Origin: an uncultured Candidatus Saccharibacteria bacterium
GTDB taxonomy: Bacteria; Patescibacteriota; Minisyncoccia; Minisyncoccales; Staskawiczbacteraceae
Length of the DNA: 64,000 bases
Reading direction: 5' to 3'
Assembly: GCA_964356545.1 (NCBI GenBank)
Contig: CAYHHX010000001.1
Span: 1,918-65,917 of the forward strand
Of the stretch, positions 1 through 64,000 are shown piece by piece; the first letter of the stretch is position 1; each line of letters opens with the position of its first letter. The position numbers were made by a program, and so were the translations under genes. Below the pieces are notes generated by a model. The model did not search any database. It was given only the letters and a program-made list of their open reading frames with translations, and had not been told where the DNA came from.

Positions 1-258
1 ACTAAAACAAGGCCTAAAGTTCATTATATCTGGAGAAAAAGAAGGGTATTTTTACGGGCAAGAAGAATGTTTAAAAATTCTATTTTAAGATTTCCTGCGC
101 TTTTTCCAGACAGACAAAGTATTTCAGCTATTTTAAGCACAGAAGAAATGGCAACAATATTTCACTTCCCAATGAAAATTACAGGTTTAGTTGCTCCAAC
201 CATGTCGAGAGTTGAGTCTAAAAAAGGAGGACCACCTCCTAATTTACCAGTTGAATAA
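1..258 (+). CDS. Hypothetical protein, C-terminal part. The reading frame is open from the window edge.
   Basis: Frame 1 has no stop from nt 1 to the TAA at 256-258. The first in-window Met is at 67. No motif recognised. Confidence 0.3.
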   Translation, partial: TKTRPKVHYIWRKRRVFLRARRMFKNSILRFPALFPDRQSISAILSTEEMATIFHFPMKITGLVAPTMSRVESKKGGPPPNLPVE

Positions 259-271
259 TATTATTTAGTTT

Positions 272-2083
272 ATGAAAACCGATATAACATTTTTTGGGTT
301 AACCAGTTTTCGCAATGCAAAGAAAAAATTCGGAATAAAAACCGACGACAGACGCCGTCATTTTTATGTTATAGGTAAAACAGGCATGGGAAAATCAAAT
401 ATGATGGAGAATATGGCAATTCAGGATATACAGGCGGGTCGCGGAGTAGCTTATATTGACCCTCATGGAGAAGGAGCAGAAAAAATTCTTGATTTTGTGC
501 CAGCCGAAAGAATTAATGATGTCATTTATATTAATCCTTCCGACTTAGATTACCCGATTGCTTTTAATGTTATGGAAAAGGTTGATTTTCGACATAGGCA
601 TTTGGTGGCATCTGGATTAATGGGAGTATTTAAAAAAGTTTGGCCTGATGTTTGGTCGGCCCGTATGGAATATATTTTAAATAATTCTATTTTAGCTCTT
701 TTAGAATACCCAGATGCAACGCTTTTAGGAGTTAACAGAATGTTTGCTGACATAGAATATAGAAAAAAAGTGGTTGATAAAATTACAGATCCTATAGTTA
801 AATCATTTTGGGTTACTGAATATGCCAGATACACTCAGAGATATGAAATAGAGGCAACGGCTGCTATTCAAAATAAAGTTGGACAGTTCATTTCAAATCC
901 TTTAATCAGAAACATCGTTGGTCAAGTAAAATCAACCATTAATATGAGAGACATAATGGACCAGCAAAAGATATTGATTATGAATTTATCAAAAGGAAGA
1001 ATAGGAGAAGATAATTCAAAACTTTTAGGAGCTTTGTTGATTACGAAATTACAACTTGGCGCAATGTCTCGCGTTGATATGCCAGAAGAAGATAGAAAAG
1101 ATTTTTATCTTTATGTTGACGAATTTCAAAATTTTGCCACAGAATCTTTTACTAATATATTGTCTGAAGCCAGAAAATACAGGCTAAACCTTATTTTAGG
1201 TCATCAATATATTACTCAAATGGAAGAAACCGTCAGAGATGCTGTTTTTGGAAATGTTGGCACATTGGTTGTTTTTCGCGTTGGAGCCGAAGACGCTGAA
1301 TTTTTAGAAAAAGAATTTAATCCAGAATTTACTGCCGTAGATTTATGTAATCTACCAAAATATAATATATATTTAAAGTTAATGATTGATGGAATAGCCG
1401 GTCACCCTTTTTCAGCAGAAACTCTTCCCCCGCCAATTTTAACAGATATATCAAATAAAGATAAAATAATTAAGGCATCTCAAGAAAAATATGGAGTTAA
1501 AAGTGAAATAGTCCAAGAAAATATTTCACGGTGGTCAGGTTTTTTAAAAGAAGAATTAGCTGAACAGCCAGTAAGGCCACCAATAAAAATAGAACAAAAC
1601 ACTAAAAAAGAAACAGAATTAGGCACAATAAAAGTTGTCAATTCAAACGAACAAATAACTCTTTACGACGCTATTTGTTCTATGTGTCAAAAGCCAACTA
1701 AGGTTATTTTTCAGCCAGAAGAAGGACGGCCAATCTATTGTAAATCTTGTTTAAAAAAGATAAAATCACCAACGAAAGAACTTGTTCCTCGCGAGCGAGA
1801 GCAGAATAATAATGCAGAAAAATTTAATAAAATAGAAAATATTCCTTTTCATAATCCTAAAAAAATACAATCGCAAAAACCAATAAGAAAAGAAATCAAT
1901 TTATCTGATCTCAAAAAAGCATTAGAGGAGTCACTTGAAGATAAAGAACTATCTGCAGATACAGAAGATTTAGAAGTAGAAAAAATAGATAGTAAAAAAC
2001 CAGATATTACACAGACAACAGAAGATAAGCTTAATCAGCAAAAAAAGGGAGTGATTAATCCAGGTCAGATAGTAAAACTTTAA
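272..2083 (+). CDS. TraG/TraD/VirD4-family coupling-protein-like P-loop ATPase with a C-terminal CxxC...CxxC zinc ribbon and a Lys/Glu-rich tail.
   Basis: Walker A 'VIGKTGMGKSN', Walker B-like 'LYVDEFQNF' and 'RKYRLNLILGHQYITQ' are typical of T4SS DNA-transfer coupling ATPases. 'CSMCQ...CKSC' forms a zinc ribbon. The low-complexity K/E tail is not typical. Confidence 0.55.
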   Translation: MKTDITFFGLTSFRNAKKKFGIKTDDRRRHFYVIGKTGMGKSNMMENMAIQDIQAGRGVAYIDPHGEGAEKILDFVPAERINDVIYINPSDLDYPIAFNVMEKVDFRHRHLVASGLMGVFKKVWPDVWSARMEYILNNSILALLEYPDATLLGVNRMFADIEYRKKVVDKITDPIVKSFWVTEYARYTQRYEIEATAAIQNKVGQFISNPLIRNIVGQVKSTINMRDIMDQQKILIMNLSKGRIGEDNSKLLGALLITKLQLGAMSRVDMPEEDRKDFYLYVDEFQNFATESFTNILSEARKYRLNLILGHQYITQMEETVRDAVFGNVGTLVVFRVGAEDAEFLEKEFNPEFTAVDLCNLPKYNIYLKLMIDGIAGHPFSAETLPPPILTDISNKDKIIKASQEKYGVKSEIVQENISRWSGFLKEELAEQPVRPPIKIEQNTKKETELGTIKVVNSNEQITLYDAICSMCQKPTKVIFQPEEGRPIYCKSCLKKIKSPTKELVPREREQNNNAEKFNKIENIPFHNPKKIQSQKPIRKEINLSDLKKALEESLEDKELSADTEDLEVEKIDSKKPDITQTTEDKLNQQKKGVINPGQIVKL

Positions 2084-2094
2084 CTATTTTATTT

Positions 2095-3141
2095 ATGTTC
2101 AAATCCGTAAGAGACTTTGATGTTGCAGAAAAAAGGGTTTTAGTTAGGTGTGATTTTAATGTTCCGTTAGATAATAATGGTAATATTTTAGATGATTTTA
2201 AAATTATACAAACTCTTGACACAATTAAGTATTTGACAAAAAACAACGCAAAAATAATTTTAATGAGTCATTTAGGTGAGCCAAAAGGTAAAGTGATAGA
2301 TATTTTAAAATTAGATAAAGTAAAAGAAAAACTCGAAGAATTATTAGGCACAACTATTATAAAAACCGATGATTGTATTGGTAGAGAAGTTTTGCAAAAA
2401 GTTTCAAATTTAGAAAATGGTCAAATTTTATTATTAGAGAATTTGAGGTTTTATAAAGAAGAAACAGATAACGACTTAGCATTTGCTAAACAACTTTCAC
2501 AATTAGGCGAGATATATATTAATGATGCGTTTGGTGACTGTCATAGAAATGATGCGTCAGTTGTGGGCGTGCCAAAGTTTTTACCGCACGGCGCAGGATT
2601 TTTGCTCGAAAAAGAAATCATAGTACTAGATAAAATTATGAAAAATCCAGAAAAACCAATGATAGTTATAATTGGCGGTAAAAAAGTAGAAACTAAAACA
2701 AAATTTGTTAATACAATATCTAAAGTGGCAGATTTTGTTATAATAAGCGGATTAATAAAAAAAGAAGCAATTGAAAAGAAAATAGAATTTAATTTTCCAA
2801 AAAAAATAATAGGACCAGAAGACTCTTTAGACGAGTTAGACATTGATGAAAAAACCATAGAGTTATTTAGAGAAAAAATATTAGTTTCTAAAACTATTTT
2901 ATGGAATGGGCCTTTTGGTAAATTTGAAGATAATAATTATAAAAAAGGTACTTTGGAGATAGCTAAAGCAATTATCGAGAGTAAAGCGTATTCTGTGGTT
3001 GGCGGAGGAGAGACAATCGATTTTTTAAATAATGAGAGCTTGCTTTCAAATTTTTCACATGTTTGTACTGGAGGAGGAGCAATGCTACAATATTTGAGTG
3101 GAGATAAATTACCGGGCATTGAATCATTAGAAAATGACTAA
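2095..3141 (+). CDS. pgk: Phosphoglycerate kinase (a short form).
   Basis: N-terminal 'VRCDFNVPLD...ILMSHLGEPKG' and C-terminal 'CTGGGAMLQYLSGDKLPGI' are PGK hallmarks. Confidence 0.85.
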   Translation: MFKSVRDFDVAEKRVLVRCDFNVPLDNNGNILDDFKIIQTLDTIKYLTKNNAKIILMSHLGEPKGKVIDILKLDKVKEKLEELLGTTIIKTDDCIGREVLQKVSNLENGQILLLENLRFYKEETDNDLAFAKQLSQLGEIYINDAFGDCHRNDASVVGVPKFLPHGAGFLLEKEIIVLDKIMKNPEKPMIVIIGGKKVETKTKFVNTISKVADFVIISGLIKKEAIEKKIEFNFPKKIIGPEDSLDELDIDEKTIELFREKILVSKTILWNGPFGKFEDNNYKKGTLEIAKAIIESKAYSVVGGGETIDFLNNESLLSNFSHVCTGGGAMLQYLSGDKLPGIESLEND

Positions 3142-4294
3142 ATTTAAAAACTTAGAAAAAGTGGCAGAAAGAATTAAAAAAGCGGTCTTAAATAAAGAGC
3201 GTATTATTTTGTATGGAGATTCTGATTTAGACGGTATATCGTCGGTTGTTATTTTAGAAGAAACTATCAAAAATTTAGGCGGTGAAGTTTCTGCTGTGTT
3301 TTTTCCAGACAGGGAAAAAAATGGCTATGGCATTAACTCAAATGCTTTAGAAATTTTAAAAGATAAGGCTCCCGCCCTTTTTATTACATTAGACCTTGGT
3401 ATAGGTAATATTAAAGAAGTGGAAATTGCCAAAAAATTAAATTTTGAAGTAATAATTATTGATCATCACGAACCTTTAAATAGTATCCCAGATATTCCTC
3501 TAATTATTGATCCCAAACAAAAAGATGATGATTGTCTTTTTAAAGGCATGGCTAATGTTGGAGTTACCTTTAAACTTTGTGAAGAAATTTTAGGAGATAA
3601 AATTTCAGAGAATCTAAGAAATAGTTTTTTAGAATTAGTTGCGCTAGGCACTATTTCTGATATGGTTCCTCAAATAGATGAAAATCAAAAATTTATTGAA
3701 GACGGGTTAAGGTCTTTAAAAAGCACATTTCGCCCGGCATTAAGGGCCTTTTTAAATGTTTTGGGAGAAGGTTATGTTTTTCAAGGAGCCATACAAAAGA
3801 TTATTTCGGCTTTAAATGCAGCAGAAAGTATAAATTACCAAAATGATTCTTATTTACTTTTAACTTCTTCTTCTGCTGAAAAATGCAGAGAAATTGCAGA
3901 AGATTTAATTAATAGAACTAATTATAAACAACAAAAAATTAAAGAAATTACACAAGAAGTAGAAAGAAGAATTAATCAAAAACCAGATGCGCTAATTATT
4001 TTTGAAGGAGACCCTGCTTGGAAATTAACATTAGCAGGTTCTGTTGCTTCAATTATTGCCCAAAGATACGAAAAACCAACTTTTATTTTTAAAAAGGGAG
4101 ATATAGAATCTTGTGGTTCTGTGAGAAGCCTTAAAGAAGGGTATAATTCTGTTGATGCAATGAAAACTTGCGAAGATTTTTTAATAACTTATGGCGGTCA
4201 TGCCAAGGCGTCAGGATTTAGATTAAAAAACGAAGATTTAGAAAAATTTGAAAAATGCTTAAACGAATATTTTAAAAATAGAAATAATAAATAA
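3134..4294 (+). CDS. DHH/DHHA1 phosphoesterase (NrnA/RecJ-like oligoribonuclease or pAp phosphatase).
   Basis: 'DSDLDGISS' and 'IIIDHHEP' give the DHH motifs. 'YGGHAKASGF' is the DHHA1 GGGH motif. Confidence 0.75.
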   Translation: MTKFKNLEKVAERIKKAVLNKERIILYGDSDLDGISSVVILEETIKNLGGEVSAVFFPDREKNGYGINSNALEILKDKAPALFITLDLGIGNIKEVEIAKKLNFEVIIIDHHEPLNSIPDIPLIIDPKQKDDDCLFKGMANVGVTFKLCEEILGDKISENLRNSFLELVALGTISDMVPQIDENQKFIEDGLRSLKSTFRPALRAFLNVLGEGYVFQGAIQKIISALNAAESINYQNDSYLLLTSSSAEKCREIAEDLINRTNYKQQKIKEITQEVERRINQKPDALIIFEGDPAWKLTLAGSVASIIAQRYEKPTFIFKKGDIESCGSVRSLKEGYNSVDAMKTCEDFLITYGGHAKASGFRLKNEDLEKFEKCLNEYFKNRNNK

Positions 4295-4398
4295 CTATTG
4301 AAAAGGTAGATAGATGAATGAAATTAAACTTTAAACACAGTTTTACATATTTAAACTTATATGTTAAACTTTAAATATAGATAATAGTATTAAAAGTT

Positions 4399-5529
4399 AT
4401 GAAATCAACATTTAAGGCTGGTATATATAAACAGCAATTTGAGTATAAAAGTTTTAGTCCTCTCCCAATTAATAAACCTTTTGAATGGGAAGACAAAAAA
4501 ATAAACATATTGTCTGATGAAGCAATGCGGCTTTTGGGTGAGCTTAACGCCTATTCTAGTCTTGTACCAGATGTTGATTATTTCATCCTTATGCATATTA
4601 TAAAGGAAGCTACTACTTCAAGCAGAATTGAGGGCACAAAAACAGGTATTGATGAAGCATTGCTTTCAAAGGATGATATTAATCCGGAAAAACGCGATGA
4701 TTGGAAAGAAGTTCAAAACTATATTGAAGCAATCAATTATTCTATTAAAGAATTAGATACTGTGGCTTTATCTATGAGGATTCTGAAAGGTGCACATAAA
4801 ATACTTTTAACTAGTGTAAGAGGAGAACATAAAACACCTGGCGAAATACGAATAAGTCAAAATTGGATTGGCGGATCAAATTTAAAAGATGCATTTTTTA
4901 TACCGCCCCATCCAGACGAAGTTAGTGAATTAATTTCTGATCTTCAACTATTTTGGCATAATAAAAATCTTCAAATACCATTGCTTATTAAAGTTGCTAT
5001 GAGTCATTATCAATTTGAAACCATTCATCCATTTTTAGATGGTAATGGAAGAATTGGGCGTCTTTTAATGACTCTTCAATTAGTAGATGCTAAAGTATTA
5101 AAAAAACCAACTCTTTATCTTTCTGATTTTTTTGAAAGAAATAAAGGTTCATATTATGATTCTTTGACTATAGTTAGGTCTTCAAATAATATTGAACAAT
5201 GGATTAAGTTTTTTCTATCGGGAGTCATTGAGATTGCCAACAAAGGCAAATTAACTTTCGAAAAGATAATAGAATTACGTCAAAAGTATGAACAAAAAAT
5301 AATGAAATTAGGTCGTCGAGCAGAAATCGGTCAGCGATTTTTAATTGCATTATTTTCCCAGCCAATTATGAATGTCAATCAAATTGTAAAAGAATTAAAT
5401 ACTACTTTTCCTACGGCCTCAAAATTGGCTGAAGAATTCGAAAAGGTTAGTATTTTAAGAGAAGTCACTGGTTTTTCTAGAAACCGTTCTTTTGAGTTAT
5501 TCGAGTATGTAGAACTATTTAGAAAATAA
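4399..5529 (+). CDS. Fic/DOC family protein (AMPylation or related activity).
   Basis: Canonical Fic motif '[12 protein letters not shown]'. Overall length and N-terminal extension are typical of Fic proteins with a C-terminal wHTH. Confidence 0.85.
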
Positions 5530-5559
5530 AAATTTAAAGATTAATTAAGAAATAAAAAT

Positions 5560-6165
5560 ATGGATTTGAGTCAATTGACGGAAGAAGATTTTAAAGTATA
5601 TTTAATAAAAAAATTAAATAGAATATATAGTGGGTGGATTGATGGAGACAAAAATAATATTACAAACAAAACGGCCGATCTAATAAATGAACCGCTAAAA
5701 TTTGCGATTGAAATAAAAGATGACAAAACATACAAACATAAGTTTCCTCCCTTGACTGGAGAAATGATCACTAGTGGACTAGATTTGAACAATAAAAGTG
5801 AACAGTTTAAGAATCATGCAAGAGATGCAAATAAAAAATTCAAAAATTATTTAAATTATAAAACAATACTTTTAATTCGTACAGAATTAATAAATATTCC
5901 TCTTGATGTTATCGGTTATATCTTTAGCGGTATGCAGAGATTTATTAAGCCAGGTAACCGACTCATGGAAATAGGAAGAAAAAATAAGTTCCTTTCTAAA
6001 ACTAATACTACTGAAATAGGTTGCTATTTATTATTTGGGAACAATAACTATTTTTATATTGAAAATCCGAATGCAAGTTTACATAGAATTGTTTATGAAA
6101 ATATTGTAGAAAAGATATTTCAAGAAAAATTAGAAAAAATAAGAATTAATTATAAAGTAAAATAA
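5560..6165 (+). CDS. Hypothetical protein.
   Basis: 201-aa ORF in an operon-like position. Its stop overlaps the rnhA start (ATGA). No recognisable motif. Confidence 0.4.
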   Translation: MDLSQLTEEDFKVYLIKKLNRIYSGWIDGDKNNITNKTADLINEPLKFAIEIKDDKTYKHKFPPLTGEMITSGLDLNNKSEQFKNHARDANKKFKNYLNYKTILLIRTELINIPLDVIGYIFSGMQRFIKPGNRLMEIGRKNKFLSKTNTTEIGCYLLFGNNNYFYIENPNASLHRIVYENIVEKIFQEKLEKIRINYKVK

Positions 6166-6608
6166 TGAAGAAAATAATTATTTATACAGACGGAGGGTCG
6201 AGAGGAAATCCTGGTAAAGCGGCGCTTGGGGTTGTTTTTTGTAATGAAAAAGAACAGGTTATAAAAAAATACGGAGAATACTTGGGCGATAATTTAACAA
6301 ATAATGAAGCAGAGTATTCAGCTGTAATTTTTGCCCTAAAAAAGTTTAAGGCGTTTTTTGGTAAAGCCGTAGCAGAAATTAGTGAAATTGAAATAAGATC
6401 TGATTCGGAATTATTGGTAAAACAAATGAATGGCGAATATAAAATTTTAGACGAAAAAATTCAAAAGTTTTTTATAGAAATTTGGAATTTAAAAATGGAT
6501 TTTAAGGCAGTAAAATTTAAGTCTATTCCCAGAGAAAATAACAAAGAAGCCGATAGAATGGTAAACGAGGCCTTAGACGGCCACGCAGGGAGTCAAAAGT
6601 TATTTTAA
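6165..6608 (+). CDS. rnhA: Ribonuclease HI.
   Basis: 'IYTDGGSRGNPG', 'EAEYSAVIFAL', 'IRSDSELLVKQMNGEYK' and 'EADRMVNEAL' match the RNase H catalytic DEDD layout. Confidence 0.8.
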   Translation: MKKIIIYTDGGSRGNPGKAALGVVFCNEKEQVIKKYGEYLGDNLTNNEAEYSAVIFALKKFKAFFGKAVAEISEIEIRSDSELLVKQMNGEYKILDEKIQKFFIEIWNLKMDFKAVKFKSIPRENNKEADRMVNEALDGHAGSQKLF

Positions 6609-6618
6609 ATTCACATCT

Positions 6619-6647
6619 TGACAACCACCATTAATAGGTGTATAATT
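6619..6647 (+). promoter_or_regulatory. Consensus sigma70 promoter (TTGACA-N17-TATAAT) at the head of the G+C-rich island.
   Basis: Sequence 'cTTGACAaccaccattaataggtgTATAATt' is a perfect -35/-10 with a 17-nt spacer. The spacer contains the REP half-site 'caaccaccatt'. Confidence 0.6.
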
Positions 6648-6797
6648 AAGTAGTAGTTAAGAATAGCACTTTTACAACATAAATTACTTGCAAGAAAACA
6701 GTCATAGCCAAAAGCTATTAAGAAATTGATAGTTTTTGGCTATGACTGCCAACTTCGGAAGTCAAGCACACACTTTTTTCAAGAAAAGGATGACGCC

Positions 6798-7040
6798 ATG
6801 ACAAAGCTCGTGACCGCATCGCAACAGCTCATGACCGACGGCCAGATCGACAACATCGTCGACAAGTTTCGTGCCGCCCTCCGCAAGCATCGTTCTGAGA
6901 TTTCCTTGAACATTGCCCAGGAGATCGTCGGTATTGAGAACCTCGGCATGGAGTGCTACGAGCCGATTCGTAAGCATGTGGAAGCTCGGAGTAATCAGAT
7001 TGTTCGTATCGTCAATGTCAATCGTATTCGTAGTGCGTAG
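6798..7040 (+). CDS. Hypothetical 80-aa protein in the G+C-rich island.
   Basis: ATG at 6798 preceded by 'aaaagga' as an SD. G+C-rich codon usage is unlike the flanks. Ends at TAG 7038-7040, in frame with the next ORF. Confidence 0.45.
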   Translation: MTKLVTASQQLMTDGQIDNIVDKFRAALRKHRSEISLNIAQEIVGIENLGMECYEPIRKHVEARSNQIVRIVNVNRIRSA

Positions 7041-7064
7041 GCAGCGCTCAATGCCACTGGTTGT

Positions 7065-7412
7065 GTGCAGTACATCGACCGTAAGGTCGTGGACAGCATG
7101 CCACGCGGCGAAGGCAAAGAAGTCGAAGTCGTATTCTTCAACCTCGGCCGATACATCAGCGACGCCGACCTCGACAAGGAGTACGAACTGCTTGGTTTCA
7201 AACCAGCAGATCCCTACTCTTTGTCCGCAGTCAACGAAGAAGATCAGGCATTTGCCGACACCAAGCCCAACGCCACTCATTGGAAGGACGAGAATGGCAA
7301 GTTGTGTTATGCCGCCTTCGACCGGTGGTTCGGCGTCGAGCGGTACGTGCGTGTCCGCCGCTTCGGCATTGGCTGGCGTGGCCACTGGTGGTTTGCTGGC
7401 GTCAGCAAGTAA
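7065..7412 (+). CDS. Hypothetical acidic protein, same frame as 6798..7040. The two may be one gene interrupted by, or reading through, the amber codon.
   Basis: Sense-looking G+C-rich ORF ('...DENGKLCYAAFDRWFGVERYVRVRRFGIGWRGHWWF'). Starts are GTG 7065 or ATG 7098. Followed by a perfect intrinsic terminator. Confidence 0.4.
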   Translation: MQYIDRKVVDSMPRGEGKEVEVVFFNLGRYISDADLDKEYELLGFKPADPYSLSAVNEEDQAFADTKPNATHWKDENGKLCYAAFDRWFGVERYVRVRRFGIGWRGHWWFAGVSK

Positions 7413-7488
7413 TCTTCAGGTCGTTCAGACTCTGAGAGTCTTCAGACTCGAAGAGTTGCCCTTGGTTTCTTGAACCTTCGGCAACAAA

Positions 7489-7528
7489 GTCCTGTTTTGC
7501 AATTGCAAAACAGGACTTCTTTTTTTTG
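7489..7528 (+). terminator. Rho-independent terminator closing the G+C-rich island.
   Basis: 'agtcctgttttgcaa|ttgcaaaacaggact' is a 15-bp perfect stem followed by T8. Confidence 0.75.
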
Positions 7529-7701
7529 TTTCAATATGATAATATAATAATCGGATAGTAGGCTATTATCAAGTCTGCGGTCAAGGCTTCAGACAACCCA
7601 ATTCCATATTTCAGGATTGTGTAGATCGGCCTCCTAAAACATGGCAACACAAAGAAGATTAAAGGTGTGGTCTTAAAATTATACAGTCAAAACTTTATTG
7701 C

Positions 7702-7730
7702 TTGACAAAGGTGTTTTTAATTAGTACTAT
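7702..7730 (+). promoter_or_regulatory. Promoter of rnpB.
   Basis: TTGACA (7702-7707), 17-nt spacer, TACTAT (7725-7730). The inferred TSS coincides with the P1 helix start. Confidence 0.5.
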
Positions 7731-7736
7731 ATAAAT

Positions 7737-8184
7737 ATCTTAACAAGATGAGTGATTGCTCTTTATTAAATTGAGGAGAGGAAAGTCCGAACACCATCCT
7801 GAACTGATTTATCAGTGAAGGATAAAATAGTAGTGGCTAACAGCCATCCATAGTAATATGCGAGGTGCGAACAGTGACGCCGAGTTTCGAAAGAAACAAG
7901 GCACCGAGTATATAAATTTATTTATGTGCGAGGTGAATTCAACTGAAAAGTTGAAGTGAAACGGCTAAATCCTTATTGGGTGCAAGAACAAAGTCCCGCC
8001 CCCTAAGCAGTTAATTTTTATCAGGAAAAACCTGAGAGAGCTCTAATAGATATATTTTTTTGAGTTCTTGAATTACAGCATAGGGGGCGGGATTAAAAGT
8101 AGTTCGCTTGAATCAAGAAGTAATTCTTGGTCTAGACAGATAATCACATAAAACAGAATTCGGCTTACGGTCTTGTTAAGATAA
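7737..8184 (+). ncRNA. rnpB: RNase P RNA, bacterial type A.
   Basis: P4 strands 'GAGGAAAGTCCGaACac' (~7783) and 'ACAGAAttCGGCTTAcGG' (~8153). The P1 helix is formed by 7737-7748 'atcttaacaaga' pairing with 8171-8182 'tcttgttaagat'. Confidence 0.85.
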
Positions 8185-8185
8185 C

Positions 8186-8216
8186 TAAAAACAGAGAATT
8201 TATCTCTGTTTTTAGT
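8186..8216 (+). terminator. Intrinsic terminator after rnpB.
   Basis: 'aaaaacagagaatttatctctgttttt' is a hairpin followed by a T-run. Confidence 0.7.
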
Positions 8217-8275
8217 TTATAAAAGAGAGATAAAAGAATTGTAAAATCTAAAAAAAAAGATTAATATAAAAAACT

Positions 8276-8971
8276 ATGGAGTTAAATCCAAATCCAGGTA
8301 AAAATTTAATCATTGAAGTTGATGGTAGAAAATTTGCCAGGTATCCTGTACGGACAAAATTAATAACACCAGAAGACAAAGACATCTCTTTGATTGTTAA
8401 AGAATATGTGGCCTTGCACCTTATGCCAAAAGATATTGTTTTTATAAGCGAAAAAGCTGTTTCTGTAACTCAGGGCAGGTCTTATCCTAAGAAAGAAATC
8501 ATTACGACAAAAATGGCAAATTTTTTATCGCGTTTTGTAACAAAAACTCCAATTGGCATAGGACTAGGGTCGCCTGAAACAATGCAGTTGGCTATTGAAG
8601 AAGTAGGATTATTAAGAATTTTAGTAGCTTCTTTTTTTGGATATTTTTTTAAAATTTTTAATATTAAAGGAGTGTTTTATATAATAGCAGGAAGTAAAGT
8701 AAGGTCTATTGATGGAGCGGTTGAATATGCTATACCGCCATATAATACTTATGTTTCAAAGGGTCCGCTAAAAGCAAATAAGGTGGCAGAAAAAATTTCA
8801 GAAGTATTGAAAACGCCTGTTGTTATTGTTGACGCAAATGATTTTGGAGTAAATATTTTAGGGATTAGTCAAGGTATTGATAAAAAATTAATCGCTAAAA
8901 TTATTAAAGATAATCCTTTGGGGCAGTCAGATGAGCAAACTCCCATAGGCATTATCCGGGAAATTTTTTAA
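8276..8971 (+). CDS. CofE / F420-0:gamma-glutamyl ligase-like family protein.
   Basis: C-terminal 'VDANDFGVNILGISQG...GQSDEQTPIGII' resembles the CofE-family nucleotide-binding region. Size ~230 aa fits that family. Confidence 0.4.
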   Translation: MELNPNPGKNLIIEVDGRKFARYPVRTKLITPEDKDISLIVKEYVALHLMPKDIVFISEKAVSVTQGRSYPKKEIITTKMANFLSRFVTKTPIGIGLGSPETMQLAIEEVGLLRILVASFFGYFFKIFNIKGVFYIIAGSKVRSIDGAVEYAIPPYNTYVSKGPLKANKVAEKISEVLKTPVVIVDANDFGVNILGISQGIDKKLIAKIIKDNPLGQSDEQTPIGIIREIF

Positions 8972-8978
8972 AATAATA

Positions 8979-9407
8979 ATGTTACGACAAGCAGAATTAA
9001 AAGATAAAGAAAAAATTTTAGATATTGTAAATGAATTATCTTTGGATATCTCCGATTTTATTTGGGACAAAGAAGAATTTGTGGATAAGCAAATTAAAAA
9101 TGAAGAATATTTTATTATGGAAGATGAAGATAGATTAGTGGGGGTTATGAGCTTGCGCCAGCGGAGCAATAAGGTAAGCATTGAAACATTGGCGGTTAAG
9201 AAAGAATTTCAATCTAAGGGATTTGGTAGCAAATTTATAGAATTTGCCAAGCAATTTACTAAAGAGAGAGGATTTAAAGTGTTGCACGCCTATTCTTTTA
9301 GTGAGTACCAAGCCACTGATTTCTATTTAAAAAAAGGTTTTAAGGTTTTGGACCATGCGGGATATTATAAAAATCATAAATACGACTGTTTTGAATTAAC
9401 ATTATAA
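8979..9407 (+). CDS. GNAT family N-acetyltransferase.
   Basis: Acetyl-CoA binding motif 'LAVKKEFQSKGFGSKFIEFAK'. Confidence 0.75.
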   Translation: MLRQAELKDKEKILDIVNELSLDISDFIWDKEEFVDKQIKNEEYFIMEDEDRLVGVMSLRQRSNKVSIETLAVKKEFQSKGFGSKFIEFAKQFTKERGFKVLHAYSFSEYQATDFYLKKGFKVLDHAGYYKNHKYDCFELTL

Positions 9408-9415
9408 TTTTTATC

Positions 9416-11083
9416 GTGATAAAAAAATTACTTAATATCCAAACAAAAAGCGTCAGTTTTGCCTCTTTAATTTTGGCAGGATCTTATTTTTTTTCCGCAT
9501 TATTAGGATTGTTAAGAGACCGTCTTTTAGCTGGTAAATTTGGTGCGGGTAATGAATTAGACGTATATTATACTGCTTTCACTATTCCCGATTTTATTGT
9601 TTTAATTTTAATTTTTGGCGCGATATCGTCAGCAATTGTTCCCATATTTACTTCTTATATTAATAAATCAAAAGAAGAGGCATGGCATTATACTTCAGCC
9701 CTTTTAAATGTATTTTTAGTTTTTTTAATTATTACTTGTTTATTTTTTATAATCTTTACCCCCTTTTTTGTATCGTTAATTGCGCCGGGATTTTCAGAAA
9801 GTAAAAAGGAAATGACGGTAACACTGATGAGAATAATGTTTTTGAGCCCTATACTTTTAGGTACCAGTAATATCATTAGCGGTATTTTACAAGTGTTTCA
9901 TAGATTTTTAGCTACCGCATTGGCGCCTTTAATGTACAACCTCGGGATTATTATTGGTATTGTATTTTTTACTCCAAAGCTTGGTTTGACAGGCCTTGCA
10001 TGGGGGGTAGTGCTGGGCGGGATATTACACCTTTCAATACAGATTCCGGCTATTTTACACTCTGGATTCAAGTATACGCCTTTTAAGCCAGGTCAAAAAA
10101 AACTTGATATAAAGCACCCAGGGGTTATAAAAACAATAAAATTAATGCTGCCAAGGTCGCTAGGCTTAGGAGCTAGCCAATTTAATAATATTACTATCAC
10201 GGCTATTGCATCTACTCTGGCCACTGGCAGTGTAGCCATATTTAATTTAGCAAATAATCTGGGTTCTATTTTAGTAAATGCTATTGCTATTTCACTTTCA
10301 ACCGCTATTTTCCCAAAAATGTCTTTAGCGTATTTAAGAGAAGATAAAAGAGAATTTGAAAAAAAGTTTTCTTCGGCGCTTCGCCAAATATTATTTCTAA
10401 TTATCCCAATTAGTATTTTATTGTTTATTTTAAGGGCACAAATAATAAGAGTGGTATTTGGAACTGGTAAATTTGATTGGCTTGATACAAGACTTACTGC
10501 TGCCTGCCTTGGTATTTTTAGCGTAGGATTATTTGCCCAGGGCATTATTTTTATTTTATCAAAAACTTTTTACGCCGCCCACAACACAAAAATTCCCGCA
10601 TGGATAAGTTTTATTGCTGTTGTTTTTAACATTTCTGCTAGTATTTTTTTTGTTAAGCTTTTAAATGCTTCCGGAACATTTTTTAATTTTATGCAAAATA
10701 TATTAAGGCTTGAAGGCATACATAATATTAGTATAGTCGGGTTGTCGCTGGCATATTCAATTACCGTAATTTTTCAAGCCAGTTTACTTTTATATTTCCT
10801 TTATAAAAAATATAAAACATTCAGGATAAAAGAAATATTAGGTTCTGTGTATAAAATTTTATTATCAAGCGCAATAATGGTAATTTTTGTGCTTTTGGTC
10901 AGACAATCATTGGTAAATTATAATTTTATCCAATTGCAGACATTTTTCGGGGTATTTATGCAGCTCGTAATATCGGGCACAGTTGGCGCATTTTTTTATA
11001 TTATTACCGCTTACTTTTTCAAATCACCTGAATTAAAAACAATTAAAGAGTCTTTTTTTAATGGAAAATCAAAACCAAATTAG
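9416..11083 (+). CDS. murJ: Lipid II flippase MurJ (MviN).
   Basis: N-terminal 'LLGLLRDRLLAGKFGAGNELDVYYTAFTIPDFI' is the MurJ signature. The protein is multi-pass membrane and 555 aa. Confidence 0.85.
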   Translation: MIKKLLNIQTKSVSFASLILAGSYFFSALLGLLRDRLLAGKFGAGNELDVYYTAFTIPDFIVLILIFGAISSAIVPIFTSYINKSKEEAWHYTSALLNVFLVFLIITCLFFIIFTPFFVSLIAPGFSESKKEMTVTLMRIMFLSPILLGTSNIISGILQVFHRFLATALAPLMYNLGIIIGIVFFTPKLGLTGLAWGVVLGGILHLSIQIPAILHSGFKYTPFKPGQKKLDIKHPGVIKTIKLMLPRSLGLGASQFNNITITAIASTLATGSVAIFNLANNLGSILVNAIAISLSTAIFPKMSLAYLREDKREFEKKFSSALRQILFLIIPISILLFILRAQIIRVVFGTGKFDWLDTRLTAACLGIFSVGLFAQGIIFILSKTFYAAHNTKIPAWISFIAVVFNISASIFFVKLLNASGTFFNFMQNILRLEGIHNISIVGLSLAYSITVIFQASLLLYFLYKKYKTFRIKEILGSVYKILLSSAIMVIFVLLVRQSLVNYNFIQLQTFFGVFMQLVISGTVGAFFYIITAYFFKSPELKTIKESFFNGKSKPN

Positions 11084-12866
11084 AAACTTTTCAATAATTG
11101 CTCATATAGACCATGGTAAATCAACATTAGCTGACCGTCTTTTGGAGTTGACCCATACAATAGAATCTAAAAAAATGAAACCTCAATTTTTAGATAGCAT
11201 GGAATTAGAAAGAGAGAAGGGAATTACAATAAAATTAAAATCAATCCGAATGAACTATAATTATTTGGGTGCAGATTATATTTTGAATTTAGTTGATACT
11301 CCGGGGCATGTTGATTTTACTTATGAAGTTTCCAGGTCACTCGCCGCCGTTGAAGGAACTGTGCTATTGGTGGATGCTGGCCAAGGAATACAGGCTCAAA
11401 CTTTGGCAAATTTAGAATTAGCAAAAAAACAAAACTTAATAATTATTCCGGTTATAAATAAAATTGATTTACCACAGGCAAAAATAGAAGAAGTCGTTGA
11501 AGAATTAGTTAATCTTTTAAAAATTGACGAAAGTGAAATTTTGAAAATTTCTGCTAAAACTGGAGAAAATATTGAGCAGGTTTTAAAAGCTGTGATTGAA
11601 CGGATCCCGGCTCCAAAAAAAGAAAATTTAGAAAAACCATTTAGAGCTTTAATTTTTGATTCAGATTACGACGCTTTTAAGGGAATTATTGCTTTTATTA
11701 GAGTTGTAGACGGTGAAATTGAAAACAATCAAAAAATTAAACTTTTTGCATCTAATACTCCAGCAGAAATAAAAGAATTGGGTTATTTTAATCCAGGCCG
11801 TTCTCCTCAAAATAGACTTTACGCAGGTGAAATAGGATATATTGCCACTGGCATTAAAGAGCCAGGGAAAGTTAGGGCAGGAGATACTATTATAAAACTT
11901 CAATTTCCGAGTCTCAATATTGAGCCATTACCAGGATATCATGAACCAAGGCCAATGGTTTTTGCCAGTTTTTATCCAGAAGATCCAGACGATTTTGATT
12001 TATTAAAGGACGCTTTATCAAAATTAAAACTCAATGATCCAGCCTTAACTTTTGAGCCAGAAAAAAAAGAGGCGTTAGGCAGGGGATTCACAGTTGGGTT
12101 TTTAGGAACTTTGCATGTTGAAATTGTGGCGGAAAGATTAAGGCGGGAATTTAATTTGAATTTGGTAATTTCAACGCCATCTGTTGTTTTTAAAATTATT
12201 GATATTAATGGAGCGGAAAAATTTATTTATTCGGCTTCCGATTGGCCAGATGCAAGTAAAATTAAGGAAACTCAAGAACCATGGGTTTTGTTGGAGATAA
12301 TAACTCCGTCTACATATTTGGGTAAATTAATGGAAATTTTAAAAAATCTTAACGGTATTTATGTTGATACGCAATACCTTTCTACTGAAAGGGCAATTAT
12401 AATTTATGAAATTCCTTTAAGAGGAGTTGTGACCGGGCTCTATGATAAAATAAAGAGCATAAGTCAGGGTTATGCGTCAATGAATTATAAAATGTCGGGA
12501 TTAAAACCAGCTAAATTAGTGAAAATGGAAATTTGGATTGCAGGTAAAAAAGAAGAAGCTTTATCAAAAATTATTTCTGAAAATGAGGCTCATAAAGAAG
12601 GTAAGTTTGTTGTTGAAAAACTAAAAGAAGTTTTAGAGCCAGAACAATTTTCTGTTGCTTTGCAGGCAGTTGTTTCCGGTAAAGTTTTGGCCAGAGAAAC
12701 AATTAAGGCTCGTAGAAAAGATGTGACTGGTTATTTGTATGGAGGCGATATTACCAGAAAAAGAAAGCTTTTAGAAAAACAAAAAAAGGGTAAAAAGTTA
12801 ATGAAAGGCAAGGGTACAGTGCAAGTTCCAACAAAAGCATTTTTAGAGATATTTAAGAATCAGTAA
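11061..12866 (+). CDS. lepA: Elongation factor 4 (LepA).
   Basis: 'IRNFSIIAHIDHGKSTLADRLLE' G1 motif, 'LVDTPGHVDF' and the LepA-specific C-terminal domain. 601 aa. Confidence 0.9.
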   Translation: MENQNQIRNFSIIAHIDHGKSTLADRLLELTHTIESKKMKPQFLDSMELEREKGITIKLKSIRMNYNYLGADYILNLVDTPGHVDFTYEVSRSLAAVEGTVLLVDAGQGIQAQTLANLELAKKQNLIIIPVINKIDLPQAKIEEVVEELVNLLKIDESEILKISAKTGENIEQVLKAVIERIPAPKKENLEKPFRALIFDSDYDAFKGIIAFIRVVDGEIENNQKIKLFASNTPAEIKELGYFNPGRSPQNRLYAGEIGYIATGIKEPGKVRAGDTIIKLQFPSLNIEPLPGYHEPRPMVFASFYPEDPDDFDLLKDALSKLKLNDPALTFEPEKKEALGRGFTVGFLGTLHVEIVAERLRREFNLNLVISTPSVVFKIIDINGAEKFIYSASDWPDASKIKETQEPWVLLEIITPSTYLGKLMEILKNLNGIYVDTQYLSTERAIIIYEIPLRGVVTGLYDKIKSISQGYASMNYKMSGLKPAKLVKMEIWIAGKKEEALSKIISENEAHKEGKFVVEKLKEVLEPEQFSVALQAVVSGKVLARETIKARRKDVTGYLYGGDITRKRKLLEKQKKGKKLMKGKGTVQVPTKAFLEIFKNQ

Positions 12867-12937
12867 TTTTTTTAGTTGATTTTATCTATTTTTATGTTAG
12901 AATGATAAGACAGGGGTGAGGATTCACCCCATATACA

Positions 12938-13006
12938 GCGCCTTGGAGGAGTAGTACCTCGGCAGTCTCATAAGCTGCAGGCCCCCGTGCAATTCGGGGA
13001 GGCGCA
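12938..13006 (+). pseudogene. Degenerate tRNA-like element (CAU anticodon loop) immediately upstream of tRNA-Met. It may be a decayed tRNA.
   Basis: 7-bp acceptor pairing gcgcctt/gaggcgc, D-stem gagg/cctc and anticodon loop 'cuCAUaa'. It is only 69 nt, the T-loop is 'tgcaatt' (no TTC), and the stems are imperfect. Confidence 0.3.
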
Positions 13007-13027
13007 ACATTAAGGGTTATGGGATTA

Positions 13028-13100
13028 GCCGGGGTAGTTCAGTGGTTAGAACGCAGCACTCATAACGCTGAAGTCGTGGGTTCGATTCCCACCCTCGGCA
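13028..13100 (+). tRNA. tRNA-Met (anticodon CAU). Elongator or tRNA-Ile2 type, not initiator.
   Basis: Cloverleaf: acceptor GCCGGGG/CCUCGGC, T-arm GUGGG-UUCGAUU-CCCAC, anticodon loop cuCAUaa. G1-C72 is paired, so it is not an initiator. Confidence 0.85.
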
Positions 13101-13122
13101 CAAATTTGATAGATTTAATTTT

Positions 13123-13198
13123 GCGGGTGTAGTTCAGCCTGGTTTAGAATATTCCCCTGTCACGGGAAAGATCACGGGTTCAAATCCCGTCACCCGCG
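13123..13198 (+). tRNA. tRNA-Asp (anticodon GUC).
   Basis: Acceptor GCGGGUG/CACCCGC, anticodon stem-loop uuccc-cuGUCac-gggaa, T-arm CGGG-UUCAAAU-CCCG, discriminator G. Confidence 0.85.
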
Positions 13199-13386
13199 CA
13201 AATTCCAGTTCGTTTATTTTTCCCTCGTAAAGTAGGTTCCAATATTTTATAGGACTATAGTACATTAGAGCCTTTTATCCCTAAAAAGCGTTTTTAGTTG
13301 CATTTTTGTTATAAAATAGGCAGAATAGAATAATGTGTTTTAAGATTAGTTTTATGATATAATTTCTTAAAACAAGAAAATAAAAT

Positions 13387-13893
13387 ATGAGTTACGAAAA
13401 TGTACCATTTGGCGCTCCTGAAAAGTTTAATGTCGTGGTTGAAATCCAAAAAGGTGGCCAGGTGAAGTACGAATACGATGAAGCGTGGCATGAAATAAAA
13501 GTAAGTACTATTTTTAAAAATGGATTTTGTTTTCCGTTTGACTATGGATATGTGCCACAGACTCGTGGTGGAGATGGTGACCAGCTTGATGTATTTGTAT
13601 TGGGCTCACAGTCTGTTCAAATGGGGGCGGTTGTTGAATGTCGTTCGATTGGAATGATTGAGTTAATTGATAGGGGTGAAAAAGATGATAAAATTTTAGC
13701 AATTCCTTTGAATGATTTAGGTTTTGAGAATATTAAAACATTAGAAGATTTACCTTTTGACTACAAATCTATTTTCGAAACATTTTTTAAAGAGTTAGCG
13801 ATTCAAAGGAATAAGACAATGGAAATTAGGGGGTATAAAGATAAATCAGTTGCAATCGAAGAATTAAAAATGGCACACAAAAATTTTAAATAA
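13387..13893 (+). CDS. ppa: Inorganic pyrophosphatase (family I).
   Basis: 'FDYGYVPQTRGGDGDQLDVFVLG' is the PPase active-site region. 168 aa. Confidence 0.85.
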   Translation: MSYENVPFGAPEKFNVVVEIQKGGQVKYEYDEAWHEIKVSTIFKNGFCFPFDYGYVPQTRGGDGDQLDVFVLGSQSVQMGAVVECRSIGMIELIDRGEKDDKILAIPLNDLGFENIKTLEDLPFDYKSIFETFFKELAIQRNKTMEIRGYKDKSVAIEELKMAHKNFK

Positions 13894-13896
13894 ACT

Positions 13897-14370
13897 ATGA
13901 AAATAACAATTTGTGGCAGTATCGGTTTTTATCAGGAAATGGAATCAGCAAGAGATGAGCTTATTCAGCACGGACACGAAGTAAAAATACCAGAGCTTAC
14001 TCTTGAAGTTCCGCAAGAGTTTGGCAGTGGTAAGAAAGTGTATTTTGGGCAGTATATTGAACAAAATGGAGGTATCGATGCATTTCCTGCTGGACATGCA
14101 ATATGGAATTTGAAAGAGGGGGCAATTAAAGATCATTATGAAAAAGTTGATTGGTGTGATGCTGTTTTAATCGTTAACCAAGAAAAGCGTGGTATTCAAG
14201 GATATGTCGGAGGTAATACTCTTATTGAGATTGGCGTTGCTTTTTACCTCAAAAAGAAAATATACATATTAAATCCAGTGTCTTCTGAACTTTCTTATAA
14301 GCAAGAGATTATGGGGATGAAACCAAAAATTTTAAATAATAATTTGAGTTTGATAAATCATGAAAATTAG
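13897..14370 (+). CDS. Nucleoside 2-deoxyribosyltransferase-like (Rcl/NDT fold) protein.
   Basis: N-terminal 'MKITICGSI' and 'GYVGGNTLIEIGVAFYLKKKIYIL' resemble the NDT-family catalytic Glu motif (G-T/S-x-x-E-x-G-x-A). Confidence 0.4.
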   Translation: MKITICGSIGFYQEMESARDELIQHGHEVKIPELTLEVPQEFGSGKKVYFGQYIEQNGGIDAFPAGHAIWNLKEGAIKDHYEKVDWCDAVLIVNQEKRGIQGYVGGNTLIEIGVAFYLKKKIYILNPVSSELSYKQEIMGMKPKILNNNLSLINHEN

Positions 14371-14833
14371 AAATAAAGCCATTCCGGCAGTATATATTTT
14401 ACTGGAAAAAGATGGAAAAGTTTTGCTTGGCAGGCGTTGTAATACCGGTTATCAAGACGGTAATTATCAGGTTCCTGCCGGCCACGTCGAAGAAGGAGAA
14501 TTACCAACAGAAGCTATTATTAGAGAGGCAAAAGAAGAAGTGAATGTGGATTTAAGTTTAAGTGGCATAGAATTAGTGCATGTAGGATATCGGCCAAAAC
14601 ATGACCCCAGCGGAGACCGTATAGATTTTTACTTTAAAGCCAAAAAATGGAGTGGAGAAATTAAAAACATGGAACCAGATAAGTGTGAAGACTTAAACTT
14701 TGTTTCTTGGGATAACCTGCCAGAAAACACAGTATTTCATGTTCATGAAGCATTTAAGTGTATTCAGAAGGGAGTATTTTATAATGAAATTGGCATAGAT
14801 TTTTTGAAAGAGAAGGGGCTTTATAGTCTTTAA
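14360..14833 (+). CDS. NUDIX hydrolase.
   Basis: Nudix box 'GHVEEGELPTEAIIREAKEEVNV'. Confidence 0.8.
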   Translation: MKIRNKAIPAVYILLEKDGKVLLGRRCNTGYQDGNYQVPAGHVEEGELPTEAIIREAKEEVNVDLSLSGIELVHVGYRPKHDPSGDRIDFYFKAKKWSGEIKNMEPDKCEDLNFVSWDNLPENTVFHVHEAFKCIQKGVFYNEIGIDFLKEKGLYSL

Positions 14834-14863
14834 ATGAAGGCGGATTATTGGACTAAATTTATC

Positions 14864-14935
14864 ATTTCCACATTCGGAAACTCATTAATAAACCAAGTTC
14901 TAATGTTGGACCACTGGCTGTGCATACGCACAAGT
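14864..14935. repeat. Copy of a dispersed ~70-nt repeat. The second copy is at 59540-59640.
   Basis: 'ttcggaaactcattaataaaccaagttctaatgttggaccactggctg' versus 59545-59636 'ttcggaacattcataaaccaagttc[+40-nt GC-rich hairpin]taatattggaccactaactggg'. Confidence 0.5.
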
Positions 14936-15081
14936 CTGAACTCGTTTGATTGGTAGGAGGGCTTTTGTCCTTATTATCTCCGTTTTCAAACACTTATCAA
15001 ATGTGAGCGGCAGTAATGCCGTCTTTTTTGAAAATATTGATTATTTTATTGATAGATGGTACCATAAATAAAGTAAAGGTA

Positions 15082-15222
15082 ATGGAAATAAGAAAACAGA
15101 TTTTTATTTATAAAAATTCAAAGGTTGAAAATTTAATGTTTCAAGTTTTTTCTATTATTTATCATAAATATCACGAGAAAAGTTTTTCTCTTTTAAAAAA
15201 TATTTCTGGAAGTTTTATTTAA
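15082..15222 (+). CDS. Conserved small protein (46 aa). Divergent copy A of a four-member repeated unit.
   Basis: Aligns codon by codon with the copies at 44364, 49220 and 54666 (I-R/E-K/R-Q-I-F/Y...KNSKV...MF...FS...KY-H/Q-EKS-F/L-SL...IS...F-I). The differences are mostly synonymous or conservative (GAG/GAA, AAA/AAG, TTT/TTC). SD 'aaagg' upstream. Confidence 0.5.
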   Translation: MEIRKQIFIYKNSKVENLMFQVFSIIYHKYHEKSFSLLKNISGSFI

Positions 15223-15252
15223 AAATACACCCATTAGTGGGTGTATTTTTTT
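15223..15252 (+). terminator. Intrinsic terminator of repeated unit A.
   Basis: 'atacacccattagtgggtgtat' hairpin plus T7. The same hairpin, with compensatory loop changes, ends all four units. Confidence 0.7.
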
Positions 15253-15270
15253 GGGGACATCTTAGAAAAC

Positions 15271-15288
15271 GGTGGCTGTTCTCATTTC
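15271..15288. repeat. REP element (reverse orientation, partial).
   Basis: 'ggtggctgttctcatttc' matches the family consensus AATGGTGGCTGTCCCCATTTCC. Confidence 0.5.
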
Positions 15289-15354
15289 TGCCCCCCCAAC
15301 AAATTAACTTTATTTTGAAATATTATTTAATAATCAATATAATCAAAGTTGAGT

Positions 15355-18300
15355 ATGAATAAAATAAAAAACAATTTTCATAAAAATAAATTAGCATTCA
15401 GTAAAAAAGTGACGGCATATTTATTGATTGCATTATTTTTCTATTTTCCCTTAGAGTCGGTTTTTGCAGAAGAAAATATATCAGAAAATATAAACAAAGA
15501 AGAAACTTCGGCAAGCCAACTAGTCGATTCCGAAAAAAATAATCAAGAGAAACCTCTAGCAGAAAAAAATATTATCGGGGATACTAAAAATAATATTCAA
15601 CAAAAAGGTGAGCGTAAAAATAACGAGAAAGAAGATAATACAGACAAAAAAGAACGCAACAAGAAAAAGAAAAATGATTCGGATGATGAAGAATTAATCC
15701 AAGCGCAAGCTGCGGGTTCATCTTCAGGTTCATCTAATAATAATCAGTTTGCGTTTAACCCGGCCGCAAAGATAATGATGCCAGAAGCCGATACCACCAC
15801 CGGCGCGCTGGTGTATTCTTATCCTATCGAAGTGCCGTCGGGCAGAAATGGCATGGCTCCGAAAGTTTCACTGTATTATAATTCTCAGAAAAATGACAAT
15901 GCTTCAATAGTAGGATTTGGCTGGGATTTGGACATTCCCAAAATAGAAAGGGTTAACAAGCACGGAGTTAATAAATTATATGATTACCAAGATTTCCAAT
16001 CTTCGCTTTCCGGCGAGTTGGTGAATGTTTCCGGAAATGATTATGGCGCAAAAATAGAAAATGGTTCTTTTCTGAAATACCAATTAAATAATGAGATATG
16101 GACTACCACGGATAAAAAAGGCACTATTTACAAGTTTGGAAGTTCTAACTCATCAAAAATTTATAATTTATCAGATACAAGCAAAATTTACTCTTGGTAC
16201 TTAGATGAAATTATAGACACTAATGGAAATTTCATAAAATATACTTATATAAAAGATAATACTGATAATTTTTTGTACCCTGATAAAATAATTTATACAG
16301 GCAACGGAGAACTATCGGGGATTTTTTCAGTTGAATTTAAAAAAGAATCCAGGCCGGATTCCTATACAATCAATAACGCCGGTTTTTATCAAAAAATAGA
16401 TGAAAGAATTAATTCCATAGAAACATATATAGCCGGTAATTTAAACAGAAAGTATGATTTAACATACGGAATGGGAGACAACGGGAAGCGTTCTATGTTA
16501 GAAAAAATAACTGAAAGCGGGAGAGACAATCTTGGCATTACCGCCACCTTGCCATCTTTTGACATTGCCTATACCGAAGGAAATATTGGCTTGGCAGATG
16601 CTCCGTCAATCAGTTATCCGTGGGTTACAGAAACCGATTCAAATGGAAATTCTTATACAACGCCTTTTACATTAGCCGATCAATCTATCAGGATCATAGA
16701 TATAAACGGCGATGGGTTAAAAGATATTGTTAAGTCGTCTGTTGCCTACGGGCAATGGGGAGCTATGTATCCAAATTTTTGGGTTTTAAAAAATAATGGG
16801 TCAGGGTGGGTAGTGGATAATTCATGGAGTCAACCAACATATTCTTATGTTAACGGTAGCGGAAGAACAATAAGCGAATATTTTACTTTTTCAAACGCAA
16901 TTGACGTTGGAGATTGGAATGGCGACGGCAAAGATGATTTGATTAAATTTTGGGTTGAAAATTTAGGCGGCGGAGCAAATAAACAACATGCAGTTGTTTT
17001 GTTAAATACTGGTGCAGGTTGGACACAAAATACAAATATAGAAACAGATACGCCGACCTATATGAGTTATAATGCCGGTATACAGAATTTATACCTTTAC
17101 TCTGGCTCAAGTGGCTCTAGTCGTTTCATTGATCTTAATGGCGATGGATTGATTGACTGTATCAATGCTTGGAACCATCAAATAAATGGCATTAATTATC
17201 CATCTTTTGCAGTATTATATAACGATGGTGAAGATTTAAAATGGGATCCTACAGTGCTTCAACTATATTTTAAGAATAGTCCAACTTCAGCAAGTAGTCC
17301 GCTTGCGTTAACTAACAGCATAAAAATATTAGATATTAACGGCGACGGACTTGTTGATTTTATGTCCGCTCATAATTACCAAATAAACGGTATTGATAAC
17401 CCATCATTTTGGGTGCTAATAAACAATGGGCATGGCTGGGACCAGGATTTTGGTATAACACATCCCCGATACACTGCTCTTGATGTGAATGATAACCTAC
17501 AAACAAATTACTTTAGCAGCACTTCGGGGTGGCAAGTTGTTGATATAAACGCAGACAATTTACCTGATTTTATTATATTTGCGCCACTTAATAGCGGAGG
17601 CGGAACATATAAAAAAAGGAAAACAGTTTTAATAAATACTGGCAAGGGATGGATCCAAGATGACAGTTTGATTAATATTGGGGACTATTCGTATACATAT
17701 AACGGCAGCACACAAACTAATTATCCTAGTTCCAGCGATGCCGGCAGCGCTTTTCTTGATATTAACGGCGATGGGTTGGTTGATATTGCTCACCCATCTT
17801 TTTATCAGCAACAGGGAATTTACTATACTATTAATTGGACGCTTATAGGAAGCGGTAAAATTGCCAACACTTTGTCAAAGATAACATTACCTGAAGGTGG
17901 CTCTTATGACATTGCATATAAAATGACAAGCGCATATAGGGATGTTTTGGGAAATTTACTGAATAGTAGTTTACTATTAGCATATAATACGGTTGAAAAA
18001 ATAATTCAAAATGATGGCAATGGCATAACGCATATTGCAAATTACAAATATGAGGGAGGACATTTTTTCTATGGTAGTGCTTTTAATAAGCGTTTTGCGG
18101 GATTTAGTATAATTTACAAAAACGATTTTGCGGGCAATACAACCAAAACTTATTATCATACAGCCAATCAAAGCGATTCTAATTACGGAGAATTTCAAGA
18201 CGAATATTGGAAAATTGGTAAAGCATATAGTATAGAACAATATGATAATGCAAACCACTTATATACTAAAACTATAAACAAATGGGACAGTTTTGATTTA

Positions 18301-21300
18301 GGTGGTGGTTCAAAGTTTTTAAAGTTAGCTCAAACCGTAAATTATAATTTTGATGGCGATGCCACTCATCGAGATACAGCTGAAGGTTATACTTACGACA
18401 ATTCCAATGGTAATGTCACCCAGAAAGTTCAATGGGGCGAAGTGTCGGGGCAAGACAATGGAACATTTACTGATACTGGATCTGACAAATTTACCACTGA
18501 CTACGCTTATGCCTCCAATGCAAGCTTATCTATTGTTGGATTGCCATCAAAAGAAACGATAACAGATCAAAACTCGTTGAAGGTAAAGGAAAGCAAGTTT
18601 TATTACGATCTGCAGGCCTTAGGTAGTATTATTCAAGGGAACCTTACCAAAAAAGAGGATTGGAAAGTTGGTACTGCTTATATTAATAACCAAACAACTT
18701 ATAACAGCTACGGCTTGGCAACCGTTTCAACAGATCCGCGAGGCAAAACCACCAAGTATGTGTATGATGCTCATAATCTCTATCCTGCCACAGTAACCAA
18801 TGCCAAAAATCAATCCACTAACTATTTGTATAACTATGCTTTAGGGAAAATGACCCAGAAGACCGATCCAAGTAAAAGGGTATTTCAGTATGTCTACGAT
18901 GGATTGGGGCGTCTCATTGAAGAAAAACAACCGGATATTGCAACACCTTCAACATTAATAACAAAGGCAATCTATGTGTATACCGACACTCCAAACGCAG
19001 TAAGTGTTAAAAAATCCAGTTATTTGGACGCATTAAATTTTGCAGAATCATACACGTATTTTGATGGTTTAGGCAGAAAAATTCAGGAAAGGCAGGAGGC
19101 CGAGGGTACAGTTTTTGCCGTAAAAGATTATATCTACAATAATTTGGGTCTGATTACAAAAGAATCTCTACCTTATTTTTCAGCAAATTTGTCTAAGACT
19201 TCGCCAACCATTGATTCTGCGCTCTATATCAATTACAAATATGATGCCCTGGGCCGTGTAGTTTCTGTAACCAATGCAGTTGGCACTACCACAAATATGT
19301 ACAATGATTGGAAGCTTACGGTAATCGATGTAGGTGGTAAGTCTAAAGATTTATATAAAAATGCTTATGGCAGTTTAGTGCAGGTTGATGAGCATAACTC
19401 CCTTGATACATATAGCACATTGTATAACTACAACTATTTAGGAAACATTACTAAGATTACTGATGCGCTTTCTAATATCCGTAAATTTACTTATGATGGT
19501 TTGGGCCGTAGGTTAACCGCAGAAGATTTGCATGTATCATCAGATACAAGTTATGGTATCTGGACATATACCTATGACAATGCAGGTAACTTGACCCAAA
19601 CACTAGATCCAAATGGCCAAAAAGTAATCTACACTTACGACAACCTTAATCGTGTTCTCAAAGAGGACTATATTGGCGTTACTGGTACAGAGGCTACCTA
19701 TGCCTATGATGCTGGAACAGACGGCATTGGTAAATTAACCAATGTTATTAATAGCTCAATTACTAAAAACTATACCTACAATGCTTTGGGTTTATTGAAA
19801 AAAGAAACAGATAAGTTTGGCCTTACTATCTACATCACGACATATAGTTACGATAGGCAAGGCAACCAGACTACAGTTACCAATCCAGATAATTCTAAGG
19901 TGCAATATATTTACAACACAGCAGGCTTGCTTGACCAGGTCAAACGCAAGGAATCCATTGATAGCGCGTTTGTTAGTGTTGTCAATAATTTTGATTATTC
20001 TCCCGAGGGCAAAGTTACTATTCAGGAAAACTATAACGGAACAACGAACACTAATACGTATGATGTTGCCAAGCTCTACCGATTAACTAGTAAAGTTGCC
20101 ACCACTGCTAACGGAGACCGCATCCAGGATTTAAGCTACACATATGATTTAGTAGGTAATATCACTAAAATTGTAGATGCGTCCACCACTGCAACCGCCA
20201 AAACTTCCGACTACACATATGATGACCTCTATCGTTTAACCTCTGTAACTGTAACAGGCGTTGCTGTTGGCCAAGAGCCATACATTCAAACGTATAGTTA
20301 TGATGCAATAGGAAATATCATTACAAAATCGGATGTTGTTGGATCTTATATATATGACGGTACTATCTACGCCAATCCCCATGCAGTCACTATCATTGGT
20401 TCTGCAACTTTTTCGTACGATAACAATGGCAATCTGTTAAACTCTACCAGCGGTTTTATTAATACATGGGACTATAAGAATCGTTTAATACAATCAGTCA
20501 AAGAAACAATAACAAACAGCTACGGATATGATGCCGAAGGCCAAAGAGTAAAATTAATTACCGCCGATAAAAACACTTATTATCCAACTAAATCCTATAA
20601 CATTACTTTTCTAAATTCTGATACCCAAAACCCAACATCTATTACAAAGCACATCTTTGCAAACAGCATAGACATTGCTACAATAGAAGGCACAGGGGCA
20701 ACTTCTCAAATCTACTACGCATCCAAGGATTTACTGAACAGCTCTAGCATCATAACCGACAGTGTTGGCGTAATTGCTGAGACTATGGATTACTTCCCAT
20801 TCGGCGGAATCAGAATAGACCAAAAAGTCACTGGCAGCTCTTTCTCGGAACAACGTAAATTCATCGGCCAGGAATACGACCAAGACACAGGCCTAAACTA
20901 TCTTAATGCGAGATACTACAACGCAACTATTGGAAGGTTCATTTCCCAAGACCCAATGTTTTGGCAACTGCCAAATGAGCTACTCGCCGACCCGCAACAA
21001 TTGAATTCCTATTCCTACGCCCGCAATAACCCGATAATAGGTAGTGACCCGAGCGGGTTATTAACCGTCATTGTTCCTGGAACCAGCTATAATTCAAAAG
21101 ATTGGTCGTCTTCTGGCTCGATGTCAAATTTTATCTCTTCAGTTGGCAAGACCTTCAATGAAACACATCAAACAAGTGTGATAAACGATAAAAGTAATTG
21201 GTCGGGTGGCGATAATTCTAATGCTCGTCAAAAAGCAGCAGAACATATCACAGGGTTTATAAAAGACTATAAGTTTGCTGATGGAGAACAGTTAAACATT

Positions 21301-21729
21301 GTTGGACATAGCCATGGCGGAAATATTGGAATTCTTGTTAGTCAAAAAACAGAAAGAAAAATAGATAATCTTGTAACTCTTGGTACTCCAGCTAGAAGCG
21401 ATTACCAACCAAATTATGATATGGTGGGACGTCACATAAATGCATACAGTAATGTAGATATGATACAGGGAGGCGGAGGTGGACAAACAAATTTATCTGC
21501 AGTGCTTCTTGGGACTGTTGGTAATGCTTTTGGTATTCCTGGAGCAATTATTGGATATGCGCTTGGTAATATATTAGGCTGGGGAGAATTTGGTTCTGCC
21601 GGTAGAAAATTTAGTGGAGCGGAAAACATTAGTGTAACTAAAGAAGCTGGTCGTTTTAGTCCCTTTAGTTCTCATTCTAATTTATTGCAAAGTAGCGTTT
21701 GGTCAAGGGTTGATAAATTAATTAAGTAG
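15355..21729 (+). CDS. Giant secreted polymorphic toxin: signal peptide, SpvB-like domain, FG-GAP/VCBS-like repeats, RHS/YD repeats, RHS core (DPxGL), and a C-terminal alpha/beta-hydrolase (lipase/esterase-like) toxin domain.
   Basis: Signal peptide 'KKVTAYLLIALFFYFPLESVFA'. SpvB-like 'GMAPKVSLYYNSQ...IVGFGWDLDIPKIER'. Repeated 'DINGDGLxD' / 'DWNGDGKDD' motifs. Numerous YD repeats ('YTYDxxGNL', 'YxYDxLxRL'). RHS core 'RYYNATIGRFISQDP...NSYSYARNNPIIGSDPSGLL'. The C-terminus carries 'IVGHSHGGNI' (a GHSxG nucleophile elbow). ATG 15355 is preferred over the TTG at 15349. Confidence 0.85.
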   Translation: MNKIKNNFHKNKLAFSKKVTAYLLIALFFYFPLESVFAEENISENINKEETSASQLVDSEKNNQEKPLAEKNIIGDTKNNIQQKGERKNNEKEDNTDKKERNKKKKNDSDDEELIQAQAAGSSSGSSNNNQFAFNPAAKIMMPEADTTTGALVYSYPIEVPSGRNGMAPKVSLYYNSQKNDNASIVGFGWDLDIPKIERVNKHGVNKLYDYQDFQSSLSGELVNVSGNDYGAKIENGSFLKYQLNNEIWTTTDKKGTIYKFGSSNSSKIYNLSDTSKIYSWYLDEIIDTNGNFIKYTYIKDNTDNFLYPDKIIYTGNGELSGIFSVEFKKESRPDSYTINNAGFYQKIDERINSIETYIAGNLNRKYDLTYGMGDNGKRSMLEKITESGRDNLGITATLPSFDIAYTEGNIGLADAPSISYPWVTETDSNGNSYTTPFTLADQSIRIIDINGDGLKDIVKSSVAYGQWGAMYPNFWVLKNNGSGWVVDNSWSQPTYSYVNGSGRTISEYFTFSNAIDVGDWNGDGKDDLIKFWVENLGGGANKQHAVVLLNTGAGWTQNTNIETDTPTYMSYNAGIQNLYLYSGSSGSSRFIDLNGDGLIDCINAWNHQINGINYPSFAVLYNDGEDLKWDPTVLQLYFKNSPTSASSPLALTNSIKILDINGDGLVDFMSAHNYQINGIDNPSFWVLINNGHGWDQDFGITHPRYTALDVNDNLQTNYFSSTSGWQVVDINADNLPDFIIFAPLNSGGGTYKKRKTVLINTGKGWIQDDSLINIGDYSYTYNGSTQTNYPSSSDAGSAFLDINGDGLVDIAHPSFYQQQGIYYTINWTLIGSGKIANTLSKITLPEGGSYDIAYKMTSAYRDVLGNLLNSSLLLAYNTVEKIIQNDGNGITHIANYKYEGGHFFYGSAFNKRFAGFSIIYKNDFAGNTTKTYYHTANQSDSNYGEFQDEYWKIGKAYSIEQYDNANHLYTKTINKWDSFDLGGGSKFLKLAQTVNYNFDGDATHRDTAEGYTYDNSNGNVTQKVQWGEVSGQDNGTFTDTGSDKFTTDYAYASNASLSIVGLPSKETITDQNSLKVKESKFYYDLQALGSIIQGNLTKKEDWKVGTAYINNQTTYNSYGLATVSTDPRGKTTKYVYDAHNLYPATVTNAKNQSTNYLYNYALGKMTQKTDPSKRVFQYVYDGLGRLIEEKQPDIATPSTLITKAIYVYTDTPNAVSVKKSSYLDALNFAESYTYFDGLGRKIQERQEAEGTVFAVKDYIYNNLGLITKESLPYFSANLSKTSPTIDSALYINYKYDALGRVVSVTNAVGTTTNMYNDWKLTVIDVGGKSKDLYKNAYGSLVQVDEHNSLDTYSTLYNYNYLGNITKITDALSNIRKFTYDGLGRRLTAEDLHVSSDTSYGIWTYTYDNAGNLTQTLDPNGQKVIYTYDNLNRVLKEDYIGVTGTEATYAYDAGTDGIGKLTNVINSSITKNYTYNALGLLKKETDKFGLTIYITTYSYDRQGNQTTVTNPDNSKVQYIYNTAGLLDQVKRKESIDSAFVSVVNNFDYSPEGKVTIQENYNGTTNTNTYDVAKLYRLTSKVATTANGDRIQDLSYTYDLVGNITKIVDASTTATAKTSDYTYDDLYRLTSVTVTGVAVGQEPYIQTYSYDAIGNIITKSDVVGSYIYDGTIYANPHAVTIIGSATFSYDNNGNLLNSTSGFINTWDYKNRLIQSVKETITNSYGYDAEGQRVKLITADKNTYYPTKSYNITFLNSDTQNPTSITKHIFANSIDIATIEGTGATSQIYYASKDLLNSSSIITDSVGVIAETMDYFPFGGIRIDQKVTGSSFSEQRKFIGQEYDQDTGLNYLNARYYNATIGRFISQDPMFWQLPNELLADPQQLNSYSYARNNPIIGSDPSGLLTVIVPGTSYNSKDWSSSGSMSNFISSVGKTFNETHQTSVINDKSNWSGGDNSNARQKAAEHITGFIKDYKFADGEQLNIVGHSHGGNIGILVSQKTERKIDNLVTLGTPARSDYQPNYDMVGRHINAYSNVDMIQGGGGGQTNLSAVLLGTVGNAFGIPGAIIGYALGNILGWGEFGSAGRKFSGAENISVTKEAGRFSPFSSHSNLLQSSVWSRVDKLIK

Positions 21730-21741
21730 TTCAATAAAAGT

Positions 21742-22020
21742 ATGAAATTTAGGTTTATAATAATTTTAATTTTTTCCTTCATATCCATATTTCTTGTTAG
21801 CGACTTGATTAAGGTTGCAAATTCATACGAAATTTCTCTTGGTTACTTCCTATTTGTAGTGCCTGTCAATGCTATTTTAATAGTCATATCTTTTATTGCT
21901 AAGAGAGAGGATATAGGTTGGGAGAAAAAAATAGCGGTTTTAGGAATTGTTGTTGCCTTTGTCAGTTTGCTATTAGGTGGTCTTACAACAGCATATCGTT
22001 TAATTAGTTATTATTTATAA
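21742..22020 (+). CDS. Small multi-pass membrane protein, a candidate immunity protein for the RHS toxin.
   Basis: 92 aa with three hydrophobic helices. It starts 13 nt after the toxin stop, which is the classic toxin-immunity placement. Confidence 0.45.
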   Translation: MKFRFIIILIFSFISIFLVSDLIKVANSYEISLGYFLFVVPVNAILIVISFIAKREDIGWEKKIAVLGIVVAFVSLLLGGLTTAYRLISYYL

Positions 22021-22032
22021 TGTTGCTTCAAG

Positions 22033-22072
22033 GGGGAAATAGGTACAGCCACTATTCTTTGTGATATGATAT
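22033..22072. repeat. REP element with a 3' extension 'tttgtgatatgatat', placed immediately 5' of the RAYT genes.
   Basis: 'gggggaaataggtacagccactattctttgtgatatgatatca'. The same extension follows the REP at 37693-37733. Confidence 0.6.
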
Positions 22073-22081
22073 CATAGTTCT

Positions 22082-22390
22082 ATGCCGAGGGTTCATAGAG
22101 TTGATATTAAAGAAGAGATATACCATATCATCAATCGCGCCAACGCACGGTTGCCGATTTTTTTTAACGAAGAAGATTATGTGCTATTTGAATTGATATT
22201 TGAGCAGGCGAAAGAAAGATTTGATATGCGTATCTTAGCATATTGCTTAATGCCAAATCATTTTCACTTGGTGTTGTGGCCAAAAGAAGATGACGACCTC
22301 CAAAAATTTATGCAATGGATTACCTTAACCCACACCCAGCGTTGTAAATGGGGTCAGCCACCATTTAATAATAAGTATGGTATACTGTAA
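22082..22390 (+). pseudogene. Truncated IS200/IS605-like HuH tyrosine transposase (RAYT, 5' fragment), cut by a REP insertion.
   Basis: Shares 'IYHIINRANARLPIF...YCLMPNHFHLVLWPKEDDDLQKFMQW' with the intact downstream copy but stops after 102 aa. The disrupted codons run through the REP 'aaatggggtcagccaccattt' (22346-22366). Confidence 0.65.
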
Positions 22391-22392
22391 GT

Positions 22393-23067
22393 ATGCCAAG
22401 AACAACAAGAACAGATGTTGCGCAAGAAATATACCATGTATTGAACAGAGCTAATGCCAGAGTGCAGATTTTTGATGACGATAAAGATTATCTAGATTTC
22501 GAAAAAATATTACAAGAAGCAGTAGAAAAGTTTAATATGGGGCTATTGGCGTATTGTATTATGCCGAACCACTGGCATTTAGTCCTGCATCCAAAACAAG
22601 ACGGCGATCTTGCTAAATTCATGGGATGGCTTTCAAATACCCATACGCGAAGATGGCATACCCAAAAGGGAACCATTGGACAAGGACATCTTTATCAGGG
22701 AAGATACAAGTCATTTTTATGCCAGCAAGATGATCATTTTATTACATTAGTTTTATATGTTGAGCGCAATGCAAAAAAGGCTGACTTGTGTAAGTTAGCT
22801 CAGGATTGGAAGTGGTCTAGCATTTGGCGAAGGGAGAGTGGATTGGCAGAGCAGACTGCGATTTTAGAGAAATGGCCGATTGATATGCCAAAAAATTATT
22901 TATCACTAGTTAATCAAAATCAAGACGCGAACGAAGAAGAAAGAATTGAAAAAGCCATTGATAAAAGTAATCCATATGGAGATACTCATTGGATTCAGAA
23001 AGTAGTTAAAAAGTTTGGTCTTGAGCAAACATTAAGAAGGGTGGGGAGGCCAAAGAATGGTGGCTGA
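22393..23067 (+). mobile_element. REP-associated tyrosine transposase (RAYT, IS200-like Y1 HuH transposase), apparently intact.
   Basis: HuH motif 'MPNHWHLVLHP' and catalytic-Tyr region 'GHLYQGRYKSF'. Its 3' end abuts the REP 'gaatggtggctgaccctaatttcc' (23056-23078). REPs of the same family are spread through the window. Confidence 0.75.
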
Positions 23068-23078
23068 CCCTAATTTCC
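23056..23078. repeat. REP element (reverse orientation) at the 3' end of the RAYT gene.
   Basis: 'aatggtggctgaccctaatttcc'. Confidence 0.6.
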
Positions 23079-23338
23079 ATAACGATTTCATCGATGAAAC
23101 TATTTTTTACTTTTTCCCGATAATTTTTACTACTGTGGTTTCAGTATATTTTTTTACCAAAAAGAAAAAAACCATTGTTGTATTAATGATTATTGCTGGA
23201 GTGCTTTATTATTTATGGATATTATTTGGGGTTCTTTGGACGGCAGGAGAAGGTTGTTTCCCTTTATTTTATGGATTAATAAAACCTTCTTGCTAACTAA
23301 GAAAAGAAACAGAGGGAAGTATTAGTGCATTATCTTCT

Positions 23339-23677
23339 ATGGTCCAAAATGTCAAAGATAAAGTAAATTCATTTTTTTTGAAAAAAAATAACATGAAAAA
23401 ACTATTTATTTTTAGTGTTGGATTAGTTTTAGGTTTCTTCTTTGAGTTTTTGAACCTTACAGAATTTTATAGTATTTTTTTACCAAAAAACTATGTAAAT
23501 GCTAATTCTTCATTATTTCTTTTTGTATATCCATTATTAATCATAATAGTAATTGTTGCTTTTATGATATTTATAAAAAATTATCCTTGGATGTGGTTAA
23601 TGATTGGATTTTTTAGCGGTTTTTTATTATGTATCATGGGTTTTATGGCTCTATTAGGTCTAGGCGGAGGAGTTTGA
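23339..23677 (+). CDS. Hypothetical membrane protein.
   Basis: Hydrophobic helices ('LFIFSVGLVLGFFFEFL', 'LLIIIVIVAFMIFI', 'MWLMIGFFSGFLLCIMGFMALLGLG'). The start could instead be the Met at ~23393. Confidence 0.35.
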   Translation: MVQNVKDKVNSFFLKKNNMKKLFIFSVGLVLGFFFEFLNLTEFYSIFLPKNYVNANSSLFLFVYPLLIIIVIVAFMIFIKNYPWMWLMIGFFSGFLLCIMGFMALLGLGGGV

Positions 23678-23713
23678 TAAAATTAATTGATAAATAAATA
23701 ATAAATTAAAGTT

Positions 23714-24397
23714 ATGAAAAAATATGTATATAGTTTGTTAGGGTTAATTGTTTTATTTAGTTTTTTAATTACAGCCTTACCAATAGAAGCAGCTAAAAAT
23801 CAAAAACTAAAATCAGTTATTAGAGACAACTTTAATAAATACACAAACGGCAGCATTGTTGGGCAAGACGGATGGTTTAATAGAGCAAATGGGTTGCCTT
23901 ATGTTGTTCAAAATATTGTGGTAAAAAAAGGTAAAAAAGCTCTTTATAATAACAATACGGGAGCGGACAGTGTTATTACTAAAACCAGCAGCACTGCGTT
24001 GCCAAATGGCAAGCAATCCTTTTGGATTAGAACAGAAAATAGGTCTGGTTGGGGAAATTACAATATAGGCGAAAATTTCCAATTAGGTCTTTTCCAAGGC
24101 TCTTGGGATGGGTCATCAAGAGCAACACTTGCTTTTATGAAGGATGGGTATGTAGCTATTCTTGATACAGCTACTGACAAGTATGTTAATTTTGACACCT
24201 ACACTGATAATCGTTGGACGTTGATTCAAGCAGAATGGCGTATGTCAGATAAAACAATAAGGTGGCGAGTAAATGAAAGGGTATGGACTAATTGGACACC
24301 TTTTGTAGGCAGCACCTCCTTTACTGGTTTTGACACAGTAGGATTTGTTACTTTTTATCTTGGTTCTGGTGGGGTTTATATTGATGACTTACGTTAA
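23714..24397 (+). CDS. Secreted hypothetical protein (signal peptide plus a likely beta-rich domain).
   Basis: Signal peptide 'MKKYVYSLLGLIVLFSFLITALPIEAAK'. W/G/T-rich mature region. Followed by a REP and a terminator. Confidence 0.5.
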   Translation: MKKYVYSLLGLIVLFSFLITALPIEAAKNQKLKSVIRDNFNKYTNGSIVGQDGWFNRANGLPYVVQNIVVKKGKKALYNNNTGADSVITKTSSTALPNGKQSFWIRTENRSGWGNYNIGENFQLGLFQGSWDGSSRATLAFMKDGYVAILDTATDKYVNFDTYTDNRWTLIQAEWRMSDKTIRWRVNERVWTNWTPFVGSTSFTGFDTVGFVTFYLGSGGVYIDDLR

Positions 24398-24424
24398 AAA
24401 CAATTAGGTGGACTTTTATAAATT

Positions 24425-24456
24425 GGGGAAATGGAAATGATGACAACCACCATTTT
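24425..24456. repeat. REP element (forward orientation).
   Basis: 'ggggaaatggaaatgatgacaaccaccatttt'. Confidence 0.6.
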
Positions 24457-24463
24457 CTTTTTG

Positions 24464-24492
24464 AAACCATCTTTTAATCAAGATGGTTTTTA
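24464..24492 (+). terminator. Intrinsic terminator.
   Basis: 'aaccatcttttaatcaagatggttttt'. Confidence 0.6.
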
Positions 24493-24560
24493 GTTGGATA
24501 GCTTTTTTAAATATTTTTTGCTATAATGAATCAATATAATTAATTAATTAAATAAATTTT

Positions 24561-24773
24561 ATGAAAAAATTTACTTGTAAAGAAATGGGCGGGCCGTGCG
24601 ACATGGAATTTGAAGGAGAAACCATGATGGAAGTTGCCGGTAAAGGAGGGAAGCATATAGAAACCACTACCGATGAAGATCATAAACCAATGAGAGATCA
24701 AATGGCTAATGGAACAGAAGAAGGAAAGGAAGAATGGTTTACTTGGTTTAAAGGTTTGTGGGATGCGAAATAA
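24561..24773 (+). CDS. Small DUF1059-like protein.
   Basis: 'MKKFTCKEMGGPCDMEFEGETMMEV...' resembles the DUF1059 small-protein family. Followed by the terminator 'aagccaccttttaagcaaggtggctttttttt' (24788-24819). Confidence 0.4.
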   Translation: MKKFTCKEMGGPCDMEFEGETMMEVAGKGGKHIETTTDEDHKPMRDQMANGTEEGKEEWFTWFKGLWDAK

Positions 24774-24920
24774 ATTAATAATATCAAAGCCACCTTTTAA
24801 GCAAGGTGGCTTTTTTTTAAATAATGATGTAGGGTAATAGCTTTTTGAATTTTTTTTTGATATAATTCAAAATGAACTACTTAATTGGGTGGAATAATAA
24901 ATTATTTCTCTCTTATTATT

Positions 24921-25433
24921 ATGAAAATTTATATTGCAACTGATCATCGGGGCTATGTGTTAAAAGAAAAGATAAAACAGTGGCTATTGGAGTGGAATTA
25001 CGAATGCGAAGATTTTGGAGCTCACAAATTGGATTTAAAAGATGATTACCCCGATTTTATTTCATTGGCCGCGCAGGCCGTTTCAAAAAACCCAGAAAAT
25101 TCCAGAGGGATTATTTTAGGGGGTTCTGGCCAAGGAGAGGCCATAGTAGCTAATAAGTATAAAGGAGTTAGAGCGATTGTGTATTACGGCGGTCCAGAAG
25201 ACATTATTAAACTATCAAGAGAACACAATAATGCCAATGTTCTTTCTTTGGGAGTCTTTTTTTTGGATGAAGAAAATACTAAAAATGTGGTAAGACTTTG
25301 GCTAGAAACGCCATTTAGTGGCGACGAAAGGCATGTGCGTCGTATTAATAAAATAAGCGCTATTGGAGTACGGGATTCGAACATGAATCAGATTGAGAAG
25401 TCCAAAAATGAGATAATTTCACAGGATTTTTGA
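24921..25433 (+). CDS. rpiB: Ribose-5-phosphate isomerase B (RpiB/LacAB family).
   Basis: 'MKIYIATDHRGYVLKEKI...GIILGGSGQGEAIVANKYKGVRA'. Start at the Met at 24921. Terminator hairpin 'ggcgatgccaattggcatcgcc' follows. Confidence 0.8.
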   Translation: MKIYIATDHRGYVLKEKIKQWLLEWNYECEDFGAHKLDLKDDYPDFISLAAQAVSKNPENSRGIILGGSGQGEAIVANKYKGVRAIVYYGGPEDIIKLSREHNNANVLSLGVFFLDEENTKNVVRLWLETPFSGDERHVRRINKISAIGVRDSNMNQIEKSKNEIISQDF

Positions 25434-25649
25434 GAAGGCGATGCCAATTGGCATCGCCGACGATAAAATCCAAAGAAATTAGCCATTTTTAGGCTTCCCT
25501 GCGGGTACTCGTATATTGCTTATCTTCTGCGTTTTCGGAGCTCAACGATGCGTAAAGCATCGTTTTACTCCTCAATCCTTGAATATAAACAATATACGAG
25601 TACTCAATTGATTCTGTTCGAATCCCGTACTCCTAAAACAATCATAGTA

Positions 25650-26288
25650 ATGAAAAAAATTATTCCGGCTATTTTAACAAAAGATATCGCAGAATTACAA
25701 AGTAAACTTGCGCAAATACAAAAACTTACCGATTGGGCGCAGATTGATATCATGGATGGAAAGTTTGTCCAAAATACTTCAATTAGTTTAGAAAATGTTT
25801 CTTTGATAAAGATTCCCAATGGTGTTTTTTTAGAGGCGCACTTGATGGTTGAAAATCCGGTAAGTTATTTTTTGCAGTGCCAACAAGCTAACATAAAAAG
25901 AGTTGTTTTTCATATTGAAGCGGATAGCGACATTAAAAATATTTTATTTAAAGCTAAAAGTTTTGATTTTCAAAAAGGATTTGCTTTAAATCCGGAAACA
26001 CCGGTAGAAAAAATTATTCCGTATATTAATAATGTAGATGTGGTTCTTTTAATGTCGGTGAATCCGGGGTTTGGTGGTCAAGAATTTATTTTAAATACAT
26101 TAGATAAAATTCGGGCATTAAAAAAAGTAGCGCCACACTTAAAAATTGAAGTTGATGGGGGAATTAATATTGATAACATTAAAGAAATAAGTGATGCCGG
26201 CGCAGATTATTTTGTGGTAGGAAGCGGTTTATTTGAAGCGAAAGACAGTAGAAAACAGTTTGAAAATTTACAAATGCAAATAAAATAG
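25650..26288 (+). CDS. rpe: Ribulose-phosphate 3-epimerase.
   Basis: 'IDIMDGKFVQN', 'HLMVENP', 'VLLMSVNPGFGGQEF' and 'VDGGINIDN'. Start taken at Met 25650 (MKKIIPAIL). Confidence 0.85.
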   Translation: MKKIIPAILTKDIAELQSKLAQIQKLTDWAQIDIMDGKFVQNTSISLENVSLIKIPNGVFLEAHLMVENPVSYFLQCQQANIKRVVFHIEADSDIKNILFKAKSFDFQKGFALNPETPVEKIIPYINNVDVVLLMSVNPGFGGQEFILNTLDKIRALKKVAPHLKIEVDGGINIDNIKEISDAGADYFVVGSGLFEAKDSRKQFENLQMQIK

Positions 26289-26298
26289 AAAAAACAAA

Positions 26299-26754
26299 AT
26301 GCAAGAATTAATTAAAAAATTTGACATTTTAGTGATAAGTCGCCTTAAAGAGCTAGAGGTTCCTATTGACCGAATTGCAATTTTTACCGTTTACTTTTGG
26401 TTTGGAATCCTTAAAATTATTGGAGTTAGTCCAGCTACTCCTTTGGTTCAAGCTCTTTTTGAAAAAACCATCACCTTTATGCCGTTTGCCACTTTTTATA
26501 TAGTATTTTCTTTTTTTGAAATTGCTATTGGAATTCTTTTTCTCACCCGGGGACTAGAGCGTTTAGCTATTTTTTTGCTTGGATTACACCTTATTACCAC
26601 TATATTGCCATTTATTTTTGTGCCACAGCTTACTTGGCAGGGATTTTTAGTGCCGACTCTTGAGGGTCAATATATTATAAAAAATATTTTGATTATTGCC
26701 TCTGCGGTTGTTGTTGGCTCAAAGTTAGTGCCAATGAAATCAATAGTAAAATAA
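26299..26754 (+). CDS. DUF417/DoxX-like small inner-membrane protein.
   Basis: Four predicted TM helices. The architecture resembles the YkgB/DUF417 family. Followed by the bidirectional terminator 'aaaacgagtataataactcgtttttttt' (26764-26797). Confidence 0.35.
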   Translation: MQELIKKFDILVISRLKELEVPIDRIAIFTVYFWFGILKIIGVSPATPLVQALFEKTITFMPFATFYIVFSFFEIAIGILFLTRGLERLAIFLLGLHLITTILPFIFVPQLTWQGFLVPTLEGQYIIKNILIIASAVVVGSKLVPMKSIVK

Positions 26755-26810
26755 AATTTAAAATAAAAAAAACGAGTATAATAACTCGTTTTTTTTATTT
26801 ATTAGGATTA

Positions 26811-28484
26811 CTATGCCTTTTGCGTGTTTATATGATTTTCTGCGTATTCAAATGTACCACCAACTTTTTTGCCTGGATTAAAAATGTTCAATGGATCAAA
26901 AATTTGCTTGGTTTTAGCAAATAAATCACATACTTTTTGGCCATACATTTGCAGTAAAAAAGGAGTGCGAATAATACCATCGTTATGCTCTGATGTTATA
27001 GTGCCATTAAATTTTATAATAAGACCGTATATTTCTTTTGAAAGCGTCATAATTATTTTTTTTGATTTTGGATTAGTAAGGTCCATCAATGGAATAATGT
27101 GAAAATTACCGTCGCCCAAATGGCCCGCAATAGTATATATAAGCTTGTATCGATTTAAAATTTCGTAAAGTTTTGGAAGGAATTCTGGCAAGTAGTCGGC
27201 CCTAACTGAAAAGTCATCAATAAAAGGGGCAGTTCTTAACTTTCTCACATGCTTTCTTAATAAACTAAAACTTTCTCTTCTTATTACCCAAAATTCTTCC
27301 GTTTCTTCGTCGCTTTGAGAAACGCGCATTTTAATTTTATTTCCCAGAGCTTTATGCAGAGCTTCTTTGGCATTTTGCGCAGTTTTATCTGCTTCTTCTG
27401 CTGTATCTGCGGTAAACTCTGCCAGTAAAACTAATTTTGGGATTCCACCAGTAATAATAAGCCAAAGTTCAGGCAGTGTTTTTAATATAATTTTTATCAT
27501 ACTGGATTTAACTCGATGCAAGATTTCTGGGAAAAATCTAATGGCAAGTTTAAATGTGTTGTCGTCGTAGGTTTCAAGGCTTCCGGGATTGAAAGGTAGA
27601 ATAATGCTACTTAATTTTGAAACCAAAGATAGGTCTTTTATAAATACAATAAGTAATTTTGAATATTTTTGAGGATGAATAAGATTAAGTTTTACTTTTG
27701 TCATAAAACCCAATGTTCCTTGCGCTCCAACAATAAGCTTTGCTATATTAAATGTACGGGCTTGTTTATCGTAAACGTCCCACAAAGAGTATCCAGCCGA
27801 ATTTTTAGTAACATTTGGCTTAGCTGTTTTAACAAGGTCATAATTATCGTTGATTAACTTAAACATTTCTTTGTATATTTGCCCTTCGAAATTTTCTAAA
27901 GCCATTTTTTCTTGCAACTGAGTTTCTGTAATTTTTGAAAATTCATATTCATTTCCGTCTGCTAATACCATAGTTAGCGATTCAACATATCGCTCGGTTT
28001 TGCCATAGCGCAAGGTTTTTTCTCCACCAGAGTTATTATTAACAATGCCTCCCATAGCGCAAAGTTCGCGCGAAGCCGGATAACTTGGTAAGATAAGATT
28101 TTTAGTTAAAGTTTGTTTTTCAAAATCTCTGTAATACATTCCCGGTTCTACGATAGCGTAGTCGTCTCCTAGTTCTAATAAATGGTTAAAGTATTTGGTA
28201 AATTCCACCACGATGCTTTCGGTGAGTGGTCCGCCAGTCATGTCGGTTCCGGCTGAACGGGCAGTAAGCGAAACATTGCGTCCATTCTTTTTTTCTTGTG
28301 CGACAAAACGGATTAATTTTTTAATATCTTCTACATTTTTGGGAAATACCACTAATGCCGGTTTTACAAAAAAAAGACTGGCATCAGTGGAGTATTGTAA
28401 AAGCGTAGCAGGGGAGTCGTCTACATCGCCGTCTATATTAAGATTTTTTATTTCGTCTGATAGCATGGGTTCATTATAATTCAA
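26811..28484 (-). CDS. FAD-linked oxidase (D-lactate dehydrogenase / GlcD-like, PCMH-type FAD-binding).
   Basis: N-terminal FAD_binding_4-like region 'ALVVFPKNVEDIKKLIRFVAQEKKNGRNVSLTARSAGTDMTGG' and a C-terminal FAD-oxidase_C-like region with 'GHLGDGNFH'. Confidence 0.75.
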   Translation of the reverse strand: MNYNEPMLSDEIKNLNIDGDVDDSPATLLQYSTDASLFFVKPALVVFPKNVEDIKKLIRFVAQEKKNGRNVSLTARSAGTDMTGGPLTESIVVEFTKYFNHLLELGDDYAIVEPGMYYRDFEKQTLTKNLILPSYPASRELCAMGGIVNNNSGGEKTLRYGKTERYVESLTMVLADGNEYEFSKITETQLQEKMALENFEGQIYKEMFKLINDNYDLVKTAKPNVTKNSAGYSLWDVYDKQARTFNIAKLIVGAQGTLGFMTKVKLNLIHPQKYSKLLIVFIKDLSLVSKLSSIILPFNPGSLETYDDNTFKLAIRFFPEILHRVKSSMIKIILKTLPELWLIITGGIPKLVLLAEFTADTAEEADKTAQNAKEALHKALGNKIKMRVSQSDEETEEFWVIRRESFSLLRKHVRKLRTAPFIDDFSVRADYLPEFLPKLYEILNRYKLIYTIAGHLGDGNFHIIPLMDLTNPKSKKIIMTLSKEIYGLIIKFNGTITSEHNDGIIRTPFLLQMYGQKVCDLFAKTKQIFDPLNIFNPGKKVGGTFEYAENHINTQKA

Positions 28485-28632
28485 ATGAGGTAAAAGTAAA
28501 AGAAAAGACTATTCTTTTGAACAACCTTTTTATGCAATTATTTATATATTCTTTCACCTGGTCATTTGCGACCTTCTTTATGCGGCGTGTATGTCAAAAT
28601 GCCAGGAAATATAAATAGGCAATATTAATAAA

Positions 28633-29712
28633 TTATAACAATTCGGATGGGTATTTTAAGCTTCCACTTTTATACGCCGCCGCCTTAGAATAATACTTTA
28701 TATTTTCTCCAAAACCATCAATATCTTTTCTTATAAAATCCTTAGTTTCCCTGCCAAAATAACCCTCTTCTGGTACAAATTTAATTTTATCCTTTGAATT
28801 TTGTAATATTAATTGAGGAATATTTAATCCCAACTGACACAATGCAAAAATCCAAGCTGGACTTCTGGGATTTATTTCATAGATATAATATGCGTCTTTA
28901 TTTTTTATGCTCTCAATCTCTATAATGCTTGTCCCAAAAGGAATTAATTCTACCAAGTATTCAGCAAATTCAAATAATTCTTTATTTTTATCAATTTTCC
29001 CGAACCAAGTGGCTCCATTTTGGTCTCTTCCTATTTTAACCATCTCTGCATATCCCACGATTTTATTATTTTTTATACCTATCACACAGTTACGAAATTC
29101 CACCTCTTCATTAGTAATATATTTTTGAACGAGACAATTAACCTCTCCATTGTTCCAAATATTAGATAACTTTTTTATATTTGAAATAAGATCCGTTTCA
29201 TTTTCACAAGGATACGCTCCCTTAACAAGCCCTTTGCATATTACAGGATAACCAATTTTTTCTGCGTAATTTATTGCTTCTTTTATAGAATTTACCTGTT
29301 TTGTTTCTGGTGTCTTATAATTTTTGTATTTTACTATTTTTGGTAAATTTATTTTTTGAATTTTTTTAAGAACTTCCCTTGTCGGTATCATTAATTTTAC
29401 ACCGATATGTTCAATTTTTTCTTTAATAAAAGAGAACAAAATTGCGGTTTCGTCGTAACAAGGGAATATGTAGTCTAATCCATATATTTTTTTGACATTG
29501 ATTATTTTATTGATCAAGGAGTCAAAATTGAGAGTTCTTATTTCTTCCCAACAAAAAACCTCTTCAAATAAATTTTTATCTGAAGTAACGAATGAAGTAT
29601 CGTCCACCCCAATAATTTTAAATCCTGCATCTTTTAAACATCGGCTTACGCCAATGCCAGCTTGGGGACTGTCAATCACCTTTAAATCACTCACAATTAT
29701 TATTTTATTCAT
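28633..29712 (-). CDS. ATP-grasp domain ligase.
   Basis: ATP-grasp core 'GYPVICKGLVKGAYPCENETDLISNIKKL...EVNCLVQKYI...YIYEINPRSPAWIF'. Start taken at the Met right after the upstream stop (29712) rather than the longer ORF. Confidence 0.6.
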   Translation of the reverse strand: MNKIIIVSDLKVIDSPQAGIGVSRCLKDAGFKIIGVDDTSFVTSDKNLFEEVFCWEEIRTLNFDSLINKIINVKKIYGLDYIFPCYDETAILFSFIKEKIEHIGVKLMIPTREVLKKIQKINLPKIVKYKNYKTPETKQVNSIKEAINYAEKIGYPVICKGLVKGAYPCENETDLISNIKKLSNIWNNGEVNCLVQKYITNEEVEFRNCVIGIKNNKIVGYAEMVKIGRDQNGATWFGKIDKNKELFEFAEYLVELIPFGTSIIEIESIKNKDAYYIYEINPRSPAWIFALCQLGLNIPQLILQNSKDKIKFVPEEGYFGRETKDFIRKDIDGFGENIKYYSKAAAYKSGSLKYPSELL

Positions 29713-30772
29713 ATACTTTAATTGATGGTATTGGAGAGATAAAATTAGACGCCTGGCTAAAAGAATACGCTCCAACATTGTGAATTATTATTTTATCTCC
29801 AACCACAGGTTTTTGATTGATTATTAAATTTTCAGCGATCTTATCAATTTGCATGCAAGAATTACCAAAAATATTTATCTTTATAATTTCCTCTTTTTTA
29901 TTTTTTTGTTTTGGCATAAATTCAATCCAAAATTTCTTCTCAAAATAACATTGAAAGTGCATAATATTTGTATCTACGACCACATCAAAATAACTATTTG
30001 TATTTTTTCTAATGGAAATTATATTCGCCTCAATATCCATGGTATCTGATACAATATTCCTGCCTGCTTCGCTAATTATTTTAATTTTAGGGAAGATATT
30101 TTTTATTAATAAAGGAAGTTTTTCATAGATATCTTTTTCAAAAATAAATTCATTAGCCGCAGGTAATCCTCCTCCAATATTAACAAAAGTTATTTCGTGT
30201 TTTATTCTATCAAAAGTGCTTTGAATACCATTAAGTAAAAATTCGTAATTAGATAGCTTGAAATTATTAGTTGAAAAATGGAAATGAAGTCCGTCTAATT
30301 TTAAAGTAGTTATTAATAAATTTAACTTTTCTGATAATTTTTCATCGGAAATACTGTATCCGAACCTATTCCATATCTCCGGCTTATTAAAATATAAACG
30401 TAAACCCACCTTTATTTTTGACAAAAACCCTTCTTTTTTTAAAATCTGTAAAGTATCAAAATCGGTATCGTTATCAATATTAAAGTATAAAATTTCTACA
30501 TTATTTAAAATGTCTTTTATGGTCTCGACCGATTTACCAGGACCGTTCAACACTAATTCTTTCGGTTTAATTTTTCGAATTAACTCCCATTCATAACCTG
30601 AAACTATTTCAAACGCGCCACCTGTCTCTTTTACAGTTTCCAAAACTGGTTCCATAAAATTAGTTTTTACCGAATAAAATAATTGAAAATTTAAGCCTTT
30701 TTTTAAAAAGGCGTTTTTTAATTTATTTATATTTTCTTTTCTTTTATTTTTATGGACTATATAGTATGCCAT
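29705..30772 (-). CDS. PLP-dependent decarboxylase of the alanine-racemase-fold family (DAP / ornithine / carboxy(nor)spermidine decarboxylase-like).
   Basis: 'FYSVKTN' (PLP-Lys region), 'GLHFHFSTNN' and 'FVNIGGGLP'. 355 aa, shorter than LysA. Tightly coupled to its neighbours (1-nt intergenic gap). Confidence 0.65.
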   Translation of the reverse strand: MAYYIVHKNKRKENINKLKNAFLKKGLNFQLFYSVKTNFMEPVLETVKETGGAFEIVSGYEWELIRKIKPKELVLNGPGKSVETIKDILNNVEILYFNIDNDTDFDTLQILKKEGFLSKIKVGLRLYFNKPEIWNRFGYSISDEKLSEKLNLLITTLKLDGLHFHFSTNNFKLSNYEFLLNGIQSTFDRIKHEITFVNIGGGLPAANEFIFEKDIYEKLPLLIKNIFPKIKIISEAGRNIVSDTMDIEANIISIRKNTNSYFDVVVDTNIMHFQCYFEKKFWIEFMPKQKNKKEEIIKINIFGNSCMQIDKIAENLIINQKPVVGDKIIIHNVGAYSFSQASNFISPIPSIKVYE

Positions 30773-31618
30773 TTAAATCACTTTCTTTTTTAAATAATAA
30801 AAATAATCGTTGTCAGTTTCATAAAATTCCCGATATTGATTGAGAATATTTAAATCAAATTTAACAGTGTGTAAATAGGAAGAATTCTTATTATTGGTTT
30901 TATAAACTAATCCCAATGGCGGAACCACAAAGTAAGAACCACCCATCATTCTATCCGAGTAAAAAGAAGATTTATACTTTCCAACAGAATTTACAAATAA
31001 AAGAGCGCATGCGTTCTCGTAAGCCCTGGCTATACCCAAAGCATCATAATATTTTTTTTCCAAAGAAAAAGAATATTTTGACTGAAGCGCATTTCCCCCT
31101 ATTCCCCAAAAAGAAGGAATTACAATTAAATCCACTTTCTTGGTATATTTCCTGAATATTTCTGGCAATATCAAATCCCAGCAAATAGCCACTCCAACTC
31201 TTACTTTCCCCACATTGAATGTTATTATTTTGTCATCCGATTCACAAATATAATTTTCGTTATAAATTAAAGCCTTTTTGTGATATTCCTTCAGAATTTT
31301 GCCATTTTTAATAACCAAGGAGGTGTTAAAATACTTACCATTCTTTTTCAAAAGTACTGAACCCATCACAAAAGTTAACGAAGGATATAATTTTGAAATA
31401 TCCTTCAATGTATTTTGTACTTCCAAAGAAGAAATCTCTTTTTCATATTCTGGTATAATATCTAATTTAAGAGGACCAGACAAAAAATATTCTGGGAATA
31501 TAAGTAAATCAAGAGATTTTATCTGTTTTTTATTTTTTTCCAGTAATTTCTTAACTTCTTGGATATTTTCTTTAACAGATAAAAATTTTGGCAAGTATTG
31601 AAAAAAACCTATTTTCAT
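30773..31618 (-). CDS. Carbon-nitrogen hydrolase (nitrilase/amidase superfamily).
   Basis: Glu-Lys-Cys triad contexts 'LLIFPEYF', 'YHKKALI' and 'GVAICWDL'. Confidence 0.8.
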   Translation of the reverse strand: MKIGFFQYLPKFLSVKENIQEVKKLLEKNKKQIKSLDLLIFPEYFLSGPLKLDIIPEYEKEISSLEVQNTLKDISKLYPSLTFVMGSVLLKKNGKYFNTSLVIKNGKILKEYHKKALIYNENYICESDDKIITFNVGKVRVGVAICWDLILPEIFRKYTKKVDLIVIPSFWGIGGNALQSKYSFSLEKKYYDALGIARAYENACALLFVNSVGKYKSSFYSDRMMGGSYFVVPPLGLVYKTNNKNSSYLHTVKFDLNILNQYREFYETDNDYFYYLKKKVI

Positions 31619-31666
31619 AATTTTATAAAATATCCCCTGCTATTTACGGCAAGGGATGGTAACTTT

Positions 31667-32653
31667 TCAGAGTATGTCGTTGAAATAACTGTCTCTGTTC
31701 CAACTCAACATTGGTTTGATCTTTGCTTTATATTCTCGGCACACCGCCAAGAATGGTCTGCGTATACGCCATTTTTCTCCTTCAAAGCGCAATTCCTTTA
31801 TTCTTCTTATCCAGTTGATATTGTGTCCTAATTCCTTAGATACCGTTGTGGGACTTTTTTTCTGCCATCCCAATCTCCTTATTATGGGGTCAATAATATA
31901 ACAAGAAGCACCGTAAAGTTGCTCGTCGCAAATGCCAAGTTCGCTAATCAACGGTTTCCTATCAATTATGCATTGCGGAACTTTTAACATTTCCGCAATT
32001 TTGTAAACTTCGCATTTGTAAAAATCTGCCAATGGAGAGAAGTGACCGGCTGGACCACCAACAGTAAAGGCTCCCAAAATAACCTCCGTACCATTGGTAG
32101 TTCCAGTACATACTGCATTAAGATTATCTGCTATCTGCAGAAGCAGAATTGACCTAATCCTTGGCAGTATTCCACTTAACTCCCATTTCCCGCAATTCGG
32201 GAAAATCCCATACAGCGAGTTTACAGTGGAAGAAATATCTACGTACTGATACTCCATCCCCATTTCTTTCGCAGATTTTACTGCATACAACACGTCTTCG
32301 TATTCCGAGTCAGTCATTTCGCCCTTTTTTCCAAATGATCCCCTCCCCAAAATAATCCCTTTAAAGAAATAACGTGTGTCTTTGAGAGCTTTTTGACACA
32401 GCGATGCCACCGTTATGGAATCAATACCGCCAGAAAGCCCCACTACAATTCCGTCTAATTCTGGCTTTGAATACCCAGAAATATCTTTGAGGCATTTTCT
32501 TATAAATTTCTGTATGCCTTCAACAACTTTAACAGGAATGATAATGTTTTCAGGCTTAATCCTTGCGTCAAAATTAATTTCTCCATCGTTAGCGATGGGA
32601 AACCACATTTTAATTTCAGGATCTACGACTTTTGTGACGATGGCTTTAGCCAT
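31667..32653 (-). CDS. nadE: NH3-dependent NAD+ synthetase-like protein (PP-loop ATP pyrophosphatase).
   Basis: PP-loop 'VVGLSGGIDS' and 'CTGTTNGTEVILGAFTVGGPAGHFSPLADFYKCEVYKIAEMLKVP', as in NadE. Confidence 0.7.
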   Translation of the reverse strand: MAKAIVTKVVDPEIKMWFPIANDGEINFDARIKPENIIIPVKVVEGIQKFIRKCLKDISGYSKPELDGIVVGLSGGIDSITVASLCQKALKDTRYFFKGIILGRGSFGKKGEMTDSEYEDVLYAVKSAKEMGMEYQYVDISSTVNSLYGIFPNCGKWELSGILPRIRSILLLQIADNLNAVCTGTTNGTEVILGAFTVGGPAGHFSPLADFYKCEVYKIAEMLKVPQCIIDRKPLISELGICDEQLYGASCYIIDPIIRRLGWQKKSPTTVSKELGHNINWIRRIKELRFEGEKWRIRRPFLAVCREYKAKIKPMLSWNRDSYFNDIL

Positions 32654-32800
32654 GGTTTTCTCCTAAATGTTGAGTGAAAATTTCAAAGTGCTACATAGAA
32701 ATTAACACATTTACTTTAATTTTGCAATGTTTTGAAAAATGTTGAAACTATTTACTTCTCTCTCCTTTGGAATTATAATAAACTTACAAATTAAAATTTT

Positions 32801-33658
32801 ATGGATATCCACGAAGATAAAATTAAAAAACTTGAAGAGATGGCAAATACTATGCGCCAAGACCTTATTGAAATGCTTTTAAAAGCTGGGTCGGGGCATA
32901 CTGCTGGACCTTTGGGAATGGCGGATATATTTTGCGCTTTTTATTTTCATATTTTAAATCACAATCCTAAAAATCCTCTTTGGGAAGAGCGCGACCGATT
33001 GATTTTATCCAATGGTCATATTTGCCCAATTCGCTATGTGGCCATGGCTCATGCAGGTTATTTCCCAGTTGCCGAACTTGCAACCTTAAGAAAATTTGGC
33101 ACCCGATTACAAGGGCATCCAGAACGCGAAAAATTACCGGGTGTGGAAACTACTTCGGGGCCTTTGGGTTCTGGCTTGGGGCAAGCGGCCGGTATTGCGT
33201 ATGCAGGCTTAATGGATAATAAAAAATTTAAGGTATATTGCTTAATGTCTGATGGTGAGCAAAATGCTGGCAATATTTGGGAGTCGGCCATGTTTGCTGG
33301 AAAAAATAAACTACATAATTTAATTGCGGTTATAGACAGAAACAACATCCAAATTACCGGTATGACCGAAGATATTATGCCATTAGAATCACTGCGCGCC
33401 AAATACGAAGCCTTTAACTGGCATGTTCTTGAAGTAAATGGCAATAATATTGGCGAATTTATAAATGCTGTCGAAGAAGCTAAGGCTATATTTGAAAAGC
33501 CAACGATTATTATTGCTCATACAATTCCTGGCAAAGGAATACCTGAAATTGAGTTTGATTTTAATTGGCATGGTAAGACTCCCAATAAAGAAGAAGCCAA
33601 ACGGTTTTTACATCAGTTAAGGACTATCGGCGGTAAAATAATTTCAGAACATGAATAA
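32801..33658 (+). CDS. Transketolase, N-terminal (TPP-binding) subunit.
   Basis: 'GSGHTAGPLGMADIF' and 'LSNGHICPIRYVAMAHAGYF'. Split two-gene transketolase. Confidence 0.9.
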   Translation: MDIHEDKIKKLEEMANTMRQDLIEMLLKAGSGHTAGPLGMADIFCAFYFHILNHNPKNPLWEERDRLILSNGHICPIRYVAMAHAGYFPVAELATLRKFGTRLQGHPEREKLPGVETTSGPLGSGLGQAAGIAYAGLMDNKKFKVYCLMSDGEQNAGNIWESAMFAGKNKLHNLIAVIDRNNIQITGMTEDIMPLESLRAKYEAFNWHVLEVNGNNIGEFINAVEEAKAIFEKPTIIIAHTIPGKGIPEIEFDFNWHGKTPNKEEAKRFLHQLRTIGGKIISEHE

Positions 33659-34634
33659 ATTTTTAGTAAAAAATATATTTGATAAATCTAAATTAGAAAT
33701 GGCGCCGACGCGCGATGGCTACGGTAAAGGCCTTTTAAAAGCCGGTGAAAAAGACCAGCGCGTGGTGGTGCTTTGCGCCGATTTGGCAGAATCTACCCGC
33801 AGTCATTGGTTCAAAGAAAAATATCCAGAAAGGTTTATTGAAGTTGGTGTGGCCGAGCAAAATATGGCCACTATTGCCGCCGGTATGGCTAACTACGGAA
33901 AAATTCCCTTCATTTCTTCGTATGCGGCATTTAGCCCAGGAAGAAATAATGAACAAATAAGAACCACTATTTCTTTAAATAATCTTCCAGTAAAAGTAGC
34001 CGGAGCTCATGCCGGTGTTTCGGTTGGCCCCGATGGCGCCACTCATCAAGCGCTAGAAGATATAGCTCTAATGCGCGTGCAACCTAATATGGTTGTTATT
34101 TCGCCCTGCGACACTATTGAAGCAAAAAAGGCTACAGTTGCAGCCGCTTTTAATGGAAAACCGACATATATTAGATTGGGTAGAGAAAAGTCGCCGGTAT
34201 TTACCACCGAGGCAATGCCGTTTGAGATTGGCAAAGCCCAAATTTTGCGCCAAGGAAAAGATGTAACCATTATTGCCTGTGGACCATTAGTATATGAAGC
34301 GTTACTTGCCGCCGAAAAATTAGAAAAAGAGGGAATCAGTGCCGAAGTAATAAACAATCACACTATAAAACCAATGGACAAAAAAACCATCTTAGCATCG
34401 GTTAAAAAAACCGGCGCCGTGGTAACCATTGAAGAGCATCAAATTATGGGTGGAATGGGTTCAGCTTGCGCCGAAATGTTAGTGCAAAATTTTCCTGTAC
34501 CAATAGAAATGATTGGTATGAAAGACCAGTTTGGTCAATCTGGCACTCCCGACGAATTGCTTAATTTTTTTGGTTTAACTAGTCCATTTATTGTGAAGGC
34601 GGTAAAAAAAGCCCTTCGACGTTGCTCAGGGTAA
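33651..34634 (+). CDS. Transketolase, C-terminal (pyrimidine-binding) subunit.
   Basis: 'VGVAEQNMATIAAGMA' and 'GPDGATHQALEDIALMR'. Overlaps the N-terminal subunit gene by 8 nt. Confidence 0.9.
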   Translation: MNKFLVKNIFDKSKLEMAPTRDGYGKGLLKAGEKDQRVVVLCADLAESTRSHWFKEKYPERFIEVGVAEQNMATIAAGMANYGKIPFISSYAAFSPGRNNEQIRTTISLNNLPVKVAGAHAGVSVGPDGATHQALEDIALMRVQPNMVVISPCDTIEAKKATVAAAFNGKPTYIRLGREKSPVFTTEAMPFEIGKAQILRQGKDVTIIACGPLVYEALLAAEKLEKEGISAEVINNHTIKPMDKKTILASVKKTGAVVTIEEHQIMGGMGSACAEMLVQNFPVPIEMIGMKDQFGQSGTPDELLNFFGLTSPFIVKAVKKALRRCSG

Positions 34635-34658
34635 ATTTAAAAAGAAAAAAATAAATAC

Positions 34659-35666
34659 ATGAAAAAATTTGACGTTATTTCAATCGGTGACACTACTTTG
34701 GATGTTTTTTTGGAGTTGGACGAATCGGACGCCAGTGTCCAGTGTGGCCCAGATGGGGAAGACTGTAAATTATTGCTTTCCTGGCCAGATAAAATTCCGG
34801 TAAAAAAAATAACTAATGTTCCCGCGGTGGGAAATGCCGCTAATGTGGCAGTGGGATGTGCGCGATTGGGGTTAAAATCAGCTCTGTATACCATATTGGG
34901 TAAAGATTCTAGTGGCAAGGAGGCTTTTGAAAAACTGGTATCAGAAAAAGTAGCTAAGGATTATATTGTTTGGGACAAACATCGTGGTACCAATTATTCT
35001 GCAGTTATTAATCTTAAGGGCGAGAGGACTATTTTGGTTTACCACGAACCTCGGGATTATCAATTGCCAAAATTAGGTAAAACCGATTGGGTATATTTAA
35101 CTGCCAGTGGCCAGCCCGATGAAAATCTCCATTTGCAGGTAATTGAGTATGTGAAAAAAAACAACGCTAAGTTGGCTTTTAACCCAGGTGACCAGCAGAT
35201 GAAAAAGGGTCTTGAAGCGTTAAGACCGGTTATTAAAAATTGCACGGTATTTTTTATTAACAAACAAGAAGCTGAAAAATTACTGGGCCAAGACAGTGAT
35301 GAAAAGACACTTTTGCAATTGTTGCATAATGAAGGGCCAAAAATTGTGGTGATTACCGATGGGTCAAAGGGGTCATATAGTTTTGACGGCAATGATTACT
35401 ATTTTCAGGAAATTTTACATGTTCCACTCATAGAAATGACAGGCTGTGGCGATAGTTATGCAACCGGATTTATTTCGGCTTTGCATTTAGGCAAAAGTAT
35501 TCCTGAAGCGATGAAATGGGGAACAACAAATGCCGCCGCCAAATTACAACAAATTGGAGCTCAAGCCGGTCTTTTAACCAGAAAACAATTAGAAGGTTTT
35601 ATTAACGGAACTGTTAAATTTGATTTTATAAAAGACAATTCTGGTTTGAATCCACAAAAAATATAA
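34659..35666 (+). CDS. PfkB-family carbohydrate kinase (ribokinase-like).
   Basis: PfkB C-terminal motif 'TGCGDSYATGFISAL' and N-terminal 'GGNAANVAVGCARLG'. Confidence 0.8.
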   Translation: MKKFDVISIGDTTLDVFLELDESDASVQCGPDGEDCKLLLSWPDKIPVKKITNVPAVGNAANVAVGCARLGLKSALYTILGKDSSGKEAFEKLVSEKVAKDYIVWDKHRGTNYSAVINLKGERTILVYHEPRDYQLPKLGKTDWVYLTASGQPDENLHLQVIEYVKKNNAKLAFNPGDQQMKKGLEALRPVIKNCTVFFINKQEAEKLLGQDSDEKTLLQLLHNEGPKIVVITDGSKGSYSFDGNDYYFQEILHVPLIEMTGCGDSYATGFISALHLGKSIPEAMKWGTTNAAAKLQQIGAQAGLLTRKQLEGFINGTVKFDFIKDNSGLNPQKI

Positions 35667-35688
35667 AAATTGCTAAAGCAATATTATA

Positions 35689-36714
35689 ATGAACATTAAA
35701 AAACTTACACAAACTACCAAAGCGCTTTTTGCCAACGACAAAGGCTTACTGGCAATGGATGAAAGTACGGCAACTTGCAATAAGCGTTTTGCAGAACTTG
35801 GCATTCCAGAAACCGAAGAAGCCAGGCTGGCATGGCGTGAATTAATTATCACTACGCCAAATCTTGCTAAATGTATTAGCGGCTTAATTTTGTATGACGA
35901 AACGATTCGCCAGAAAAAAGAAGACGGTACGCTTTTTGTTGATGTTATCAAAGATGCTGGTATTATTCCAGGAATTAAAGTTGACGCTGGCCTAAAAGAT
36001 ATGCCAGGCCACCCTGGGGAAAAAGTCACCGAAGGTTTAAATGGATTAAATGGTAGGTTAGCTGAATACTTTCAAATGGGAGCCCGTTTTGCCAAGTGGC
36101 GCGCGGCATTTACTATTGGCGATGAAATTCCCAGTCAAGACTGTATTGAAGAAAATGCAAAAATACTGGCTGAATATGCTCTAATGTGCCAGGAAGCTGG
36201 AATAGTTCCCATAGTTGAACCAGAAGTTTTAATGGATGGCAGTCATACTATGGAACAATGCAGAGAGATAACAGAAAAAGTTTTGCAAACTGTTTTTAAG
36301 TATTTAGTTATAAAAAAAGTGGCATTGGAAGGCATTGTTTTAAAGCCCAATATGGTGGTTGCCGGATTAGATTGTCCTGTTCAAAAATCAGTAAAAGAAG
36401 TAGCCGATGCTACAGTTGAGCTTCTTATGAAAGTTGTACCGGCCAATGTTGCTGGAATTGCTTTTTTATCAGGTGGACAATCTAGCGAACTTGCTTCAGA
36501 GCGTTTGAGTGTTATGAATGCCAAATTTAAAACGCAGTTGCCTTGGCCGTTGACATTTTCATACTCGCGCGCCATTCAATATCCGGCTTTGGCAATTTGG
36601 CAAGGCAAAGATGCCAATGTGGCGGCTGCGCAAGAATCTTTATATCATCGTGCCAACCTCAACCAAGCCGCTCGCCGCGGCGAATATAAAGTTGAAATGG
36701 AAAAATCATTTTAA
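35689..36714 (+). CDS. fba: Fructose-bisphosphate aldolase, class I.
   Basis: 'GLLAMDESTATCNKRF', 'GIKVDAG' and 'LEGIVLKPNMV' are class I FBA signatures. Confidence 0.85.
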   Translation: MNIKKLTQTTKALFANDKGLLAMDESTATCNKRFAELGIPETEEARLAWRELIITTPNLAKCISGLILYDETIRQKKEDGTLFVDVIKDAGIIPGIKVDAGLKDMPGHPGEKVTEGLNGLNGRLAEYFQMGARFAKWRAAFTIGDEIPSQDCIEENAKILAEYALMCQEAGIVPIVEPEVLMDGSHTMEQCREITEKVLQTVFKYLVIKKVALEGIVLKPNMVVAGLDCPVQKSVKEVADATVELLMKVVPANVAGIAFLSGGQSSELASERLSVMNAKFKTQLPWPLTFSYSRAIQYPALAIWQGKDANVAAAQESLYHRANLNQAARRGEYKVEMEKSF

Positions 36715-36716
36715 GT

Positions 36717-36740
36717 GGAAATGGCGACTATCCCCATTCC
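36717..36740. repeat. REP element (variant) at the left edge of the G+C-rich island.
   Basis: 'ggaaatggcgactatccccattcc'. Confidence 0.5.
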
Positions 36741-36921
36741 TCGTTGAGAGGGAAATCCGTTCCGCTCGGCGCGCCACAGTGCGCCTCGCAGTTTGCCAAA
36801 ACGAGGTTAGTCGTTCGCATTTGTTTATTCTTTGTTTGTTGACAAAAGTAGAAAGCCATGATAATAATAACTATAGCCCATCGCTCATTGAAAATTCAAT
36901 AACCTGAAAAGGAAGTTTCTA

Positions 36922-37341
36922 GTGACAAACGACGAAAAAGCCATGTATACTGGCATGGCCATGTCGCGCAATACAGAGGTTACACTGCGGTGGTCACGGA
37001 GTCAGATGTTTATGATCATCAATTCGGCCATGCTTTCAGTCGTGTTCACGCGGGACGCGAGTTTCTTGTTACTTCTTTTCCTTGGCCTCTTTGGCATAGG
37101 AATAGCACTGGTATGGCTGATGATCAATGAAAAAAGTCAGCAGTGGGTTGAATACTGGCAGACTCGCTTGGCGCAGATTAAGCACGAAGAAGAACCTGCC
37201 ACCGTTAATGTGTTCATTGGTCCAGAATGGGACACCATCAACAAAGGGTGGACGTTTCATAGGCTACTTACGATCCTGCCTAGGGGATTCGCCATAGTCT
37301 GGATCGGCGTGTTTCTTTTTTCTTTCACTCGGCTTTTCTAA
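36922..37341 (+). CDS. Hypothetical membrane protein in the G+C-rich island.
   Basis: G+C-rich ORF with hydrophobic segments. Preceded by the promoter-like 'TTGACAaaagtagaaagccatgaTAATAA' (36846-36874) and SD 'aaaggaag'. The start codon is ambiguous (GTG 36922 or ATG 36946). Confidence 0.4.
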   Translation: MTNDEKAMYTGMAMSRNTEVTLRWSRSQMFMIINSAMLSVVFTRDASFLLLLFLGLFGIGIALVWLMINEKSQQWVEYWQTRLAQIKHEEEPATVNVFIGPEWDTINKGWTFHRLLTILPRGFAIVWIGVFLFSFTRLF

Positions 37342-37354
37342 AGGATGACCTTCT

Positions 37355-37630
37355 ATGATGAAGAATTTCAGAGAAATGACCTGGAGGCTCGTACTGGGTC
37401 ATCTGTTCTTTTTTTTCCTGGGAGTAATCGCTCTCACCACAGTCGTAGTCGTTGTTGGCTCCGGACGCGAAAAACTAGGTGATGCCATTGGCGTCATCTC
37501 TCTCGGAATGTCTTACATGATTACCTCTATTATTTCTTTTCTCTGGTTCCTGCTTGAGAAGAGAAAGGAAGGAAATAACCCAGATACCTCTCAATATCAA
37601 AAGCAAAAGGAGTTGACCGTTACTCATTGA
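37355..37630 (+). CDS. Hypothetical small membrane protein.
   Basis: SD 'aaaggatga' upstream. Two TM helices. Followed by the terminator 'aagccccggttctacggaatcagggcttttt' (37651-37688). Confidence 0.4.
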   Translation: MMKNFREMTWRLVLGHLFFFFLGVIALTTVVVVVGSGREKLGDAIGVISLGMSYMITSIISFLWFLLEKRKEGNNPDTSQYQKQKELTVTH

Positions 37631-37692
37631 AAACGGTCGTTAAAATCAACAAGCCCCGGTTCTACGGAATCAGGGCTTTTTATTTTCTGCGT

Positions 37693-37733
37693 GAGAAATG
37701 GGGACAGCTACTATCCTTTGTGATATGATATAC
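37693..37733. repeat. REP element with the 'tttgtgatatgatatac' extension, at the right edge of the G+C-rich island.
   Basis: 'gagaaatggggacagctactatcctttgtgatatgatatac'. Confidence 0.6.
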
Positions 37734-37818
37734 TAAATAAAGGTAAAGAATATAGTATGTGCGTACATCTTGACACGATTTCATTTTCTGCTATACTTTA
37801 CTTAGGTAAAGTAAACAT

Positions 37819-38139
37819 ATGAAAAGCTGGTATACTAAGACAACTAAAGATCTGTTTGAAGCAATCCTTCAATTAAAGGACGTGGGAGAAACTAAAAGGT
37901 TTTTCCGTGATTTGCTTACTGAAGCGGAAATTATCGAATTTAGCAAACGGTGGCAAACCGCACAAATGCTTAATGAAAATATCTCATATGAAAAGATAGA
38001 AAAAGTTACTGGTTTAAGCTCAAGAACCGTTGCCAGAATTTCCAAATGGCTCAACGAAGGAATGGGCGGTTATAAATTAATGCTCAATAAACTGAACCAT
38101 CATCACAGCTCCATCCAAACAGGAAGGGGATTATCTTGA
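37819..38139 (+). CDS. TrpR-like / YerC-YecD family DNA-binding protein.
   Basis: 'FFRDLLTEAEIIEFSKRWQTAQMLNENISYEKIEKVTGLSSRTVARISKWL' is the YerC/TrpR HTH family pattern. Confidence 0.65.
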   Translation: MKSWYTKTTKDLFEAILQLKDVGETKRFFRDLLTEAEIIEFSKRWQTAQMLNENISYEKIEKVTGLSSRTVARISKWLNEGMGGYKLMLNKLNHHHSSIQTGRGLS

Positions 38140-38244
38140 TGTGTAACTAAAATGTAACATAAAGCTAACCTTCTCCTTGTTTGGAGAGGGTTTTTTATTT
38201 GCCTGCCCAAAAGGCAAAACAGTTCTTTGAAGGGGGAGAGAATT

Positions 38245-39132
38245 ATGCAAAGACTCATCAGCTACTTTACAGATGGAATCACTTCGCGGACGCTCCAAAC
38301 CATTGGAGCGGAAGTTGAAACCCAGTTTGTGGATAAAAATGGTGTGGCCATCCAAACACAAACGTCTCAGCAAATGCTAGGATACCTTGCCAAAAACGGA
38401 TGGAAGGTGGATTGCCTTAAAGGCAGCCTGATAACCGCCCTTGTTGATCGGGGTGGTAACAAAATATTCTACGAGCTTGGCAGGCACAACATAGAGGTTT
38501 CCACAGCAGCTTCGACATTGGATTGTGTGTTGGGCGTCGCCAAAAAGTGTCTTGCCCAAATTTATCAAGTTGCTTGGATGTTCGGTGTGGAGCCATATTT
38601 CGCACCGATACTCTTCGGCGACGAAGATTTACTGGTTATTCCTGACGAAAGGGACGCAACTTGGTTGGAACTGGATGGACGAAAAGCGCTGGCTCCGCTT
38701 GCGCGCACGTCGTCTGTCCAATTCACATTCTCGGTTGCCATACAAGATGCCGTGAGAATATTGAACGGATTCGGAGAACGGATCGAATCGTTCTTGGCGG
38801 ATTTTCCACAGGACGTTGTCTGGAAACGATACATCTCGGATTCGTTTGCGGGATATCTTCCTGATCGCTATGGCGGCCCGCTGATGTTTGAGTCATTGGA
38901 GGGTTATTGCCGAGCTCTTGTTCGACACGATGTCATTCAAGGATCGCGTTTTGTGACGTTTCCGAACGCAAGTGATTTGGACATCTCTCTCTATCTGCGC
39001 AGTATCTGGTGGCACTTCAGGCTCAAGCGTTACAGCAACGCTTTGTGCATTGAGGCACGGCCCATGGCTCGCAGGGCGGACGAGCAATTCCAGTGCCAGC
39101 TGGATAGAGTATTGGAAATTGTCTGCGCATAA
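38245..39132 (+). CDS. Carboxylate-amine ligase of the glutamate-cysteine ligase family 2 (GCS2/YbdK-like), short form.
   Basis: N-terminal 'TIGAEVETQFVD' (compare GCS2 'LGVEEEFxLVD') and C-terminal 'CIEARPMARR' (compare 'xxExRxxD'). The gene is G+C-rich. Start at ATG 38245 after 'gggggagag'. Confidence 0.45.
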   Translation: MQRLISYFTDGITSRTLQTIGAEVETQFVDKNGVAIQTQTSQQMLGYLAKNGWKVDCLKGSLITALVDRGGNKIFYELGRHNIEVSTAASTLDCVLGVAKKCLAQIYQVAWMFGVEPYFAPILFGDEDLLVIPDERDATWLELDGRKALAPLARTSSVQFTFSVAIQDAVRILNGFGERIESFLADFPQDVVWKRYISDSFAGYLPDRYGGPLMFESLEGYCRALVRHDVIQGSRFVTFPNASDLDISLYLRSIWWHFRLKRYSNALCIEARPMARRADEQFQCQLDRVLEIVCA

Positions 39133-39245
39133 CTCAAAAAACCTTGTGTGGACGGTTGGCTACACAAGGTTTCTTATTTTTTTCCATATTGTATTTTTAA
39201 TATAAAACAAGCAGAATAAAATAATTAATAAGATAAAAATAAAAA

Positions 39246-39701
39246 ATGAAAAACAAAAATTTATACTTTGCATATGGGTCAAATTTGGACGAAAAACAAA
39301 TGAAAGAACGCTGTCCAGGCTCCGAATTATTAGGTGCGGCAGTGTTAAAAAACTACCGCTTAGATTTTACAATATATTCTCCAAGATGGAAGTATGGATG
39401 CGCTGATGTAATTAAGAATGCGGAAAATGAGGTTTGGGGCGTGCTATACACTTTGTCTGAGGAAGACTTGCAAAAATTAGACAAATGTGAAGGAGACCCG
39501 AATTTTTACAGAAGAATACAAGTTGATATTTTAGATAAAATGGGTGAGTTGGTTCAGGCTTACACCTACGAGGTAGTTAACAAATCTCCATTTCAAATGC
39601 CATCTTCCAAATATCTCAATATTATCAAAGAAGCCTCCAGAAAATTTAATTTCCCCCAAAATTATCAGGATTTTTTGAAAAATATTAAGTTTATTCCTTA
39701 A
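39246..39701 (+). CDS. Gamma-glutamylcyclotransferase (AIG2/GGCT-like).
   Basis: 'LYFAYGSNLDEKQMKERCP' and 'VWGVLYTLSEEDLQKLDKCEG' are AIG2-like signatures. Confidence 0.7.
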   Translation: MKNKNLYFAYGSNLDEKQMKERCPGSELLGAAVLKNYRLDFTIYSPRWKYGCADVIKNAENEVWGVLYTLSEEDLQKLDKCEGDPNFYRRIQVDILDKMGELVQAYTYEVVNKSPFQMPSSKYLNIIKEASRKFNFPQNYQDFLKNIKFIP

Positions 39702-39763
39702 TTTAAAGGGTTTTTTATTGCATTTTCGCTCTAAAAAAGGCATAATAGGATAATAAATCCAAT

Positions 39764-40177
39764 ATGTCAGAAGATTTTTTAAAAAATTTAGTAAAAGAAT
39801 ACAAGTATTGGGAAGTTTACATTCACGAAAATCAAAGCTATCTTGGGCGATGCGTAATTTGGTGCAAGCGGGAAAACGCACTTGATTTAACTGATGCAAC
39901 GAAAAAAGAGCAACGAGAATTATTTTTAATCTTGCACAATTTAAGAGAGGCAGAGAAAAAAGCTTTCCAGCCAGATTGGTTTAATTATTCGTTTTTAGGC
40001 AATGAAACTCGGCATTTGCACGGTCATTTTATTCCTCGGTATGCAAAACCAAAAACATTTATGGGTATTATATTTAAAGATAAGTTATATGGACACAATT
40101 ACAAAACCGACCACAATTTTCAAACATCAACCAAGTTATTAGCCGAAGTAATAAATAGATTAAAGTCGGTTTTATAA
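39764..40177 (+). CDS. HIT-family (histidine triad) nucleotide hydrolase/transferase.
   Basis: Histidine triad 'RHLHGHFIPR'. Confidence 0.6.
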   Translation: MSEDFLKNLVKEYKYWEVYIHENQSYLGRCVIWCKRENALDLTDATKKEQRELFLILHNLREAEKKAFQPDWFNYSFLGNETRHLHGHFIPRYAKPKTFMGIIFKDKLYGHNYKTDHNFQTSTKLLAEVINRLKSVL

Positions 40178-40234
40178 GGTAGTATAAGAAATGGAAATAC
40201 GAATTTTTAAATAAAAATAAAAAAGTTTCAATAC

Positions 40235-40828
40235 ATGGACATAGAATACGAAGCGACATTTATAAATATAAATAAGGAAGAGATAAGAAAAAAATTAAAG
40301 AAGGTTGGGGCGAAATTAGTAAAACCTGAGTTTGTGCAAAAAAGGGTTAATTTTCATTTACCGAAAGGTCACGAAAATGAGAATGCTTGGATGAGGATAA
40401 GGGATGAACAAAATAAAATAACAATGAGCTATAAAGAAATTAACGGAGAAAAAATTGAAAATCAGAAAGAAATAAATTTAGTTATCGATGATTTTAAAAC
40501 AGGAGAAGAATTTTTAATATCAATTGGCTGTCAAAGGAAATCTTATCAGGAAACAAAAAGAGAGATATGGGAGTTGGACGGTGTTGAAATTTGCATCGAC
40601 GAATGGCCATTTTTAGAACCCTTTGTAGAGGTTGAAGGAAAATCAGAAAAAGAAGTAAAAGCAGTTTCTGAAAAAATTGGCTTTGATTATTCAAAAGCTT
40701 TGTTTTGTCCGGCCGGAGATATATATAGTAAAAAATATAATATCTCGTCTCAGGTTATATCTAATAAGATATCTAAAATAACTTTTGGTATGAAAAACCC
40801 ATTTTTAAAGTTTCGAAATAAGCAATGA
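40235..40828 (+). CDS. CYTH-domain protein (triphosphate tunnel metalloenzyme).
   Basis: N-terminal 'IEYEATFI' (ExExK-type start) and the size and spacing of acidic residues fit CYTH. Confidence 0.55.
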   Translation: MDIEYEATFININKEEIRKKLKKVGAKLVKPEFVQKRVNFHLPKGHENENAWMRIRDEQNKITMSYKEINGEKIENQKEINLVIDDFKTGEEFLISIGCQRKSYQETKREIWELDGVEICIDEWPFLEPFVEVEGKSEKEVKAVSEKIGFDYSKALFCPAGDIYSKKYNISSQVISNKISKITFGMKNPFLKFRNKQ

Positions 40829-41400
40829 AAAAAATAATTTTAGCATCATCATCTCCAAGAAGAAAAGATTTACTTTTGCAGATTGGCTTGAAATTTGAAA
40901 TAGATCCAAGCAATTACCAAGAAGATATGACCCTAAAAATGAATCCAAAAAAATTGGCGGAATATTTGTCGTTGGGAAAAGTAAAAAATGTGGCTCAAAG
41001 GCACAAAGATTCAATTATTATTGCAGCGGATACTTTTTGCGTTCTTGACAAAGAAGTTTTAGGAAAACCAAGAACAAAAGAAAATGCTAAAATTATGTTG
41101 CAAAAACTTAGCGGTAAAGTACACTCTGTGATAACTGGATTTACTATTATTGATACCGAAACAAACAAACAAGTTTCAAAATCAATAGAAACAAAAGTGT
41201 ATTTTAAACCTATTTCCAATAAAGAAATCGATGCGTATATTGCTTCAGGGGGACCATTAGAGTTTGCAGGGGCTTACGCCATACAGCACCTCGGAGGTTT
41301 ATTTGTAGAAAAAATAGAAGGTGACTACTTTAATATTGTCGGGCTTCCAATATTACCATTAACTGTAGAACTTAAAAAATTCGGGATTAATATTCTGTAA
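40825..41400 (+). CDS. maf: Maf-like nucleoside triphosphate pyrophosphatase.
   Basis: 'IILASSSPRRKDLL' and 'IIIAADTFCVLDKEVLGKP'. Confidence 0.85.
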   Translation: MKKIILASSSPRRKDLLLQIGLKFEIDPSNYQEDMTLKMNPKKLAEYLSLGKVKNVAQRHKDSIIIAADTFCVLDKEVLGKPRTKENAKIMLQKLSGKVHSVITGFTIIDTETNKQVSKSIETKVYFKPISNKEIDAYIASGGPLEFAGAYAIQHLGGLFVEKIEGDYFNIVGLPILPLTVELKKFGINIL

Positions 41401-41422
41401 ACTTTTTATTAATGAGGAAGTA

Positions 41423-41452
41423 GAAATGGTGGCTGTCCCCATTACCCCCCCC
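41423..41452. repeat. REP element (reverse orientation) with a C-run.
   Basis: 'gaaatggtggctgtccccattacccccccc'. Confidence 0.6.
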
Positions 41453-41617
41453 ACCTATGTAGACATTAGTTATTAACAGGCGAGGGTATTGACATAGAGT
41501 AAACAAAAGATTAGTATGAGTTTAATAAATCCTTATCGTTTGCTTCGGCTACGGTAAGCAATAGGAGCCCCTTTGGGGGCTCTTGTTTTTTATAAAGTAA
41601 AGTTATATCCTTGAAAT

Positions 41618-42178
41618 ATGGAAAATCCAAAGCGTGTAGCTGTCTTTATAGATAATAGTAATGTTTTTCACCACATTTACGATATTAAAAAACAGGATAA
41701 AAGCTGGGTTTGTTTGTATAATCCCTTAATTCTTGCCGAAAAGTTAGCTGGGAATAGAAATCTTGTATATGTTGGTTTTTACTGTGTCCGCCCACCATCA
41801 TATCTTTTAAATGGCACAAAAGATGACCAAAGAAAATACAATATAACTCAAAAATATTATGGGGAAATTGAAAAACTATTAAAACTTTCAATGAAATTTG
41901 GGGATTTAAAGGGTACAAGGGGACAACTTCAAGAAAAGAATTTAGATACCCAATTAGCAACAGATATGGTTACTATGGCGGCTTTAGATGAATTTGATGT
42001 AGCTATTCTTGTTTCAAACGATGGGGATTATAAGAGTGCCATTGAGAACACCAAAAGATTTAATAAAAAGATAGAAAATATGTTTTTTAAAGGTAGCTTA
42101 TCTATGGCTATTGATGGGAAGTGCGATATTAAAAGACGAGCTCGTCGTTCTTTCTTTGTAAAATTAGACAGACTATAA
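41618..42178 (+). CDS. NYN-domain (LabA-like, PIN-related) protein.
   Basis: 'VAVFIDNSNVFH' and 'DTQLATDMVTMAALDEFDVAILVSNDGDY' are NYN/LabA hallmarks. Confidence 0.7.
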   Translation: MENPKRVAVFIDNSNVFHHIYDIKKQDKSWVCLYNPLILAEKLAGNRNLVYVGFYCVRPPSYLLNGTKDDQRKYNITQKYYGEIEKLLKLSMKFGDLKGTRGQLQEKNLDTQLATDMVTMAALDEFDVAILVSNDGDYKSAIENTKRFNKKIENMFFKGSLSMAIDGKCDIKRRARRSFFVKLDRL

Positions 42179-42327
42179 ATTAAATAAAGCTTAATACACC
42201 CATTTCTTGCTTTATTTTATTCCAATCAAGCGTTTTAAATGTGTCCAGCAAGCCCCTCCATTTCTCCATTCCTTAGTCCTAAGCATTTTCAGGCGCTTAT
42301 AGATGCGAAAGTTTTAAAATAATTTTT

Positions 42328-42855
42328 ATGAAAAAATTAATAATTTTAGTTGGCACTACTTCAGATCAAAAAATAAATTATTTGAAAGAGATTTTAAAAG
42401 AACTAAATATAAAATCAGAGTTAATTTCAATTCGAGTGAATAGTGGTGTTTCTGAACAACCTAAAACATCAACAGAAACCAAGAAAGGTTCAATTAATCG
42501 AGCCAAAAGAGCATTTAAAAAAGAATTAAAGGCAGATTTTTCAATAGGAATTGAAGTTGGGTATCATAAAAATTCTAAAAGAAAATATGAAATGTTTTGT
42601 TGGGTTACTATTATTGGTAATAATGGCTATCAAATATCAAGCCAGTCGCATAAGTTTTTATTGCCTAAATATTATCAGAATGTTTTGGAAAAAGGTTTAT
42701 TTGTAAACGAGCATTTGGGTGGGTTCATGAAAAATAAAAAAGAAGCATCGCACGCAAAGAGGAAAATTGACGAAATAGTTCGTCATAGAAAACCGTTTAT
42801 TGAAAACGCCTTAAAAAATGCGTTAATCCGTTATCTAAATAAAGAATATTTTTAG
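42328..42855 (+). CDS. Inosine/xanthosine triphosphatase (YjjX/DUF84-like non-canonical NTP phosphatase).
   Basis: 'ILVGTTSDQKINYLKE', 'SGVSEQPKTSTETKKGSINRAKRAF' and 'IGIEVG' resemble the YjjX family. Confidence 0.55.
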   Translation: MKKLIILVGTTSDQKINYLKEILKELNIKSELISIRVNSGVSEQPKTSTETKKGSINRAKRAFKKELKADFSIGIEVGYHKNSKRKYEMFCWVTIIGNNGYQISSQSHKFLLPKYYQNVLEKGLFVNEHLGGFMKNKKEASHAKRKIDEIVRHRKPFIENALKNALIRYLNKEYF

Positions 42856-42910
42856 AAAGTAGAATAGAGCGTAGAGTTATGAGAACCTTCCAATAAATCG
42901 CTAAAAGTAA

Positions 42911-42932
42911 AAATGGTGGCTGTCCCTATTTC
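42911..42932. repeat. REP element (reverse orientation).
   Basis: 'aaatggtggctgtccctatttc'. Confidence 0.55.
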
Positions 42933-43433
42933 TCATTTTTCGTTTGCCTTGATTGAAGGTAGATAGATAGTGTTCTTTATTTCCCTTGGATGAATTTTTA
43001 ATAATAAATCCTTTATTTCAATAGGAAAGATATTCATTTTTTCTATTTTAGTGTAATCTACCCAAACAGGCGTAAACACATATTTATTAGAAATCTTTTT
43101 AAATTCAGGAGAGTTAGTGTTCAGTTTTGGCCTAAAAGTGCTATTTAATTCTCGGTAAAAGTAAAAACTTTTTTCATTGATATCCTTTTTGTTTAACTGA
43201 ATAATGTGGCTAAGAGTCCCTGAAATATTGTAACTTAGCTCTTCTTTTGCCTCCCTTTTCACAGCATCAATAGCGTTTTCGCCCTTTTCTATAGTGCCAC
43301 CCGGAAAACAATAATAACTGAGGTTTCCTTTTTTTCTTTTGACTAATAATATTCTCTCTTTATAGGTCAAGATAATGACTGTTCTTTTTTTAATCATTGT
43401 GTTAGAATACCATATCTTTTTACCTTTAACCAA
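42933..43433 (-). CDS. NUDIX hydrolase.
   Basis: Nudix box 'GGTIEKGENAIDAVKREAKEELSY'. Confidence 0.8.
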   Translation of the reverse strand: MVKGKKIWYSNTMIKKRTVIILTYKERILLVKRKKGNLSYYCFPGGTIEKGENAIDAVKREAKEELSYNISGTLSHIIQLNKKDINEKSFYFYRELNSTFRPKLNTNSPEFKKISNKYVFTPVWVDYTKIEKMNIFPIEIKDLLLKIHPREIKNTIYLPSIKANEK

Positions 43434-43447
43434 TAAACAAGAAAGGG

Positions 43448-44029
43448 GTGCAAAAGATGAAGCGACCTTTTATCTTTGACGGCTTAGATGGTTCCGGCAA
43501 AACCACGCTAGTGCAGAGCATAGCTTTGGTAACAGGAATGAGTATTATCCCACGTCTTTCGCTAATAGAAGACGCAGGGATCAAAGATAAAATAAGGAAT
43601 AAGAATATCTCGGTGGATACAATTCATAAGCTCTATATGTCAGCAACGCATGTGCACCTTATGGATCTTATTTTGCCGAAGATAGAGTCTGGCGAAAAAT
43701 TTCTCATTGATCGGTGGATAGCAGGAATGTTAACTATGCATGTTTTGCGAGGAGGAACATTAGCTCATTGGACTACTCGAAATTACGACTGGAGTCCTAT
43801 TAAAGCGGTGGATTGTATCTTTGTAAGGGCTTCAGAAGAAGTACGCAAACAAAGAATCATGTGTCGTGGTTCGCTGACGAAATCAGATAGGGTAAGCTTC
43901 CATAAAGATGCTGAAACTATCCACCTCCAATTTGCCCAGAGATTTTACCGACGCGTGATACTTCTTGAGGCAACAAATCTCAATCCCGACGAACTTCTCG
44001 CAGAAGCTTTAAGGGTTTTGGATATTTAG
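43448..44029 (+). CDS. Thymidylate-kinase-like P-loop (d)NMP kinase.
   Basis: 'FIFDGLDGSGKTT' P-loop and 'LIDRWIAGMLT' (compare Tmk 'DRYxxSxxAYQ'). The gene is more G+C-rich than its flanks. Confidence 0.45.
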   Translation: MQKMKRPFIFDGLDGSGKTTLVQSIALVTGMSIIPRLSLIEDAGIKDKIRNKNISVDTIHKLYMSATHVHLMDLILPKIESGEKFLIDRWIAGMLTMHVLRGGTLAHWTTRNYDWSPIKAVDCIFVRASEEVRKQRIMCRGSLTKSDRVSFHKDAETIHLQFAQRFYRRVILLEATNLNPDELLAEALRVLDI

Positions 44030-44363
44030 CACATTGGTTTGCGTAAAGGCGAATGATTTTATAGGAGTAACTCGTAGTTACTCCTTTTTATTTTCTGAAT
44101 TTATCACTATTCTTTCCTACTTTTCTTTGTCCGGAGATGAAAAAAAATGTCATTAATCAGTTAGTTACCCAGTACGAAAGAACTTTTGGCAAAGCACCCC
44201 ATGAATTATGCAAAGAGGTTGTCCAAGATTTAATAGCAGAAATGCCCCCAGAAGAAATTCCTTCAAGTTTAAAGTAAGTACTATTTAGTACACCAGTGGC
44301 CATAGTGTTGTTTTTTTGAAAAAACTGTTGATTGTTTTACTAACAGGTGGTATTATTAGCATA

Positions 44364-44513
44364 ATGAAGACAATAGAAAGAGGTAAGCAGATTTATATGC
44401 ATAAAAATTCAAAGGTTGGAATTTCAATGTTCCGCGCTTTTTCTAGTGTTCCTGATAAATATCAGGAAAAGAGTCTTTCTCTTTCAAAAAGTATTTCTGA
44501 AAATTTTATTTAA
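44364..44513 (+). CDS. Conserved small protein (49 aa), copy B of the repeated unit.
   Basis: Near-identical to copies C and D. Promoter TTGATT-N17-TATTAT lies directly upstream, giving a leaderless or near-leaderless start. Terminator at 44514-44543. Confidence 0.5.
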   Translation: MKTIERGKQIYMHKNSKVGISMFRAFSSVPDKYQEKSLSLSKSISENFI

Positions 44514-44543
44514 AAATACACTCATTAGCGGGTGTATTTTTTT
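44514..44543 (+). terminator. Intrinsic terminator of unit B.
   Basis: 'aatacactcattagcgggtgtattttttt'. Confidence 0.7.
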
Positions 44544-44545
44544 AA

Positions 44546-44620
44546 AAATTATGCATTTTGGAGAACATTTAACAATCGATGGATACGGTGGTAACTTTGA
44601 AAAGCTAAATGATGAAGAAT
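44546..44620 (+). pseudogene. 5' fragment of a pyruvoyl-dependent S-adenosylmethionine decarboxylase-like gene (speH/speD-like), truncated by a REP.
   Basis: 'MHFGEHLTIDGYGGNFEKLNDEE' matches the AdoMetDC N-terminus pattern G-x-H-L-x-x-D/E-x-Y-G-C/G-x-F-x-K-L-N-D. The frame then runs into the REP at 44617-44650. Confidence 0.45.
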
Positions 44621-44650
44621 GGTGGCTGTCCCCATTGTCCCTCCCATTAC
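44617..44650. repeat. REP element (reverse orientation).
   Basis: 'gaatggtggctgtccccattgtccctcccattac'. Confidence 0.6.
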
Positions 44651-44698
44651 TCATTACTGCAGAGGTCAGCCGTATTGCATTATAAGAAAAATCATGGC

Positions 44699-45484
44699 AT
44701 GGTATTGATGGAAGAGATTCATGTTGAGTTTCTCAAACAGCACATTAAAAAAATAAAAAGGATAAGACGTGTATCCAATTTACAATTTGCGCAAAGGAGA
44801 ACTGTTATGCGTAAAATCGAAGGTTTGAAATTTCTTCAGAGATTTTTTCCGGACCAATGCGTTGACTGTATATTCGTAACTGATAAAGAGCCTATTATTT
44901 TAAATGATCTCGAGAAACATGCTTCTTCGCTTTTCCGAGTACGATCAAGTCGAAGGAATGGGTCCGACATCAATGCTCCAAGTAAAACCTGTCACTCGGT
45001 AAAAGAGGTTGTAAAATTCGTAGAAGATTTACGAAGTTTAAAACAATCTTGGGAGTTTGTAATTCACCGTGTAGATAAAGCGTACTTTACACCAAGTTTT
45101 ATTGGCACAATAGCGCTTTTCTATAAGGTAGAACCTCAAATCATGATTGATCTGCAATATGTGCCAAGTAGGGACGCACAAGCAATTGCCAATGGAGCAT
45201 ATCATGGTCAGCCACCGCGAGATTGGAAAGTGGCTGCTATGTACACTTTTCCTTTCTTTGGGCGACAACCTTGGATACGGATTATCGATCCATTATTTCA
45301 ATTAAGTGCGGTGAGTGAGTTTATCCCACGTTTATGGCGTATCGGTCGCGAAATTGATGATGTGAAGCAGTCTTTAGATGATCGATCATCAGCAGCTTTA
45401 CCAGAATCAGTAACGCGTTTCAATCTTTATTCAGATGGATCAATTTTGCTTGACGATCATCGTAACGTGAGTTCGTTCATCTAG
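44699..45484 (+). CDS. Hypothetical protein.
   Basis: Long sense ORF. The annotated ORF start at 44609 lies inside the REP, so a later Met (44699 or 44708) is more plausible. No motif recognised. Confidence 0.35.
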   Translation: MVLMEEIHVEFLKQHIKKIKRIRRVSNLQFAQRRTVMRKIEGLKFLQRFFPDQCVDCIFVTDKEPIILNDLEKHASSLFRVRSSRRNGSDINAPSKTCHSVKEVVKFVEDLRSLKQSWEFVIHRVDKAYFTPSFIGTIALFYKVEPQIMIDLQYVPSRDAQAIANGAYHGQPPRDWKVAAMYTFPFFGRQPWIRIIDPLFQLSAVSEFIPRLWRIGREIDDVKQSLDDRSSAALPESVTRFNLYSDGSILLDDHRNVSSFI

Positions 45485-45581
45485 CATTAATACCGGTGTG
45501 CTATAAGATAGTATGCCGGTTTTCTTTGTATATTAAATTTGATACTATAAAAGATATAAAAAGTTAAATTATTTTAAAAAT

Positions 45582-46094
45582 ATGAATGTTATAAAAGTAA
45601 TTAGGGATGAGGATTTTGGTTTGGATAATCCAGTCCCAAAGAATTATAAGGAGCGCAAAGCAAGTCGTTCCATTGTTTTTGATGAGAATAGACATGTTGC
45701 TTTACTTCATGTAACAAAAAAGAATTATCATAAACTACCTGGTGGAGGCATGGAAAAAGGGGAAGAAATTTCTGAAACACTTGAGAGAGAATTATTTGAA
45801 GAAATCGGATGTTCCGTAAAAGATGTTCGAGAGCTTGGTATCATTGAAGAGTATCGTAATAAACTGGAACTTCATCAAATTTCCTACTGTTTTTTAGCTA
45901 ATCTTATCGGAGATAAGGGAACTCCACACTTTAAAGATGATGAAATAGATGATGGTTTTAAAATAACATGGATGGATATACGGGATGCGATTAGAACATT
46001 AGAAAGTGAAATAAATACCAGAGATTATAGGGATAAATTTATATGCTTACGAGACCTCATATTACTAAAAGAGGCAGTAAAAGTTTACAAGTAA
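45582..46094 (+). CDS. NUDIX hydrolase.
   Basis: Nudix box 'GGGMEKGEEISETLERELFEEIGC'. Confidence 0.75.
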   Translation: MNVIKVIRDEDFGLDNPVPKNYKERKASRSIVFDENRHVALLHVTKKNYHKLPGGGMEKGEEISETLERELFEEIGCSVKDVRELGIIEEYRNKLELHQISYCFLANLIGDKGTPHFKDDEIDDGFKITWMDIRDAIRTLESEINTRDYRDKFICLRDLILLKEAVKVYK

Positions 46095-46167
46095 TATTTG
46101 ACGAATAATAAATGGTTAGGAATACCATCAAGACAGTAATAAAGTTTTAAAAACTAATTTTAAGATT

Positions 46168-47130
46168 ATGGAAAATACTGAAAAGAAATTCTCCATCGCT
46201 GGCGCCAATTTCAAAATTAAATCAAATTTTGAAATAGAAAGCTTGTTGTACGAACCGCAACCATACAATTTACATATCAACTATTTAATTAAAGACAAAG
46301 TTAAAAAGAGAGACATTTTCACTATCGTTATTCTTAGAAATAACAAGAACTTAAGTCTCCATGTAAAGGGTAGAAACCTTACCATTAGTGGCAAGATAGA
46401 CGCTATGTTTGAACGCGAATACAATCCTCAATTCGGACTTTTTGGTAATAAGGGGATAATACATCACTTTATTCTACATACTCTTGAAAACTATTTGAAA
46501 TTCAGCTTTTTGCATGCATCGGCGATACTTCATCCACACAGAAAAAAAATATGTATTGCACTTGGTCCAAGTGGTTCTGGTAAAAGCGTCTTTGTTTCAA
46601 ATGCCCTAAAAATAGGTTGGAAACTAATTGCAACTGAACAAGTTATAATTAGTGCTGACGGAGAAATATTTAAGGGAAATCAGTATGATAATATTTCACC
46701 AAAAGCAGTTGATTTTATAGAATCACAGCTAGACAGGGCAGTTGTCTTTAAAGAAAAACAACTGATTGAACCCACTGGTCAAAAATTACTTGCAAATCTC
46801 TCAGAATACGGGATCAGCGTAAATAAACTTTTACTACAAGGTTACGAACTTAACCTTGTAGTCCTTAATTTTGGTAATCTTTCTCATAAAAATGGTACAC
46901 CTATTATTGATGAAGATTTTTTACTAAGAGTTATGCAATACAGTTCAAGTGAAAAGATATGTGCTCCTATAATTTTTGATAAAAATATATTTAAACTTAA
47001 TATGAATGGGAATTCAAAAAATAGAACAACTACGGTTAATTTAATTATTGGTAAGGCAAATAAAAAAATCGTTCTTGGTGGTAATTATACGGATTTTGAG
47101 AGATGGTTACAGTACGAATATTTAAATTAA
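46168..47130 (+). CDS. HprK C-terminal-domain-like P-loop protein.
   Basis: 'LHASAILHPHRKKICIALGPSGSGKSVFVSNALKIGWKLIATEQVIISADGEI' resembles the HPr kinase C-terminal domain P-loop and flanking region. Very A+T-rich, K/N/I-rich. Confidence 0.4.
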   Translation: MENTEKKFSIAGANFKIKSNFEIESLLYEPQPYNLHINYLIKDKVKKRDIFTIVILRNNKNLSLHVKGRNLTISGKIDAMFEREYNPQFGLFGNKGIIHHFILHTLENYLKFSFLHASAILHPHRKKICIALGPSGSGKSVFVSNALKIGWKLIATEQVIISADGEIFKGNQYDNISPKAVDFIESQLDRAVVFKEKQLIEPTGQKLLANLSEYGISVNKLLLQGYELNLVVLNFGNLSHKNGTPIIDEDFLLRVMQYSSSEKICAPIIFDKNIFKLNMNGNSKNRTTTVNLIIGKANKKIVLGGNYTDFERWLQYEYLN

Positions 47131-47170
47131 TAAAAAAAATTAATAATATTAGAAATCAAATAAGAAAAAT

Positions 47171-47581
47171 ATGGAAAAACTAAAACAAGCAAGGTGGGCA
47201 AATTTTGATGAAATAACATCTCGCATTATTTCATTCGAAGGCAAACAACCTATTCAAATGAAGCATAGCGATGGTACAGCATTGCCACTACTAGTAGACG
47301 ATTCAAAAACTAATAAATTTGGAGCAGATATTATTAGGTTTGCGCCAGGAGAAGGTGTTGGACTTCATAAGCATATTGGTGCGCACATTCTTATGGTAAC
47401 AAAAGGCAGTGGTATACTTGTGTATGAGGACGAAAGACACTCTATGTTCGAAGGGATGATTTATTTAGTTCCATCAAATATTGCTCATGCAATTGAGGCG
47501 ACAACAGAGATAGTACTGGTAGCAATTGGCAATGACTATAGACCAGCTAATAGTGAAGAGCGTCTCAATATTGTAGGCTAA
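47171..47581 (+). CDS. Cupin-domain protein.
   Basis: 'PGEGVGLHKHIGAHILMVTKGSGILVYEDE...LVPSNIAHAIE' is the cupin_2 two-motif pattern (G-x5-HxH...G...H). Confidence 0.65.
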   Translation: MEKLKQARWANFDEITSRIISFEGKQPIQMKHSDGTALPLLVDDSKTNKFGADIIRFAPGEGVGLHKHIGAHILMVTKGSGILVYEDERHSMFEGMIYLVPSNIAHAIEATTEIVLVAIGNDYRPANSEERLNIVG

Positions 47582-47597
47582 TTAATGTGACAAGAAT

Positions 47598-48974
47598 ATG
47601 ATTTTTAACCTTGAACTTTTTAAACAACATTTACAAGATGCGGAAGTTATCATGTTTAAAAATGAAATTAGGGGATCTTTGACATACTTGCAATATGGGA
47701 TGGAAGTTAGAAATAAAATATACTCACTGGCCATGGATATGCTAAGAGATGATGAATTTAAGGAAATTAAATTGTCGGATATTATAAGAAAATCAGATGT
47801 CGTAAAACTCGATTCGATTTCTTTAATATCGGAAAATTATTTTTCCATTATTGAAAATAACTTTAATATGGCGGCGGGGCACGAAATACCGTTTTATTTG
47901 TTTTTAAAGAAATATTTAAAACTTTTTCGTCCTGTTGTTTTTCCTATTAAATTTTTTAATTTTGGATCAGTTTTCAGATTTCCAAAGAAGACAAAGTTCC
48001 CTTTCAACTTAGGAGAGCGGAGGTCCTTTTTAGAATGCTTTATAGTTTACAAAAACGAAAAAAGTAAAGAAAAGTATATTAATTGGGCAGTTGAGTGGAA
48101 TAGACAATTAATAAAAGAAAAATTACATTTACCGTCAATTGAGGTCGAACGTCCTTTGATAACTAACAAATCTTTTTCTCGTAAAACTATTTGTATAGAT
48201 TCGTTGACTCCTATAGGTATAAGCGTTATTACGGGAATGTCCTACTTTCACGATGATATATTTACAAAGTTATTAGAAATAAAATATAAACACAATCTTA
48301 CCGGTAAAAGTAAATTATTTCATGCCATGCATTTTGGAATTAGTGATAACTTATTTTTTTCCTATCTGATTAATTGTCATGACGGAAGAGGGTTTCGTAT
48401 GCTTAATAATATTGCTCCACTTCATATTGAAATCATAATAAGCGATGATGTGAAACCCAAACCCTTTGAATTGGAGTTGATTACTAAATATCTTGATGAA
48501 AAAAAGTATCGGTATAATGTAGAATATGCGAAGAAACTGCAAAAACCGCGTTTTTATATCAAAAAAAATATCATAAATGGTACACCCCTCACCATTATTT
48601 TTTCACATTATAATAGTAGTAGTATGACTTTATTTTATAGAGGAGATTTCGCTACTCAAGAATTTAAGATAAACGACTTGTATCTTATTGATGATTTTTT
48701 GAAGAAAAATGACGAAGAAATTATTTGTCATTTTAAAATAATAGAAGCTGAAACTATAGTTGAATGTGATACGATTGAAGATGTAAACAGATCGCTCTTG
48801 GATGGAAAAGTGTGCAAAATTTACTTAAAAAATAATGATAATAATATTCAAAACTGGAATCAAAAATTATTGCTTGTCCATGTGCTTGGTTTTTGCATTA
48901 GTAAAAATAGTGGTTACGACATCTTAACAGGAGATTCTGTCTTTACATTAGCTTATATCTCAAAAAGGTCATAA
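47598..48974 (+). CDS. Class II aminoacyl-tRNA-synthetase-like paralog (catalytic-core-like, no obvious anticodon-binding domain), otherwise hypothetical.
   Basis: 'FGSVFRFPKKTKFPFNLGERRSFLECFIVY' resembles class IIa aaRS motif 2 (G-x-x-F-R-N-E-x7-L-x-R-V-R-E-F-x-x-x-E...F), with Pro in place of the canonical Glu. Extremely A+T-rich gene. Confidence 0.35.
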   Translation: MIFNLELFKQHLQDAEVIMFKNEIRGSLTYLQYGMEVRNKIYSLAMDMLRDDEFKEIKLSDIIRKSDVVKLDSISLISENYFSIIENNFNMAAGHEIPFYLFLKKYLKLFRPVVFPIKFFNFGSVFRFPKKTKFPFNLGERRSFLECFIVYKNEKSKEKYINWAVEWNRQLIKEKLHLPSIEVERPLITNKSFSRKTICIDSLTPIGISVITGMSYFHDDIFTKLLEIKYKHNLTGKSKLFHAMHFGISDNLFFSYLINCHDGRGFRMLNNIAPLHIEIIISDDVKPKPFELELITKYLDEKKYRYNVEYAKKLQKPRFYIKKNIINGTPLTIIFSHYNSSSMTLFYRGDFATQEFKINDLYLIDDFLKKNDEEIICHFKIIEAETIVECDTIEDVNRSLLDGKVCKIYLKNNDNNIQNWNQKLLLVHVLGFCISKNSGYDILTGDSVFTLAYISKRS

Positions 48975-49094
48975 ATAGAAAAAATTAAGTCGTTAAGCAA
49001 ATGAAAAAACAAATAGTAATAATTCACCGGGGTTTCGCATTTGATACGTATAAATATAATAAATGGGGTGAAATAGGGACAGAAATAGGAAATA

Positions 49095-49120
49095 GGGGAA
49101 ATGGGGACGGCCACCATTTT
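49095..49120. repeat. REP element preceded by tandem degenerate half-repeats (49061-49094).
   Basis: 'aaatggggtgaaatagggacagaaataggaaataggggaaatggggacggccaccatttt'. Confidence 0.6.
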
Positions 49121-49183
49121 ATTTAATATTTTTTATTTGAATAAAATAATTAAGTGGCTATAGTGTTGTTTTTTTAAAAACTG

Positions 49184-49212
49184 TTGATTGTTTTATTGAC
49201 AGGTGGTATTAT
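49184..49212 (+). promoter_or_regulatory. Promoter of repeated unit C (TTGATT-N17-TATTAT). The same arrangement is present in units B and D.
   Basis: TTGATT 49184-49189, 17-nt spacer, TATTAT 49207-49212. The ATG at 49220 sits ~7 nt downstream, so the transcript would be leaderless. Confidence 0.5.
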
Positions 49213-49219
49213 TAGCACG

Positions 49220-49369
49220 ATGAAGACAATAGAAAGAGGTAAGCAGATTTATACGCATAAAAATTCAAAGGTTGGAATTTCAATGTTCCGCGCTTTTTCT
49301 AGTGTTCCTGATAAATATCAGGAAAAGAGTCTTTCTCTTTCAAAAAGTATTTCTGAAAATTTTACTTAA
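49220..49369 (+). CDS. Conserved small protein (49 aa), copy C. Identical to copy D.
   Basis: MKTIERGKQIYTHKNSKVGISMFRAFSSVPDKYQEKSLSLSKSISENFT. See copies A and B for the selection argument. Confidence 0.5.
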   Translation: MKTIERGKQIYTHKNSKVGISMFRAFSSVPDKYQEKSLSLSKSISENFT

Positions 49370-49398
49370 AAATACACCAATTAGCAGGTGTATTTTTT
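49369..49398 (+). terminator. Intrinsic terminator of unit C.
   Basis: 'aatacaccaattagcaggtgtatttttt'. The stem is preserved relative to units A and B despite loop changes. Confidence 0.7.
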
Positions 49399-49415
49399 GA
49401 TTAAGTTAATGATTA

Positions 49416-49490
49416 TGCATTTTGGGGAACATCTTACAATTGATGGATATGGCGGTCTTTTTGAAAAGCTAAATGATAAAAATGGTGTCT
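49416..49490 (+). pseudogene. Second 5' fragment of the AdoMetDC-like gene (MHFGEHLTIDGYGGLFEKLNDKNGV*), ending in a degenerate REP.
   Basis: Same N-terminal peptide as at 44546, followed by 'aaaaatggtgtctgatccc' (a degenerate REP). Confidence 0.4.
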
Positions 49491-49641
49491 GATCCCACGT
49501 AGTATGTGAACCAGAGCTGGTGATTGACAACACTTTTTGGTTAATATAGTATGAAACTGAAGGATTAAGAAGCTTTGCGTTTTGCATATTTTTCCATGAT
49601 CCTTGTTGTTCTTTGAAAAAATAAAGGGAGGTTGGTAAAAC

Positions 49642-50670
49642 ATGAAGTACAATAACCATCTGAATCCGATGAGTGTGAGAGAGTTTTATTCCGATTCTGC
49701 TATGCCACTTTTTTACCAGGAGTGGGCTAATAACTCTGGTAAAGAACCTTTGAGTTCCAAAAAAGTCAGAATTGCTATTACCGAAAAGTGTAACTTCGCG
49801 TGTCCATTTTGTTATAACGAAGGAATGTCTAATATTTCAAAGATATTGAGCGTAGGAGATATTAGGTTAATTGCCGAGGCAATATCTCCTTACGTTTCAG
49901 GATTAAAGATTGTTGGTGGTGAGCCTTTGTTACATCCTCAGTTTGGCGAGGTTGTTGAGCTCTGTTCTAAAACTTGTTCAACAACTGTCACTACTAATGG
50001 GTTTTTCCTTGACCGATGGACTAAGTATTTGGAGAGACTTACTGGAATAACGGTAAGTATCCAATCGCTCAACCCAGAAATCTATCGGTCCTTAATGGGT
50101 ACTCGCTTTGGACCAGAAGTAGTATTAAGGCAGATATCCCTATTTACAGAAAAAACAGAGATACCAGTTTCTGTAAATTGCGTTTTGACAAATGAAAATT
50201 CTCCCTCGATTTTAAATTTCATCGAGGAAATAGTATCTTGTGGCGCCAATGCTGTAAATTTGTTGGGACTCCTTTGTATTACAGACAAGGACAAAGAGGG
50301 GTATTATCCCCTTACATCCATTGTTGCTATTCTGACCGACAAGTATGGTCAGCCCGAAGTTGTTTCAAGTACGAGATTGAGATTTAGAATAAAAGAAAGC
50401 GTCCACACAGATGTTGTATACCAATTCTGTATGGTGGGCTGTGGTGTTTGTCGAACCGACGGATTTATTCGATTCGATCCAACGCCTGCTATTTCTTACT
50501 GCCTAGCGTCAGGTCCCATATCGATAAAGGAGGAAATTGATTCGAAAGATCCCTTAAAAATTCGTCAGTTGTTTTTAAGGGCTGTAAACCAGATGGGTCA
50601 ACCAACTGGTTATAAATACCAGGTTGTCTCCAGGAGACCAGACTCCAAGGGGATATACTCCTTATTGTAA
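49642..50670 (+). CDS. Radical SAM enzyme with a C-terminal Cys-rich (twitch/SPASM-like) region.
   Basis: 'ITEKCNFACPFCYNEG' (CX3CX2C) and a second cluster 'QFCMVGCGVCRTDG'. Strong SD 'aaagggagg' precedes the ATG. Putative promoter TTGACA ~49527. Confidence 0.7.
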   Translation: MKYNNHLNPMSVREFYSDSAMPLFYQEWANNSGKEPLSSKKVRIAITEKCNFACPFCYNEGMSNISKILSVGDIRLIAEAISPYVSGLKIVGGEPLLHPQFGEVVELCSKTCSTTVTTNGFFLDRWTKYLERLTGITVSIQSLNPEIYRSLMGTRFGPEVVLRQISLFTEKTEIPVSVNCVLTNENSPSILNFIEEIVSCGANAVNLLGLLCITDKDKEGYYPLTSIVAILTDKYGQPEVVSSTRLRFRIKESVHTDVVYQFCMVGCGVCRTDGFIRFDPTPAISYCLASGPISIKEEIDSKDPLKIRQLFLRAVNQMGQPTGYKYQVVSRRPDSKGIYSLL

Positions 50671-50839
50671 AGTACACGAGGGGTGCATACATCTGCATCC
50701 CTTTTTCTTTATTATTTTTCTAGATAGTTATAAAATATATATCTTTATGTAGGGGTGGTAGAGGGATTACTAATTTGGGTGCAACCAAATTATTTAAAGG
50801 TTCAACTCCTTTCCCCTACTCTGCCATTTTTTAATAAAA

Positions 50840-52219
50840 ATGAGAAAAATAACTAATAAATCTGAATTCAAAAAAGAATATCAAAAACAGTGTCTTTTCT
50901 TTGGTAAAAATTTAAAAGTTAAAGGTTTTATTAATACTAATATAATAAAAGTAATTGGTAGTAATTTAGAAATATATAAACAGATATTGTCTCAAGAAAA
51001 AAAGCCCATAAAACTAAAGTATATTTATGATAGAATAGAGAATTATAATAATTACTTAAAATTTTTAAGGAACGTATCAGAAAAAAATATCACAAAACCA
51101 CCTCTTGCTCTTTATTCATCCACTGCAAACCTAATTAATAATGGAAATTATGATCTTAGAATTAATTATGTATTAAATATATTTAATACAAATCACCACT
51201 TCTTATTTATTTTTTTAGAAGAGCCTATTTTTCATTCCGATAAAGATTTTAAAATAACAATCGTAAAAGAAAAATTAACAATAGATTTTAAAAGACATAA
51301 ATTTTTAGAAATAAAAAACAATATTTCTTATTGGGACAGAAAAATAAAAAGAGATATTGGGTCGTATATAGAAAATTTATCATTTAAAAATAAAGAATGG
51401 CTCAAAGAAAGATATTTTACGATTTTTGACTTTATTTTTAAATTAATTTTAGATTCTAATTCATATGAAGAACTATCAAAAAAAGTAGCAATTGACTGTT
51501 TGTTAATAGAAGGTTTCCAAGGAGTAATATTAAATCAATTAGATTTGATTGATCTACTAAAAAATAGAGTAGACTTCAGAGAATTATTTAATAATAAAGA
51601 CATTGAAATAGATATAATAAAATGCTGTGTTTGCGATAAACAGCACATAGGTCCATTTAAAAGAAATCTATCCGAAGGAATTTCGTGTGGCGATTTAAAC
51701 TGGTCTATTATATCTAATTCAAAAATAAGATTTAAAAAAGCTCTATTACCCTTTGTAGTATTATTTTACTTGAATATTATACCCGTATTATCTGATCATA
51801 ATTATTCAGAAAAAATCAAGAAATTTGAATCGACGAATAAATTAGATAAAGAAAATATTTGGTTTGCCTTACGCAAAATAAAATTCATATCTCTTTTCAA
51901 AGAATCAATGACATATATTAATATTTTAGCCGAGGGAGTAAATAAAGATATATATAAGCATATTAAAAATTGGAATAATCAAAAAGCAATTATTATTGGC
52001 AATCAAAGCTTTTATAAATTGAAAAACAAACAAGCTGATTTTATTTCCTTAAATAAATCGAATTTTTCTAAAAATATATTGAATATTATAAAAAAGAGAG
52101 AAGAGTTAAGGGTACTCAAAAAGTGGCATGAGGCTGATGCACTGAAAATAAAGCTTATATACTTAGGGATTGATTTTATTGAATCTGGAGGTAAGACTTT
52201 AGTTAGGGAAATTGGCTAA
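50840..52219 (+). CDS. Hypothetical protein (very A+T-rich, N/K/I-rich).
   Basis: 459-aa ORF with no recognisable motif. Composition is even more A+T-rich than the window average. Confidence 0.35.
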   Translation: MRKITNKSEFKKEYQKQCLFFGKNLKVKGFINTNIIKVIGSNLEIYKQILSQEKKPIKLKYIYDRIENYNNYLKFLRNVSEKNITKPPLALYSSTANLINNGNYDLRINYVLNIFNTNHHFLFIFLEEPIFHSDKDFKITIVKEKLTIDFKRHKFLEIKNNISYWDRKIKRDIGSYIENLSFKNKEWLKERYFTIFDFIFKLILDSNSYEELSKKVAIDCLLIEGFQGVILNQLDLIDLLKNRVDFRELFNNKDIEIDIIKCCVCDKQHIGPFKRNLSEGISCGDLNWSIISNSKIRFKKALLPFVVLFYLNIIPVLSDHNYSEKIKKFESTNKLDKENIWFALRKIKFISLFKESMTYINILAEGVNKDIYKHIKNWNNQKAIIIGNQSFYKLKNKQADFISLNKSNFSKNILNIIKKREELRVLKKWHEADALKIKLIYLGIDFIESGGKTLVREIG

Positions 52220-52246
52220 TTTTTTAATATCTAAAAAGAATACATT

Positions 52247-52921
52247 ATGAATAATCCGCTCAAAGCTATCGTATTATTCTTTGAAGGAGAAATTTCAAGA
52301 ATAGAGAAAATAAAAAAAATCAAAAAGAGAAGCAATAAATTTGTGGTTCTCTGTGGTCCAAGTGGAAGTGGCAAAAATATGATAATAAAACATCTTATTG
52401 ATCATTACGATTTCAGGGGACTTCCTTCTTTAACCACAAGATCGTTACGAAAGGGTGATGGTGAGCTTGAGATATTGTCTATGGGCAGGGATGAATTTAT
52501 GGAAAGGGAGCTCGATGGTAAAATATTTTTACCTGTACATAATTATGGTAACTTATATGGGTATGATATAAATACAGTATTAAATAGCATTATTCAGAAA
52601 AGTAGTATTGTTATTGAATCTCCTACAGCCAACTTAACGACAGATGTGGCGTATTTCTTACCTGAAGCCATGGTAATAGGAATAATACCATCAACTACTA
52701 ATGAGTTAGAACATCAATTGAATCTTCGGGGACTAAATGAAAAAAGAGACAAAAGGATACGATTATTAAATACAGAAATTGAAAAAGAACATATTATGGG
52801 TGCTTCAGAATTAATGGAAATTAATCAAGTAGTTCCTATTCCCGGGGTACCACAAGATACGCTTTCTCAAATTGACAGACTAATGGAAGAAAAAGGATTT
52901 AAAAAGAAAATAGCAGAATAA
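52247..52921 (+). CDS. gmk: Guanylate kinase-like P-loop kinase.
   Basis: 'VVLCGPSGSGKNMI', 'SLTTRSLRKGDGE' (compare Gmk 'SxTTRxPRxGExxG') and 'GNLYGYDINTV'. Confidence 0.5.
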   Translation: MNNPLKAIVLFFEGEISRIEKIKKIKKRSNKFVVLCGPSGSGKNMIIKHLIDHYDFRGLPSLTTRSLRKGDGELEILSMGRDEFMERELDGKIFLPVHNYGNLYGYDINTVLNSIIQKSSIVIESPTANLTTDVAYFLPEAMVIGIIPSTTNELEHQLNLRGLNEKRDKRIRLLNTEIEKEHIMGASELMEINQVVPIPGVPQDTLSQIDRLMEEKGFKKKIAE

Positions 52922-53067
52922 ATATTTATTCTATAAAAAGTGATGTAAGTTGACTAATTATTTCAATAGTGATAAATTAAACACAATTCAATTGCACCTT
53001 AAAAACTTAATAAAGTACGGGCGATTGATTGCAAGCATGGTCTATGAAACAACGAAAGGAAAATCTC

Positions 53068-54453
53068 ATGTCTCAGTCAGTCTACCTCTTTGATACCTAT
53101 CAAAGAGAGAAAAGGTTGTTCATTCCACTTGAACAAGGCAATATCAAGATATACACTTGTGGACCCACGGTGTATGACTACCCGCACATCGGCAATCTCC
53201 GTGCATACATTTTTGCGGATGTTCTTCGCAGGATGTTTGAATACAACGGATACAAAGTGCGACACGTGATCAATATCACTGATGTTGGTCATCTTACCTC
53301 TGATTCTGACTACGGCGAGGACAAAATGGAGTTAAGTGCCCAGAGACAAAAGCGTTCTGCATTAGAGATCGCCGATTTGTATACGGGAATCTTTAAACAG
53401 AATCTTTTTGACCTCAACATCAAAGATCCTACTGTCTGGTGCAAGGCGACCGATCACATCAGTGAGCAGATTGTCTTGATCCAACGGTTGGAGAAGGCTG
53501 GGTATACATATTTGACTTCCGACGGTGTCTACTTTGACACCTCTAAGCTGTCAAACTACGGTTATCTTGCTCGTTTGGATGTTGAAGGAATCGAGCCAGG
53601 TGCTCGGGTTGAGTTGGGAGAAAAAAGGAATCCGACCGACTTCGCACTTTGGAAACTCTCTCCGAAAGAGAAGACAAGGCAGATGGAATGGCCGAGTCCA
53701 TGGGGGGCTGGATTTCCTGGCTGGCACATTGAGTGCAGTGCTATGGCGATGAAGTACTTGGGAGAGATGATAGATGTTCACACTGGTGGCATTGATCATA
53801 TTCCAGTACATCATACTAATGAAATAGCGCAGTCGGAGTCCGTAACCGGTCAGAAGTTCGTCAACTACTGGCTACATGTGGCGTTTCTGACTGTCGAAAG
53901 TCAGAAAATGTCAAAGAGCGCAGGGACATTTATTACCTTGCAAGAGGTTATCGATCGTCACTACGACCCTTTGGCGTTTCGCTACATGGCACTGACTTCT
54001 CACTACCGCGCTGGTCTAAATTTCACATGGGATGGATTAAAGGGTGCTCAAAAGGCACTCGCCTCCTTACGTGAAAAGGTGTCTCAGTACCAGCGCAAAG
54101 AGGTGGCACCTGACGAAGAATCTCTGACGGAGTTTAGGAGTCGCATTAACAATGATCTGAACACTCCCCAAGCTTTGGCGTTTCTATTTGAGGTTGTCAG
54201 GTCAAATTTGCTTGACACTGTCAAGCGGGCAACCATGCTTGAGTTTGACAAGGTGCTGGGGCTCAAGTTGGATCAAGTTTCGGCGGAAAGCGATGTACCG
54301 CAAGATGTGGTGGAGCTCTTGGTCCAACGCCAACAGTTCCGCAGGGAGAAAAATTGGAAGGAATCCGACCGCGTTCGTCAGGAGATCGTCGCTAAAGGAT
54401 ACGATGTCGAAGATACGCCTGAAAGGTCACGAGTTGTCAAAAAAGGGTTGTAA
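53068..54453 (+). CDS. cysS: Cysteinyl-tRNA synthetase.
   Basis: HIGH-class motif 'PHIGNLRAY', 'KMSKSAGTF' and a CysRS-like zinc site 'WHIECSAM'. Start at ATG 53068 after SD 'aaaggaaa'. The gene is markedly more G+C-rich than its flanks. Confidence 0.85.
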   Translation: MSQSVYLFDTYQREKRLFIPLEQGNIKIYTCGPTVYDYPHIGNLRAYIFADVLRRMFEYNGYKVRHVINITDVGHLTSDSDYGEDKMELSAQRQKRSALEIADLYTGIFKQNLFDLNIKDPTVWCKATDHISEQIVLIQRLEKAGYTYLTSDGVYFDTSKLSNYGYLARLDVEGIEPGARVELGEKRNPTDFALWKLSPKEKTRQMEWPSPWGAGFPGWHIECSAMAMKYLGEMIDVHTGGIDHIPVHHTNEIAQSESVTGQKFVNYWLHVAFLTVESQKMSKSAGTFITLQEVIDRHYDPLAFRYMALTSHYRAGLNFTWDGLKGAQKALASLREKVSQYQRKEVAPDEESLTEFRSRINNDLNTPQALAFLFEVVRSNLLDTVKRATMLEFDKVLGLKLDQVSAESDVPQDVVELLVQRQQFRREKNWKESDRVRQEIVAKGYDVEDTPERSRVVKKGL

Positions 54454-54470
54454 AGATCACAATCTTAAAT

Positions 54471-54505
54471 TCAAGAGGTTGTAGTACAAAAACTACAACC
54501 TCTTT
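54471..54505 (+). terminator. Intrinsic terminator after cysS.
   Basis: 'aagaggttgtagtacaaaaactacaacctcttttttc'. Confidence 0.7.
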
Positions 54506-54518
54506 TTTCTTATTACAA

Positions 54519-54555
54519 GGAAATGGGGAAATGGAAATGGGGACAGCCATTATTT
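54519..54555. repeat. REP element with tandem half-repeats.
   Basis: 'ggaaatggggaaatggaaatggggacagccattattt'. Confidence 0.6.
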
Positions 54556-54665
54556 GACAATAAAATAGAAACAGAAATAAAATCTATTTTGAAATTAAGT
54601 GGCTTACCGTCGCTTTTTTTTAAAAACTGTTGATTGTTTTATTGACAGGTGGTATTATTAGCACG

Positions 54666-54815
54666 ATGAAGACAATAGAAAGAGGTAAGCAGATTTATAC
54701 GCATAAAAATTCAAAGGTTGGAATTTCAATGTTCCGCGCTTTTTCTAGTGTTCCTGATAAATATCAGGAAAAGAGTCTTTCTCTTTCAAAAAGTATTTCT
54801 GAAAATTTTACTTAA
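54666..54815 (+). CDS. Conserved small protein (49 aa), copy D.
   Basis: Identical to copy C, including the promoter (54630-54658). Terminator at 54815-54846. Confidence 0.5.
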   Translation: MKTIERGKQIYTHKNSKVGISMFRAFSSVPDKYQEKSLSLSKSISENFT

Positions 54816-54857
54816 AAATACACCAATTAGCAGGTGTATTTTTTGATTAAGTTAATG

Positions 54858-55475
54858 ATTGATTTTACAGATTCAAAATCGGTAATTGGGCTCATCGCAG
54901 GCATTATTGCTTTTACGGCTTATATTATCTATATAATTTCAATATTAAAAGGCAGAACCAAGCCAAATAGGTCAACTTGGTGGATTTGGTCGTTTATGGG
55001 ATTGGTGGTTGGACTAAGTTATTATTTATCAGGCGCCGTTAATACTATTTGGGTTCCAGTAGTTGAGTTTATAGGGCCATTATCTATTGCACTATTGTCT
55101 GTAAAATATGGAGAAGGGAAGTTGAGCGATAAAACAGACTTAATTTGTCTCGTTGGCGCGGTTTTGAGTGTAATTTTATGGATAATATTTAATAATCCTG
55201 TTATTGCTTTAGTAACCAATTTAGCGGCCGATTCATTTGCTATTGTTCCTACTATTAAAAAATCATATTTACGACCAGAAGGAGAAGATTTTTGGGCATG
55301 GCTTGGCACAGGCACCGCCGACAGTTTGAATTTCTTTGCTGTTGAAAGATTTTCCTTTGCGATTCTTATTTATCCGATTTATATGCTCGTTTCAGACCTT
55401 ATTATAGTTATAGTATTATTAATGAAGAAAAAAGATATTATGAAAGATACTAGTTTTCTTAGAAAAAAAATATGA
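54858..55475 (+). CDS. Hypothetical multi-pass membrane protein whose start codon lies inside the 3' end of repeated unit D.
   Basis: The ATG at 54858 is the same 'gttaATGatt' that precedes the AdoMetDC-like fragment in unit C. About six hydrophobic helices. Confidence 0.45.
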   Translation: MDFTDSKSVIGLIAGIIAFTAYIIYIISILKGRTKPNRSTWWIWSFMGLVVGLSYYLSGAVNTIWVPVVEFIGPLSIALLSVKYGEGKLSDKTDLICLVGAVLSVILWIIFNNPVIALVTNLAADSFAIVPTIKKSYLRPEGEDFWAWLGTGTADSLNFFAVERFSFAILIYPIYMLVSDLIIVIVLLMKKKDIMKDTSFLRKKI

Positions 55476-55954
55476 AAAAAGATTTATACGTTGCAAAAAG
55501 TAAAACTCACGGTAAAGGAATTTTTACCAAGAGAGATATAAAAAAAGGAGAAAATATTTGTATCATCAGGGGCCCAGAGATGTTTAAAATCAACAAAAAC
55601 ATGAAAGATGTTTTATCTCATCCAAATTGGGTAGGTTTTAAAATAAATAATTGGGTAGACCCAGTTCCACCATATAAATATCTAAATCATTCATGTGACG
55701 CTAATGCTGCAATTAAAGGTCGTAAAACTCTTATAGCTATTCGTGATATCAAAGAAGGGGATGAAGTTACTATAGATTATTCAACGATTGAGGCTGATTC
55801 TCGTTGGTATATGAAATGTGAATGTGGGAGTAAAAATTGCAGAGGTATAATAAAATCAATCCAAGAACTTCCGGAAAAAGTTTATAAAAATTACTATCCA
55901 TATATTTCTAAAGATTTTCAGCGTGCATATGAGAGAAGTAATAAAAAAAACTAA
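55472..55954 (+). CDS. SET-domain protein (putative protein-lysine methyltransferase) with a post-SET Cys cluster.
   Basis: 'NHSCDANAAIKG' (NHSCxPN motif), 'EGDEVTIDYS' and 'WYMKCECGSKNCRG'. Confidence 0.75.
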   Translation: MKKDLYVAKSKTHGKGIFTKRDIKKGENICIIRGPEMFKINKNMKDVLSHPNWVGFKINNWVDPVPPYKYLNHSCDANAAIKGRKTLIAIRDIKEGDEVTIDYSTIEADSRWYMKCECGSKNCRGIIKSIQELPEKVYKNYYPYISKDFQRAYERSNKKN

Positions 55955-55956
55955 AA

Positions 55957-56106
55957 ATGGATAAAAAATCAAAAGTTTTAATATTTATTTTTTTAACAAT
56001 AGTTATAGTGTCTATTTTTATTGCTTTTTATCGATATATAATATTAGAGGACATTACTTTTTATACTGATGAAGAATTATTCGAGCAATCATTATTAGAA
56101 GAATAA
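55957..56106 (+). CDS. Small single-TM protein (49 aa) upstream of the histidine kinase. Not in the ORF track (<60 aa).
   Basis: MDKKSKVLIFIFLTIVIVSIFIAFYRYIILEDITFYTDEELFEQSLLEE. No RBS evidence, so low confidence. Confidence 0.25.
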   Translation: MDKKSKVLIFIFLTIVIVSIFIAFYRYIILEDITFYTDEELFEQSLLEE

Positions 56107-56110
56107 TATT

Positions 56111-64000: not shown

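Follow-up and report, generated by a model that had tools for sequence, protein, structure and literature searches.

A predicted two-cluster radical SAM enzyme related to MoaA in a conserved gene module of an uncultured Candidatus Saccharibacteria bacterium

In a 64,000-nucleotide stretch of DNA from an uncultured Candidatus Saccharibacteria bacterium (hereafter the window), an open reading frame on the forward strand (49642..50670) encodes a 342-aa protein that, as judged by sequence comparison, belongs to a rare kind of two-cluster radical SAM enzyme, descended from MoaA yet not a true MoaA. The gene carries two conserved cysteine motifs, belongs to a small family related to MoaA, and lies in conserved neighborhoods. 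We infer the class of substrate and any link between the parts of its gene module, leaning toward a reading in which the protein is a neofunctionalized MoaA-type (twitch) radical SAM enzyme that acts on a nucleotide-type substrate as part of that module. Viperin and AbmM are radical SAM offshoots whose new nucleotide chemistry leads to antiviral and antibiotic nucleotide analogues. The family described here is a sharply bounded and exceedingly rare offshoot whose auxiliary-cluster site has been rebuilt; most of its hosts are ultra-small bacteria and archaea about which little is understood. Two associations stand out: a strict association with a protein family of five members that bears a CysRS-like anticodon-binding domain and, in the lineage of the window, linkage to a structurally abnormal yet conserved tRNA-Cys-like gene. 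The module offers a testable way into new nucleotide or tRNA biochemistry of organisms not yet culturable alone, and even if it is only a divergent housekeeping cluster, a false RiPP lead has been removed.

The CX3CX2C motif, the core fold, and a match to the Pfam model Radical_SAM (PF04055; E = 1.6e-19, 71.1 bits against a cut-off of 29.5) place the 342-aa protein in the radical SAM superfamily. The AF2 model (pLDDT 85.5) showed an alternating beta/alpha core preceded by an N-terminal extension of about 38 residues forming two short helices; the protein ends in GIYSLL, and C-termini vary across the family. Conservation of the N-terminus in the family (M-x-Y-N-x-x-L-N-P-M) supports the ATG at 49642 as the start codon, and the public gene call P0001, which begins at M10, is probably too short by this alignment. 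As proposed in an earlier reading of the sequence alone (the sequence-only reading), the gene has its own Shine-Dalgarno sequence (AAAGGGAGG, 49623-49631, forward strand) and a putative promoter, which we located as TTGACA-N17-TAGTAT (49524..49552, forward strand), a consensus match only. A terminator-like hairpin with a T-tract follows on the same strand (50678..50713; hairpin 50678-50703), and with its own promoter-like site, Shine-Dalgarno sequence, and terminator-like hairpin the gene therefore looks monocistronic. A search of plasmid DNA with the region of the gene gave no match.

Codons for the first cysteine motif, the radical SAM [4Fe-4S] motif CNFACPFC (C50-X3-C54-X2-C57), lie at 49789..49812 on the forward strand; all three cysteines are invariant, and the family signature around them is LTExCNFxCxFCYNEG. 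The second motif, CMVGCGVC, corresponds to C263-X3-C267-X2-C270 and is followed 16 residues on by a conserved C287, so that the auxiliary-cluster motif conserved across the family is C263-X3-C267-X2-C270-X16-C287 (VYQFCMVGCGVCRTDGFIRFDPTPAISYC; codons 50428..50502, forward strand). Both motifs noticed in the sequence-only reading are real, and their spacing is 213 residues instead of the approximately 250 estimated there. Because they are kept across about 20 homologues that are 28-79% identical, they are not a product of chance; among these homologues, C267 is replaced by Ser in P0019 only. In the AF2 model, the stretch with the four distal cysteines forms a strand, loop, helix, and strand, and it aligns with the auxiliary-cluster region of MoaA, suggesting that C263, C267, C270, and C287 bind a [4Fe-4S] cluster. 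The earlier suggestion of a second Cys cluster of a twitch/SPASM-like kind is supported, and full-length homology to MoaA points to the twitch kind, with a putative single auxiliary cluster. The protein lacks the marks of SPASM enzymes, having only four conserved distal cysteines against a seven-Cys motif and no match to PF13186.

MoaA, a representative of the SPASM-twitch family (PMC9026282), gave the closest matches. The best NCBIfam match of the 342-aa protein was moaA_archaeal (TIGR02668; 105.8 bits against a cut-off of 325), and other MoaA models scored 88.8 against 284 (TIGR02666) and 82.3 against 231 bits (NF001199). MoaA models were the top matches for every family member, over the full length and at 106-155 bits, and MoaA structures 1tv7 and 2fb2 were the top fold matches of the AF2 model (TM 0.65-0.73). 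The likeness covers overall fold, length, and the combination of a radical SAM core with a C-terminal twitch domain (predicted in the 342-aa protein) and its auxiliary-cluster site. It extends to the motifs CxxxCx(F/Y)C(H/Y)xEG, GGEPL, and TTNG, to the final cysteine of the cluster, and to residues matching R17 and R268. In S. aureus MoaA, C261, C264, and C278 hold the auxiliary cluster and leave one iron free for N1 of GTP, and R17, R266, and R268 are strictly conserved in MoaA (PMC9026282). With the substrate-site roles of these residues taken from that work, our alignment equated C270 with C261, D273 with C264, R277 with R268, and C287 with C278, and, among further substrate-site residues, R43 with R17 and K89 with R71; TTNG and N179 are also conserved.

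Other features differ from MoaA. The position of C264 is occupied by Asp, Asn, or Glu in the family and that of R266 by Phe275, with Tyr or His in two members. Two new cysteines upstream (C263 and C267) give four potential ligands of the auxiliary cluster against three in MoaA, changing the pattern from CX2CX13C to CX3CX2CX16C; four conserved cysteines could fully ligate the cluster, which would leave no free iron for the base to bind as it does in MoaA. Identity to MoaA is 23-28%, scores are less than half of the curated cut-offs, family members carry about 38 additional conserved residues at the N-terminus and end in a tail unlike that of MoaA, and their loci lack a Moco context. A C-terminal GG motif is present in bacterial and eukaryotic MoaA and not in archaeal MoaA (PMC9026282); we did not find it in the 342-aa protein, a weak test given archaeal MoaA without GG.

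The window gene is a member of a small MoaA-derived twitch family, "type 1," which amounts to roughly a dozen clusters in a set of 1.84 billion representatives. Its members are scattered over probable CPR bacteria, Micrarchaeota, and other lineages. No member was found in viral contigs, and PHROGs returned generic radical SAM matches only. A literature search on a PDB code and on MoaA-like enzymes in CPR and DPANN yielded nothing specific.

Besides MoaA, the strong sequence and fold matches included viperin, AbmM, DesII, and BlsE, all of which act on nucleotides or nucleotide sugars. AbmM (8wm2), which forms the albomycin thiosugar, matched at E = 7e-19 in a profile comparison that reached into the N-terminal extension, and it has the C..C.FC(H/Y)NEG motif in common with the window protein, although its fold similarity was below that of MoaA (TM 0.52-0.61). 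The 4'-thiothymidine cluster combines a radical SAM enzyme, a nucleoside kinase, and an NTPase, and the albomycin thiosugar is made by AbmM with the kinase AbmG (PMC12691670); AbmM/AbmG and ThmA/ThmB/ThmC thus resemble our loci in pairing a radical SAM enzyme with a nucleoside or nucleotide kinase and a nucleotide hydrolase. However, the kinases are non-homologous, family loci have no siderophore or peptide-assembly genes, and we saw no sign of sulfur insertion for the window enzyme. The albomycin cluster also carries a synthetase copy. Prokaryotic viperins have a similar radical SAM core (PADLOC pVip, 7.5e-20; NF038283, 1.4e-15), occasional pairing with nucleotide kinases, and a patchy distribution, and one family locus (L002) adjoins dnd genes. 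Viperins lack an auxiliary cluster, in contrast to the 342-aa protein with its auxiliary Cys motif, and the NF038283 score was 57.3 bits against a cut-off of 180. Assignment to pVip or another defense system was rejected: PADLOC gave a match to the pVip core alone (profile positions 2-161 of 257) and nothing for the neighboring genes.

Downstream on the forward strand lie four further genes. The first (50749..50820), reported by ARAGORN as "tRNA-???," has features of tRNA-Cys (U-GCA-A in the loop and a discriminator U) and scored 36.5 bits with the Rfam tRNA model against a gathering score of 29. The acceptor, D, and T arms are well formed, with 5 nt in the D loop and 3 nt in the variable loop. 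The anticodon arm is abnormal, with a stem of 7-8 bp and a 6-nt loop (GUGCAA) against the canonical 5 bp and 7 nt, a register backed by one compensatory pair. The gene is kept directly upstream of the next gene in L001, L092, and L093; in the resulting alignment 99% of cells pair, with two compensatory pairs. A metagenome scan for the odd tRNA returned nothing beyond two already known loci. The next gene (50840..52219) encodes a 459-aa protein with a conserved KCxxCx3HxGP...C motif, for which the AF2 model was poor (pLDDT 44). Its C-terminus (residues 408-450; 52061-52189, forward strand) shows a moderate likeness to the anticodon-binding domain of CysRS by sequence comparison: hhalign against the local CysRS alignment gave a probability of 80% (E = 1.3e-5; controls, <1%), a match to the CysRS of PDB 3tqo reached E = 0.01, and the single-sequence Pfam match reached E = 0.25 only. 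This 459 family has only five members in 5.8 billion proteins, and each lies no more than two genes away from a radical SAM gene of the family described here.

The 459-aa gene is followed by one for a P-loop guanylate-kinase-like protein of 224 aa (52247..52921; Pfam Guanylate_kin, 4e-8). A true Gmk was rejected for this protein (TIGR03263, 51.5 bits against a cut-off of 160); its homologue in L001 is fused to a NUDIX domain, and L093 also has a homologue. The last gene (53029..54453) encodes a full-length cysteine--tRNA ligase (TIGR00435, 431.4 bits against a cut-off of 340, positions 3-465 of 466; Pfam CysS_C, 25 bits against 23). Its orthologues in L001, L092, and L093, at 64-67% identity, neighbor the radical SAM gene.

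Four related genomes (the window, L001, L092, and L093) keep the radical SAM, tRNA-like, 459-aa, and CysRS genes together, and the kinase-like gene was seen in three of them (the window, L001, and L093). Gene order takes three different arrangements, and the radical SAM gene has switched from one deep subfamily to the other (28-30% identity) while the CysRS has remained 64-67% identical. Inherited synteny could account for part of the linkage among these four CPR genomes, in which a histidine kinase gene is syntenic as well. The order radical SAM gene, 459-like protein, P-loop kinase is common to the window and an unrelated contig, L098, where an unrelated dTMP-kinase-like P-loop gene occupies the kinase position and matches the window protein at the P-loop only.

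Two readings of the enzyme appear very improbable. An ordinary if divergent MoaA (GTP 3',8-cyclase) for molybdenum cofactor synthesis would explain why MoaA models and structures are the best matches and why the R17 and R268 equivalents are kept. Against it, every score falls below half of the MoaA cut-off and the equivalents of C264 and R266 are replaced. The family also forms its own clade, separate from archaeal MoaA, and has an N-terminal extension and a C-terminal MGxPTG motif that are peculiar to it; an exhaustive search revealed a sharp score gap to real MoaAs. The annotated genes of the window segment and of the homologous loci retrieved included none for Moco synthesis (moaC and others). 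We rejected a true MoaA on its scores and on the two replaced residues. Equally improbable, and already largely refuted, is a RiPP maturase whose substrate would be the 49-aa peptide encoded upstream, as the sequence-only reading had suggested from the two Cys motifs and the nearby small ORF. The ORF (49220-49369, forward strand) does end 272 bp before the radical SAM start codon, close to the 270 bp then given, and it belongs to a repeat copy, "Unit C," of roughly 250-350 nt (49148..49497, forward strand) that comprises a promoter-like site, the ORF, a terminator hairpin, and a duplicated gene-start fragment. The ORF stays open even in a 78%-identical copy at 15 kb, and SuiB and SkfB are among the fold matches, as ordinary twitch/SPASM relatives; together with PqqE, these maturases appear in the fold and profile comparisons and resemble the 342-aa protein in having a radical SAM core and a Cys-rich C-terminal auxiliary domain (putative in the 342-aa protein). 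However, the repeat occurs four times in the window (15024-15251, 44295-44634, 49148-49497, and 54593-54860), each copy before an unrelated gene, has its own terminator, is known only from contigs of this organism, and is absent at all other loci with family members. Unit C is thus context and not a partner of the enzyme. The peptide contains no cysteine, and the 342-aa protein has no RRE, no SPASM domain, and no conserved precursor gene, with scores for these maturases far below those for MoaA. Its N-terminal extension is too short for a peptide-recognition domain, and its best matches are nucleotide-acting enzymes. Among the NCBIfam models MoaA gave the best match, and no RiPP-maturase model came near its cut-off. 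No conserved short ORF adjoined the homologues in the loci examined. The conserved context is non-peptide, although the gene could not be assigned to any housekeeping family; the refutation proposed with the sequence-only reading is thus half borne out.

In the nucleotide-directed reading that we prefer, the cluster at C50, C54, and C57 would cleave SAM to a 5'-deoxyadenosyl radical, and the C-terminal [4Fe-4S] cluster on C263, C267, C270, and C287 would lie above the active site, at the place that GTP occupies in MoaA. A nucleotide-type small molecule would be the most likely substrate, either an NTP or NDP (a guanine nucleotide being one possibility) or a nucleotide sugar, and not a ribosomal peptide. 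The radical SAM gene, the 459-aa protein with its CysRS-like domain, and the P-loop NMP-kinase-like protein would form the module core, accompanied by the unusual tRNA-Cys-like gene and CysRS. Since the module contains these last two genes and a CysRS-like domain, the nucleotide product may serve or join tRNA-Cys or cysteine chemistry. In favor of this reading are the homology and fold likeness to MoaA, the partly kept MoaA substrate-site residues, the conserved gene orders, the orthologous partners found with both subfamilies in archaeal-type loci, and the precedent of the 4'-thiothymidine and albomycin clusters; against it count the replaced C264 and R266 equivalents, the possible full ligation of the auxiliary cluster, and the differing partner sets. 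We regard as unlikely a more direct version in which the radical SAM protein, guided by the anticodon-binding domain of the 459-aa protein, would modify a nucleotide of the tRNA-Cys-like molecule or the cysteine it carries, with the kinase and CysRS supplying further steps by analogy to the tRNA-dependent Sep/Sec or pyrrolysine pathways. It would fit the position of the tRNA-like gene, which in four genomes precedes the 459-aa gene by 19 nt and shows compensatory changes, the resemblance of the 459-aa C-terminus to CysS_C, and the presence of CysRS in all four modules, that of L001 accompanied by a second, C-terminally shorter CysRS. However, no tRNA, CysRS, or 459 homologue lies near the family members of archaeal-type, high-GC, and low-GC loci, L098 has radical SAM, 433-aa, and kinase genes with no tRNA within its 4.3 kb, and the odd tRNA may simply be the ordinary tRNA-Cys of the clade near its synthetase. 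Also rather unlikely is a role in sugar-nucleotide tailoring for a surface polysaccharide, in which the enzyme, by analogy to BlsE and DesII, would alter a UDP-sugar (e.g., UDP-glucuronate) or its product. At five loci the radical SAM gene lies beside some or all of a UDP-Glc/GDP-Man dehydrogenase (UGDH), an SDR epimerase, a membrane QxxRW GT2 synthase, and a KNTase-like nucleotidyltransferase, with a DegT aminotransferase also at L096. These partners are orthologous in archaeal-type loci of both subfamilies, the association spans rearrangements, and both BlsE and DesII turned up in the fold and sequence comparisons; but in the window and its three relatives no sugar genes adjoin the radical SAM gene, and MoaA scores far exceed those of BlsE in every member.

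The module is bracketed by two repeat copies, Unit C and one 98% identical to it (54593..54860, forward strand), and a more speculative and quite doubtful idea is that the five bracketed parts form a tRNA-dependent pathway of ultra-small bacteria that has not been seen before. Cysteine on the dedicated tRNA could be converted or transferred onto a radical-SAM-modified nucleotide to give a cysteinyl-nucleoside, with the module CysRS as a supplier or immunity copy. Alternatively, the module could be a dedicated recoding pair with a logic like that of pylTSBCD or the Sep/Sec systems.

Rfam detected on the repeat unit only a chance-level match to Yfr10, on the terminator. Across lineages, partner sets of the radical SAM gene comprise 459/kinase/CysRS, UGDH/GT2/NTase, a 286-aa protein with NUDIX, or LysR, so that a single shared substrate is not evident. 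NUDIX genes often lie near the radical SAM gene in archaeal-type loci, a proximity that carries little weight because they are frequent in the window genome anyway. With hhalign, the 459-aa protein matched neither the GT2 nor the KNTase-like protein (probability, <1%), and phmmer found no homology for the 286-aa, 255-aa, 320-aa, and 242-aa partner proteins. The 286-aa partner of high-GC loci had no Pfam or NCBIfam match; from its motif GGxxxH... we would guess that it is a PPDK_N/phospho-histidine swivel protein.

The gene at 49642-50670 (+) is an intact ORF of 342 codons whose product matches the Pfam Radical_SAM model (1.6e-19). Both cysteine motifs described in the sequence-only reading were found, the radical SAM motif CNFACPFC (C50-X3-C54-X2-C57) and, 213 residues after it, CMVGCGVC (C263-X3-C267-X2-C270), and we observed an additional cysteine, C287, 16 residues past the latter; the proposed twitch label is reasonable. 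As that reading also held, the gene has its own Shine-Dalgarno sequence, AAAGGGAGG at 49623-49631, and a promoter-like site at 49524-49552. Framed by these signals and a terminator-like hairpin at 50678-50703, the gene looks monocistronic. Because an N-terminal M-x-Y-N-x-x-L-N-P-M segment is kept among homologues, ATG 49642 is likely the start, and the public gene call, by starting at M10, probably misses the true N-terminus.

Unit C's small ORF (49220-49369) does stop 272 bp before the radical SAM gene, but our analyses did not support the idea that the enzyme matures its peptide. Unit C is one of four copies of a repeat of ~250 to 350 nt (15024-15251, 44295-44634, 49148-49497, and 54593-54860) that are 78 to 98% identical, each preceding a different gene and each containing a promoter-like TTGATT-N17-TATTAT, a 46- to 49-codon ORF (uninterrupted even in the divergent copy), and its own terminator hairpin. 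As direct repeats, the 49.1- and 54.6-kb copies flank the interval from the radical SAM gene through a cysteinyl-tRNA synthetase (CysRS) gene. The repeat is known only from contigs of this same organism and is absent from all loci with radical SAM homologues, and no conserved short ORF accompanied the homologues at any locus. Duplicated short ORFs starting MHFGEHLTIDGYGG (44550-44684 and 49412-49489), attached to two repeat copies, both end early and look like gene-start remnants carried with the repeat; their start may resemble the SAM decarboxylase N-terminus. An inverted GGGGAC(A/G)GCCACC motif adjoins several copies, and a 2126-codon ORF at 15349-21729 (+) begins just past the most divergent one.

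Comparison with NCBIfam radical SAM profiles gave a nearest family without membership in it: archaeal MoaA matched over nearly the full length but reached 105.8 bits where the cut-off is 325, with viperin, the tungsten-cofactor maturase, PqqE, and many RiPP maturases scoring far lower. Against PDB sequences, the family profile matched MoaA (3e-19) and AbmM (8wm2; 7e-19), as well as SkfB, BlsE, and viperins. A confident AF2 model built from 11 sequences (pLDDT 85.5) retrieved MoaA at the top in Foldseek (TM 0.65 to 0.73), with SuiB, viperins, SkfB, DesII, AbmM, and BlsE below. The closest sequence and fold relatives are all nucleotide- or nucleotide-sugar-acting, generic twitch/SPASM peptide maturases excepted.

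In MoaA, the auxiliary cluster has three cysteine ligands with GTP N1 as the fourth, R17, R266, and R268 are strictly conserved, and, outside the archaea, the protein requires a GG motif at its C-terminus (PMC9026282). With Staphylococcus aureus MoaA numbering transferred via an archaeal MoaA and the family alignment, R17, R268, C261, and C278 are conserved as R43, R277, C270, and C287, whereas C264 and R266 are replaced by Asp273 and Phe275. Relative to MoaA, the protein gains two cysteines just upstream, C263 and C267 (the latter Ser in one homologue), along with a family-private N-terminal extension and a private C-terminal MGxPTG motif. Loss of the C264 equivalent and gain of C263 and C267 suggest, at the level of sequence, a rebuilt auxiliary-cluster site with four candidate ligands.

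The family is small. Among 5.8 billion proteins, a word-indexed search yielded 11 real homologues. Exhaustive profile searching across 1.84 billion representatives yielded about ten clusters above 175 bits; beneath these, multidomain proteins whose matches were summed reached ~160 bits or less, and single-domain proteins as long as MoaA ~129 bits. Only 4 of 185,579 species genomes contained a member: two Micrarchaeota, an Acidoferrum-binned contig that bears an archaeal eIF2-gamma gene, and a short low-GC contig. Members lie mostly on short contigs, and none was found in viral contigs. The window itself matches a contig recovered from 0.1-micron filtrate of groundwater, suggestive of a CPR bacterium. 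A neighbor-joining tree sets the family apart from archaeal MoaAs as one clade and divides it into two deep subfamilies that share ~30% identity.

In the window and in loci of three related genomes (L001, L092, and L093), the radical SAM gene occurs together with a tRNA-like gene, a gene for a 459-aa protein (50840-52219 in the window), and CysRS (53029-54453) in all four cases. A guanylate-kinase-like P-loop protein (52247-52921) is present in three of the four and is fused to a NUDIX domain in L001; it was not seen in L092, where an IS1595-family transposase fragment (1-444) lies in its L093 position, directly upstream of the tRNA-like gene. Gene order follows three different arrangements, and the CysRS proteins are 64 to 67% identical; the linkage may be partly inherited synteny. 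The radical SAM genes of L092 and L093 belong to the other subfamily, 28 to 30% identical to that of the window, in the same place beside CysRS. The window-type radical SAM gene has higher GC3 than its neighbors and groups with high-GC bacterial members, which suggests replacement by transfer. L001 also has a second CysRS gene next to its radical SAM gene (11043-12302, -), above the CysRS cut-off, 33% identical to the first, and nearer the genome average in GC content; its match ends at position 401 of the 466-position profile, so the anticodon-binding domain at the C-terminus is missing.

The tRNA-like gene (50749-50820, +; 72 nt) ends 19 nt before the 459-aa gene, which directly follows it in all four genomes (L001 7129-7200, -; L092 485-556; L093 373-444). 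Labelled 'tRNA-???' by ARAGORN and scoring 36.5 bits with Rfam, it has an acceptor stem of 7 bp, a D loop of 5 nt, and a variable loop of 3 nt; the T arm is canonical, and the anticodon arm combines a 7- to 8-bp stem with a 6-nt loop, GUGCAA. Its U-GCA-A in the anticodon loop and discriminator U are tRNA-Cys hallmarks. It is kept at ~92% identity or more in all four genomes, with two compensatory pair changes, one within the extended anticodon stem, supporting the fold; no further locus with it turned up in a metagenome scan. The 459-aa protein has only five family members in the database, each encoded no more than two genes away from a radical SAM gene of the family, and no match in Pfam, NCBIfam, PHROG, or PADLOC; its AF2 model was unusable. 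Its C-terminal 45 residues resemble the C-terminal anticodon-binding domain of CysRS (PDB 3tqo, E = 0.01; hhalign against a local CysRS alignment, probability 80%, E = 1.3e-5, with two control alignments below 1%; single-sequence Pfam search for that domain, only E = 0.25).

Beyond these relatives, the L098 operon, in the same order as the window, encodes the radical SAM enzyme, a 433-aa protein distantly homologous to the 459-aa one, and a P-loop protein resembling dTMP kinase. In five archaeal-type loci (L007, L009, L010, L096, and L097), some or all of four partner types surround the gene, depending on how much contig is covered: a UDP-Glc/GDP-Man dehydrogenase, an SDR epimerase, a membrane GT2 with a QxxRW motif, and a KNTase-like nucleotidyltransferase, with NUDIX or DegT occasionally present. 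Loci with one radical SAM subfamily and loci with the other have orthologous partners. High-GC bacterial loci, next to dnd genes, combine the gene with those for a 242-aa protein (by our reading of its sequence, hydrophobic in N-terminal segments), a NUDIX protein, and a 286-aa protein. In one such bacterium (L002, 7984-9998), these form an apparent four-gene operon in that order, with the radical SAM gene last, adjoining a dndB-E cluster; the 286-aa protein, which has a GGxxxH...-type motif at its end, recurs as a partner in L087. Low-GC contigs had only a convergent LysR gene beside the radical SAM gene.

We somewhat favor a nucleotide-type small-molecule substrate. The enzyme would be MoaA derived, keeping part of the MoaA nucleotide pocket around a rebuilt auxiliary-cluster site. 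Its recurring companions are a nucleotide-kinase-like protein in CPR-type loci and a nucleotidyltransferase in those of archaeal type; NUDIX hydrolases accompany it in several loci of each kind, although NUDIX genes are common in the window's genome. Such combinations parallel a known trio for nucleoside analogues, in which a radical SAM enzyme is joined by a kinase and an NTPase (PMC12691670). Sugar-nucleotide tailoring, which overlaps this reading, is rather unlikely. The protein is homologous to MoaA, yet its score and its C264 and R266 replacements make a genuine MoaA very improbable.

The strict pairing of the enzyme with the 459-aa protein, the odd tRNA, and CysRS in the window's lineage could instead point to a tRNA-directed role with chemistry tied to tRNA-Cys, which we consider doubtful. 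A RiPP maturase is hardly to be expected, given a candidate peptide that contains no cysteine and a repeat missing from homologue loci. Our preferred reading remains the nucleotide-type substrate.

Upstream of the radical SAM gene, 47598-48974 (+) encodes a degenerate paralogue (458 aa) of prolyl-tRNA synthetase of the archaeal type. It scores 76 bits with TIGR00408, where the cut-off is 437, and 1e-11 with PDB 1nj8, and has no Pfam class II match; in the alignment with 1nj8, Asn replaces an Arg that we regard as that of class II motif 3. The related genomes do not keep this gene next to their radical SAM gene. Between the prolyl-tRNA synthetase-like gene and a NUDIX gene (45582-46094) lie genes for a 320-aa P-loop protein (46168-47130, +) with only a faint HprK-related kinase A match (E = 0.005) and a 136-aa cupin (47171-47581, +). 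Elsewhere in the window, a bacterial class A RNase P RNA at 7740-8183 (+) is long (444 nt) and barely reaches the Rfam gathering score (100.1 versus 100), suggesting a divergent RNase P RNA.
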